64,000 bases of DNA from Macrostomum lignano. Taxonomy: Eukaryota. The notes beneath the pieces were generated by a model, which did no database searches, had not been told where the DNA came from, and was given only the letters and a program-made list of their open reading frames with translations. The DNA lies in the NCBI GenBank assembly GCA_002269645.1, contig NIVC01000860.1, forward strand, positions 248,001-312,000, given 5' to 3'. Positions 1 to 64,000 of this stretch are shown piece by piece. A program made the translations under genes and the position numbers. The first letter of the stretch is position 1, and each line of letters opens with the position of its first letter.

Positions 1-7367
<7,367 letters not shown>

Positions 7368-7935
7368 AATAACCAAAAAGTTATTTCAGAGTTGAAGCTT
7401 GAGCACAGTGTCACAGCTTTATTTACTCGAGTTGTTTTTGTGGTATTTTTTTATGGTATTACCAATTGAGCAAACAATCCACCCCCGTGATCAGGCCGTT
7501 TGCTCGTCTGTCTGAGAGTTTTATTTCGCCTCGTCGAGCTGTTGTGACGTAAAGGCTAAATTTACCACTCGAATTAAATGTCGTCTCAACACATGCTGCT
7601 ATGTATATGCACAGCTTGGCCTAGCAGTGTTTGCCTATTTCTACCAAGTGCTGCTTCGATTTTTTATTCATCTGAGCTGATAACGCGAGCTGTAGGCAAA
7701 AAAAAGCAAGCAAAGGATTTTTCTCTCGCCGCTGATAAAGCAGCATTTGTTATCGGCTGCACTAAGAAACAGCCGCCGTAGCTAGCCGAGCAATTTACAT
7801 GCAGTTGGCATACATGTAACATGAGCTTTAACTGTTCGTCTAAATCGTCTGGTATCGTAGCTTTTCAAGTAACTTACTGCAACTTTTCTGCCCCCCCCCC
7901 CAGCAAGGGAGATTAGTACAAATCAGAGTGTGTGC

Positions 7936-10900
7936 ACTTGACTTACTTAACTTACTGACTCAGCTGCAGGGGGCTCCGTGCATCCGGATTCAGCGAGGAG
8001 GCGTTACCGCCCATTCCGTTAACCTCTGGCAACCACGGGCAGCTGGTGCTGCGGTGTCGCGAGGAGAGATCCGGTGGTGCCGGTGTCCGTAGCGCGGTCC
8101 CCCTCTGGAGATTCCAGGAGGTGGAGTGGATGGTCGCTAGCCCGGTAGCCCGGTAGACGAGCTGGTAACTTATATTCTCGGGCCTGAAAATGTCGGAGAG
8201 GTCCGGGTTTGGGCCGAGGTAGGTGAGCCTTTCCTGAGTAAAAACGAGGCATTCACAGATGTAGTGCTCCGCATTCTCGACACCGGAGAGGCAGAATGGG
8301 CATTCCTCGCTACGGATATTTCCCTTTTCGCTACCGACTATGGCCTCTTGCCAGGCTTTTGCCACGTACCCGAGGGTAATGCTGGCCTTAAAGAGGTTGC
8401 AAAGGAGGCTGAGAAACCCGTCATTTTTAACTGCATCATGGAGGAAGGCAGGATAAATGTTTTCAGGTCCCGGTGACTTGAAGGGAGAGAAGGATTTTGC
8501 GGCGCGTGCCATCCTCTCTCTGGTAATGATGGTCGAAGCCAGGATCAGTACAGTTGTCCAGTGGGCCGGCCTAGCTGCGGTGCGGTACGTGGGAAAGAGC
8601 TCGTAAGCATGATGTCCAGCGATTCCCCGGGGTTCTCAGCGAGCCGGCCATCCGGTATTTTAATGACTGAGAGCTTTGAAATTTTGTTGAGGGTGAGAGC
8701 CTTGACCACGCGTGAAGTAGGGCGGGTGCCTTCTAACTCCGCGCAGCATTGGCGCCACTTGTCGGACTTGGCTTTCCTGGTTTCACGCTTAAAGTCGTGA
8801 ATCGCGTCGTGGTAAGCGGCCAGGTCAGCTGGTCCTTGCTCTTGCGAGCTTTCCGTTGGGGCACTTCGCATTGCGCCGGAGGGATCCAAGCGCCGGGTGC
8901 CACCAAGGGGAAAATTTATTGCCTTCGTAGGCAATTTTTCCGCGAAAGCCGTCCAGTCCGTGTTCCGGACGTTCTTTTTCCACAGGATGCTAGGCTTGGG
9001 ACAAGAGGATTGCAACCGAAAACGAACGAAGCGATGGTCAGACAGAGACTCCTCTTCGTCCCACACCCCCGGTCCTTGACCAGAGGAGCCAAACCATGGG
9101 AGACGAGGGTTACGTCGAGGGCCTCCATCCATCGCCCGTTGTCGAAGGTGGAGGTTTCACCAATATTCCAAAACTCAGTGTTGGTGGTGCAGATGTAAGC
9201 AAGGAGTTTCTTACCTCTGCTGTTGGAGATATTACTGCCCCAGTGGGTGTTTACGTTTAGAGCAGTAGTCCACGAGGGAGGTGAGGTTGGGGGGAACCAC
9301 GGGGCCATCGCCAGAGATATAAATCGAGGCGATGATGACCGTGCGGTTGGTGATTATGTGGCTGGAATGACACAGAGGTCTCTGTCAGAGAGGTCCGGTC
9401 TGTGCCAGGCTTTGAGATGGGTAGACACGAATATGGCTACTCTGGGGTTTTGGGGGTCCTGCAGACAATCAAAACCAGCAAGAATATTCGGAATCTTACC
9501 TTTTTTCGTCGAGGGCTCTTGAAGCAGGATGATGCCCGGTTTCACGAAGTTTGCCACCTGCATCGGGTTGGTAGAGGCCGCGATGCAGTGGTGCAAGTTA
9601 AGCTGCAGGATGTCCACTCCGGGGATTCCACGAGTGGTCCGCGCGCAGCTTCCTGCCGGCTCAGGGCGAGTTGCGCAAAAGGGCTGTTTTTTCTGCCTCG
9701 GCAATGGCTTCAGCCTCCAGTTCCATGGGCTCCTCCCGGTTGGTCTCCATAGTCGAGGGCGGGGCCGCCACCGGGGCGACATTCTCACTCTCGGCCCGGT
9801 TTTCCGAGGGGGGGGGGCGCAGTGGTGACACTAGGCTGGGGGTTGCTGCGGTTGTTGGCCTTGGCGGTGTCCAGCAGCTGCTTCGCGCGCTGAGTCAAAC
9901 CAGAGCGGATAGTGTTCAGACAAGGATTTCTTTATAACTAGAACCTTTTTCTAGAACCTTAGTTCTAGTTATAGAGAAATCATTGGTTCAGAGCGGGTTT
10001 CCGGCCCTTTCCACGTCCGCCTGTTGCTGCAGCTTTCGCGGCTTTTCCCCTAACGGGGTTCACGTCCTCGGAGGGGTGTGACGAACGGGGGCTTTTTTTC
10101 TAGATCGTTTCCGCCCTGCATAGCTTCCACTCGCCCACTTACGCTTCTCCGGGGGCGCAAGCTGAAGGTTTGAATCTGCATCAGCCCGACAGAGATTAAG
10201 GACATGTCCGGATAGAGGAGCATCCAGCTATCCAACAGTCCGAGGATTGCCGTGAAATGGTCCCCGCCCCCCTTGAAATGGTCACGTGAACTACGACGCC
10301 ATTGGATTAGTAGCCACTAGCAGGCGGCCCAGCTCGTCGGCTTTGGTGATGGAACTGCGAGCCGGAATCCAGGTACTGTGCCGGTGTGTCCGGGTTCGCT
10401 CGTCCTCCCTGTAGATGAACAGGTTTTCCAGCTCCGTACCCCAGTCGAAGGCTTTCAGCATCTCGACGAGCTGCTGCCCAGACTGGCTGTCGGCGGGCTG
10501 GATGTGAAGCGCGTGGTCCTCGACTTTCGTCTTTAGGACTTGGATGATGGTACTGCTCAAAGCCAACTTGACCAGGTGGAAATCCAACCTGCGCCAGACT
10601 TGGTCGAGCTGTTCAGCCGTAAGAGGCGTCTCCTGGCTTTGGATGATCAGGGCCGGTTGCCTCTTGGCCATTGCCGCATGGGTGCGCTTGGGCTTAGTGG
10701 TTTGGCCAGCACCCCCCGCTTTGGATCCCTCTGCGGCCGTGTGATTTACTACACTGGCAGAGGTCCCGCCACGGGAGAAGCCATCCGCATCAGGATCTTC
10801 GGCGGCACTTGACGCTTCCGACCGGCACGCGGGGTCCGCCCCCTTGTCGGATATCGGCCCCTCCGCGGGATTCGCTGAGTCACCGGCACCCTCCTCAGAG

Positions 10901-11779
10901 GCGGCAGAAGGGGCGGCTTTCGCACTCCTCCGTTCCTCCGCTTTGCGCTGGAGAAAGGCTTTGTAGCGAGAAATGCTACGGGCCTTCTTCTTAGAGGTCC
11001 GAGATCCGCTGCCCTGTTGTCCAGCCACTTCACCAGTGTCCTGAGTGGCGGCAGGGGCGCCTTTGAGAGTCACCGGAAGTTCCGGTGTTGCGAATGTCCG
11101 GCTGAGCCACGGTACCAACCTCAGATGGTGCTCCAGCAGCCTTAGGGACGCGTCGGAGGTAAATGAATACTCCATGAGGCGCTGAAAGGTGAATGGGGAC
11201 TAAAGGTGAGAAGCTGCTGGGCCTTAACCCCAAACCCAACAGCCAGCCAAAATAATAGCGGCTTAAGCCCTTACCGGCCCGACCGCTAGCAACCGGGAAA
11301 CTCCCCGGCTGAGCCCGGCTTGGAAAAAACAGAGGCCGAACCAAAGGTCCATCAGCGCGGTACTAAACTGGGGCCTTGAGGGAGGACAAAAGGCTGTCTT
11401 CGGAGCCTGCGAACTGGCCGCATACCCTGCTAAAGTTCAGAGGGTGATGCCTGCTCCCCAGAGTCGTGGCCAGAGGTACCTGATACGCACAGGTTCATCA
11501 TTAAGGAGCCCGTACCCAAAGCGGCCAAGACAGAAGCCAAAGCCACGGATGGGTTGCCGCCGCCGGAGCCCAGTCAGTCCAGCAGCCCCAGAGCTGCCTT
11601 GAACACATACGGGACTTGAACCCCTGGGTCGGCTTGTGAGTCCGCTTGTAGCTAGTTCTCCTGCCATTCCTGCAACCAGAATAGAGGGGGTGCAGGTGTG
11701 TAGGATCGCAGACCTTAGCTCGTAAGCCTGATCTGACTAGCTCATGCTACACAGGCGTGCTGAGCCCACCATTGCATGC
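7936..11779 (-). mobile_element. LOA/Lian-like non-LTR retrotransposon, copy A: both ends intact, RT/RNase H deleted
   Basis: 10-bp TSD GAGTGTGTGC at 7926-7935 and 11780-11789. (TAAG/TCAAG)-like 3' tail. ORF1 ~11175-9661, interrupted. APE endonuclease remnants (ILQLNLHHC..ILLQEP, SDHRFV). The start of RT (KSPGPENI) is joined directly to the C-terminal CPFC..H..C knuckle. Confidence 0.9.
11569..11779 (-). ncRNA. HDV-like self-cleaving ribozyme at 5' end of LINE copy A
   Basis: P1 GCAUGC/GUAUGU, P2 CCCAG/CUGGG, P3 GGG/CCC, L3 UUCAAGU, GU after P1, P4 GGCAGC/GCUGCU, J4/2 CUGA (putative catalytic C at 11577). G1 is the TSD-defined first base. Confidence 0.68.
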
Positions 11780-12434
11780 GAGTGTGTGCGTGCCGAGTGT
11801 GCAGAGTGGATGCAGAGTAGTCGCAGATTATATGCAAAGGGCCTGGCAGAGCATGTGTAGAGAGCAGGAAGAGTGACCATGCACTCTCTAAGTCATCAAA
11901 TTTTCTGTACAGGAAACGACCTTCAATTCAGCGGTAGACGCAGAGAGTCAAAGCCACTGTACACTCTACATGAGCGCGTGCATGAGTACAGTATTCGTGC
12001 ACTTTTATGTGCTGAGGAGACAGCAACGCTTTGAGTCACGGAGTAAAACCTAGTCCTGGCAAACGCATGCTATAATAAGGCGATGGTCGCATATAGGTTT
12101 GTTTGCATAAATTTAGCCTCTCTGTGCGCATTTTACGTCGAATGCTAAAAGAGATTCGACGGAGTACGTTTTTGTTCAACTTTTTTCTGCTACTTTGCTC
12201 ACCTTTTTTTTTCTGGGCACTTAATTCACAGGCTGTGCGTGCTCTGAGAGCGCGGTGGAAACAATAATGCTGCTACATCGTATAGTCGGGTTTACTGGCA
12301 TCTGGGAATGTCCCGCCAAGTTTCAGAGCAATTTAGTCAAGTTCTTCATCTGCCCGAAAAAAGTATTTAAAAAGTTTTTTTCAAGCTTCCCCCTGCTATA
12401 CTGCCTATACTACTCCATCTATCAAAGCGCAGAT

Positions 12435-13589
12435 ATGTGCAAAATTACGTGGGCTCAGCTCTTGCTAATTATACTGATTCTTCAATGTGTTACAGTCTGT
12501 TTTATTACCCTGCGATCGTGGCATCCAAGCTCAGATGGCAAAGTGCAACAGCACCATCCGACTGCAAGTGCAGAAGTTACAGCAGAAACTCCGTACAGTG
12601 ACGACTTCTCCGCCTCATTATCGCGCGTGCTGCAGCGACAGCGATCAAACAGCTGCTTGTACACATTCAACTCGAGTCTGCAGTTGCCGTTGCTGCGACT
12701 TGACTCCCCGGCCGAACTGGATCAGAAGAATCGAGTCCAGGCCGCAGCAGCCTGGCTGTGCTCGTCTGTTGACGTCGTGTTCGCCGCCTCGGTGCGCAAC
12801 GCCATGCGTGGCCTGCCCAGCACGGCCCAGCAGATGCAGCGCCTGGCCAAGAGCTTTCGCAGCGCCGCATTTGTCTTCGTAGAGAACGACAGTTCGGACG
12901 GGACGCGACGCTTCCTGGCCAACTGGCGCCGGAACGACTCCCGCGTGCACCTGCTGGGCTGCGGTGGCACGGACGCCCCGTGCCGCATGAACATCAGCTA
13001 CTCCTCCGGCCGCGCGCACCACCAGGGCTGGTCGATGCGGCGCAGTGAAGCGGAGAAAATCGAACGAAGCGTCGTGATGTCCGCCCTGAGGAACATCTAC
13101 CTGCGATACATTTACCGGCATTTCTACCAGCCTGATCGAGAGACGCTGCTGATCGTTGTTGATGCAGATATAACCTTCCATGCCTGGGATCTGGACGCTA
13201 TCCTGCAGGGCTTACACTACTTTCGTGACAGACCAACGCTACAGTCCGTGTGCGCGCACACTAGGCACTTTATCTACGGCTACGACATGTGTACTCTGGC
13301 GTTTCACCCCGACAAGGTCTTCTCCGAGGCCCCCAAGGAGTCGCCTGTGATTAAGAGCTTCCGCACCAAGTCACCACCGCCTGGCCTCCCTCCCGTGAAG
13401 GTATTCGGCTGCTTCCAGGCCGTCACCGCGTACCGGCTTAGCCACCTTGCCAAGAACCGGATTGAGTACGGACCAGCCCATGGAGAGAGCACCTGCGAGC
13501 ACCTGACACTGTCGAAGCAGCTGACTGAGAACTACCTAGATTTGAACATGAAGCTTTCTGTCTTCAAGCAGAACGAAGGCAACTACTAG
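12435..13589 (+). CDS. Intronless type II membrane GT-A glycosyltransferase, CAP59/GT69-like (384 aa)
   Basis: N-terminal TM (AQLLLIILILQCVTVCFITL); motifs FVENDSSDGT, MSALRNIYL, IVVDAD (DxD), VKVFGCFQAVTAY and CEH; AATAAA at ~13640. ATG 12435 is preferred over the upstream GTG. Confidence 0.75.
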   Translation: MCKITWAQLLLIILILQCVTVCFITLRSWHPSSDGKVQQHHPTASAEVTAETPYSDDFSASLSRVLQRQRSNSCLYTFNSSLQLPLLRLDSPAELDQKNRVQAAAAWLCSSVDVVFAASVRNAMRGLPSTAQQMQRLAKSFRSAAFVFVENDSSDGTRRFLANWRRNDSRVHLLGCGGTDAPCRMNISYSSGRAHHQGWSMRRSEAEKIERSVVMSALRNIYLRYIYRHFYQPDRETLLIVVDADITFHAWDLDAILQGLHYFRDRPTLQSVCAHTRHFIYGYDMCTLAFHPDKVFSEAPKESPVIKSFRTKSPPPGLPPVKVFGCFQAVTAYRLSHLAKNRIEYGPAHGESTCEHLTLSKQLTENYLDLNMKLSVFKQNEGNY

Positions 13590-13959
13590 CAGTTGTAATA
13601 GTATATGTAGTACAACGAAGACACGAACTATTAAATAACAATAAAAAACAAAAATTTTAATAATCTGCATTGCATGATTTTCTACGAGTAGCTACGATTT
13701 TCGTACGCTCCTTTTATACAATACTTTTATGCAGACGCATGCATATGCAGTGGCTTGATTTTTGGTACATGTGTGTACTTCTAACACTTAAAACTGATTA
13801 CAATCACACTGATTAAGACAAATAAAGTATTTCAGGCACCGTGGGATCTTTGCAATTGAGATCTTTACTTACTTACTTAGCTGCAGGGCTGTCCCGGAGG
13901 GGACACAGCGGGAAGGCGCGAGCGCCCATTCCGCTAGTCCCTGAACGGCCGACGCGTCG

Positions 13960-16900
13960 CTATGGACGGAGGGTTGGCGCCGCCCAGGGAGGTCCCCCAG
14001 TGTCGCCAGCAGCTATGGTGCTCTCTGGAAATGAGAGTTCAGCACTGCGGGTGGCCCGAAGGTAGCGGATGAGCTGATTAAAGTTTTTGGGTTTGCACGC
14101 TTCAGTAATAGATGTGTGTGGCCCGAGGTAAGTGAGTCTGGCCCGCGTGAAGGCGGGACAGATGCTGGCGAAATGCTCAGCGGTTTCGTCACCTGAGTTG
14201 CAGAAACTACAGGTGGCGTTGGTGGCGTTGCCTTGCAGGTACTGGTGCCTGGAGAAGCAGCCGTGACCAGAGAGGGTCATGGTGGCAGCCCGGATGTCTC
14301 TGCGCGAGAGGCGCAAGAGGAGCTTCCGAAGCTGGTGAGAGGGCTGAGGGACAGCGCCTCTGGATTGCCTGCAGGTAGTGCAGTTCGCCCAAGTCGAGCG
14401 GTGCTGGGTCCTGATCCACGCTTTGATGCGCGAGTCGATGACACAGCCAGGAATCGGGACAAGGGGTTCGGGACCGAGAGAGGAGCCGGAGGCACCAACT
14501 TTTGCAAGGGTGTCAGCCAACTCATTTCCTCGGATCCCCACATGCCCCGGAACCCACTTAAGGGTAATTTTGTTGGTGGAACCCAACACGTTCAGGAGTT
14601 TGATACAGTCGAGGACTGTAGCAGAGTTGGTGCTGCAGCCACTGATGGCGTGCAAGGCAGCTTGGCTGTCCGAATGGAAAATGATGTTCTTACCAGTAAC
14701 GCCAGTGGCGAGAAGCTCTGCAGTGCAGGAGCTTATGGCCAGAACTTTATTTTGGAAAACACTGGAGTTGACCCCAGTGTATTTATTGAGCGTGGGTAGC
14801 GATGACCCTCCCGTTCAGAAAGATTCCAACACCAAAGCCGGTGTTGGCTGACTGCTTAGAACCGTCGGTGTAGCAATGAAGCTCACCAAGGTTCCATTGG
14901 TCATTGATGTTATCGCGCGAGTCGATAGCTACGGAGTAGCGCTGTCTCAGGTTGAGCGTTGAGGCAATGCGATCGGTGAAGACGCGATTGGCCTGACACT
15001 CGTTGAGAAAGTTGAGGCACAGGTCGCTATGCGGGACAAGGTTCCGCTTAGCAGGTGCTCTCATGTAAATGAATTTGACGCCGGCATCAATTAGACGCCG
15101 CGTCGTTCTAGCCGCCTCACCCCTGACGAAGAGGTCAAGAGGCGGTAGATTAAGGAAGGCCCCATGCCAGCAAAGGGCGTGGACCTGGTGGCGTTGCAGA
15201 TGAGCCTACACGCTCTGCCTTGGATCGTGTTGAGCAGGTCTGCATGGCTTTTGACCTGGGTAGCGCTAACCCAGACAACCGAGGCGTACGTAATGGCAGG
15301 TCTAACTACGGAAGTATAGATCCACCAAAGCCGCTTTGGGGATAGACCCCAAGAAGTGCCAAGTGCTCGTCGGAGCTGGGCCAGGATGGCTGAGGCACGC
15401 TTGGCTTTTGCTTTCACGTGGAAGGACCAGTTGAGCCGGTGGTCAAGTGTGACCCCGAGACATCTGGTCTGGTGCGCGAAGGCAATATCTCTGCCGTAGA
15501 GCTGCAGAGGACGTATGTTCCAGCGTAGTCTGCTGGTAAACATAATGGCAACGGTTTTGGGCTCAGAGAGTTCCAGACCATTGTCATTGGCCCAGGATTC
15601 TGCTTTGCGGATAAAGCTCTGCATCAGATCCCTGAGCGTGCTGGGAGACGGTCCTGCCACAATGGCCGTGACGTCATCAGCATACCCGACTTTGAAGACG
15701 GGGTCGGGTCGGGAGTCACTCAGAAGAGCGTCCATGACCAGGTTCCAGAGCGTCGGGGTGAGGACTCCGCCTTGGGGTCCACCCTTACAGACTCTGGTGG
15801 AGGCAGTTTGCCCAAAAAGTTGGGCAGTGACCGTACGGTTGGAGATCATGTACATGATCCACCGTATGAGGGTAGCATGAGCTTTGCGATTTTGAAGGGC
15901 CCTCTGAAACGCTTCAAAGATAACGTTGTCGAAGGCGCCAACAATGTCACGAAAGAGAGCCAGGGCGTAACCGTCACCCAGTACCGCCCGTTCAATCTTC
16001 TCGACAATCGCATGCAGGGCGCTGTCGGTCGACCTCCCGGTACGGAAGGCGTGCTGATTATTGCTGAGGGGCATCGCTGTCAGCTCGCAGGAGAGCAGCC
16101 GCCAGAGAATAAGCCTCTCAGTGAGCTTAAGCATTGCTGACGTTAAGCTAATAGGCCGGAAGGCCTTGACGCTTTGGTAGTCACCCTTCCCAGGTTTGGG
16201 AATAAAGACTACCCGAGCTTCAGTTCAGCATTTGGGAACGTATCCCAGCTGGATAGAGGCCCGCATAAGATTGCGGGTGAGTCTCAGGAACGAGGGTATC
16301 TTGGCTGCTTCACGAAGGAGAACAGGGTAGATACCATCAGGTCCAGGAGATTTGAAGGGTTTGAAGGTTCTGACCGCACGAGCGGTTAGGTCTTCAGTGA
16401 CAATGCCCGCCGCTAGGGTGGCTCCATCCATCGAATGGTTGGGCTCCGGTCTAGCAGTAGGTATCCTCGGGAAGAATGTGCTAAGCATATGCTGAAGCAC
16501 TTCTTCAGGGTCTTTAGTAAGAGAGCCATCATCTTTTTTATCATGGCTAATTTGGACATTTTGTCCATTGTAAGGGCCTTGACAAGCCTAGAAGTAGGTC
16601 TGTCTTGATCCAATTCATTGCAGAATTGGCGCCACTTACATTCCTTGGCCTTGCGCACTTCAGATTTGAAATTGCGGGAGGCTTGCCGGAAAAGCTCCAT
16701 GTCCTCCGGGTTTCCGGTCTTCATGGCACGGCGATGAAGGCTTTTGGCCTTCCGCCTGAGTTTCCCCAGCTCCGGGCTCCACCACGGCGCCGAGGTCTTG
16801 CCTTTGTAGGCGCGAGCAGGACAAGCCGCTTCGTAGGCTTCAATAATGCAACCTGTCAGCGTCTCAGCCATATGATCCACATCCTCGCAGGTCTCAATCG

Positions 16901-17707
16901 GACGTAAGTCCGTGAGTTCCTGCAGGTGCAGATCAAGGGCAGCCTTGTAGGCCGCCCAATCAGTGTTGCGGATATTGCGTCTCCAAGTGATCAGACTGGG
17001 TTTTAGTGTCCGCGATGTTAAAGGCGATAAAGCAGTGGTCAGACAGGGAGGGCTCCTCAGATAAGACTCTCCACTCCTCAACTCTGTCAAAGAGTCTTGG
17101 GGTAACGAGTGTGGCGTCGAGGACCTCGGTCCATCTGCCATTATTAAAGGTAGCTCGTAGGAGTGCCTCCGCGGTTGCAGAGCATGAGGTTTGTGTTAGA
17201 GATGAGGGCCAGAAGCTCCTCTCCTCTAGTGTTGGTATCTTTGCTGCCCCAGTGCTTGTGGTGCGCGTTGAGGTCGCCCCCTAAGCACAGCTCAGCGTTC
17301 TGGGACTCGCAGTACTGCGCAAGGCACAGTAAACTCTCGGGAGCAGGGTCTCTGTCGCCTGGGATATAAACCGAGGCAACAAGACACGTACGCGGAGAGA
17401 AATTATTAGATTGGATGACACAAAGGTCTCCAACAGAGAGATCAGTCCTCAGCCAAGCCTGGAGATGGCTAGCAGCGAGGATAGCCGCTCTAGGGCGGCT
17501 GTTCCCCGGGCCACACACATAAAAATCAGAGTAGCCAGAGGGAATGTTGGGCAACTTACGGTTGCGCATCCAGGGTTCCTGGATCAGGATGAGGCCTGGC
17601 CTGTACAGCTCAGCAATCTTCATCAGATTTACTGACGCAGATACGCAATGCTGTAAATTTATTTGCAGACAGAATGTCGCTCCTTTGGCAGCGTGGAGCT
17701 TAGTCAT
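13960..17707 (-). pseudogene. ORF2 of LINE B (APE endonuclease, RT, RNase H, C-terminal CCHC) with several frameshifts
   Basis: CLQINLQHC/LIQEP/GGDLNAHH (APE); KSPGPDGI, GPQGGVLTP, GYADD, CLGVTLD (RT); YTDGS and WVPGHVGIRGNELAD (RNase H); CSFC..H...C. Split over at least 6 ORF pieces. Confidence 0.9.
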
Positions 17708-17746
17708 ACTGTATTAAATGCAATGTCTGGCTAGAGCCCAGGGCCA

Positions 17747-19255
17747 TCAAGGAGACTTGGACAACAGATCGTCCTCGTCCCAGGCCGCTGGGGCTTGACT
17801 GGGAGATGGGAGTTGGTCGACGTCCATGGCCTCCTCACCCCCACCGCCCCCCCCCCCAGCAGAGTCCTCAGGCTCCGACGACAGGATGGAGGAAGCTTCC
17901 TCATCTGCATCTTTACCTTCAGACCCCACCAGGGTGGCCGAGGAGAGCTCGGATTCCGAAGACCCGGCCTCGTCCTCAACTCCTTCTCCGACTGGCAGAT
18001 TTGGTTCCCGGGGCTTGGCCGGAGCCGTTACCGCGGTCGCCGAACTGCTGCTAGCAGAGGGGCGAGACACAGCTTTGGCTTTGGGATCGGCTTGCGCCTT
18101 TCCTTGGGCCTTAGACTGCGCCCCGCTCTTGCCGGAGATGCCGGGGTTGGCAGTAGCCTTCCCTTTGGCAGACTTTCCTCGGCGCATCTTGAGCTTGAGG
18201 GCACCCAGCTGGAAAGAGGATCCATTAGGGTACCGACTCGCCCAAGTGCTGGAAAGGCCGAGGACAAGTGAGTTGCCCGTCTCCCCCCTGCGGACTCGGC
18301 GGTGATACACCAGTCCACTAGCAGGGAGGTCGGGGTTCAGACGCAGTAGGACCCGGCGGATAACGTCTGGTCTAGCTGCGGTGCTCTTAGCAGGGACGAA
18401 AACCACATAGGGTATCGTCTTTGGACGCTGGCCCTCGCGAAGAAAAAGAGCTCCGCCAAGGTCAGCATCCAAAGAGACCGTCGGCAGCCGCTGGAGCAGC
18501 TGCCGAGCGTCCTCCTCGCTGCTAGGAGCAATAAGAACGAATGTGCTTCGCAGCACCATCCGCTCAATGCCGATGGAGATTCCCTCCTCGACAGTCAGCT
18601 CAATCAGATAGGAGTCAACAGCACTCCACACTTTTTGAAGCTGACCAGTGGTCCAGTCCTGGTCGCGACCTTGGATGATCACTCCCGGGATTTTGGCCTT
18701 GGCCTTCGCCGCAAAGGTAGCTCCCGAAGGAACCTCCTTGTTGGCAGTGGCCATTTGTTGCGCCGTGGTTTCGACCTCAGCAGCCGCGGCAGCAGCTCCA
18801 GGGAGCGCCGCCGCTGAACTACTGGAGCTTCCACCGGCCGGCCCGCCTGGTTGCCTTGGGACTCCAGTCGCTTCAGCATCCATGGTGGACGCCGCCGCTT
18901 TGGCCCCCGCAGCTTCCTTCTTGGCCTGCCTTTTGGCGCGTTGTTTAGCGCGTTTGCGCTCAAGCCGAGCCCACTGAGCTTCATCGGATCTGCCAGATTT
19001 GGCCGGTCCTTTAGGCTCAGAGCTCGCGGTTCCCTTAGATCCACCAGCGGAGCTGGCAGGTTTTTGGGTATTTTGAGTTTGGTAGCTCTGGTCGGATCTG
19101 CCAGCAGAGCCAGCCGGTCCTTCCTTTGCCACAGTTGAATCAGTCGGTTGGGATCTGCCAGCAGGGCCGGCCGGTCCTTCGGACTGAGGTCGGGGTTTAG
19201 AAGGGTCCCCGTCCCTAGAATTAGCTTGATTATCCATAGACGGCTCGAAGGCCAT
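17747..19255 (-). CDS. ORF1 of LINE B (gag-like, DUF4780-type, no zinc knuckle seen)
   Basis: Open ORF (first ATG 19255, upstream GTG 19312). The core ..VFVPAK..RVLLRLNPDLP resembles LOA/Lian ORF1 and is homologous to copy A ORF1 (WIPARS..LLVATNP). Confidence 0.8.
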   Translation of the reverse strand: MAFEPSMDNQANSRDGDPSKPRPQSEGPAGPAGRSQPTDSTVAKEGPAGSAGRSDQSYQTQNTQKPASSAGGSKGTASSEPKGPAKSGRSDEAQWARLERKRAKQRAKRQAKKEAAGAKAAASTMDAEATGVPRQPGGPAGGSSSSSAAALPGAAAAAAEVETTAQQMATANKEVPSGATFAAKAKAKIPGVIIQGRDQDWTTGQLQKVWSAVDSYLIELTVEEGISIGIERMVLRSTFVLIAPSSEEDARQLLQRLPTVSLDADLGGALFLREGQRPKTIPYVVFVPAKSTAARPDVIRRVLLRLNPDLPASGLVYHRRVRRGETGNSLVLGLSSTWASRYPNGSSFQLGALKLKMRRGKSAKGKATANPGISGKSGAQSKAQGKAQADPKAKAVSRPSASSSSATAVTAPAKPREPNLPVGEGVEDEAGSSESELSSATLVGSEGKDADEEASSILSSEPEDSAGGGGGGGEEAMDVDQLPSPSQAPAAWDEDDLLSKSP

Positions 19256-19533
19256 GATAAAAGGTTGGTGGGCTACCCTCAAAGGGGCGCGGTACCCACC
19301 CGGCCGCTCCACCTGACCGGGCAGTAGGCCAATAGAACCCTCAAGGCTGGCCCGACACCAGGAGGGGGACCGCTTGCGACCGGACTACTCCCCGGCCTTC
19401 CAGCCCATCGGCACGGTCAACACCTTAGGCATTAGAGAGTACGTTGAGCAGTACCATGGCGTGCAGGTCGGCGAGCCAGACCCGCATACCCAAATTCGGC
19501 CGAAGCCACTGGATAGGGTCGCCAGCGCCGGAG

Positions 19534-19773
19534 CCCAGTCTGTCCAGCAGCCCTAGGGTCTGCCTTGAACACACGCGGGGCCGAGTACCCTGGGTCGACT
19601 TGCGAGACAGCGTGGGGGGGGGTCTGCGGCTGCCGGAGGCAAATAGAGGCTGCAGACCTCCCACCAGCCTTGACCTGCCAAAGATAGGGGCAGGCGTGAA
19701 GCATCGCAGACCTTAGCCCAAAGGCCTGGTCTGTCTCATACTTCACTGGCATGCTGAATACGCCTTCGCGTGC
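19534..19773 (-). ncRNA. HDV-like self-cleaving ribozyme at 5' end of LINE copy B
   Basis: P1 GCACGCG/CGCGUGU (G1.U wobble), P2 CCCA/UGGG, P3 GGG/CCC, L3 UACUCGG, P1.1 AC/GU, P4 GGCAG/CUGCU, J4/2 CAGAC (putative catalytic C at 19542). G1 is the TSD-defined first base. Confidence 0.78.
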
Positions 19774-22768
19774 GCAATTGAGATCTGAAATTGATGCAAA
19801 AAATGCGTGAGCTATACTACGTGTATCTATAGGAGGACTCAAGGGGATCAGCTACATACGACCTTTCAAAGGGGAAACAGAGGTCTTATTCACTGGAAAA
19901 ACCACCTGCGGCGCTAAGCTACAATTAAAAATTCGCCTGCAGCGTCGAACTATACGCGTACGGTCTGTGGGATAAGATGGGTTTCGGCCTTTTCGGCTTC
20001 TTGGAGAGAAAGCCTTTGGGCCTCAGGTCTCAGAAATAAATCAATTAGAGTCCTGGCCCCCCACTACTGTCAGATCTTTAGCCCCGAGGTAGCTTGATCT
20101 GTGGCGAGCAGTCAGAAGGACAGCGAGAGAGACAAGCAGGGAATTTTTTGAAGGTAGAGATCAGCTAATCCGCAGATTAACTAACCCGCTACCACCAGCC
20201 CGTGCGTTCTGGCTCACCAAACCGGGACTTTCGAAATCGGGCTTCCGACTAGAAGGGGCTTTGCACTTACCTGCCAACTAGTGTCTTTTTGCTGTCAATC
20301 TCGAAGTCATAGCCGATGATAAGGGACAACTGCTGGGACTTATCGCATTGGCCATACATGTACAGAGGGGACTTGTGCAGGGGATTCTTGCAGTGGCGAG
20401 ACTATGGGGTAGCTACATGTACTATTACATTGCTAAATACGAAGAATTGTACTTTTGGCCTTCAACGCGCCAACCAGCCTCTCGTAGCGCTGATGATAAA
20501 CTAACTCGAACTTCGGAGACCGCATGATTCATTACCCGAGCCGCTTGGCGAACCTAGAGTGCACAGAGTACATCTCTGGCGCCGATTCTGCACTCTTGGC
20601 AATTTTGCTAACTGATTCGATAGATTGATCGATTGAGAACTGCCTTGCCATTAGTCCACTGTGACCGGCGCCTACTAGCTTAGCTACTCATCTGAGCCAT
20701 CGACGAACAAAGAAATAAAACCGATAAAAATAACTGTCAGATAACCTTCTCACTGAATCACTTCTCACTTCAGATTGAATTGGATTAATGAGACTACTAG
20801 CAGTATTATTGGATGATTTCTGCCTCAATAACAGCACTACTGAACAAAATGAGCAAAAGTGTGCGCCTAATCCAGCTACTGAAATAGGGGACAGATAAGG
20901 AATCACCCAATCAAGCAAGTCTAGGTAGCCTCTCACTCAACCAATCAATTCAACAGCCGGAGACCAGGTAATCCACAGTGACCGAATCGGCTTAGTGCTT
21001 CGCAGCTGGAGGCCCAGGATGTTGGTGTCACCGTCTTTGCTGATAGCAGGTGATGATCCTAACCTCGATGATTGATGCCGTCGACCGGGGGGATTTGTCC
21101 TTGATGATGAGGGGGTTGTCGCAATCCGGGGATCAAGAGACGACGGTCGTGACTCCGGAATAGGCCGAGTCCCATGAGTCCAAAGTACATAGGTTCCGAG
21201 GCGCCAAAAGTGAGTCCGAGCTAGCCAAAAACATCGGTTTATACGAGCCGTATAGACGCCAACTGGACCGCAATTTGTTATAATGGAACACTTCGACGCT
21301 GATTGGCGGAGCCGATTTGTTATAACTGACGTCGAATTTTCTGATTGACTAAGCTTGTTGCCACCCAAACTCACGTGACCAAAAGATCCTATCAGTTCCG
21401 TCGGGGCCATAAAAATACGCCAGGTGTCACCATAAATCACTCAAAATCGCTACATAATGACTTATGACCTTTCGCGTAGGATTTACAGAAATGAATGAGA
21501 AAATGTGCATTAGAAAGATCTTATAAGTAGAAGTAAAGATCTTATAAGTAGAAGGTGAAGATGGTGAAGAGAAATCGCTAATCGCTAATCCCAAAGTACT
21601 TTTAGGGGTACAACGCATAGCTGTCAGAGCTGTCAAACGCTTGAGTGAACACGAACAATAGGCCCGACCTCATAAATCTAATGGCCTGTCAAAAATGATT
21701 GAGAAAAAAGCATGCTGTCAGACAATCTGGCGCCAGCCTCAACACTGAGTGAGGCGCAGGTGTCTGTCAGACAAGCTCACAAGCAATGATTTATGACACC
21801 AAAAGTAGCGAAAACCGCGCCTATGTTATAATGACTACAGGTATATGGCAAAATGAATAGTAGGCCTATAGTTACAAAATCCTACTAGTACAAATTCTAA
21901 GAAAATTACGTAAAAAGAAGAAAAATGCCAATAGCCTGCTGTTAGCAGGCTACCAAGTTCTGAACCTATGTGCGAGCGTGAAATTTGGAAAAAAAAATGC
22001 GTCCTCATCATGTAGCTCGGAACGAAAAAACCTCTAAAATTGACAAATACCCCCTCTTGTCTTTGCTTAATGTAAGGAATTTAACAACACCGAAATTATT
22101 GTCTATCAAAAAAAGCGTGACTTTACAAGAGCGTAACGCCACAACGCCGAATATGATAGCATCGACTATATGAAGTGAAAATTCACTCTTGTAGTATAGC
22201 AATTAATGAGTAATCCCTTCAGTTGTCAATTTCTTTGTCCTTCATAAAATATAATAAGTCAAACAAACGATTTGAGTTAAAGTAGAATTTTGTATTTTGC
22301 TGTCTGAGCTTTTCTACATGTACGTAGTGTTACTCCTTGAATTTTTTGTTAAGCTTCGTACTTTGTACGGAAGTTCCAAGAAAAAAAAGCTGGGTGACAG
22401 CCATGAGTCGACTAAGTTCGTCTTTGGCAAAGCGCAATTTGTAGACCGTACGTAGGCGTAGTTTTAGGGAGTCTTAGGCCTGGTTAGTAATTGTAACAGT
22501 ATATTTTATTTAACAGTGGTTTGTTGTTTAAATAGTATTCGAACTAAATTATTAATCGACCAGTTCGAAATTCTGAACAGCAATCGAAAAAAGGACTCAC
22601 TCGGACAGTACATTTCTTTGGTTTGGTACTTAGTAATGGTATGCTTAGGCCTAGTAATATATTAATAATAATAACTGACTAGCTGGCGTATCAACAATGC
22701 TGACACATGTCAAGTGAAGTAGCTGGGGGCCAGGGCAGGGGCCAATCACCATATATTCAATTTTGTCA

Positions 22769-25700
22769 ATGGATGCATCTTCACTTATTACTCAAGTTAA
22801 AAGGCCAGAGTCAGGCAATGCTGAAGCCACTGAAGAAAATTTAGACTGTTTAGTAAGTGAAGCCAAGTCTAAAAATGAACAACTTACAGATATAAGTGTG
22901 CCTGAAAATACAGCTACAGAAATACATTCTAAGAATTTTCCAAATGACTATGTCTATAGAAAGAGTGACTGCAAGAAAACTAGTCTTAAGAAACAAAAGT
23001 CAAATAAAGAATTTTCCACTGGTAAGTTTTTATTAGAATTTAATTTTTTGAGCTTAGGTTTTTTTGTAATTTGATTTAGGCATATATGAAGCTTAGGCAA
23101 TTGTTATTTGTCTGGTTAAATTGCTAACTGTTTAAATTGCTATTTGTTTCGTGATGAATATTCTAGATTTTTAGGACCTTTGCACATATACTGATTAATA
23201 TTTTGTTGTATACTAGTGTACACATAAAAAGCAGTGTATGCAATTTAGCATAGCCATAATTTGGTGTATAAGACATACACTAGGTAGTATAACAACATAA
23301 TAATCAAGATATAAGTACAAGAAGTTTTTGAAGTCTAGGAATATTCACCCTTGTAGTTTCTATAAAATAGATATTTTAGCATTATCAATTTAACTGGTCA
23401 AATAATAAAAAGCCTATTTGTCTAGTATTAACCAAATGAATGGTAAAGCATAGCCATTATCTAGTAACCGGACAAATAACAACTGCCTAAAGCTTAAGCC
23501 CTAGTAGGGGGGCCTAATCATTGAATAAATAGGCTTAGGCCTTATAGACCTAGTTAGTTTATAATTATTAATAGGCCTATCACTATAGAATAGGTGTTGG
23601 CTGCTAGGCTATGATACACTAGCAAAACTTTATTTGCAATCTGTATGTCTAGGTGCTAGAGTATTACCTAGTCTAGCTTAATGGCCTTAGTGTTAATGTG
23701 GAGCTCAAAAAGTCTTACTTCATGTACCATAAGTTCTATCAGGGTGCTTTCTAACCTGATCAATGGGTGCTTGGCATGGTGGAGCATGGTTTAACAAAGT
23801 GCATAATGGTGGTTTTGGACTGCATGGCTGCTACCATGCTCTCTATCATTGTGCATTATGTCTTACTAGGGTCACACATCATAACAAACAGCTGGCTGGC
23901 AAGTATATAGCACATTGCTAAACCACTTGACAGTCAACTATCAGCTGTATTTTGTTGACCCAAATGTACCACACATCTACACAAACCTCATTAAAAGAAC
24001 TTGAGCCCATATGAAAGCCAAATTTTGCAGCATGCATGGAAATAGCACTAGCAATATGCTATGTGCTATTTGCTATTGCTATGCATCTAGAGGAATTTCT
24101 TTGGCACCAGCTTCACCCCATCAATGTTTTTGTCCATATGATATACTAGATTGCCTATTGTCACCCCTGTTGAGTTTTGACACAAGTCTTGCCACTCATT
24201 GTATCACTGTTTCTAATTAATTGTTTCCCATGTTTTTGCACCAATCTGAAATCAAAAACTTTGAAACTTTGAATTGTTAGGAATTGCTAGAGATAGAAAA
24301 AAAGTGCTAAAAAACAAAGTTGTTAATTTTATTGTTTTAATTGCTTGGGGGATATCCAAACATGCTAAAATCAGCTTCTCAAGTGGAAAATGTGAAAAAC
24401 ATTGAAAAGATAGTTGATTCGAGAAGAATGCCACAAGGGCTACTATTTTGGACTTCTTGAACTTTAGGTACATGAAATACTTCCAATTTTTTTATTTCTT
24501 TGAAACTCTCACCAGAGTCTTAGAGGGTGGCCAAAATGATAATAAAGAAAAAAATTACCTTCAAAGGTAATGCAAGCTCAATTTATTAATCTCTTATGTT
24601 TTTAGTGATAATTTTGTATAAATGGTTTTGGAAAAGTATATGCTTGAAAATTGAACTTTTTTAGAATCTTAACTTCCAAATGTATATATTTTCCAAAATA
24701 ATTTATTCTAAAACAACATTTAGTAGATTTGAATATTAATTTCAATAAACAATGTCTATTCTAATTTTTATTTACTCATTTTTTAGTGCAGCAACAGTGC
24801 TATGTCAGTTTAGTATTTTTTAAAATACTTACTCAAGGTTTGCTACCTACCTTTCATCCTCCCACTTTTGATTCACTGTCATTCTCTTATCGTTGTGACT
24901 AAGCTGTACATTCTTAACTTGTTTATCTATACTAATTTCTACTAATCTGCATTGTCTCTATTCTGAAAGTAACTATAACTGCTGATATGAATTTGTTTTG
25001 ATAGGCTTATAATTTTATCAGGTGTTTGATAACTTGCTGAATTTTTAATTTAAGTTTCATTAAGATTTCCCCTTAGGACACCTCTTTCCCCAACCTGTCT
25101 TAGAATTTATCTACCTAATCTTCGATAGACCCCCATGCCTCTATTGAAGTTAAGGTATATAAAATCAATCCATATGAAGATTCTCCCCACCTTAAAACCC
25201 CCCATTCCCCATGACCATGCCTTGGATATTAGTGGTTGTCAGCCCCCCCCCCCCCCTAAGACCCCTCTCAGTCTCGGAATTTATCTACCTAATCTTCAAT
25301 AGACCCCTATGCCTCTATTGAAGTTTAAGTTTAGGTATATAAATTCAATCCCCATGAAAACTCTTCCTACCCTAAAACCCCCTATTCCCCATGCCCCAGT
25401 TGTTGGTGGTTGTCAGCTCCCCCCCCCCCTGCAACCTGCCCTACCTCCCCTGAGACTCGCCCCCCCTCAGTCTTGGAATTTATCTATCTAATATTCAATA
25501 GACTCCCATGCTTCTATTGAAGTTTAGGTATATAAATTCAATCCCCATGAAGACTCTTCCTGCCCTAAAACCCCCTATTCCCCATGTCTCAGTGGTTGGC
25601 TTTAAGCTATGAAATAATGAAGCTCAAATTTGAAATTAGCGCCATCAAAAACTATATTTTGAGACAAAATTGTGATCCTATCAAAACTGCAACTATTTTA

Positions 25701-28700
25701 TCTACCTAAAGTTCAAGAAGTCCAACTATTTTTGTCATACCACATGGTATTTGACTTTCTAGTTGGTATTTTTCTGCTTTCTGCTTTTCTGCTTAATGCT
25801 TTTTTCTTTATTCTTTATTACTGTTACTGCTTTATGCTCTATTCCTAGTACTGGTCAGTTTGATATTTTTTGTTAATTTAATTTACCAGGCTCGCCCAGC
25901 AGCAGCTTTGGCAGCAGGCTTCTAGCCCAGCTATTCTGCTGTTTCGGCCTGGGTCACGTGCCCGACTATAACTTGGCAAGCAGCGCCGATGAAGAAGTGA
26001 TTGTGAATCATAGCAAGCTGTTGCCAGCTGAAGAGGATGAGGCTGCTGATCCCCAGTCTGAGTTAGTGAAGCTGGACATTAAAGAGCAGCCCGAGGACGA
26101 TCTGTTTGCCTTCTCCGATCTTGGCGGCCTGTTGCCGGCTGAGGTGCCAGACTTCAGTGGCAGAATTTGCGCCGTCATCGACTTGGACGAGACTCTGGTG
26201 CACAGCTCATTTCAGGTTGGCGATTGGTCATGCCCGTTTTGGTGACTCACACTGGTACATGTCATGAGTCATGTACACTGTGAATCGCAGGGTGCTGACC
26301 CGATTTTTAAAATTAATCTTAAAATTAATAGATTAATATATAATCTATTATAAGTGTATATACTTAGCAAAACTACTTTCTACTTTCAGTTTAGTAGCAA
26401 TGAAGAATACATAAGCTATTTTATGAGAATAAAGGCAGCTGAAATGACTTTGATAAGTCTAGAAATCAAGCTTGCAGAGGTAAACAGCTTGCTAGTCATA
26501 ATGTACATTAGCCAGTCCACTCAAATGTACATGGCAGCTTTAGGCTGGACCGCTGGAGCATCTGAGGAAGGTAATAAAATTGAGTAACGGGCAGGGGTAG
26601 AGGTTTAGTGTAGAGTCTGAGGGTTTAAGCTTGTCTCTTTATTGGTAAGAGCCAATAGATAAGTCTTGACTTAAAAAATAAATTAAAATGCTTCAGTTTT
26701 TCTTACTACTGAACTGAAAGTAGCTTACACGCACTTGTGCTGAGTGGCCCATCTAGTTCTTCTAGTATCTGGGTTAGGCTTAAGGTCTAATTCCATTTCT
26801 CCCGCACACCACTCTTTTGGAAACGGATTGGCAGTGCCCAGACGAGCCAGACTTCAGCATCGAAGTGGAAGTGGAAGGCGTGCAGCACCAGATCTACGTG
26901 TTGAAGCGGCCATTTGTCGATGAATTTCTTCATCGAGTCGGTCAGCTGTTCGAGTGCGTCCTGTTCACTGCCAGTATGGGAAAGGTGAGAGAAGTCGAAG
27001 GCTTTAATTAACTAGATTCCGTTAGTGTGGCTTTAAATTCTACTTATATAAAAGTACATTTTATACTTTTAGTACGCCGACCCCGTGTGCGACGCTCTGG
27101 ATCCGAACGGTTCCATTCATCATCGACTGTTTCGCGAGGCCTGCGTTTACCATTGTGACAGCTACGTGAAAGATTTGGCCACTCTGGGCAGGCCCGTTGA
27201 TCGATGCTTCATCATGGACAATTCGCCAGCCTCCTACATGTTCAATGTGGACAATGCGGTACGTGAACACGAGAGAATCCTCGTTGAAGGGATTTGTGTA
27301 GATGGGGTGTAGGGGAATCTTGAGTGATTTGCGTTCGGAAATTCCCGTGATTTGCGTAGGTAGATAAGGGAATCCCAACTAATTTGCGTAGGAGTGTAGG
27401 AAATCCCAAGTGATTTTTTTAGGGGACGTAGGGGAATCCCAAGTGATTTGTGTAGGTGGGCTGCAGGGGAATCCTAAGTGATTTGTGTAGTGGGGTGTAG
27501 GAGAATCCCAAGTGATTTGCGTAGGTGGGGTGTAGGGGAATCCCAAGTGATTTATGTAGGCTGATGGAGTAGAATCCCAAGTGATTTGTGTAGGTGGGAT
27601 GTAGGGAAATCCCAAGTGATTTATGTAGGCTGATGGAGTAGAATCCCAATTGATTTGTGTAGGTGGGATGTAGTGAAATCCCAAGTGATTTGCGTAGGCT
27701 GATGGAGTAGAATCCCAATTGATTTGTGTAGGCTGATGGAGGAGAATCCCAAGTGATTTGCGTAGGAGTGTAGGGAAATCCCAAGTGATTGTGTAGGTGG
27801 GGTGTAGGGGAATCCCAAGGGATTTGTGTAGGCTGATGGAGGAGAATCCCAAGTGATGTGTGTAGGTTGGGTGTAGGGGAATCCCAAGTGATGTGTGTAG
27901 GTTGGGTGTAAAGGAATCCCAAGGGATTTGTGTAGGTTGAGTGTAGGGGAATCCCAAGGGATTTGTGTAGGTTGAGTGTAGGGGAATCCCAAGTGATTTG
28001 TGTAGGTTGGGTGTAGGGGAATCCCAAGTGATTGTGTAGGTGGGGTGTAGGGAATCCCAAGTGATTTGTGTAGGTGGGGTGTAGGGAATCCCAAGTGATT
28101 TGTGTAGGTGGGGTGTAGGGAATCCCAAGTGATTTGTGTAGGTGGGGTGTAGGGAATCCCAAGTGATTTGTGTAGGGAGTGTAGGGGAATCCCAAGTGAT
28201 TTGTGTAGGTGGGGTGTAGGGAATCCCAAGTGATTTGTGTAGGTGGGGTGTAGGGAATCCCAAGTGATTTGTGTAGGGAGTGTAGGGGAATCCCAAGTGA
28301 TTTGTGTAGGTGGGGTGTAGGGAATCCCAAGTGATTTGTGTAGGTGGGGTGTAGGGAATCCCAAGTGATTTGTGTAGGTGGGATGTAGGGGAATCCCAAG
28401 TGATTTGTGTAGGTGGGATGTAGGGGAATCCCAAGTCATTTGTGTAAAGGGGGTGTTCCTTAGGCTAATGCTAAGGGGAACTGCCTTTAATTCCTGTGGT
28501 CCTGCGTCCCTCCGCAGATCCATGTCAACACCTGGACAGGCGAGCCTGATGACACGGAGCTTCGCGATCTGATTCCGTACTTGGATCGTCTGGCCAGTTC
28601 CGACTCGGTTGCGGAGTTCTTGCGCAACAATCCCTCGCCAACTGGCGCCCCAGTTTCTATGGCCAAATTTGCTGTTGCCATGCGGATGCATTCTTTTTCG

Positions 28701-28712
28701 AGTGAATCCTAG
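22769..28712 (+). CDS. CTDSP: Small CTD phosphatase (SCP/CTDSP family, HAD), 5 exons, 369 aa
   Basis: Exons 22769-23021, 25890-26215, 26835-26984, 27073-27258, 28518-28712, phase-consistent. [11 protein letters not shown]-terminus, [14 protein letters not shown] (DxDxT), [26 protein letters not shown]. Confidence 0.95.
25100..25585. repeat. Three imperfect ~180-200 bp direct repeats in CTDSP intron 1
   Basis: GAATTTATCTACCTAAT..GCCTCTATTGAAGTT..AAAACCCC..TTCCCCATG recurs at ~25100, ~25277 and ~25477. Confidence 0.8.
27290..28445. repeat. ~34-bp minisatellite (GATTTGTGTAGGTGGGGTGTAGGGAATCCCAAGT)n in CTDSP intron 4
   Basis: About 30 tandem variant units. Confidence 0.95.
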
Positions 28713-29828
28713 CTAGTTATATTTCCCGGTTGTGACTTCACGTGTCAGCTCATCTCCATGCTGTACAGGGTTTTGGGTGTTACAAAAGTACATCAAAATG
28801 GTTTGGGGCTCAGCAAAAGTGCATCAAAATGGTTTGGGGCTCAGCAAAAGTGCATCAAAATGGTTTGGGGCTCTGCAAAAAGTACAAAGTGGTTGATTCG
28901 CAGCTAAAGTACATCAAAAGGGTTTGAGGCGCAGCAAAAGTCCATGCAACAAATAATATCTTAGTTCACTTAGAAAATTCTACAACTAATAGTTCATCTT
29001 TGAATTAACAGTGTTCTGCATCATGAAAGCAAAGTCTATTATCAGTAAGATCATTTCTGTAGAAGAGGAACCAGATTCGAGACCAATATAAATGCCAAAA
29101 TATTCAGTGCTGCAAATCGCTTTATTAAGTATTTTTTAAGCTTCATACTTCACTTAGTTTTACATTTTTTACTAATTTAGCCAAGTATTTAAGTTTTTTA
29201 TTGTATGTAAATATTCATACTACTGAAGTAGTATGAGTTAGGTTAGTAATAAACTGCTTCAAGGGATTAATCATTATGTTGGCCTTGAGTTATAAAATTA
29301 GCGATCGCGTCTTCCATATGTATTCCACTTTGCAAACCCTTCATTTCTTCCTTTGTTTTGAAATTGCGGCTCTATTTTTGTGTAAAATATGTTTCATAAA
29401 TATTATATTAACCATATTTGATGTACCCTAGCTTTCTTCTTTATCAATGCTCATTAATAAATTTTGTATTTTCTGGCCTGGATCTTTGCTATTTGATAAA
29501 GTTTAGACTGAGTTTTAAGTTTGATTGTGTAAATTTTTTGTCAATATATTTAATCTATGTTTTTTGATTGTTTAAGAATTGGAAAAAAGCAAAAATAATT
29601 TGTTGTTTGTTAATATCTTCATCATTATTTACATATAAATAGCGATAATGTTTAGTGAGACAATCAACAAGATTCGATTCCCTTGAGCACGCGAATTGGC
29701 CTGGGATAAAGTACACGCCTGACGTTTAGAAAGCCAGGGCCGCTGTACACTCCCTGTTGTGAACTTTCGCCACGGTGCCGACAACTTGTACAACTGTAGT
29801 CAGCTGATTTGGGACAAAAAATCTCATA

Positions 29829-30785
29829 ATGTTAGCTTTCGTCTTTTCTTCAGTCAAAGTGCAACAAAAAGCTTCTAAACAAATGAAAGGCGACCCGGAT
29901 GTTACCAGCTGCGCCGATGGCGGCGGCAGCTCAGCTAGTGCCCCGAGAACGCAGCAGAGTTGCCCAGGATGCGACCTGCTGCGACAAGAGAACGGCGTCT
30001 TGGCCGCCAAGCTGGAACAGTCCAGGCGTGAGGCGGCCAATTACAGCAGCGCGTCCAACGAATTACAGAGCAGAAATCTTCAACTGTCCATGGAAGTTGC
30101 GGAGCTGCAGTGCCGTCTGCGCACAGCCCAGCAGCGTCTGTTGAGCGTCGCCAGCGTAGCCCAGAGCATGGCAACGCAAGGCCAGTTGCTGTCGACGCTG
30201 TTGAACGATAGCACTGATTTGCATCGGTCTGACTGTCCGACCTCGACAGACCAGCAGCAGGTTAGCGGCAGTCGTGGAATATTTCTAGCTCCAGAGCCTG
30301 CCGCTAGGGAAGACGTCCTGACCATCAGTGACGACAACAACAACACGGAATATCAGCAGCTGCTGGATGTTGAAATTGTTTCGCCTCCAACTGGCGGATG
30401 CTCTTCGGCTAACGCGAGCGAGCTGGTTCCGCTGACGCCGGAGTCGCCGGACATCAAAGTGACTATGAACGCCGCCTCGGACATCAAGTCGCTGCTGGAC
30501 GCCTATCTGGCCGACCGGGTGGACGCCAATCTTGACAGGCTGGTCAGGCGCATCATCCGAGCCCTGTTCAGCCCCTACGAGCTGGCGCACACCTCCTGGT
30601 CTGGCCGGACTACGGTGAACGGCGCGAATCGACCGGAGGCTGATCCGGCTAAAAAGTTGGCTTTGATCAACTTTCTTAGAAATACTGGCGTGCCTTGCGA
30701 TATTTCTCAGCTCTCCCGCTGCTATCGTTGCATCAGCTGCCTGCAACGGCGCACAGCTCGAGCTCATGCTAGCAAAGGAAACTAG
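29829..30785 (+). CDS. Coiled-coil + C-terminal BEN-domain protein
   Basis: 318-aa ORF. Heptad region (LLRQENGVLAAKLEQ..LQSRNLQLSMEVAELQCRL) and BEN-like LVRRIIRALFSPYELAHTSWSGR..DPAKK. The true start may be ATG 29883 or lie in an upstream exon. Confidence 0.7.
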   Translation: MLAFVFSSVKVQQKASKQMKGDPDVTSCADGGGSSASAPRTQQSCPGCDLLRQENGVLAAKLEQSRREAANYSSASNELQSRNLQLSMEVAELQCRLRTAQQRLLSVASVAQSMATQGQLLSTLLNDSTDLHRSDCPTSTDQQQVSGSRGIFLAPEPAAREDVLTISDDNNNTEYQQLLDVEIVSPPTGGCSSANASELVPLTPESPDIKVTMNAASDIKSLLDAYLADRVDANLDRLVRRIIRALFSPYELAHTSWSGRTTVNGANRPEADPAKKLALINFLRNTGVPCDISQLSRCYRCISCLQRRTARAHASKGN

Positions 30786-31484
30786 ATTTAATATACATTG
30801 ATGTACTGGAGGGAAATATCTTCAGTTGGTCATATTTCATAGTCTTTAGCCGCAATCGATGTCTACGATGTCTAAAGCGCGACATTGAACACATTTGATT
30901 CGTGATTTCAGGTGCTAATCCTGTAAACTTTACACCATAGTTAAAATTAAGTAATTGAGTTTGAGAATGGGTTTCCAGATTAATCGACGATAAATTGACG
31001 ATTTAATTTTTCAGGAAGCTTAAAAGACAAGTATTATCAAAGTTCCTTGAAGTATTTTTGGGGGAACCAGTTAATTAGGCGACAGGTTGACTCGGTAACA
31101 ACCAATTCGGTGACTTTGGCTTTGGCTTCCAAAAAACGGTATACTCGTCTTAAGTCTGTTGCTTCATTCGACTGGAAGTGCAAGCAGTAGAAAAAATGCA
31201 CTCGCTCCGAGTCCGAGACTCCAAGGGGGCGTACACGCACCTCTTTGAAAACGTGTTATTCAGCATGATTAAAACAAAATTACCTTACTTGAATGGCAAA
31301 GACTAGCAATATTTTAAATTTTAACGAGAGTCGTATATAGCTTTCTATATACGACATTATATAAACTTCAGCATTCGCCGAATCGACTGTCGCCGAACTG
31401 ACTTGTCGCCGAATTAACTGGAAGCTATTTTTGGTATGCTTTACCTTTCGCTTTCTATGATGTTAGAGAAAAAAATTATTTTCA

Positions 31485-31792
31485 AAATCACTTGGGATTC
31501 CCTACACCCCACCTACACAAATCACTTGGGATTCCCCTACACTCCCTACACAAATCACTTGGGATTCCCTACACCCCACCTACACAAATCACTTGGGATT
31601 CCCTACACCCCACCTACACAAATCACTTGGGATTCCCCTACACTCCCTACACAAATCACTTGGGATTCCCTACACCCCACCTACACAAATCACTTGGGAT
31701 TCCCTACACCCCACCTACACAAATCACTTGGGATTCCCTACACCCCACCTACACAAATCACTTGGGATTCCCTACACCCCACCTACACAATC
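31485..31792. repeat. Inverted copy of the CTDSP intron-4 minisatellite (9 units)
   Basis: Reverse complement of 28030-28337 with the same order of unit variants. Confidence 0.92.
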
Positions 31793-32375
31793 AATATACT
31801 AGTGCTAAAATTATTTTTTATAGTTGCCACTTCATTATTACAACTTCATCATGTTATCCTTGCGTAGAAAGCTTAATTGAACTGCATTTTGCTTAATAAG
31901 AAATTTTTTGCTTTTCTAAAAAGTCACTGCATTCTTTTACTAAACATTGCCTTGTAACTTTCAAGCAACTTATGAAACTTTCAACTTTGAGAATTTTTGA
32001 AACGAAAGGGCTTCTATTTGTTTTGAAATGCATGTTTTGAAGTACAGCTCATACAGCCTAGGGTGTGTGTGTGCGTGTGTGTGAGTTTTTTATACGTTTT
32101 CCGAATCGTAATTCTTGTTATTTATTTATAGCTCGAAGCTTAATAGAAAAAAATAATTACAGGGCTGTGGGGGGCAGCCACCAGACTCCTAGGACTTGGT
32201 GATATCTAATTGTGTAAAATTTAAATTTATCGCCATCATCAAGCACATTGTTGAGTGAAAAAAATGCAGTTTGGATAAATTCAATTCAATTACAAAAGAA
32301 AAATATTTGGGTCAATTTGACTTTCAGACATTTTCACTGACCCTCTTACAGACATGTTGGCAGCATCCAGAGAAT

Positions 32376-33521
32376 ATGGATTACAAAGAAATTTTAATCC
32401 GCCTGTTCAATCTTAACATTGATAACAATGAGTCCACAGACAGCATCGTAGAGGTTGGCGGCGAGATGACGGGAGACACCGGATTCCTCAGCTTCAGGCG
32501 AAGGCTCAAGATTAAGAAAGGTGATTCAATGAAACGCGTTTTTCTTAAATTTAACGATACAAGCCGAACAGACCTCGGTGACCTGAAGCAGCTCAGTGAG
32601 GTGGCCAATGCTCGCGAGTGCCTGTTCTACGGCACCTTCGCACCCTTGCTGGAGCGGACTGCCTCTCAGCTGGGCTTCGGAAGCGTCGGCCTGCCCACCG
32701 TCCACCTGGAGATGGTGCTGCCTACAGGAACTCTCATTGTGATGGAGGATCTCGGCGAGGCTGGCTTCGAGCTGGCTCCAGCCACAATGAACGTTGCTGA
32801 AGCTCGCTGCGTGCTGAGCAGTCTGGCTCGAGTCCAGGCAGCGTTCTTGCTGACGAAAGCTCGACTGGGCAGTCCGGCTTCGGGTCTGTTCGGACCGCAA
32901 TCGCCTCTGTCCGGCGGTTTCAAATCGACTGATGTTGCTGGTTTCGACTTTGCCGAAATGCTGCCTGGCTGCTTTGAAGCGTTTGTTCGCGAGTTTCCAA
33001 AGTATTTGAAGTGCGAGAAGCGTGTGGCCGCAATTAATTCGTACCTTAATGACGACTTTGTTGCTAAAGCTCAGAGGTACTTGAAGACGAATGTGACAGA
33101 GAAGGAGGGGATCGGGGTGACACACTGCGATCTTTGGTACAACAACTGCATGCTGAGTAGGGACTCTAGCGGGCATCCGGTGGCGTGTCGCATTATTGAC
33201 TGGCAAGTTTTCGGCATCGGCTCCCTAGCTCACGATTTCGGGCTGCTGTGGCTGTCGAGTATCGATAACTCCATCGTTATTGAGCAGTTTTTTCCATTCG
33301 TGAAATATTATTATGACACTATCCGGCGGTTTTTTGGCGACTCAAGTGTTCAAGTCGACGAGTTTCCGGTCTCTCTAGAGCGAATGAAACAGCTAGCCGT
33401 CGAGTCGGTGCTGGATGCCATCATCATGACTGTTGTATCGGTTGAAATTCTGCCTGCGATTGCCAAACCAGACAACTGGCTAGCAAATATGGCTGACTTG
33501 ATCCAGTGTTTCAAGTTATAA
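32376..33521 (+). CDS. EcKL (ecdysteroid kinase-like/CHK family) kinase, copy 1
   Basis: Intronless. RECLFY, LIVMEDL, THCDLWYNN, IIDWQ. ATG 32376 chosen by alignment with the paralogs. Confidence 0.88.
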   Translation: MDYKEILIRLFNLNIDNNESTDSIVEVGGEMTGDTGFLSFRRRLKIKKGDSMKRVFLKFNDTSRTDLGDLKQLSEVANARECLFYGTFAPLLERTASQLGFGSVGLPTVHLEMVLPTGTLIVMEDLGEAGFELAPATMNVAEARCVLSSLARVQAAFLLTKARLGSPASGLFGPQSPLSGGFKSTDVAGFDFAEMLPGCFEAFVREFPKYLKCEKRVAAINSYLNDDFVAKAQRYLKTNVTEKEGIGVTHCDLWYNNCMLSRDSSGHPVACRIIDWQVFGIGSLAHDFGLLWLSSIDNSIVIEQFFPFVKYYYDTIRRFFGDSSVQVDEFPVSLERMKQLAVESVLDAIIMTVVSVEILPAIAKPDNWLANMADLIQCFKL

Positions 33522-34795
33522 TTAGCTGGATTTCTTGTCGTAATCGTAACTTTATGAAGTCTTCTGATAGCTGATCTGGTGAAATGAATTAAGAGAAATA
33601 CTTGATTTATTCTAATTTCTTTTAGATTTTTAGATGGTATTTTAAACACACTGTGATTCTTGTGTGTATTGTCAGCGTTTTTTCTACTGTTTTAACGACT
33701 AACCGAAACTTACGCCCTTTCACACTTTTTCACGGTATTGAACGATGTGCCATGAACAATTTCCCAAGAGTGAATAAGCGGGGACTTGTGAGGGTCCTAG
33801 CTATAGACTGTATTTAGTGTTTACTGTCTGTAGGTATAGTAAAGGTTTTTGTTTTATTCTTTAATATTGCATAGCTAGTCTTTCTTTTTTACTTCATAGA
33901 ATTCTTGGCTTCATTTCATCCCATAGCAGTCTGCGAAGGTGTAACTTTGACAAGGACCTTGACAAGTCCAAAGATCCTTGGACTTTCATTGCTATAGTCT
34001 TTTAACTATTGACCAAAAAATTTAAACATGGGACTAAAGCTGCGGAATTGCATGTAATCGTGCCTAGTGGTGTGGCGCGGCGCTCTGATGTGCCAGCGGC
34101 CAAGGCTCGATTTCAAGTGCAGTCACATTAATATTGAAGCTAAATATTGGAATGTCGGCTTGGCTCTGCTCGAACAATTGACGCCCTTGAGGACCAACCT
34201 CAAAGGCATATTGAAGTGTACGTGCCTGACGATAAATAAAGTTAAGGGCCGCTGTACACTCCTGTGTGAGTGTGTGCCTGTGCGAAATCGGCAGCTGTGC
34301 GACAATGTTGCTTAAAGTTCGCCAGGGTGCACGCAGTCCCCCTGCTTTGTCGGTACTGATTGAGTCTGCTTGCATATTTTTTAGTATTTAGTACTTTTAT
34401 CCTTACTATTTAGGCCATACGCGAATCAATATGGTTTGTGAGCCTTAGTAAATAGTGAACGCTAGTACCTAAGTACGAGCTAACTAATAGTAAAAATGAC
34501 GTTTAAACGGCTGGTTTATTGAATTTTAAAAACTTAATTTGGTTTGAATTATAGATCAATATTGTTGACTTGATAGTTTGTGAAAATGCTTTTTCATTTA
34601 ATTCTGAAAGTATTCATATATGTTGCAAAAGTCGTCAAGAAAGCAGAGAGAGAGACTCAAAACTTTTGGTCCCAAAATTCAAACAAAATGTATAGTTCAC
34701 CATTAACATACTCAAGTGATCATAAACTTGCTCTTATTTTCATGTGTGTTCAGAAAACAGCAAATGGTATTTTCTATTCAATTAGAACTAACTAA

Positions 34796-35932
34796 ATGGA
34801 TTTTAAATCGATATTGACACAACATTTCAATCTCGGAAATGATGGATTAGAAAACAGCATTGAAGAAATTGGCGGTGAGATGACTGGAGACACCGGATTC
34901 CTCAGCTTCAGGCGCCGACTGAAGATTAAAAAGGGTGATGCGGTCAGAAAGGTTTTTCTCAAATTCAGTGACAAAAGCCGACCAGATCTTGGCCAACTAA
35001 AAGAGCTCAGTGAGCAGGTGAACGAACGAGAGTGCCTGTTCTACGGCACCTTCGCACCCTTGCTGGAGCGGACTGCCTCTCAGCTGGGCTTGGGAAGCGT
35101 CGGCCTTCCCACCGTCCACCTGGAGATGGTGCTGCCCACAGGAACTCTCATTGTGATGGAGGATCTCGGCGAGGCTGGCTTCGAGCTGGCTCCAGCTAAA
35201 ATGAACGTCGCTGAAGCTCGCTGCGTGCTGAGCAGTCTGGCTCGAGTCCAGGCGGCGTTCTTGCTGACGAAAGCTCGACTGGGCAGTCCGGCTTCGGGTC
35301 TGTTCGGACCGCAGTCGCCTCTGTCCGACGGTTTCAGATCGACTGATGTTGCTGGTGTTGGCTTTGATGGCATGTTGTCAGGCTGCTTTGAAAGATTTCG
35401 TAGCAATTTTCCAACGTACCTGAAGTGCGAGAAGCGTGTTGCTATCATTAATGCTTACCTTGACGACAGCTTTCTTGAAAAATCTCGGGAAGTCATGAAC
35501 TCTAGCAAAAGTGAGCAAGATACCATAGGTGTTACTCACTCTGAGCTGTGGTACAACAATTTTATGATCAGCAGGGACTCCTGTGGGAATCCAGTCCAAT
35601 GCTGTCTCATCGACTGGCAGTTCTTCGGGATCGGCTGGCTGACCTACGACCTGGGCCCGCTCTGGATATCCAGCATTGACAATGCCATCGTCACGGAAGA
35701 GTTTCTGCCTTGCGTGGACTTTTATCATCACGCTGTCCAGTCCGCGTACGAGAGCGCGATAGGGGGGGAGAAGTTCCCAGTCTCCCAGGAGCAGATGAGG
35801 GAGCAGGCTGTGCAGTCGTTAATCTACGGCGTCGCTTGGATTGTCCTTCAGGCGGATTTTCTCGACGTTTTCGTGCGAATCGACAATATTCTGGCTAATG
35901 TTGCTGATCTAATTGCTTTCTTCAAACTGTGA
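34796..35932 (+). CDS. EcKL kinase, copy 2 (catalytic-loop Asp replaced: HSE)
   Basis: 378 aa, intronless. THSELWYNN, LIDWQ. Confidence 0.88.
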   Translation: MDFKSILTQHFNLGNDGLENSIEEIGGEMTGDTGFLSFRRRLKIKKGDAVRKVFLKFSDKSRPDLGQLKELSEQVNERECLFYGTFAPLLERTASQLGLGSVGLPTVHLEMVLPTGTLIVMEDLGEAGFELAPAKMNVAEARCVLSSLARVQAAFLLTKARLGSPASGLFGPQSPLSDGFRSTDVAGVGFDGMLSGCFERFRSNFPTYLKCEKRVAIINAYLDDSFLEKSREVMNSSKSEQDTIGVTHSELWYNNFMISRDSCGNPVQCCLIDWQFFGIGWLTYDLGPLWISSIDNAIVTEEFLPCVDFYHHAVQSAYESAIGGEKFPVSQEQMREQAVQSLIYGVAWIVLQADFLDVFVRIDNILANVADLIAFFKL

Positions 35933-36178
35933 CGTAACACAGTTACGTTAGGACACGTGACTTCGTAAATAATTTTTATGATTACAATTTTTCGCTTTTC
36001 AATTTGCAATTGTTCCAATCCGCTTTTAATCTTGTAATTGCTACTTTGAAGTACTGATTTACTTTGATTTTGGTTGTCTTTCTTTGTATCATTTTGTCAT
36101 GGTCTTAAATGCTTCATTTTTAATATGTTGCATTGCGATATACATGCAATAGGCAGAATTCTATTAATTATTTTATTA

Positions 36179-37103
36179 TAGGATTTTTCGTTTGATTTCA
36201 TGGAATTGTCATTTGATTTCGTCCATAGAAGTTGGCAGCGCGGCCATAGAGTCTATGGCAATAAAGTGCGCTGTTTTCCGATTGAATTCATAACTTTGCC
36301 ACTTCATTTCGACTTGACGCGCGGAGTGACTCAAACACTGCCAGAGGGGGCTGGGATATCAGTGGGTGAATATCTATGGCCAAACCTCTCATAGAAATGA
36401 AAAGCCTATATGAACGTGTCCTCTTCTTGGGCAACAGTCACCTTCCTTGTGTGCCTAAAAATGGCTGCATACGCGTCCATTGGAAACGTATAAACGCGGC
36501 CAATCGTATTCAACTGCGAACTCTGCCACCGTACTCTCCATTTCTTAACGCCGCGGAGCAGGCACACAGTTGTCTCAAGGCTTCGCTTAAACGCCAGCTA
36601 GCAACACCTGAGCTTCAACAGGAACTTAGCTATCCGCCTGATGGCATCAACCTAACGCAGTGGAGACTCATGGTGCTTTTCCGCTGTGGCTACGTTGCAC
36701 TAGAGGAAATTTCCGCCGCGAAGTGCCTTGCCTGGGAACGACATGTGAAGCGGTTTCTGCCCCTGTGCATCAATGAGCAGAAGATAATGTGAAATTTGTA
36801 CAGTAGCTTGTTGCAGCGAACGAGCATTAACTTTGGCGGACATAACTGATTTCACTGTTGCAACTGCCTACTTCCTCATGTGACTTAAATACACAGCTTT
36901 CTGTTTTTAACAGTTCTTTATGTACTGGACAAGCGCATCGACTTTTCTGTTGCCTTTCTACTGGGTATGTCGAAATGAAGTGGCAAAGTTATGAATTCAA
37001 TCGGAAAACAGCGCACTTTATTGCCATAGACTCTATGGCCGCGCTGCCAACTTCTATGGACGAAATCAAATGACAATTTTATGAAATCAAACGAAAAATC
37101 CTA
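36179..37103 (+). mobile_element. Internally deleted Tc1/IS630-type DNA transposon, 135-bp TIRs, TA TSD
   Basis: TIRs 36179-36313 and 36969-37103 (2 mismatches); TA at 36177-78 and 37104-05. Internal ORF 36376-36792 carries LPPYSPFLNAAE..LK, the DDE C-terminus. Confidence 0.92.
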
Positions 37104-37713
37104 TATTACATGTAGTTGGTCGTCCGCATCGGTTTATGTCTCTGTAGCTAAATTAGCTTGCCCGATGAAACGGTAAACAGGCCAAGAAGCGTCCCAAAGT
37201 CACTTGCGTCACCACATAGAGGATCGTGACTGGTAAAATTGGTAAAATAGGAAAGAAATATCTAGACGACTCTGGAACGACGAGAGGTCACGGTAAAAGT
37301 CGCCCAAAAATCGTTGGAAATTGAAGCGCTTTGTTGTCTTCGGATCTGAAGCTCTGAACGCCCTTTGACGACCGAAACCATAACCTTAGCTATAGGATTT
37401 TCGCAGCTCAAATAAGTTAACTGAGCTTACGAATTAACTACAGTATACTTTAACTTTGACTGCAGATACATGTGCTTACAGATACGAATAAGTCTTTGCC
37501 TGTCTGTTTGCCCTGTGTGGCTCGAATCGATATCAAAGTTTTTCTTATCTCAGCCTATATTTGTATTTTTACTTGTGCTTCGAGCGCAGCACAGCCGATC
37601 TACTAGCTAGTAACAACGACAAGGGTTCAAACTTCGAAGCTTTTCGTTAAAAAAACTAGCTAAAGCAGTGTACACGACAGACCAGAAAACTCTGCAATTC
37701 GAGAACTGACAAG

Positions 37714-38850
37714 ATGGACTTCAAACCTATTTTGCAGCGACTGTTCAACTTGGCACAGAATGAAACAGACAGCAGTATTGAAGAAGTTGGCGAAGAGATG
37801 ACTGGTGAAACGGGGTTCCTCAGCTTCAGGCGCAAGCTCAGGATCAAAAAAGAAGACTCAACGATCAACATCTTTCTCAAGTTCAGCGACAACAGCCGGC
37901 AGGAGCTCGGAGAGTTGAAAGAATTCAGCGATCATTTTTGTCCGAGAGAGTGCCTGTTCTACGGCACCTTCGCACCCTTGCTGGAGCGGACTGCCTCTCA
38001 GCTGGGCTTGGGAAGTGTCGGCCTGCCCACCGTGCACCTGGAGATGGTGCTGCCCACAGGAACTCTCATTGTGATGGAGGATCTCGGCGAGGCTGGCTTC
38101 GAGCTGGCTCCAGCCACAATGAACGTCGCTGAAGCTCGCTGCGTGCTGAGCAGTCTGGCTCGAGTCCAGGCGGCGTTCTGGCTGACGAAAGCTCGACTGG
38201 GCAGTCCGGCTTCGGGTCTGTTCGGACCGCAGTCGCCTTTTAGCGACCCTTTGAAATCCCTTACTGGCACTGCTGTCAACTTTGACGCCTTCCTCGAACA
38301 GGGCTTTGAAGAGTTCCGTCACAAGTTTGACAATTATCTAAAATGCGAGAAGCGAGCAGCCATTGTCAATGCCTACTTAGAGGATGGATTTCTTGAGAAA
38401 ACTCGAAAGGTCTTGAAAGTAAATCAGGAGAAGAGCGAAGTTGTAGGCGTGATTCACTGTGACTTGTGGTACAATAACTGCATGATCAGCAGGGACTCTC
38501 GGGGTCAGCCAATTGAGTGTCGTCTCATCGACTGGCAGTTCTTCGGCATCGGCTGGCTGACCTATGACCTGGGCCCGCTCTGGATATCCAGCATTGACAA
38601 TGCCATCGTCACGGAAGAGTTTCTGCCTTGCGTGGACTTTTATCATCACGCTGTCCAGTCCGCGTACGAGAGCGCGATAGGGGGGGAGAAGTTCCCAGTC
38701 TCCCAGGAGCAGATGAGGGAGCAGGCTGTGCAGTCGTTAGTCTACGGCATCGGTTGGGTCATACTGTCTGCGGATACGCTGTGGGCGTTCCAGTCGGTTA
38801 GCAACGTGCTTGCCAACATAGCCGACGTGATCGAACACTTCAAGCTCTGA
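37714..38850 (+). CDS. EcKL kinase, copy 3
   Basis: 378 aa, intronless. IHCDLWYNN, LIDWQ. Confidence 0.9.
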   Translation: MDFKPILQRLFNLAQNETDSSIEEVGEEMTGETGFLSFRRKLRIKKEDSTINIFLKFSDNSRQELGELKEFSDHFCPRECLFYGTFAPLLERTASQLGLGSVGLPTVHLEMVLPTGTLIVMEDLGEAGFELAPATMNVAEARCVLSSLARVQAAFWLTKARLGSPASGLFGPQSPFSDPLKSLTGTAVNFDAFLEQGFEEFRHKFDNYLKCEKRAAIVNAYLEDGFLEKTRKVLKVNQEKSEVVGVIHCDLWYNNCMISRDSRGQPIECRLIDWQFFGIGWLTYDLGPLWISSIDNAIVTEEFLPCVDFYHHAVQSAYESAIGGEKFPVSQEQMREQAVQSLVYGIGWVILSADTLWAFQSVSNVLANIADVIEHFKL

Positions 38851-39626
38851 TGTCTGCGTCATGTTAACCGGCTTCGATAAGTTAAAACCTAATTAAAATC
38901 TAAAATTAGATCTTTATTTTCTATTGTTAGCTTAAGTTACAGTTAGAAGTTTTAATTGAATCGCAAACGATTCGAAATGAGCATGCTATAAAGTTTCCTA
39001 TGAAATTTTTCCATACGAGCGTACTTTTGACTAAAAAAGCTCCAATTTTATTTATTTATTTACGCGTTTTAGGCTATCTATCAATAAAACAAATACACTA
39101 AAATAAAAAACAAAGCCTCATGTTTTGATTTTTATAAGCTTTTTCCAGTGGTAATTAAAAAATTTTCTAAGTTGCTTCCAAATGTTTTATTGATTTTCAC
39201 CACCTGATAATTTTGATTTTGTCAGTTAAGTTGATCATTTTGCCAAGCCAATCAAGCAGCTCTTAAAGACTGTTGTCTCTGGTTAAATGACAATCAAGTA
39301 GAGTATTCCAATGCAAAGTGTTCTAGCCGAAGAATTTCATATCAACACCTATGGTTCCGAATTTTAATTGAATTGTTCACTTAATTGGATTTTCATCAAC
39401 TTTCTCGGCTTTACTGTTTATGGGGCCGGGGGTTGTAGCTTATACATGTAGTGGTTAGAGCGTCGGGGTAGAAGTAAAATAACTAGAAGAGACGGGACTA
39501 TGATATTGCTCACGTAATTCTATTTTCTAGTTTTTCGTTTTTGCTGCTAAAAGAAGCAATAGGAGCTTCCTGCTGATCAAGCGCAGGGATGCTGCTGACT
39601 AACGACTGACCACAGTCAATCGCGAT

Positions 39627-40761
39627 CTACAGACCGAAATGCTCAATCAAATCAGCGACATTGTTGAGTACATTGTCAATCCGACGAAGCACTGGTATCA
39701 TCTCGGCGAACGTGACCAGCCAGGTGATGCCCCAGTTGAGCGACTGGACAGCCTGCTGCCTTATCGTCTCCTTGGAGACCGGGAACTCTTGCTGCAGCCC
39801 CGTCTTGTACAGAGATCGAATGGTCTCGTCGTACAACTCCACACACGGCAGGTATTGGTCCACGGCGATGGCGTTGTCAATGCTGGATATCCAGAACGGC
39901 CCCAGGTCGAAGGTCAGCCGACCAATTCCGAACACCTGCCAGTCGATGAGGCGGCACTCGACAGGCTGTCCGCTGGCGTCTCTGCTGAGCATGCAGTTGT
40001 TGTACCACAGGTCCGAGTGCGTTATGCCCACTACTTCACGCTCCTCTTGGCCCGACTTGATCACCTGCTGAGCCTTCTTAAGATAGTCCCTATCCAGGTA
40101 GCCGTTGATGATGGCTATTCGCTTGTCGCACGTCATGTACTTTCCGAATTCGCGGCGGAACAACTCGAAACCGGCCGGTAGGAGCTCGTCCATGCTCTTC
40201 TTAGTTGCGGACAGGGCGAAGAATCCGTCGGACAGAGGCGATTGCGGTCCGAACAGACCCGAAGCCGGACTGCCCAGTCGAGCTTTCGTCAGCCAGAACG
40301 CTGCCTGGACTCGAGCCAGACTGCTCAGCACGCAGCGAGCTTCAGCGACGTTCATTGTGGCTGGAGCCAGCTCGAAGCCAGCCTCGCCGAGATCCTCCAT
40401 CACAATGAGAGTTCCTGTGGGCAGCACCATTTCCAGGTGAACGGAGGGCAGGCCGACGCTTCCCAAGCCCAGCTGAGAGGCAGTCCGCTCCAGCAAGGGT
40501 GCGAAGGTGCCGTAGAACAGGCACTCTCGCGGACAGAAGCAGTCCATCAATTCCTTCAGCTCGCCCCGAGTCCTGTCGGGTTGTATCACTGAACTTGAGA
40601 AACACGTTGATTGTCGAGTCGCCCTTCTTAACCTTGAGCCGGCGCCGGTAGCTGAGGAACCCAGTTTCTCCCGTCATCTCCTCGCCTGCCGACGCGATGC
40701 ACCGGTCAGCCTCGTCCTCAGTCAGGCTGAACAGTCGAGACAAAATCGCCCTAAAGTCCAT
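39627..40761 (-). pseudogene. EcKL kinase, copy 4 (inverted), single +1 frameshift
   Basis: N-terminal frame MDFRAIL..KFSDTTRQD switches to ..GELKELMD at a 4-G run (+ strand CCCC 40564-40567). THSDLWYNN is intact. Could be a sequencing error. Confidence 0.7.
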
Positions 40762-41652
40762 TTGTCCGTTTGTTTCCATTTTTTCCTTTCCTTTCACGCA
40801 GTTTTATTCACGGTAGAACTGCCTATATAGACAGCAGGGTTTTGCGAAGTGTTTGTAGCTCGTACACCGAGTGTTTTTCTCTCCTAGGGTAGAGCAACCG
40901 AGTGCAGAGTTTACCCAGAAGCTGTCTGTCACACCCCAGCTAAAAGTTTGGCCGTAATTTTGATAGCAAAGGGTAGAAAATAAATTGGGGTTGAGCGGCA
41001 GGAGAGTACATTCATTATTGAGAGTGCACTCGGATAAGATCTCTAACCCCCATACCAATGAACTGCGAGCTGCATGTACGAGTAAGACAGTTGTTGTTAA
41101 ACGAGGGTCCTAGTGGGCTAGGCCACTGAGAATAGTGGCGTGGGTCCTTAGAATTCATGTGCTACTAACAGTAGAGCTATATAGACTTATTCCTACTAAG
41201 ACGGTCTAGTTTATAATTTAACCATTATCTATCTCGTACTAGTGAACCGAATAAGTTAAAAGTGAAGTGCATTGCAACACGGACACTCCAGCCTCTCAGC
41301 TACATCAGCTTTAGTGCTGCTGCTATATAGCGTTTTAGTGTTTCGCTTCTTTTCCTCGAAAGAAGGACGAGAGAATGTTGAACGAAGCGTTGCACTCCAG
41401 GGTTCGTCAGCTGTTGCTGCAATTAAGTTTTTAATATTCAAGGAGTTCTCGTGCGTTAGAAACTTTTTCCCCGGAGATAATAAACCGAGAGAAAAGTTCA
41501 AGTGCTGGGGGCAGAGGTCAGTTCGAACGAGGGGAAATGCTCACGACTCGACTTTGAATAATTGCGTCTATATTGTAACAAAATCTGTTCTATTATTTGG
41601 GTTTACGAATGTTAATGGTAAATATTTCTATAATTATTTTCCAAGAGTTGCA

Positions 41653-42215
41653 TAGAATTCTCTAGATCTGCATAGATTCTCTAGATCTGCATAGATTCTC
41701 TAGATCTGCATAGATTCTCTAGAACTGCATACATTCTCTAGATCTGCATAGATTTCCCTAGATCTGCATAGAATTCTCTAGATCTACATAGATTCTCTAG
41801 ATCTGCATAGATTTCCCTAGAACTGCATAGATTCTCTAGATCTGCATAGATTCTCTAGATCTGTATAGATTTCCCTAGATCTGCATAGAATTCTCTAGAT
41901 CTGATCGAATAGATTTCCCTAGATCTGCATAGAATTCTCTAGATCTGATCGAATAGATTTCCCTAGATCTGCATAGAATTCTCTAGATCTGCATAGAATT
42001 CTCTAGATCTGATCGAATAGATTTCCCTAGATCTGCATAGAATTCTCTAGATCTGCATAGAATTCTCTAGATCTGCATAGAATTCTCTAGATCTGCATAG
42101 AATTCTCTAGATCTGATCGAATAGATTTCCCTAGATCTACATAGAATTCTCTAGATCTGATCGAATAGATTTCTCTAGATCTGCATAGAATTCTCTAGAT
42201 CTGCATGGGTTTCTC
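41653..42215. repeat. 19-23-bp palindrome-rich minisatellite (TAGAATTCTCTAGATCTGCA)n
   Basis: Tandem variant units. Confidence 0.92.
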
Positions 42216-42931
42216 TAGCTCTCCACAGATTTCTAGCTGCATTGATCTGTTATGGATTCCTCAGTCATCGGCTGTCTTGCAGCTAAAACATATTCTTATA
42301 CCAATGGAATCCAATCTAGTGTGTGACATATGGCGTTTTTTATCCCTTAAGTGACTCTATATAGTCTAAATGTTTATCGACACTGTGGGGTCTGAGTGAT
42401 CTTCTAGCCATATAAAACACTCTCCCAAGAAACCGATAAACTGACTGCCATGCAGTGAGATAAAAAGCTCTCTAACTGCACTGAGCTGTCAGCGAACTAG
42501 CCACGGACCATGGCGATACACGCGGATTTCCGCACTTTACACAGCAACTTAAAGACATTGAGTTGCCCTTCTGCAATGCAATATATAGCCAATGGTTTAC
42601 ACGCGGCTCTAGGGCTGCGGACTGAGGCTGAAGATAGAACGGCCAGTCGCTTTATGATGGAGAAAGTGCTGGAAAGCTGCCCACTCCCTCCCCCCCCCCA
42701 GTTGCCGCCGCAAGTTTCTGGCCCATGTAGCCGACCGAAAATCAATTGAGGCCGGGATCGATTTAATGCGGGGCGACGAGGCGCGGGACGGATAGGGGAG
42801 CCGCGGCTGCTGCTGGCGAGGGCTGGGAGAACCCGGCCAGAATCCATAATTTCAATCACTTGGCTCTGCTTTTGCTGCGACGCTCGGGCTTTTTAAAGTG
42901 GCATTTTTAGCGCTTTGAACCTGCGATCGGC

Positions 42932-43449
<518 letters not shown>

Positions 43450-43800
43450 ATACTTTGTAGTTACCTGTATATAATTACATAAATGACAGTTGTTGTCGGA
43501 AACGCTAGAAATCAGTGCTCCACAATTTGCTAAAGCCACCTTGTTAAACTTCTTTTCTCGGCGCTCTCTGCCGCTCAGATTTTCTCTGGGGATTAGACAA
43601 GAAATCAATGCGCTCTCTGGGGTGCTTGAAGGTCGTCTTTGACGCTTTGGGAGTGACAGGCCAAGGTGAAAAATTGACTGCCAGGGGTTATGCTGGGTAA
43701 CTGGGGTAATCCAATAGCTACCTGATTTCGTAGCTCGCATATCACGACTGAAGTATGAAAGTGGGGCCTTAGACACTGAGTCCTGAGATACTCAGACACT

Positions 43801-43803
<3 letters not shown>

Positions 43804-43876
<73 letters not shown>

Positions 43877-43915
43877 CACGGACAGGCAGGCAGACAGACA
43901 CACAGACAGACAGAT
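43804..43915. repeat. (GACA)n microsatellite
   Basis: Direct observation. Confidence 0.95.
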
Positions 43916-44859
43916 GGGCACAATTTTAAGTTTTCGCGAGCACTTCCGTCCTAAATTCCGCATCAGAATGGTTCAAGAGTTCCAGTCCAAACGCTATAGG
44001 TCGCTCTGTTTATAAACTGCAGTTGCAAGCTTTTTAGACTTCAAAAAATGCGCACTGAAGCAGTTCGTTGTGTCTGTCGTGGTGTCGTGGGAAACATCGA
44101 TCTGTGCAGCTGCACATCAGTTGTCGAATCCCCGGTTAGAGAGGCCTAGCCGGAAGCCAACACGGCGTCAGGGAGAGTTTTGTGTGAAGAATGAAGAGAG
44201 GAGGCTGCATGGGAAAATGCGGAACTGCATGTCACGGATGGGAGGGGAAGAGCTTGTAGGGAACGCACAGCAGTTTAAACAGCTATTAGCTTCGGAATGG
44301 CACAGATAATATACTCTGCTTTTATGGTGGCAGCACTTTCACTCCGCCTGGGCCGCACTCGATTCGCGATGAAAACTAGAAAAAAAGTGAAAGTTTTTTT
44401 CGTTGGCAAACATTTCGCTCTGCAAGGCTGTGGAGCTGCTATATAGGCAGATGCCCATTATTCCTTAATGGTCGCTACATTTTTTCACAATTGAGCTCAC
44501 GAGGATTAAGGGGCGAATTCCCCGTGGGTTTTCTTTCACAAAAAAAGTTTATCCTTACATTCACGGGATAAAATGGGGGGGTGCTTCCAGGTGCACTCTT
44601 CTGTATTTCTAAGCGTCTGAGTTGGGGTGTTGAGAAAGAATTTTCACATCAGACAGATCACTTAGAAATGCATTATCAGAAATTATCATTACTGTCTCCT
44701 CACCTTTCACATCTTGTATTCTGTCGGAAATGTGTGATAGTTAATCTATATTTTGCCAGATCAGTACAGGACAGCACAGAAAACAGACTGTCTTTGCCGA
44801 TCCATTGTCCTCTGATTATTAAAATGGAACGGATAACATTCAAAATCTGGTTAAAATAA

Positions 44860-45585
44860 GCCACAGCAGGGGTCACAGCAGGGGTCATAGCAGGGGTCAT
44901 AGCAGGGGTCACAGTAGGGGTCACAGTAGGGGTCACGGTAGAGGTCATAGTAGGGGTCACAGTAGGGGTCACAGTAGAGGTCACAGCAGGGGTCATAGCA
45001 GGGGTCACGGTAGACGTCACAGTAGGGGTTCACAGTAGGGGTCACAGTAGAGGTCAGAACAAGGGTCACAGCAGGGGTCATAGCAGTGGCCACAGTAAAC
45101 GTCACAGTAGGGGTTCACAGCAGGGGTCACAGCAGGGGTCACAGCAGGGGTCACAGCAGGGGTCACAGCAGGGGTCACAGCAGGGGTCACAGCAGGGATC
45201 AGAGTAGGGGTCACGGTAGGGGTCAGAGTAGGGGTCACGGTAGGGGTCAGAGTAGGGGTCACGGTAGGGGTCACAGCAGGGGTCACAGCAGGGGTCACAG
45301 CAGGGGCTACTGCAGAGGTCACAACAAGGGTCACAGCAGGGGTCATAGCAGGGGTCACAGCAGGGGTCATAGCAGGGGTCACAGCAGGGGTCATAGCAGG
45401 GGTCACAGCAGGGGTCACAGCAGGGGTCACAGCAGGGGTCACAGCAGGGGTTACTGCAGGGGTCACAGCAGGGGTCATAGCAGGGGTCACAGCAGGGGTC
45501 ACAGCAGGGGTCACAGCAGGGGTCACAGCAGGGGTCACAGCAGGGGTCACAGCAGGGGTCACAGCAGGGGTCACAGCAGGGGTCG
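44860..45585. repeat. 12-bp minisatellite (GGGGTCACAGCA)n
   Basis: About 55 units. The (TPAV)n, (CCDP)n and (HSRG)n ORFs are repeat artefacts. Confidence 0.95.
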
Positions 45586-45735
45586 CAATAACGTGTACAC
45601 CATAGAATCGCAGTTAGGATCGCAAACAGCAAGGATGGCACAGCAATTGAAAACACAGATGGAAAATTTGCACAATGCAAGCCGAACAGTTGGGAATAAA
45701 AGTGTCATTTGAGTGTCAATTGTCATCGCGCAGTG

Positions 45736-46995
45736 TCAAGCAGCGCTCAGCACGGGGTACTGGGCCCTGACCCGAGCGTTCGCCGGTCCCGTCAACAAGT
45801 TCGCCCGTGCCCTACCCGGTACACCTGGTGGCAGCCCTGGCATGCCTTTGAAGTTCCTCGCCCGCCTGGAGTGCATGACACCGGCCAGCAGGCCCAGCCC
45901 GGACTCAAGTTTCCGGTCCTCTCTCGCGCCGAAACGGTCCATGAGGATCTCGATCGATGGCCGGGAGAACAGGCAGCTGATGCAGAGGAAGATGGCCTGC
46001 AGCGCCTGCAGCATGAAGTGGATGTGCCACAGGCAGACGGACTCGCAGCTGTGGTAGAGCAGCAGCGCCGTCAGGGCGAACAGCTGCACAATGCCGTTGG
46101 CCAGCGCCAGCTTGGAGAACACTCGGAACCGGTGCACAGCCGATCGGCTGTCATATTTTCTCTCCTCAGACATGGCATCGAAGATGCAGCCGAGACGGAT
46201 CAGGGCGGGCAGCTGAGCAGCCTGGAGCAGCAGGCAGGGCAGCGACAGCAGGTAGGCGTACGACACCGCCGATGGACGCAGCGACCTGAGCAGCGACAGA
46301 TGCGGATGCGCGCAGTTCCTGTCGCGGTACAGCCTGGCCAGACTGCTGCTGAGGTAGGACAGCTGGCCGACCTGGGAGATGGACTCCGCAAAACCGTGCC
46401 ACGAGTGCGGCTGCCTCGGAGACGCCTCAGCTGTCCTGCTGCTGCTGTTCTGCTCGGCAAGGAACGTCGTTGAGACGCCATCGCCGTCGCCGCCGCCCTC
46501 GCCGTTCAAAGTTCCGAGAATTCCGGCGGCGAGGAACGGCGCCGCAGTAAGGAGGCTGGCAGCCGCGCACCGGCAGTAGGGAGCGCAGGTGCGCAGGCGG
46601 ATCAGCGGCTGGGCCTGACGATGTCGCCGCTCTCGCAGCCAGAGGCGCAGCACCGAGGCGGCGCTCCAGGCGGCCGTGGCGACCTCCAGAAAGTGCAGCG
46701 CGGCATTGACCGGCGCCATGACCTCGGCGGGCAGATCGTCCCGGTCGAGGCCGCATGCAAGGAGCTGCAGCACTGCGCAGGCCGTGTGCAGGCTTAGCGC
46801 AGTCAGCAGCTGCCTGCCGTAAAGTCGGCGAAGGTCTCGGAGACGAACGACGAGGCCGAGGTGGCCGCAGTAGGCGGCGAGGCAGACGGACATGCAGATG
46901 AGCGGCAGCGGAGCGAGGCCCAGATCGGCTGGCGCCGGAGACTCGGCAGGCGGCGTCGGCGGGGAGGCCAGCAATGGCTGAGTCGGCTGCGGCAT
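45736..46995 (-). CDS. Methuselah-like / family-B 7TM receptor (single exon as seen)
   Basis: Seven hydrophobic segments. LRDLRRLYGRQLL (ICL1), ALHFLEVATAAW (TM3), RFRVFSKLALANG (TM6) and LWHIHFMLQALQAIFL (TM7) parallel Mth-type motifs. A possible acceptor near 47016 means an upstream exon cannot be excluded. Confidence 0.68.
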   Translation of the reverse strand: MPQPTQPLLASPPTPPAESPAPADLGLAPLPLICMSVCLAAYCGHLGLVVRLRDLRRLYGRQLLTALSLHTACAVLQLLACGLDRDDLPAEVMAPVNAALHFLEVATAAWSAASVLRLWLRERRHRQAQPLIRLRTCAPYCRCAAASLLTAAPFLAAGILGTLNGEGGGDGDGVSTTFLAEQNSSSRTAEASPRQPHSWHGFAESISQVGQLSYLSSSLARLYRDRNCAHPHLSLLRSLRPSAVSYAYLLSLPCLLLQAAQLPALIRLGCIFDAMSEERKYDSRSAVHRFRVFSKLALANGIVQLFALTALLLYHSCESVCLWHIHFMLQALQAIFLCISCLFSRPSIEILMDRFGAREDRKLESGLGLLAGVMHSRRARNFKGMPGLPPGVPGRARANLLTGPANARVRAQYPVLSAA

Positions 46996-47195
46996 CAAAG
47001 TGGTTGCTATGGTAACCTGTGGCCGGTCTGTTTTGCGCGGAAGTATCCAGCATCAGCTGCCGGGGGATTCACTGCCTAGCAGCCAGGCTTTATTTCGACA
47101 GCCGGCCAATGGGGTTGCGGCAAATTGCTGAATTCCCTCCCCACTCTTGATCCAATCCAGTTTTTCTCTTTCTTTCTTGCTAGTGACGCCTATTG

Positions 47196-47503
47196 TCTCT
47201 ATAGACACCCATCTGTCTCTTTAGACACCCATCTGTCTCTATAGACACCCATCTGTCTCTATAGACACCCATCTGTCTCTATCTACACCCATCTGTCTCT
47301 ATCTACACCCATCTGTCTCTATAGACACCCACCTGTCTCTATCTACACCCATCTGTCTCTATAGACACCCATCTGTCTCTATAGACACCCATCTGTCTCT
47401 ATAGACACCCATCTGTCTCTATCTACACCCATCTGTCTCTATAGACACCCATCTGTCTCTATAGACACCCATCTGTCTCTATAGACACCCATCTGTCTCT
47501 TCT
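47196..47503. repeat. 20-bp minisatellite (TAGACACCCATCTGTCTCTA)n
   Basis: About 15 units. Confidence 0.93.
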
Positions 47504-48049
47504 ATTGGGTGTCAAAATATTCCTTCCATCAAGCAGATGAACCTTCGGTTTTCGAATTAAAACACTCCTTACTTTCGAATCCAAATGAATTACACAGCAA
47601 GAGCCGCCTCTCCTGTGTAGTCCAGCCATTGGGCTTTCATATTTTACTGACCATTAACTAACTATAGTTCGTTTGAAGCTGTCGGACCTGCAGCTGGGAG
47701 AAACCTGATGCCATGTGATGAATTATTGAGCAGCTGAAAAAACGCGCACCGAAGCACTGCAGACCGTTTTTTTCTGGGAGCTGCTGCTTTTGCCAGACTA
47801 CAAGCTGTCTCTTCTCTTCTCTGTTTCATGCGCAATGCAGGTAAAAGACCTTCGCAGCTAGCGATTCCAATTTGGAAAGAGTTCGTTTGCATGTTTAATC
47901 GAGTATACCGGAGCCCGGCATCAATTGAGCATACACGACTCAAAAATGAAAGAGAATTATCAGCCTAGACCGCTGGGCTTTTATTAAAACCTGAGTAGCG
48001 GGACTCAACCCCCGAATCTGTTACTCCTGATCAGTGCTGGCATAGAAAT

Positions 48050-48715
48050 CTATCTCTTCCTGTCTACTTCTCTCTCTCCCTGTATACTTCTCTCTCTCCC
48101 TGTCTACTTCTATCTCTCCCTGTCTACTTCTCTCTCTTCCTGTATACTTCTGTTTTTTCCTTGTCTACATCAATCTCTCCCTGTTTACAATTCTATCTCT
48201 CCCTGTCTACTTCTATCTCTCCCTGTCTACTTATATCTATCCCTGTCTACTTCTATCTTTCCCTGTCTACTTCTATCTATCCCTGTCTACTTCTATCTTT
48301 CCCTGTCTACTTCTATCTCTCCCTGTCTACTTATATCTATCCCTGTCTACTTCTATCTTTCCCTGTCTACTTCTATCTATCCCTGTCTACTTCTATCTTT
48401 CCCTGTCTACTTATATCTATCCCTGTCTACTTATATCTATCCCTGTCTACTTCTATCTTTCCCTGTCTACTTCTATCTATTCCTGTCTACTTCTATCTTT
48501 CCCTGTCTGTCTACTTTTATCTCTCCCTGTCTACTTCTATCTTTCCCTGTCTACTTATATCTATCCCTGTCTACTTATATCTATCCCTGTCTACGTCTAT
48601 CTTTCCCTGTCTACTTATATCTATCCCTGTCTACTTATATCTATCCCTGTCTACGTCTAGCTTTCCCTGTCTACTTCTATCCCTCTCTGTCTACTTCTAT
48701 CTCTCCCTCTTATAT
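48050..48715. repeat. ~20-bp CT-rich minisatellite (CCCTGTCTACTTCTATCTCT)n
   Basis: Tandem variant units. Confidence 0.92.
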
Positions 48716-49513
48716 TACTTCTCTCCTCTCGCAGTACTGGGCAGCATCTCTGACCTCTTAATAACCTTATCAGTCAAAGCATACTCATTCGATCCAACAG
48801 AGCTCAAAGTTGGCAACGATATGGCTTATGGGCTACTCGTCAACTGCTCCAACTGCAGCAACAATATGCACGAATATTAAATAAACCTATTTTTTGAGTT
48901 CAGTACTCCAAAAAAGTTCGAGGAGCGGAGATGCGGCAGGGATTTCAAAGATTAAATTCGTTACGGGCCGCTGCCCTATCAGCGCTGCGGGGAGCTCTTG
49001 GGCTGCGATTCTGGGGTGGGGCAGAGGGGCAGGGACTGCCAAGGGCATCAGCTGGAGAACCTGCATGGGTTGGAGAGACAGTCAGAGTAAGAGATGTGCA
49101 GCGAGACTCGAGGGTGAGACAAGAGCAACAAATATTGTCTGATTTGTCCCACAACCAGTCAGTGCTGACGGCAATTTGCAGATGTACACCTCTAAAAAAG
49201 CAATCAGAAAGTCAATGCAGCAGCAACACTCAAAGCAATTCTATAACCAAAAAAGGAACCGAAGTGTCCTTACATACTGAAAAAATTCAACTCAATTGTG
49301 TACTATTAGAAAAAAGTAACTAATTTTTCAATGAAAAAATTGATAACAAATAAAACTGGCTTGTCGCTCCGTGTTAGAAGAAAAAAAAGCCTAGATGTGA
49401 CAGTATTAGCGGCCTCCAAAATCGATTCCACAGTAGTACGACAGGTGGGGAAAAACTTAGTTAATAAAAATCCCTATGTAAAAATTTGCTCAAGTTCTGC
49501 TCGAGTCGCAGAG

Positions 49514-52500
49514 TTACAGCATCACAGGGGCCAGCTGGTGCCGCTTCCTGGAAGTCCACACCAGCTCGGAGCGGACCCGGACCTCGCCTTCCAGCGCCTC
49601 GTCGGCGGGTCCGTGACGCCGGGCCTCCGCCCAGCAGGCGGCCGTCATCAGCTCGGAGCTCAGCCAGACTCGGCCTGGCCAGGCGGGGCTGAGCTGCAGC
49701 GCCGCCGTTGCCCCGGCAACCAGCCGGGCCAGACTCTGCCTGGTCGAGGCCGGCTCCGCCAAGACGCCGTCCTGCAGTTGGCGAACTTGGCAGGCCAGCG
49801 ACTCCGGCCGGGCGTGCCGGCAGCCGCTGCCGCCGCCGTTGCCTCCGACGGACGCCAGCAAGCCGGTGGCCACGGCGCACTCGTCGCACTGGCCGGCCGT
49901 CAGCACGACGGTCTCAGTGGCGAGTCCGGCCTCGCTTCCGCCGCTGCCACCGTCGGTCGCCACCGCGGTCACGAGCTGCAGCAGCTCCTCGCAGCTGCCG
50001 CCGCCGCCACCCGGCCGATGGCTGTGCAGCTCCAGCAGCGGCTGTCGAAGTTGAACGCCGAATTCGAAGCCGGACTTGCTGGCGGTTGCTAGGCGGCATC
50101 GATCCGCTGTGTCTGGCAGCCGGGTGAGCACCAGAGTGCAGGCCGGGGTTCGAGTCTCCAGCGCTGCCGGCCGGTAGACTCGCAGGCTGAAGCCTTCGAC
50201 CAGCTCAGCTGAGCAGCCGCATCGCCTGTTGGTCTTCGCTGCTGTTTTGCTCGCCAAAGCCGTCGCGGATTCGTCGTCGACCAGCTGTCGGTGACAGCAG
50301 AGCCGGTGCGAGCTGTCGCTGCCGATCTCGAATTCGGTGAACTGCCTGGCGCAGCCGGCCTGCCGGTGAACGCCAGCCAGCGCGACCTCCTCCAGCACGC
50401 TGCTCTGCGCGGGTCCGGGGCGCGCAGTTTGCTGGATGCGCGCTTGGCTGGATGAAGCCAGCCGGAGCTGCTGGGCGGAGCAGCCATCCAGTTCCACGCG
50501 AAGTGTCGAAGCCTCCATGCTGCTGGGCATCTCAGAGGCGGCCACAGCCGATGTGGCTGAGGACAACTCGGCTGGTGCGGAGATCAGAGGCTGCACGGAA
50601 GTCGCGGGACCTTCGTGTGCGATGCCGCAGACGGCTCTCGATGTTGACGCCGCTGCGGTGCTCTCCTGGATGCCGGGAATCTGCTGACAGCGTGCGGCGG
50701 CTTCAGCTGACGGACCCGCCACGGTGCAGGCTGCTGTCATCTCCGTCTCCAGCGCGCGACGTCGCTTTGAAGTCGGCGTCTTCAGTGTCGACAGCCGACA
50801 AGCCGCAATCGCTGCTGGCTGCTCCGTCTGTGAAGCGGCGGTGGAGTCAGCCTGGCACAATGAGCAGGCTGCGCAGCAGGCGGTGCCGGTCTCGGCTATA
50901 GCGGCGTCGTGAGCACCGCTGCCGAGGCCCAGCGCCGACTCCTCCAGCAGGGCAGACGCACGTAACGCCGTCGCTCCCGATTTTATCAGCGAATTTTTTT
51001 TCGACTCAAACAGCCGACGCTGGCAGACGGTCAGGCAGGCGGTGCAGACGCCGATTTGAGTCGCGTGGTCAATCGACAAAACCTGGCGCTGTTGCGACGA
51101 CCCCGCGAGGGCAGCGGATTCGGTCCGAGCGACTCCTGGAGGCGGTCCGCAGACGGAGACTTCGAAACGGCTGTCGAGCTCTGCGGCTTCGTCGTCAAGT
51201 CCGACCAGTGGCTTCCCCAGGCAGGCGGACTGGCGGGCGGAGCGCTGCTGCAGACAGGCCGCGGTGCCGACTGCCAGCTTGCCAGCAGCGCAGACGGCGG
51301 TGGCCTCCAGGCTGGTGTCGGTGCGCAGCTGCTGGGAGATCCTCGACGCGGCGACGCCCTGAACGGCGTGGCGAAGCGGCCTGAGCGGATGCAAATTCGC
51401 GGCGACGAAAGCCGCCCCCGATGTGCTTGGCGGCAGGGAATTAGTTGAGTCCTGCGACCGCAGATCCGCGTCAGTCTCCGCTGAGGTGACACCCTGGCTG
51501 ATCAATCGGAAGGCTCGGTCGAAATTGTTGACGTCGAACTCGGAGCTGTTGACGCTCGCGGAGCCGGAGGCGCCGCGGCTGCTGTAGGTTGTCGGGAAGC
51601 TGGAATCGTCTATCAGCGCCAAATTCTTGTCGTCGTCGTCAGTGGGTTTCGCTGCATCGGCCACGACGGCGCTCAGTAGAAGCGTTGGTCCCGCCTGGTT
51701 GGCCGCCCGAGGCTCGTGGCTGCAGTTGCTGCACAGCGCGTTCGCCGCTGCCGCCGCCGACGGCTGCTCCTCAAAGCTGGTCTCCATCTCGGTGAACGAG
51801 ATGAACTCACCAGCTGCCGCCTCGGTGGCCGCGGCTCTGGTGGCTTCGGCCAGCAGCCGAACGGCCTGTTGCCACAGGCGGCGCGTTAGCTGCGACGTCG
51901 GTCCCTGCGGCCGCGCCTGCGGCTGCTGCTGCTGCTGCTGTTGCAGCTGCAGTCGAAGCTGCAGCCGCCGCAGTCGCAGGAACGGACTCACTGTTGAGTT
52001 CAAACTCCAACGAGCCGAGTTGACGCGCTCGTCAGTGAATGACGACACGAGACTGCTGCTGCTGCTGCCGCCGCTGCCGCTGCTGTCGCTGCTGCTTACG
52101 GAACTGCTGCTGCCGCTGCTGCTAGGAATTGGCATTCGGCCGCTGCCATTGCTGTTGCTGCCCGACACCATCTGGTAGCAGCAGCCGGTCCCGGCTTGGC
52201 CCGCCACCGTCGCCAGTGGCAGCCGCTTCACCAGGCGGCGCACCCGCCAGCTGCCGCCCAGACTGCAGACGAGATCGGCAAGTCGACGCGCGCTGGCTGG
52301 GAAGTCGCCGCCGGACTCGTTCATCAGCACCTCGACTGGGACGGAGACGCCAGTTTTGCTTTGCTGCTGTTGCTGTTGCAGATTCTGGTGCTGCAGTTCT
52401 GCTTGCTTCTGGTAGCGATGATCGACCAGGATTGAGCAGCCGCAGGTGGTCTCAATGTCGGCAAGCAGACGGTCCACATTGGGGTCAGTAGAGAGCAGCT

Positions 52501-52690
52501 CTGAAAGGTGCTCGTCCACCCAGAATGAAAAGTACACCACCGTCTCCTCTGCGGATGTAGCCTCATCACTCTGTGGAGCAGAATCCTGCTTCTGCTGATG
52601 TTGCCACTGCTGTTTCTGCTCTTTCCCAGCTTCCCGAACAGCAGATCTGCGTGTTTTTGCGAGGAGTTTTGAGGTGCTGATTGGATTTGC
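49514..52690 (-). CDS. Large terminal exon of an unknown Ala/Ser/Gln-rich protein (~1058 aa)
   Basis: 3.2-kb GC-rich open frame, acceptor TTGCAG at 52691, stop at 49514. No recognisable domain; upstream exon(s) not resolved. Confidence 0.65.
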   Translation of the reverse strand, partial: ANPISTSKLLAKTRRSAVREAGKEQKQQWQHQQKQDSAPQSDEATSAEETVVYFSFWVDEHLSELLSTDPNVDRLLADIETTCGCSILVDHRYQKQAELQHQNLQQQQQQSKTGVSVPVEVLMNESGGDFPASARRLADLVCSLGGSWRVRRLVKRLPLATVAGQAGTGCCYQMVSGSNSNGSGRMPIPSSSGSSSSVSSSDSSGSGGSSSSSLVSSFTDERVNSARWSLNSTVSPFLRLRRLQLRLQLQQQQQQQPQARPQGPTSQLTRRLWQQAVRLLAEATRAAATEAAAGEFISFTEMETSFEEQPSAAAAANALCSNCSHEPRAANQAGPTLLLSAVVADAAKPTDDDDKNLALIDDSSFPTTYSSRGASGSASVNSSEFDVNNFDRAFRLISQGVTSAETDADLRSQDSTNSLPPSTSGAAFVAANLHPLRPLRHAVQGVAASRISQQLRTDTSLEATAVCAAGKLAVGTAACLQQRSARQSACLGKPLVGLDDEAAELDSRFEVSVCGPPPGVARTESAALAGSSQQRQVLSIDHATQIGVCTACLTVCQRRLFESKKNSLIKSGATALRASALLEESALGLGSGAHDAAIAETGTACCAACSLCQADSTAASQTEQPAAIAACRLSTLKTPTSKRRRALETEMTAACTVAGPSAEAAARCQQIPGIQESTAAASTSRAVCGIAHEGPATSVQPLISAPAELSSATSAVAASEMPSSMEASTLRVELDGCSAQQLRLASSSQARIQQTARPGPAQSSVLEEVALAGVHRQAGCARQFTEFEIGSDSSHRLCCHRQLVDDESATALASKTAAKTNRRCGCSAELVEGFSLRVYRPAALETRTPACTLVLTRLPDTADRCRLATASKSGFEFGVQLRQPLLELHSHRPGGGGGSCEELLQLVTAVATDGGSGGSEAGLATETVVLTAGQCDECAVATGLLASVGGNGGGSGCRHARPESLACQVRQLQDGVLAEPASTRQSLARLVAGATAALQLSPAWPGRVWLSSELMTAACWAEARRHGPADEALEGEVRVRSELVWTSRKRHQLAPVML

Positions 52691-52885
52691 CTGCAAGGTA
52701 CGTATTGAGCCTACGAATTGTGACCTACAGATAACATGTGCGTCTTAACCAGATTGAATTTACGTGTACCAACTTAAGCTAGTAAGGTAACACTTGTGTT
52801 CACTATAGTTAGTCTTTGTATCTAATGCATGTAAATAGTCTCAGTATCAAATAGATAGTCCGTGCATCTAACAGCAGATAGCCTT

Positions 52886-53322
52886 TGTGTCTAACAGGTA
52901 CGTCTCTGTCTAACAGGTACGACTCTGTCTAACAGGTACGTCTCTGTTTAACAGGTACGTCTCTGTCTAACAGGTACGTCTCTGTCTAACAGGTTCGTCT
53001 CTGTCTAACAGGTACGTCTCTGTCTAACAGGTACGTCTCTGTCTAACAAGTACGTCTCTGTCTAACAGACTCGTCTCTGTCTAACAGGTTATGTCTCTGT
53101 CTAACAGGTTATGTCTGTCTAACAGGTACGTCTCTGTCTAACAGGTGCGTCTCTGTCTAACAGGTACGTCTCTGTCTAACAGGTACGTCTCTGTCTAACA
53201 GGTTATGTCTCTGTTTAACAGGTACGTCTCTGTCTAACAGGTTCGTCTCTGTCTAACAGGTACGTCTCTGTCTAACAGGTACGTCTCTGTCTAACAGGTT
53301 CGTCTCTGTCTAACAGATACGT
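52886..53322. repeat. 19-bp minisatellite (AACAGGTACGTCTCTGTCT)n
   Basis: About 22 units. Confidence 0.94.
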
Positions 53323-53734
53323 CTGTCTTCAACGTGCTTGATAATTTCAAACATGTTGCATACAAGACAATTGTGGTACTACTAAACACTGGCATATGCA
53401 TAATTTGATGTCCATTATTCTCAATATCACAAGCTACAAACCTTGAAGAAGATTTCAGCTGCTGCTGTTCCTGAACTCTTGATTTTGACTGATGCCGATT
53501 CAACCTCGCTGCAGATTCATTCTGCGAGGCCGATGCCATGCATGGGCCAGGTTGTCGTCTAGTTATGGAAAACTAAAAAATTGAATAGCAACAAGGGTGA
53601 CTTATGTCTGGCGTTTGGTGATGACAGTTCCTGGTGCCGTGGTGTGGTTTATTTTAAGAGTGTGAGGCTTGAGCTGGGCTGAATTGGCCATAGACTTGCC
53701 AATATTGTAGTGAGCGTTTTCAGCCTAAAAATAG

Positions 53735-53765
53735 ACAGACAGACAGACAGACAGGCAGGCAGGCG

Positions 53766-53817
<52 letters not shown>

Positions 53818-53850
53818 GGCAGGCAGGCAGGCGGACAGACAGACAGACAA

Positions 53851-53910
<60 letters not shown>

Positions 53911-53964
53911 GCAGGCAGGCGGACAGACAGACAAACAGACAGAGACAAGACACACGGACGGATG

Positions 53965-54034
<70 letters not shown>

Positions 54035-54105
54035 GACAGACACACAGACTGACAGACAAACAGACAGACGCAAGACACACGGACGGATGGACAAACAGAC
54101 ACAGA
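53735..54105. repeat. (GACA)n-type microsatellite
   Basis: Direct observation. Confidence 0.95.
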
Positions 54106-54591
54106 CAGTGGTACATGCAGTCGTACATGTACTTTCAAACCATCTCTAGTATTTGTTTCAGCTACAAGCTTAACTTAAACTAAACTGAAACTTTAAGAAA
54201 CATTCGGACATGAATTGCTGATTACCTTTCTCAAACAGAACCCACCGCCAAGCAAGCACATTAATGTCAATGTTAAAGAAAACACGCGTACTAGGCTGAA
54301 CAAGTCAAACAAGAACACCCAGTTCAGTGAGCACACACTGCTGCATGCATAGCGATAAGGCACAGCTAGAACTTCTATAAGGCCGCTATACTGAAGCTGC
54401 TAAATTGAGCAATTAAAGTACCGCTGAAAATTGCAATGGCTGTTTGCACTGCGCAAAAGTACAACTGTTAACTTCCACACAGCCTTTGTTTTAAGTTTCA
54501 CAATTGCAGGCCGCAGAGCCAGCCCGGCTCTCGCATAAAGAGAGTGTACATGTTTGACGAAATGAGAAAGCCAGGACCGCTGCACTGTACA

Positions 54592-55062
54592 TCCGGCCCT
54601 GCTTGGACTCAACCGCAGGGACATCAGGACGGTTACCATGGCCCTCTCGGGTCATGGCTGTTTTGCCAGGCATCGCTACCTCCAGGGAAAAATCCGCAGT
54701 GAGGAATGCCCCTTCTGCCTCTCCGGTGTCGAGAATGCGGAGCACTTCATCTGTGAATGCCCCGCCTTTAATTACTCAGGACAGGCTCACCTACCTCGGC
54801 CCAAACCCGGACCTCTCCGACGTTTTCAGGCCCGAGAATCTCTGCCAACTCGTCCGCTACCTAAGGGCTACCGTGCGAGCGACAATCCACCTCCTGGACT
54901 CTCCGGAGGGGGACCGCGCTGCGGACACCGGCGCCACCGGAACTCCCTGCGCGACACTGCAGCACCAGCTGCCCGTGGTCGCAAGGGTTAGCGAAATGGG
55001 CGGCAACGCCTCCTCGCTGTTTCCGGACGCGCGGAGCCCCCTGCAGCTAAGTCAAGTCAAGT
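54592..55062 (+). mobile_element. 5'-truncated LOA-like LINE, copy C (same subfamily as A and D)
   Basis: 8-bp TSD ACTGTACA at 54584-54591 and 55063-55070. [24 protein letters not shown]. Tail TAAGTCAAGTCAAGT. Confidence 0.93.
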
Positions 55063-55239
55063 ACTGTACACCCTATGTGAGCCTTATCAGGGATCAGCAG
55101 AATGGATATGATTGGCTTTGTTTCTTCTCTGGCTGCGGGCAGACCAGATGTCGGCGAACTCCGGCACGCAAAGCCTCTCTAACTGACCCTCCGTCCTTTG
55201 AAACTTTACATTAGCAATCCGGCCTGATCAAGATCTGTC

Positions 55240-55695
55240 TCTTCTCAGCTCTCTTGTCTCCTTTCTCTCCTCTCCCTTCTCTCTTCTCCTCTCCTCTCTT
55301 ATTCTCTCCCTCCTCTCCTCTCGTCTCGTCTCCTCTCACTTCTCTCCTCTCGTCTCCTCTTCTCTCCTTTCCTCTCCATTCTCCGCTTTACTCTCCTCTC
55401 CTCTTCTCTTTTATCCTCTACTCTCCTCTCCTTTTCTCTCTTCTTCTCTCCCTTCTTTCATCTCTTATTCTCTCTCCCTTCTCTCCTCTCGTCTCCTCTC
55501 CTTTCTCTCCTCTCGTCTCCTCTCCCTTCTCTCCTCTCGTCTCCTCTCCCTTCTCTCCTCTCGTCTCCCCTCCCTTCTCTCCTCTCGTCTCCTCTCCCTT
55601 CTCTCCTCTCGTCTCCTCTTCTCTCCTCTCCTCTACTCTCCTCTCTTTTTCTCTCCTTTCCTCTCCATTCTCTTCTCTACTCTCCTCTCTCCTTC
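55240..55695. repeat. CT-rich low-complexity repeat
   Basis: (CTCTC/CTCGT)-type units. Confidence 0.9.
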
Positions 55696-56231
55696 CTCTG
55701 GCCCACAGTCATTCGCTAGGTTCTCTATCTGCCCTTGAGGTAAAAAATTTGCCGACCCGTGGGGTAAGCTGTCGACTAATAAGTAATTAATCCGATGCCC
55801 GAAACCCCCTACTAGTAGTAGGTCAACTAATTTTTTGGCGCTAATTTTTTTGCGCCAGTATAATGAAAAAGCAAACTGCTAGAGCTTATATTTCTTGATG
55901 CAAAGTTTAGATTTTATCTTTACATATTTGCGTACAAACATACAAATTTTATTTATACATTTCAATTAAAAATTATTAAATTTAAAAACACAGACTTAAG
56001 TTACAGCAAATAATGCACAAATTCGCAGGTATAATTGACGACTAAAATTAGTAATATATGCAGCTTAGAATTAGTTCATACGAGTATATGCAGTAGCACT
56101 TCACGCGAAATTAAAAGAAACAAATGCTTATTGATATCTTTTATTTTGAGTATTCCGTAGAGGTATACTCAAATCAATTATCAAATCAATAAATTACCTC
56201 TAAAAACCCATTGTGAGTCTGATACCCTCTG

Positions 56232-56950
56232 CTGACTGACAGTCTGATCCCATCTCCTGACTGACAGTCTGATCCCATCTCCTGACTGACAGTCTGATCC
56301 CATCTCCTGACTGACAGTCTGATCCCATCTCCTGACTGACAGTCTGATCCCATCTCCTGACTGACAGTCTGATCCCATCTCCTGACTGACAATCTGATCC
56401 CATCTCCTGACTGACAATCTGATCCCATCTCCTGACTGACAATCTGATCCCATCTCCTGACTGACAGTCTGATCCCATCTCCTGACTGACAATCTGATCC
56501 CATCTCCTGACTGACAGTCTGATCCTATCTCCTGACTGACAGTCTGATCCCATCTCCTGACTGACAGTCTGATCCCATCTCCTGACTGACAGTCTGATCC
56601 CATCTCCTGACTGACAGTCTGATCCCATCTCCTGACTGACAATCTGATCCCATCTCCTGACTGACAGTCTGATCCCCTCCCAGACTGACAGTCTGATCTC
56701 ATCTCCTGACTGACAGTATGATCACCTTCCCTGATTGACAGTCTGATCCCATCTCCTGACTGACAGTCTGATCCCCTCCCAGACTGACAGTCTGATCCCC
56801 TCCCTGACAGTCTGATCCCCCTCCTGACAGTCTGACCCCTTCCCTGACAGTCTGACCTCTCCTCTGACAGTCTGATACTCTCCCCTGACAGTCTGAACCC
56901 TCCTCTGACAGTCTGATACTCTCCCCTGACAGTCTGATCCCCTCCCCTGA
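56232..56950. repeat. 25-bp minisatellite (CTGACTGACAGTCTGATCCCATCTC)n grading into ~21-bp variants; downstream of the CCNQ stop
   Basis: Tandem units begin a few bases past the CCNQ stop codon (minus-strand sense). Confidence 0.94.
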
Positions 56951-56953
56951 CAT

Positions 56954-58492
56954 TCAGTTGAAACCGGCAGGCGCCCCAGCACCAAGCACCTGGTCAAGCT
57001 GGTACACCCGGCAGATGTCAGTAACCAGCCGGTCCATCAGCCCGGCGCTGGCCTCGGGCCACAGAGCTCGATACCAGGGCTGCCGACTCTCGATTTCGCC
57101 TGGCAACCGTAGGCCAATTAGTCGCATAGCAACCGCGATGACGCCCAAGCTAAGCGCCTGAGGCGGATAGGACAGACACAGAGGTGCGTGATAGCTGTCC
57201 CTCAGGACGGACCAGGCCAGTGTGGGCAGGCGGGACTGGCGCAAGGCGCCTGGCGGCATCCAATCAGCGATGGCGCTCAGCTGATAAAGCAGGTGCGGAT
57301 GCGGCAGCTGCAGCTCGGTGCTGAAGCCGACCGCGCGAACCAGGAATAGCTCGCAGGTGGCCAGCGACTGGCGTAGGCCGTTGTACACCTGGTTGTTGCC
57401 GCCCTCCAGCGGCTCCTTGTCAGGGTGCAGCGTCCTGGGAGTTGGGAGATTCAGATCACACTGTCAGGGAGGGGATAAGACTGTCAAATGATGGGATCAA
57501 AGTCTCAAGGGAGGAGTTCAGGCTGTCAGGGAGGGGATCAAACTGGTGATCAGACCGTCGTGGAGAGGATCCGACTGTCAAATGATGGGATCAAAGTCTC
57601 AAGGGAGGAGTTCAAGCTGTCAGGGAGGGGATCAAACTGGTGATCAGACCGTCGTGGAGAGGATCCGACTGTCAGGGGAGGGGTCAGACTGTCAGGGGAG
57701 GGGATCAGACTGTCAGGGGAGGGGATCAGACTGTCAGGGGAGGGGTCAGACTGTCAGGGGAGGGGATCAGACTGTCAGGGGAGGGGATCAGACTGTCAGG
57801 GGAGGGGTCAGACTGTCAGGGGAGAAGATCAGACTGTCAGGAGAGAGGTCAGACTGTCAGGGAGATGAGGCTGTCAGGGTGGAAGCCTGGGAGGGGTCAG
57901 ACTGTCAGGGAGAGGATCAGACTGTCATTAGAGGGGATCAAACTGTCAGAGACAGGATGAGACTGTCAGGGGATAAGGCTGTCAGGGAGGGGATCAGACT
58001 GTCAGGGGAGAGAATCAGCCTGCAAATTAAAGCACTAAGTAGTATACAAACGCACTGATAGAAGACATTGATGATATCGCGTGAATAAACAGACTTGTCC
58101 AATAGTTTTGCAGCCAAATGAACGCAAGACATTAGGAGAGTCTGGAAAATGAATATAGCAATAGATTCAAATTGGGTTAGGCCCAGCAAAACATACTTAA
58201 AATGTTTTTTTACATTTCAAATAAATTTTACAGAAAACTCACATGAGGGTCCACATCGTCAATGCTGATGGATTTGTAGAATCGGTGGTACAGTGTGGCT
58301 GCCCCAGCAAATGTGGTTGCATCCAAGTCCAATTTGATTGCTAAATTGTACAGATATTTGGTAAAATAAATTTAAAATAATTACACCTAATTAGAATGAA
58401 TTAAAAATATGCATAGATTTCAAAACAAACTTACAGGCTTCAGTCAAGACAGATATAGCTTTGAAATGGTAAGATTCAGTTTGCCTATCCAT
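56954..58492 (-). CDS. CCNQ: Cyclin Q (FAM58/cyclin M), 4 exons, 240 aa
   Basis: Exons 58492-58435, 58340-58243, 58141-58056, 57434-56954 (723 nt, phases consistent). HFKAISVLTEA, AATLYHRF, RDIINV, EPLE and AWSVLRDSYHAPLCL match CCNQ. Confidence 0.92.
57460..58010. repeat. ~22-bp minisatellite (GATCAGACTGTCAGGGGAGGGG)n in CCNQ intron 3, inverted relative to 56232-56950
   Basis: The unit is the reverse complement of the CCCCTCCCCTGACAGTCTGATC units. Confidence 0.92.
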
Positions 58493-59260
58493 GAATGGCT
58501 ACTAGATTAGCTGTAATTTTTTGTTTAGTAAGCAGTGACAAGTATTAATATGTTATTACATTAAAACTAAGTGATAGGCATAGGTATTATCAATGTGTTA
58601 TTTCTTATCTTATAGTTTTTGCCTAGCATTTCGTCAAAAAAGGCTTCTAAAGCCTAACTTTAATTTAAAGTCTATTTGATCACTATTTGTATCAAGTTTT
58701 ATAGTTTGTTTGTTTGGCATATATACTTAAGACATAAGTTTGCATTTTACCCAACACTATATACCATTATCAAATAGTACTTTACCACTTGTATGTAGTG
58801 CTTGACTGAACTTGTATTTAACTTCTAAGTAAAAGTTGTTAGTCCAAGAACTCCAAAGTGTCCAAAAGGAGTGTATAGTTTATATACACCTATTTGAAAA
58901 TAGGTTATTTGATAGGATTAAAGCAAAATTACTTTATTTGAATGCCATAGTCTGGATCATGGCAGGCATATGGCAGAATGAACATTCATGTTTTTTTTTT
59001 CAATTTTATGCTGACATAAAATTAAAAAAAATTATACCAAGACTAAAATTATTTATATGCCATTTTTAACTTACATTACATTTTGATTACATTAATTACT
59101 TTCTATTTTAGTTTCCAATTATTTTTAAAGAGCTTTCGACTTTGGTTGATATTTAACTACACAATTATATTAGCCTTGAACTTGGCTATTTTTTGTATGT
59201 CAACTGTGTATACTTTATGTTGAACCTGAAAATTCTATATGCCAAGATTGTCAGCGAGAG

Positions 59261-59853
59261 CCATAGTCAGGATCATGTCATGGTATATGCCGGAATAAAG
59301 ATTCCCCTAAAAAATCTACACCACTTCATACTGAAACATATGCCAAGGTCCTAGGAACTTACGCCAGGTTTTCTAGGCTTTGCGATAATAAATGACCTTT
59401 TTTGCATGTTACAAAAAATTCTTTTTCTTCAAATAAATTATTTAACAAATGTGTGGTTTTCATTTAAAGTAAATTGGCTTACAGATAATGCCAACAAAAA
59501 TCAATTTTTTGTTTAAGTTTTTTTAGAAAATTACACAATTAGTTTGCATGGAATTTTAAATTTTTATAAATCATGAATAGTTATGAACTTTCATCTTACG
59601 AGTTTTACGGTTTTTATGATTTTATAATAAGATTCTGAGGTTATGGCATTATGCCAATAATTGTTAATATTAACTTTGGCATGAAGGTTAGAGTTGGCGT
59701 ACGCTGCTTGGTGTATTTACGCCACGGCATCATGCCAAAAGGTATGCCAAATATATTTTGCCTCATTTTTTAAGCCAATTGTATGCCAAAAAAGTAACAT
59801 TTTCAATTGTACGCCAGATATTTCTGGCATAATGTACATCATCCTGACTATGG
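59261..59853. mobile_element. Putative hAT-like MITE
   Basis: TIR CCATAGTCAGGATnATGT at both ends; 8-bp flanks AGCGAGAG/AGCAAGAG (7/8); many subterminal TATGCCA motifs. Confidence 0.6.
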
Positions 59854-61231
59854 AGCAAGAGCATTAATATGCCAGAATTTTCTGGCATAAAGGCCACCTT
59901 CTAGACTATGGCCAGAGTAGGCTAGGCCTGCTAGGGCCTATGGAATATAATATTAGCATTGTCCTAGGACTCCTAGGATCTTAAAATAGGGACCTAGTAA
60001 AATGGCAATTATTCAACAAGTTTAAAGCTCCTATTTAAACTTGTTGGATGTTCAATTCAATGTTTATAATTAATACAAAAAATTATATTATGCATAGGCC
60101 TAATGCCCTAATATAACATTGAATTTAATACATAATAAATGTTAAACATAATATACTATAGTCTATAATACTAGGCCTTGGCTTAAGGCCTTAAGGGCTA
60201 AGGCCTATGCTATAGATTATAGTAGATAGGCCTATTCATATTTTTAGTAATGCATGATAAAAAAGCCAATAAAACTAGGCTTAATTCCTAGCTTAGGCTC
60301 TGCTATGCAATGCTAGGGATTAGGCCTCTGTAATATTGCATTTTTGGAATCCAAATTTGAGATCCTTGATCCTAGGCCAGGGCATTGGCCTATTGCCAAA
60401 TTCTAGGATCTCAGGTCTTTTGAAACCAACAAAAGAAAGGTGAGTACATTATGTAAATCTAGGGAAAATACTATTAGGCTAAATAGGCCTACTACTAGGT
60501 CTAGGTCTAGACTAGTTACAAAATGCAACTATATGAACTAGGGGTCAGGGGAGGGCCTACATAATGGCAATGCATGCAATAACAAAGACTAGGCCTTAGG
60601 CCACTGTGGACTGTCACTAGCTGGACTATACACCGTAACTAAACCTACCTACACCACTGCGCGTGCCCAATTATATGGAACTTCATTGTATGATAGTATT
60701 AAAGAAACAATAACAATTAACATGATGCGCATGCGCTGCGCATTGGTTCAGTCTTTTGGTAAATTATTTCTCGGAAAAAACTTACTTGAAATTGTGCGAT
60801 CGCTTGTGCAATACAACAGAACAAAGTATCTGGAATTGGCCATCAACATTACCGCCATCATTGGTATTTGGTATTGTCAATTTGGTATTGCTACTCTGGC
60901 TGGCTCGCTGGTCAAAAAATGAAATCGCGGGGGTTTGTTAACATTTCTTTTTACGTACCCGCCTTCGTGTCTGAATTTTCGCTTTCAGTTTCATTTCTAG
61001 ATGGCGACAATAAAAACTGAACGTAAAAATGGATAGTTGATTAAAACGTGCATGTAAAATTCATTCTGCATCGAGCATAAACAAAATGGAAAGATGTCAA
61101 GTTATAGATGTAGGTGAGAAGTCGATGACCACGAGGTCGAAATAAAAGACTTTTTTTCAAACTATATAACATGTACATGTATATAGAAAAGGCCAAATTG
61201 AAACAACAACGCAAAACAACACAAACAGATT

Positions 61232-61515
61232 GTTAAGTGCAAGTTTCAGGTAGGTAAATGTCAGTTTCAGGTAGTTAATTGTGTCAGTTTCAGGTAGTTA
61301 TATTTTTGTCAGTTTTAGGTATAGGTAAATGTCAGTTTCAGGTACTTCAATGTAAGTTTCAGTTATACTTACAGACCATTTTTAGTATATGGAAGTGTCA
61401 GTTTCAGGTAGTTAAATGATCAGTTTCAGGCAAGCTCGTTGTTTTGTGTCAGTTTCATGTAGTTAAAAATGTCAGTTTCAGGTAGATAATTAAATGTCAG
61501 TGTCAGGTAGTTAAG
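61232..61515. repeat. Degenerate repeat with core TGTCAGTTTCAGGTAG and short variable linkers
   Basis: About 8-9 recurrences. Confidence 0.75.
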
Positions 61516-61597
61516 TGCCAGCGATAATAATGTAAAGCCACAGTCTCTTTATCGTATCTGGAATATGTAAATCACGCCATCTCGCATCGCTTCCTCA

Positions 61598-61741
61598 GAG
61601 TGGAAATGTAAAAAGACACCGGCCCTACTTGCCCCTGTGGATTACTGACGTTCGCGTGATCCTGTTCGCGGTGTCCCTGCTGCTGTTTGTCATTGTAGCC
61701 CCTGGCATCAACCAACAGCCGTTGTTCACGAGGAAAAGATT
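61598..61741 (+). CDS. Possible exon of a DUOXA (dual oxidase maturation factor)-like membrane protein
   Basis: After CTCAG: ..RPYLPLWITDVRVILFAVSLLLFVIVAPGINQQPLFTR, resembling DUOXA TM1 (F.VI.PG.R). Other exons were not found and the donor is uncertain. Confidence 0.3.
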
Positions 61742-62220
61742 GTGAATGGTTATAGGCACAAACCACAATTCAAAATTGAAGGTTCAACTGTTTAAAGTGA
61801 ATAGCCATATTTTTATTAAGATTCCTTTCACTTGCTTCCTTTTGTCTATAATCCCCAACTCCCCGATCCAATTCAGAGGCTACAAAATTGACGAGGTAAA
61901 GTAATTATACTTTATGTAATCAGGTGAAGTACTTGTTTAATTGGTTGTGATGAGGACGCACTTTTTTCCAAACCCCGCGCTAGCACATGGGCTCTAAACT
62001 TACTAGCCTACTAACAGTGGGCAATGGGCATTTTTATCCTTTTTCTGCGAATAGTCATAGAATCTATACTAGATATAATGTCTGGTCATACTAGTAGTCA
62101 TAATAACATAGGCATAGCTTTTTGGGTCATAAATCATCGCTTTCGAAGCTGGTCTGAAAGCCACCTGCGCCTCACTCAGTGTTGAGGCGGGCGCCAGATG
62201 GTCTGAGAGGATGCGGGCGG

Positions 62221-64000
<1,780 letters not shown>

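Follow-up and report, generated by a model that had tools for sequence, protein, structure and literature searches.

A candidate HDV-like ribozyme at the first base of two LINEs in the flatworm Macrostomum lignano

Two LINEs on the minus strand of a 64,000-nt stretch of Macrostomum lignano DNA (contig NIVC01000860.1, positions 248,001 to 312,000; hereafter the window) begin exactly at G1 of a sequence that can form an HDV-like fold in both copies, with the critical bases conserved. Comparison of the two sequences leads us to regard it as likely that the 5′ ends of these elements, termed A and B, are genuine self-cleaving HDV-like ribozymes, active now or until recently, that set the 5′ end of the LINE. 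That these two decayed copies are themselves fast cleavers is put forward with rather less confidence. The exact TSD ends, the start of A/B homology at G1, the preserved fold and the low background of chance matches uphold the claim of an earlier sequence-only reading that the LINE begins exactly at the G1 of the ribozyme and, together with the L3 and J4/2 bases kept in both copies, they support the HDV-like assignment.

Results

Two LINE insertions that share their first base

Element A was delimited by its TSD, Pfam domains and frame analysis. Its parts, all on the minus strand, are as follows.

13865–19773, minus: element A, a LINE of 5909 bp
19774–19786, minus: 5′ copy of the 13-bp TSD, AGATCTCAATTGC, adjoining G1 (19773)
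17747–19312, minus: ORF1, 521 aa, without a Pfam domain
17144–17707, minus: APE-type endonuclease part of ORF2 (Pfam)
15091–16134, minus: reverse transcriptase (RT) part of ORF2 (Pfam)
13960–14655, minus: RNase H part of ORF2 (Pfam)
13865–13879, minus: 3′ tail, (TAAG)3TAA
13852–13864, minus: 3′ copy of the 13-bp TSD, AGATCTCAATTGC, directly after the tail

Element B is a second, independent insertion in the same orientation.

7936–11779, minus: element B, a divergent sister LINE of 3844 bp with both termini intact
11780–11789, minus: 5′ copy of the 10-bp TSD, GCACACACTC, adjoining G11779
7926–7935, minus: 3′ copy of the 10-bp TSD, GCACACACTC

Both elements bear the hallmarks of LINE insertion, namely a TSD, a simple-repeat tail at the 3′ end (of a degenerate TAAG type in B) and APE and RT domains. 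The two copies of the TSD of element A are identical (19786–19774 and 13864–13852), and G19773 is the first base inside it, as had been proposed from the sequence. The further proposal of two subfamilies is borne out by element B, which starts at the homologous G11779 and has a TSD of its own. The description of these LINEs as full-length is accurate for their termini and fails for their coding regions. Element A is complete at its ends and dead in its coding capacity, its ORF2 being broken up among three frames by stops and frameshifts; element B, otherwise colinear with A, has an internal deletion of ~2 kb in which most of the RT and RNase H was lost.

In element A, a separate ORF1 is followed by APE, RT and RNase H domains (Pfam), an arrangement common to several non-LTR clades. 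Membership of the LOA clade is possible on this domain order. The closest relatives of the element A RT, at 30–66% identity, are proteins of metagenome assemblies and of arthropod genomes (insects, Artemia). Within the species, the ORF1 of element A matches portions of UniRef entries from Macrostomum lignano at 97–98% identity, and its ORF1 and RT pieces together match stretches of such entries at 92–98%. Protein searches with ORF1 for further copies yielded only three UniRef entries of M. lignano, none of them accompanied by DNA, and an exact look-up of ORF1 returned no record.

When element A was compared with the window by blastn, there was one other match to its 5′ end, at 11763–11536 on the same strand, and searches of the window for further copies with both blastn and nhmmer found A and B only. 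The two elements are old relatives, judging from their sequences: their ORF1 proteins are 29% identical and their endonuclease pieces ~50%, and their coding DNA can be aligned only in short patches near 70% identity. Similarity between them begins at G1, with none upstream. The best nucleotide match is the ribozyme core, 79% identical over 116 nt, followed by P1 with the 5′ part of J1/2, 76% identical over 72 nt. Since the core is so much better preserved than ORF1 or the patchily alignable coding DNA, the 5′ region is under constraint. J1/2 (19757–19690) holds much of the conservation, and similarity at the nucleotide level extends ~55 nt past the 3′ strand of P2 (19533–19480 in A and 11568–11511 in B, minus strand).

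A proposed nested double pseudoknot in both elements

The proposed fold of element A comprises the following parts.

19534–19773, minus: candidate HDV-like ribozyme, 240 nt (3′ edge at 19527 with the possible P2 extension)
19767–19773, minus: P1 5′ strand, GCACGCG; cleavage predicted 5′ of G19773
19571–19577, minus: P1 3′ strand, CGCGUGU; 7 bp, the pair next to the cleavage site being G1·U
19595–19766, minus: J1/2 peripheral domain, 172 nt
19591–19594, minus: P2 5′ strand, CCCA; possible extension GUCG, 19599–19596
19534–19537, minus: P2 3′ strand, UGGG; possible extension CGGC, 19530–19527
19578–19590, minus: P3, GGG/CCC (19590–19588 with 19580–19578), around L3
19581–19587, minus: L3, UACUCGG, 7 nt
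19569–19570 (J1/4) with L3, minus: P1.1, pairs G19570–C19585 and U19569–A19586
19544–19568, minus: P4 hairpin
19538–19542, minus: J4/2, CAGAC, with candidate catalytic C19542

The corresponding parts of element B are these.

11569–11779, minus: candidate HDV-like ribozyme, 211 nt
11779–11774 with 11610–11605, minus: P1, 6 bp, including G11779·U11605
11628–11624 with 11573–11569, minus: P2, 5 bp, CCCAG/CUGGG
11623–11621 with 11613–11611, minus: P3, GGG/CCC
11620–11614, minus: L3, UUCAAGU
11577–11574, minus: J4/2, CUGA, with candidate catalytic C11577

Standard pairs suffice for every helix of element A, in the order P1–J1/2–P2–P3–L3–P3′–P1′–P1.1–P4–J4/2–P2′, and the coordinates and pairings given in the sequence-only reading for P1, P2, P3, L3, a two-pair P1.1, P4 and J4/2 CAGAC are all present. 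The weak points of this copy are a P2 of only 4 bp, unless the GUCG/CGGC extension is real, and one extra base in J4/2. The register of element B, with its 5-bp P2, was considered for element A as well and rejected, as P3 would be left with two pairs. In element B, P1.1 consists of one Watson–Crick pair and a U–U, and the 6-bp P1 contains two G·U pairs. Neither copy carries a substitution at a family-critical base.

Where A and B differ, the changes agree with the HDV-like fold, as far as two sequences can tell. Both elements have the G1·U wobble at the base of P1 and the TSD boundary at G1, with a P1 of 7 bp in A and 6 bp in B. Pair 4 of P1 is C–G in A and U–A in B, both sides having changed, and pair 5 is G–C in A and G·U in B. 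Relative to A, element B has an extra G after CCCA and one C fewer before the P1 3′ strand; together these produce a one-base register shift that gives a 5-bp P2, a 6-bp P1 and CUGA as J4/2, leaving P3 unchanged as GGG/CCC and A7 of P1 unpaired. Four of the seven L3 bases differ, and those that are kept are precisely U1, C3 and G6. In J4/2, the A/U difference falls at the N of C-N-R-A, and in P4 the distal part alone differs, with pairing kept in both copies. Three hairpins in J1/2 are common to A and B and contain 3 compensatory pairs; in element A, a further GC-rich hairpin occupies columns 122–155 of the alignment, which are a gap in B. As only two copies are compared, the covariation support amounts to a handful of pairs: one double compensatory change and one G–C to G·U change in P1, the register shift, and the three pairs in J1/2.

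Pairing between J1/2 and the conserved stretch 3′ of P2 was also sought. The only such pairing that both elements allow prolongs P2 for a short distance past a small internal loop (GUCG/CGGC in A, GCCG/CGGC in B). This possible extension would explain the conservation just 3′ of UGGG, and it covers the first ~7 of the ~55 conserved nucleotides only.

Folding energies and chance matches

The J1/2 domain of element A is strongly structured (−77.8 kcal/mol). P1 is absent from the unconstrained MFE fold, which is expected for a pseudoknot closed over a 172-nt insert and is not counted against the proposed structure. Forcing P1 and P3 to form costs 0.4 kcal/mol in element A (−106.9 against −107.3) and 4.3 kcal/mol in element B, in each case with P2 and P1.1 not yet counted.

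The background was assessed with a descriptor whose 5′ part required G1·U, a P1 of 6–7 bp, J1/2 of at most 250 nt, a 3-bp P3 and a 7-nt L3 of the form U.C..G., and whose 3′ part required a G after P1, C-N-R-A with 0–1 additional nucleotides, and a P2 of at least 4 bp adjoining P3. Each of the 128,000 starts on both strands of the window was scanned. The cores of A and B alone were matched, at 19773 and 11779, with 11835 as an alternative P1 to the same core as 11779. Without the L3 letters, 19 of the 128,000 starts match. Dinucleotide shuffles of each 5′ region (30,000 per region), anchored at base 1, gave no strict and 7–8 relaxed matches, the anchor being the TSD boundary, which does not depend on the fold. 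For a given start, the fold would thus arise by chance at a rate below 1/30,000 (strict) or ~1/4,000 (relaxed), figures that are somewhat optimistic because the descriptor was composed after A and B had been seen, so that the true odds are less extreme.

Database searches and distant relatives

No Rfam family matched anywhere in the window at gathering thresholds, and at E ≤ 10 the HDV-type families (RF00094, RF01787, RF01788 and RF02682) gave no match in 19300–20000. The matches obtained there at E ≤ 10 were chance miRNA- and sRNA-like hits on the GC-rich J1/2 hairpin alone. The Rfam miss is a weak negative, as a 172-nt J1/2 and a divergent core could account for it. Core patterns likewise had 0 matches in each of the JGI metagenomes (two patterns), GTDB genomes and IMG/VR, and a literature search for a ribozyme in Macrostomum turned up no paper.

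Six loci with distantly related RTs (L001–L006; RT 36–41% identical to that of element A) were taken from ENA assemblies. The descriptor matched none of the six. Two of them, with LINEs of eukaryotes, carry compact candidate HDV-like ribozymes on the strand of ORF1 and upstream of it, at 3480–3577 (plus) in L005 and 4068–4144 (plus) in L006. Their Rfam matches are sub-threshold (32.3 and 26.1 bits to RF02682; 28.7 bits to RF01787), and among the six loci matches to HDV families are confined to these two, whose RTs are 36–37% identical to that of element A. In L005, the candidate lies ~1 kb upstream of ORF1 and its L3 has the same U.C..G. pattern as in A and B; the ORF1 itself (DUF4780) has no similarity to the ORF1 of element A. 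These loci serve as context: LINEs with such a domain order carry HDV-like candidates, which are not homologues of the A/B core. L006 also has two sub-threshold matches to type-I hammerheads, at 13071–13114 (minus) and 13677–13720 (plus) and 25.6 bits each, lying in inverted orientation ~600 bp apart on the same ENA contig.

Other features of the window

A third LINE family occupies 62293–64000 (minus), with its 5′ end outside the window; its RT/RNase H DNA is ~65% identical to that of element A, and a 5′-truncated fragment of this family lies at 54595–54987 (plus). The family and element B (8026–8128) have 3′ UTRs with 88% identity, so the 3′ UTR is a module common across families.

A CLCA-like host gene was recognised at 2563–7376 (minus), with CLCA N-terminal pieces at 7376–7128 and 6297–5965 and a VWA domain at 3501–2563. 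Element B ends ~560 bp before the first recognisable coding piece of this gene, on the same strand. Long tandem arrays of 8-nt and 16-nt units (3373 to ~5900) lie inside the gene. Between A and B there is a 444-aa open frame (12255–13589, plus) with a weak match, below the Pfam cut-off, to a CAP59-type mannosyltransferase. Four apparently intronless ecdysteroid-kinase-like paralogues (PF02958; 32271–40589, three plus and one minus) have ~300-nt blocks in common at 79–97% identity. Arrays of 34–35-nt repeats at 28029–28337 and 31485–31793 form a 309-nt inverted pair, 100% complementary, that flanks a 3.1-kb segment with a 318-aa ORF without a Pfam match; the pair might represent either a foldback-type element or an artefact of assembly. 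Finally, a 1060-aa open frame (49514–52696, minus; 66% GC, rich in GCT/CAG repeats, without a Pfam domain) might represent a coding gene of low complexity or an ORF that arose by chance within repeats.

Discussion

HDV-like ribozymes are known at the first base of several non-LTR elements, including R2, R4, Dong, baggins, RTE and L1Tc (PMC3774820, PMC6765202, PMC3185411, PMC4035085). By comparison with these, the ribozyme of elements A and B is probably a further example of a known 5′-trimming strategy and not a new kind. In the mechanism that we envisage, the element would be transcribed within a longer RNA, which would fold into the nested double pseudoknot of P1, P1.1, P2, P3 and P4 with the multi-hairpin J1/2 between P1 and P2. 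The J4/2 cytosine (C19542 in A, C11577 in B) would then catalyse scission directly 5′ of G1 and so yield an element RNA beginning exactly at G1. Complete target-primed reverse transcription of such an RNA would give an insertion with G1 first, adjoining the TSD. Catalysis by the A and B 5′ regions is something we infer from the fold and its conserved bases, and an upstream source of the transcript, such as the host read-through transcripts from which these elements had been suggested to be released, is proposed by analogy with the known elements. Upstream of element A, no host gene could be recognised on the minus strand, and the nearest recognisable one, the CLCA-like gene, is downstream of element B. 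The folded 5′ end might have a second role in translation or stability.

Among the closest parallels are the LINE 5′-end ribozymes of a 2011 study (cited in PMC3774820, PMC6765202), which resemble A and B in occupying the first bases of the element, in cleaving at its own 5′ end with release from a co-transcript proposed, and in belonging to APE-type LINEs, apparently without a recognised promoter. A and B differ from them in the macrostomid flatworm host, in a core without an Rfam match and in a J1/2 of 145–172 nt. The silkmoth R2 ribozymes also form a double pseudoknot with a long J1/2, a P1 of 6–7 bp and conserved L3 C and G and J4/2 C (PMC3774820). However, R2 inserts site-specifically into 28S rDNA by means of a restriction-like endonuclease, and its ribozyme cleavage often takes place upstream, within 28S, planarian R2 being among the lineages predicted to do so (PMC3774820), whereas A and B are dispersed, APE-type and predicted to cleave at their own first base. 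P4, present in A and B, is absent from the silkmoth R2 forms (PMC3774820). The mosquito ribozyme drz-Agam-2 likewise has a long structured region that lies between P1 and P2, but it consists of a single P1.2 helix in place of several hairpins (PMC4908430). In Trypanosoma cruzi, L1Tc carries an HDV-like ribozyme at base 1 of an APE-type LINE (Pr77/L1TcRz), and its internally deleted, non-autonomous partner NARTc parallels element B; unlike A and B, L1TcRz is compact (77 nt), has demonstrated promoter activity and functions where transcription is polycistronic (PMC3185411, PMC3383444). Among flatworms, non-LTR retrotransposons of Schistosoma mansoni also employ self-cleaving ribozymes in their retrotransposition cycle, of a different class, as they are twister variants (PMC8501958).

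The sequence-only reading had taken the 172-nt J1/2 as the sign of an unusual and possibly undescribed lineage. The argument from length fails, because J1/2 loops of 216–498 nt are already known in silkmoth R2 (PMC3774820), as is the structured domain of drz-Agam-2 (PMC4908430). What stands of the suggestion that the lineage may be undescribed is that no Rfam family matched and no paper was found. A bolder version, in which A and B represent an undescribed large HDV-like subclass, is one that we consider quite unlikely. Here, the conserved three-hairpin J1/2 would be an obligatory second module (a promoter, a translation platform or a protein-binding site), and the subclass, missed by present covariance models, might occur widely among the LINEs of Macrostomum, and perhaps also among those of other flatworms.

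An altogether different explanation is that conservation of the 5′ region reflects an internal promoter for RNA polymerase II and/or a structured 5′ UTR acting in translation or packaging. Transcription would then start at G1, and the HDV-like fold would be coincidental. An internal promoter likewise predicts precise common 5′ ends and strong 5′ conservation, and it would sit well with conservation in J1/2 (19757–19690) and ~55 nt past P2, both dispensable for the catalytic core, as well as with the lack of a recognised host gene upstream and of an Rfam match. However, it does not predict that the strand at base 1 should find its pairing partner ~195 nt downstream, nor that changes should be compensatory or shift the register, nor that consensus bases should be retained in L3 and J4/2; and the coincidence that it invokes has the chance of below 1/30,000 (strict) or ~1/4,000 (relaxed) found with the shuffles. 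We therefore hold this explanation to be very improbable. Promoter and ribozyme could also be combined, as they are in L1Tc Pr77/L1TcRz (PMC3383444), in a module that acts at the DNA level as an internal promoter and at the RNA level as a ribozyme, with J1/2 conserved for a function in promotion or translation. Such a module would account for the conserved J1/2, whose hairpins covary in elements with ORF1 proteins only 29% identical, and for the ~55 bases 3′ of P2. Conservation of J1/2 is, however, equally accounted for by a role in folding or activation, since a structured J1/2 can activate a ribozyme (PMC4908430); in the silkmoth S. cynthia, deletion of the ~250-nt R2 portion of J1/2 left no detectable self-cleavage (PMC3774820). 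We regard the dual module as a tentative idea, possible by analogy and somewhat on the doubtful side.

It is rather unlikely, in our judgement, that the ribozyme is a relic, once active in the lineage and now without cleavage in the window copies or perhaps in the whole family. Both copies are coding-dead and may have acquired inactivating changes, and the weaknesses of their folds point the same way, namely the 4-bp P2 and extra J4/2 base of A and the weak P1.1 and two G·U pairs in the 6-bp P1 of B. Against this stands the fact that no family-critical base has been hit in either. In R2 ribozymes, loss of the conserved L3 C and G accompanies inactivity, whereas P1 stems of 6–7 bp, mismatched at the top, are usual and tolerated (PMC3774820). 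The reading that we prefer, in which a self-cleaving HDV-like ribozyme sets the 5′ end of these LINEs, leaves the known picture of how HDV-like ribozymes work unchanged.

If the ribozyme is active, the retrotransposons that set their 5′ ends by self-cleavage would be joined by those of a free-living flatworm, with a further lineage of APE-type LINEs. Forms with a large J1/2 would then be seen to escape descriptor and Rfam searches, and G1 would provide a base-exact marker of full-length copies for the annotation of repeats in this difficult genome. With working transgenesis (PMC5730564), M. lignano could be a practical animal for asking in vivo whether LINE RNAs that are uncapped after ribozyme processing undergo translation and retrotransposition.
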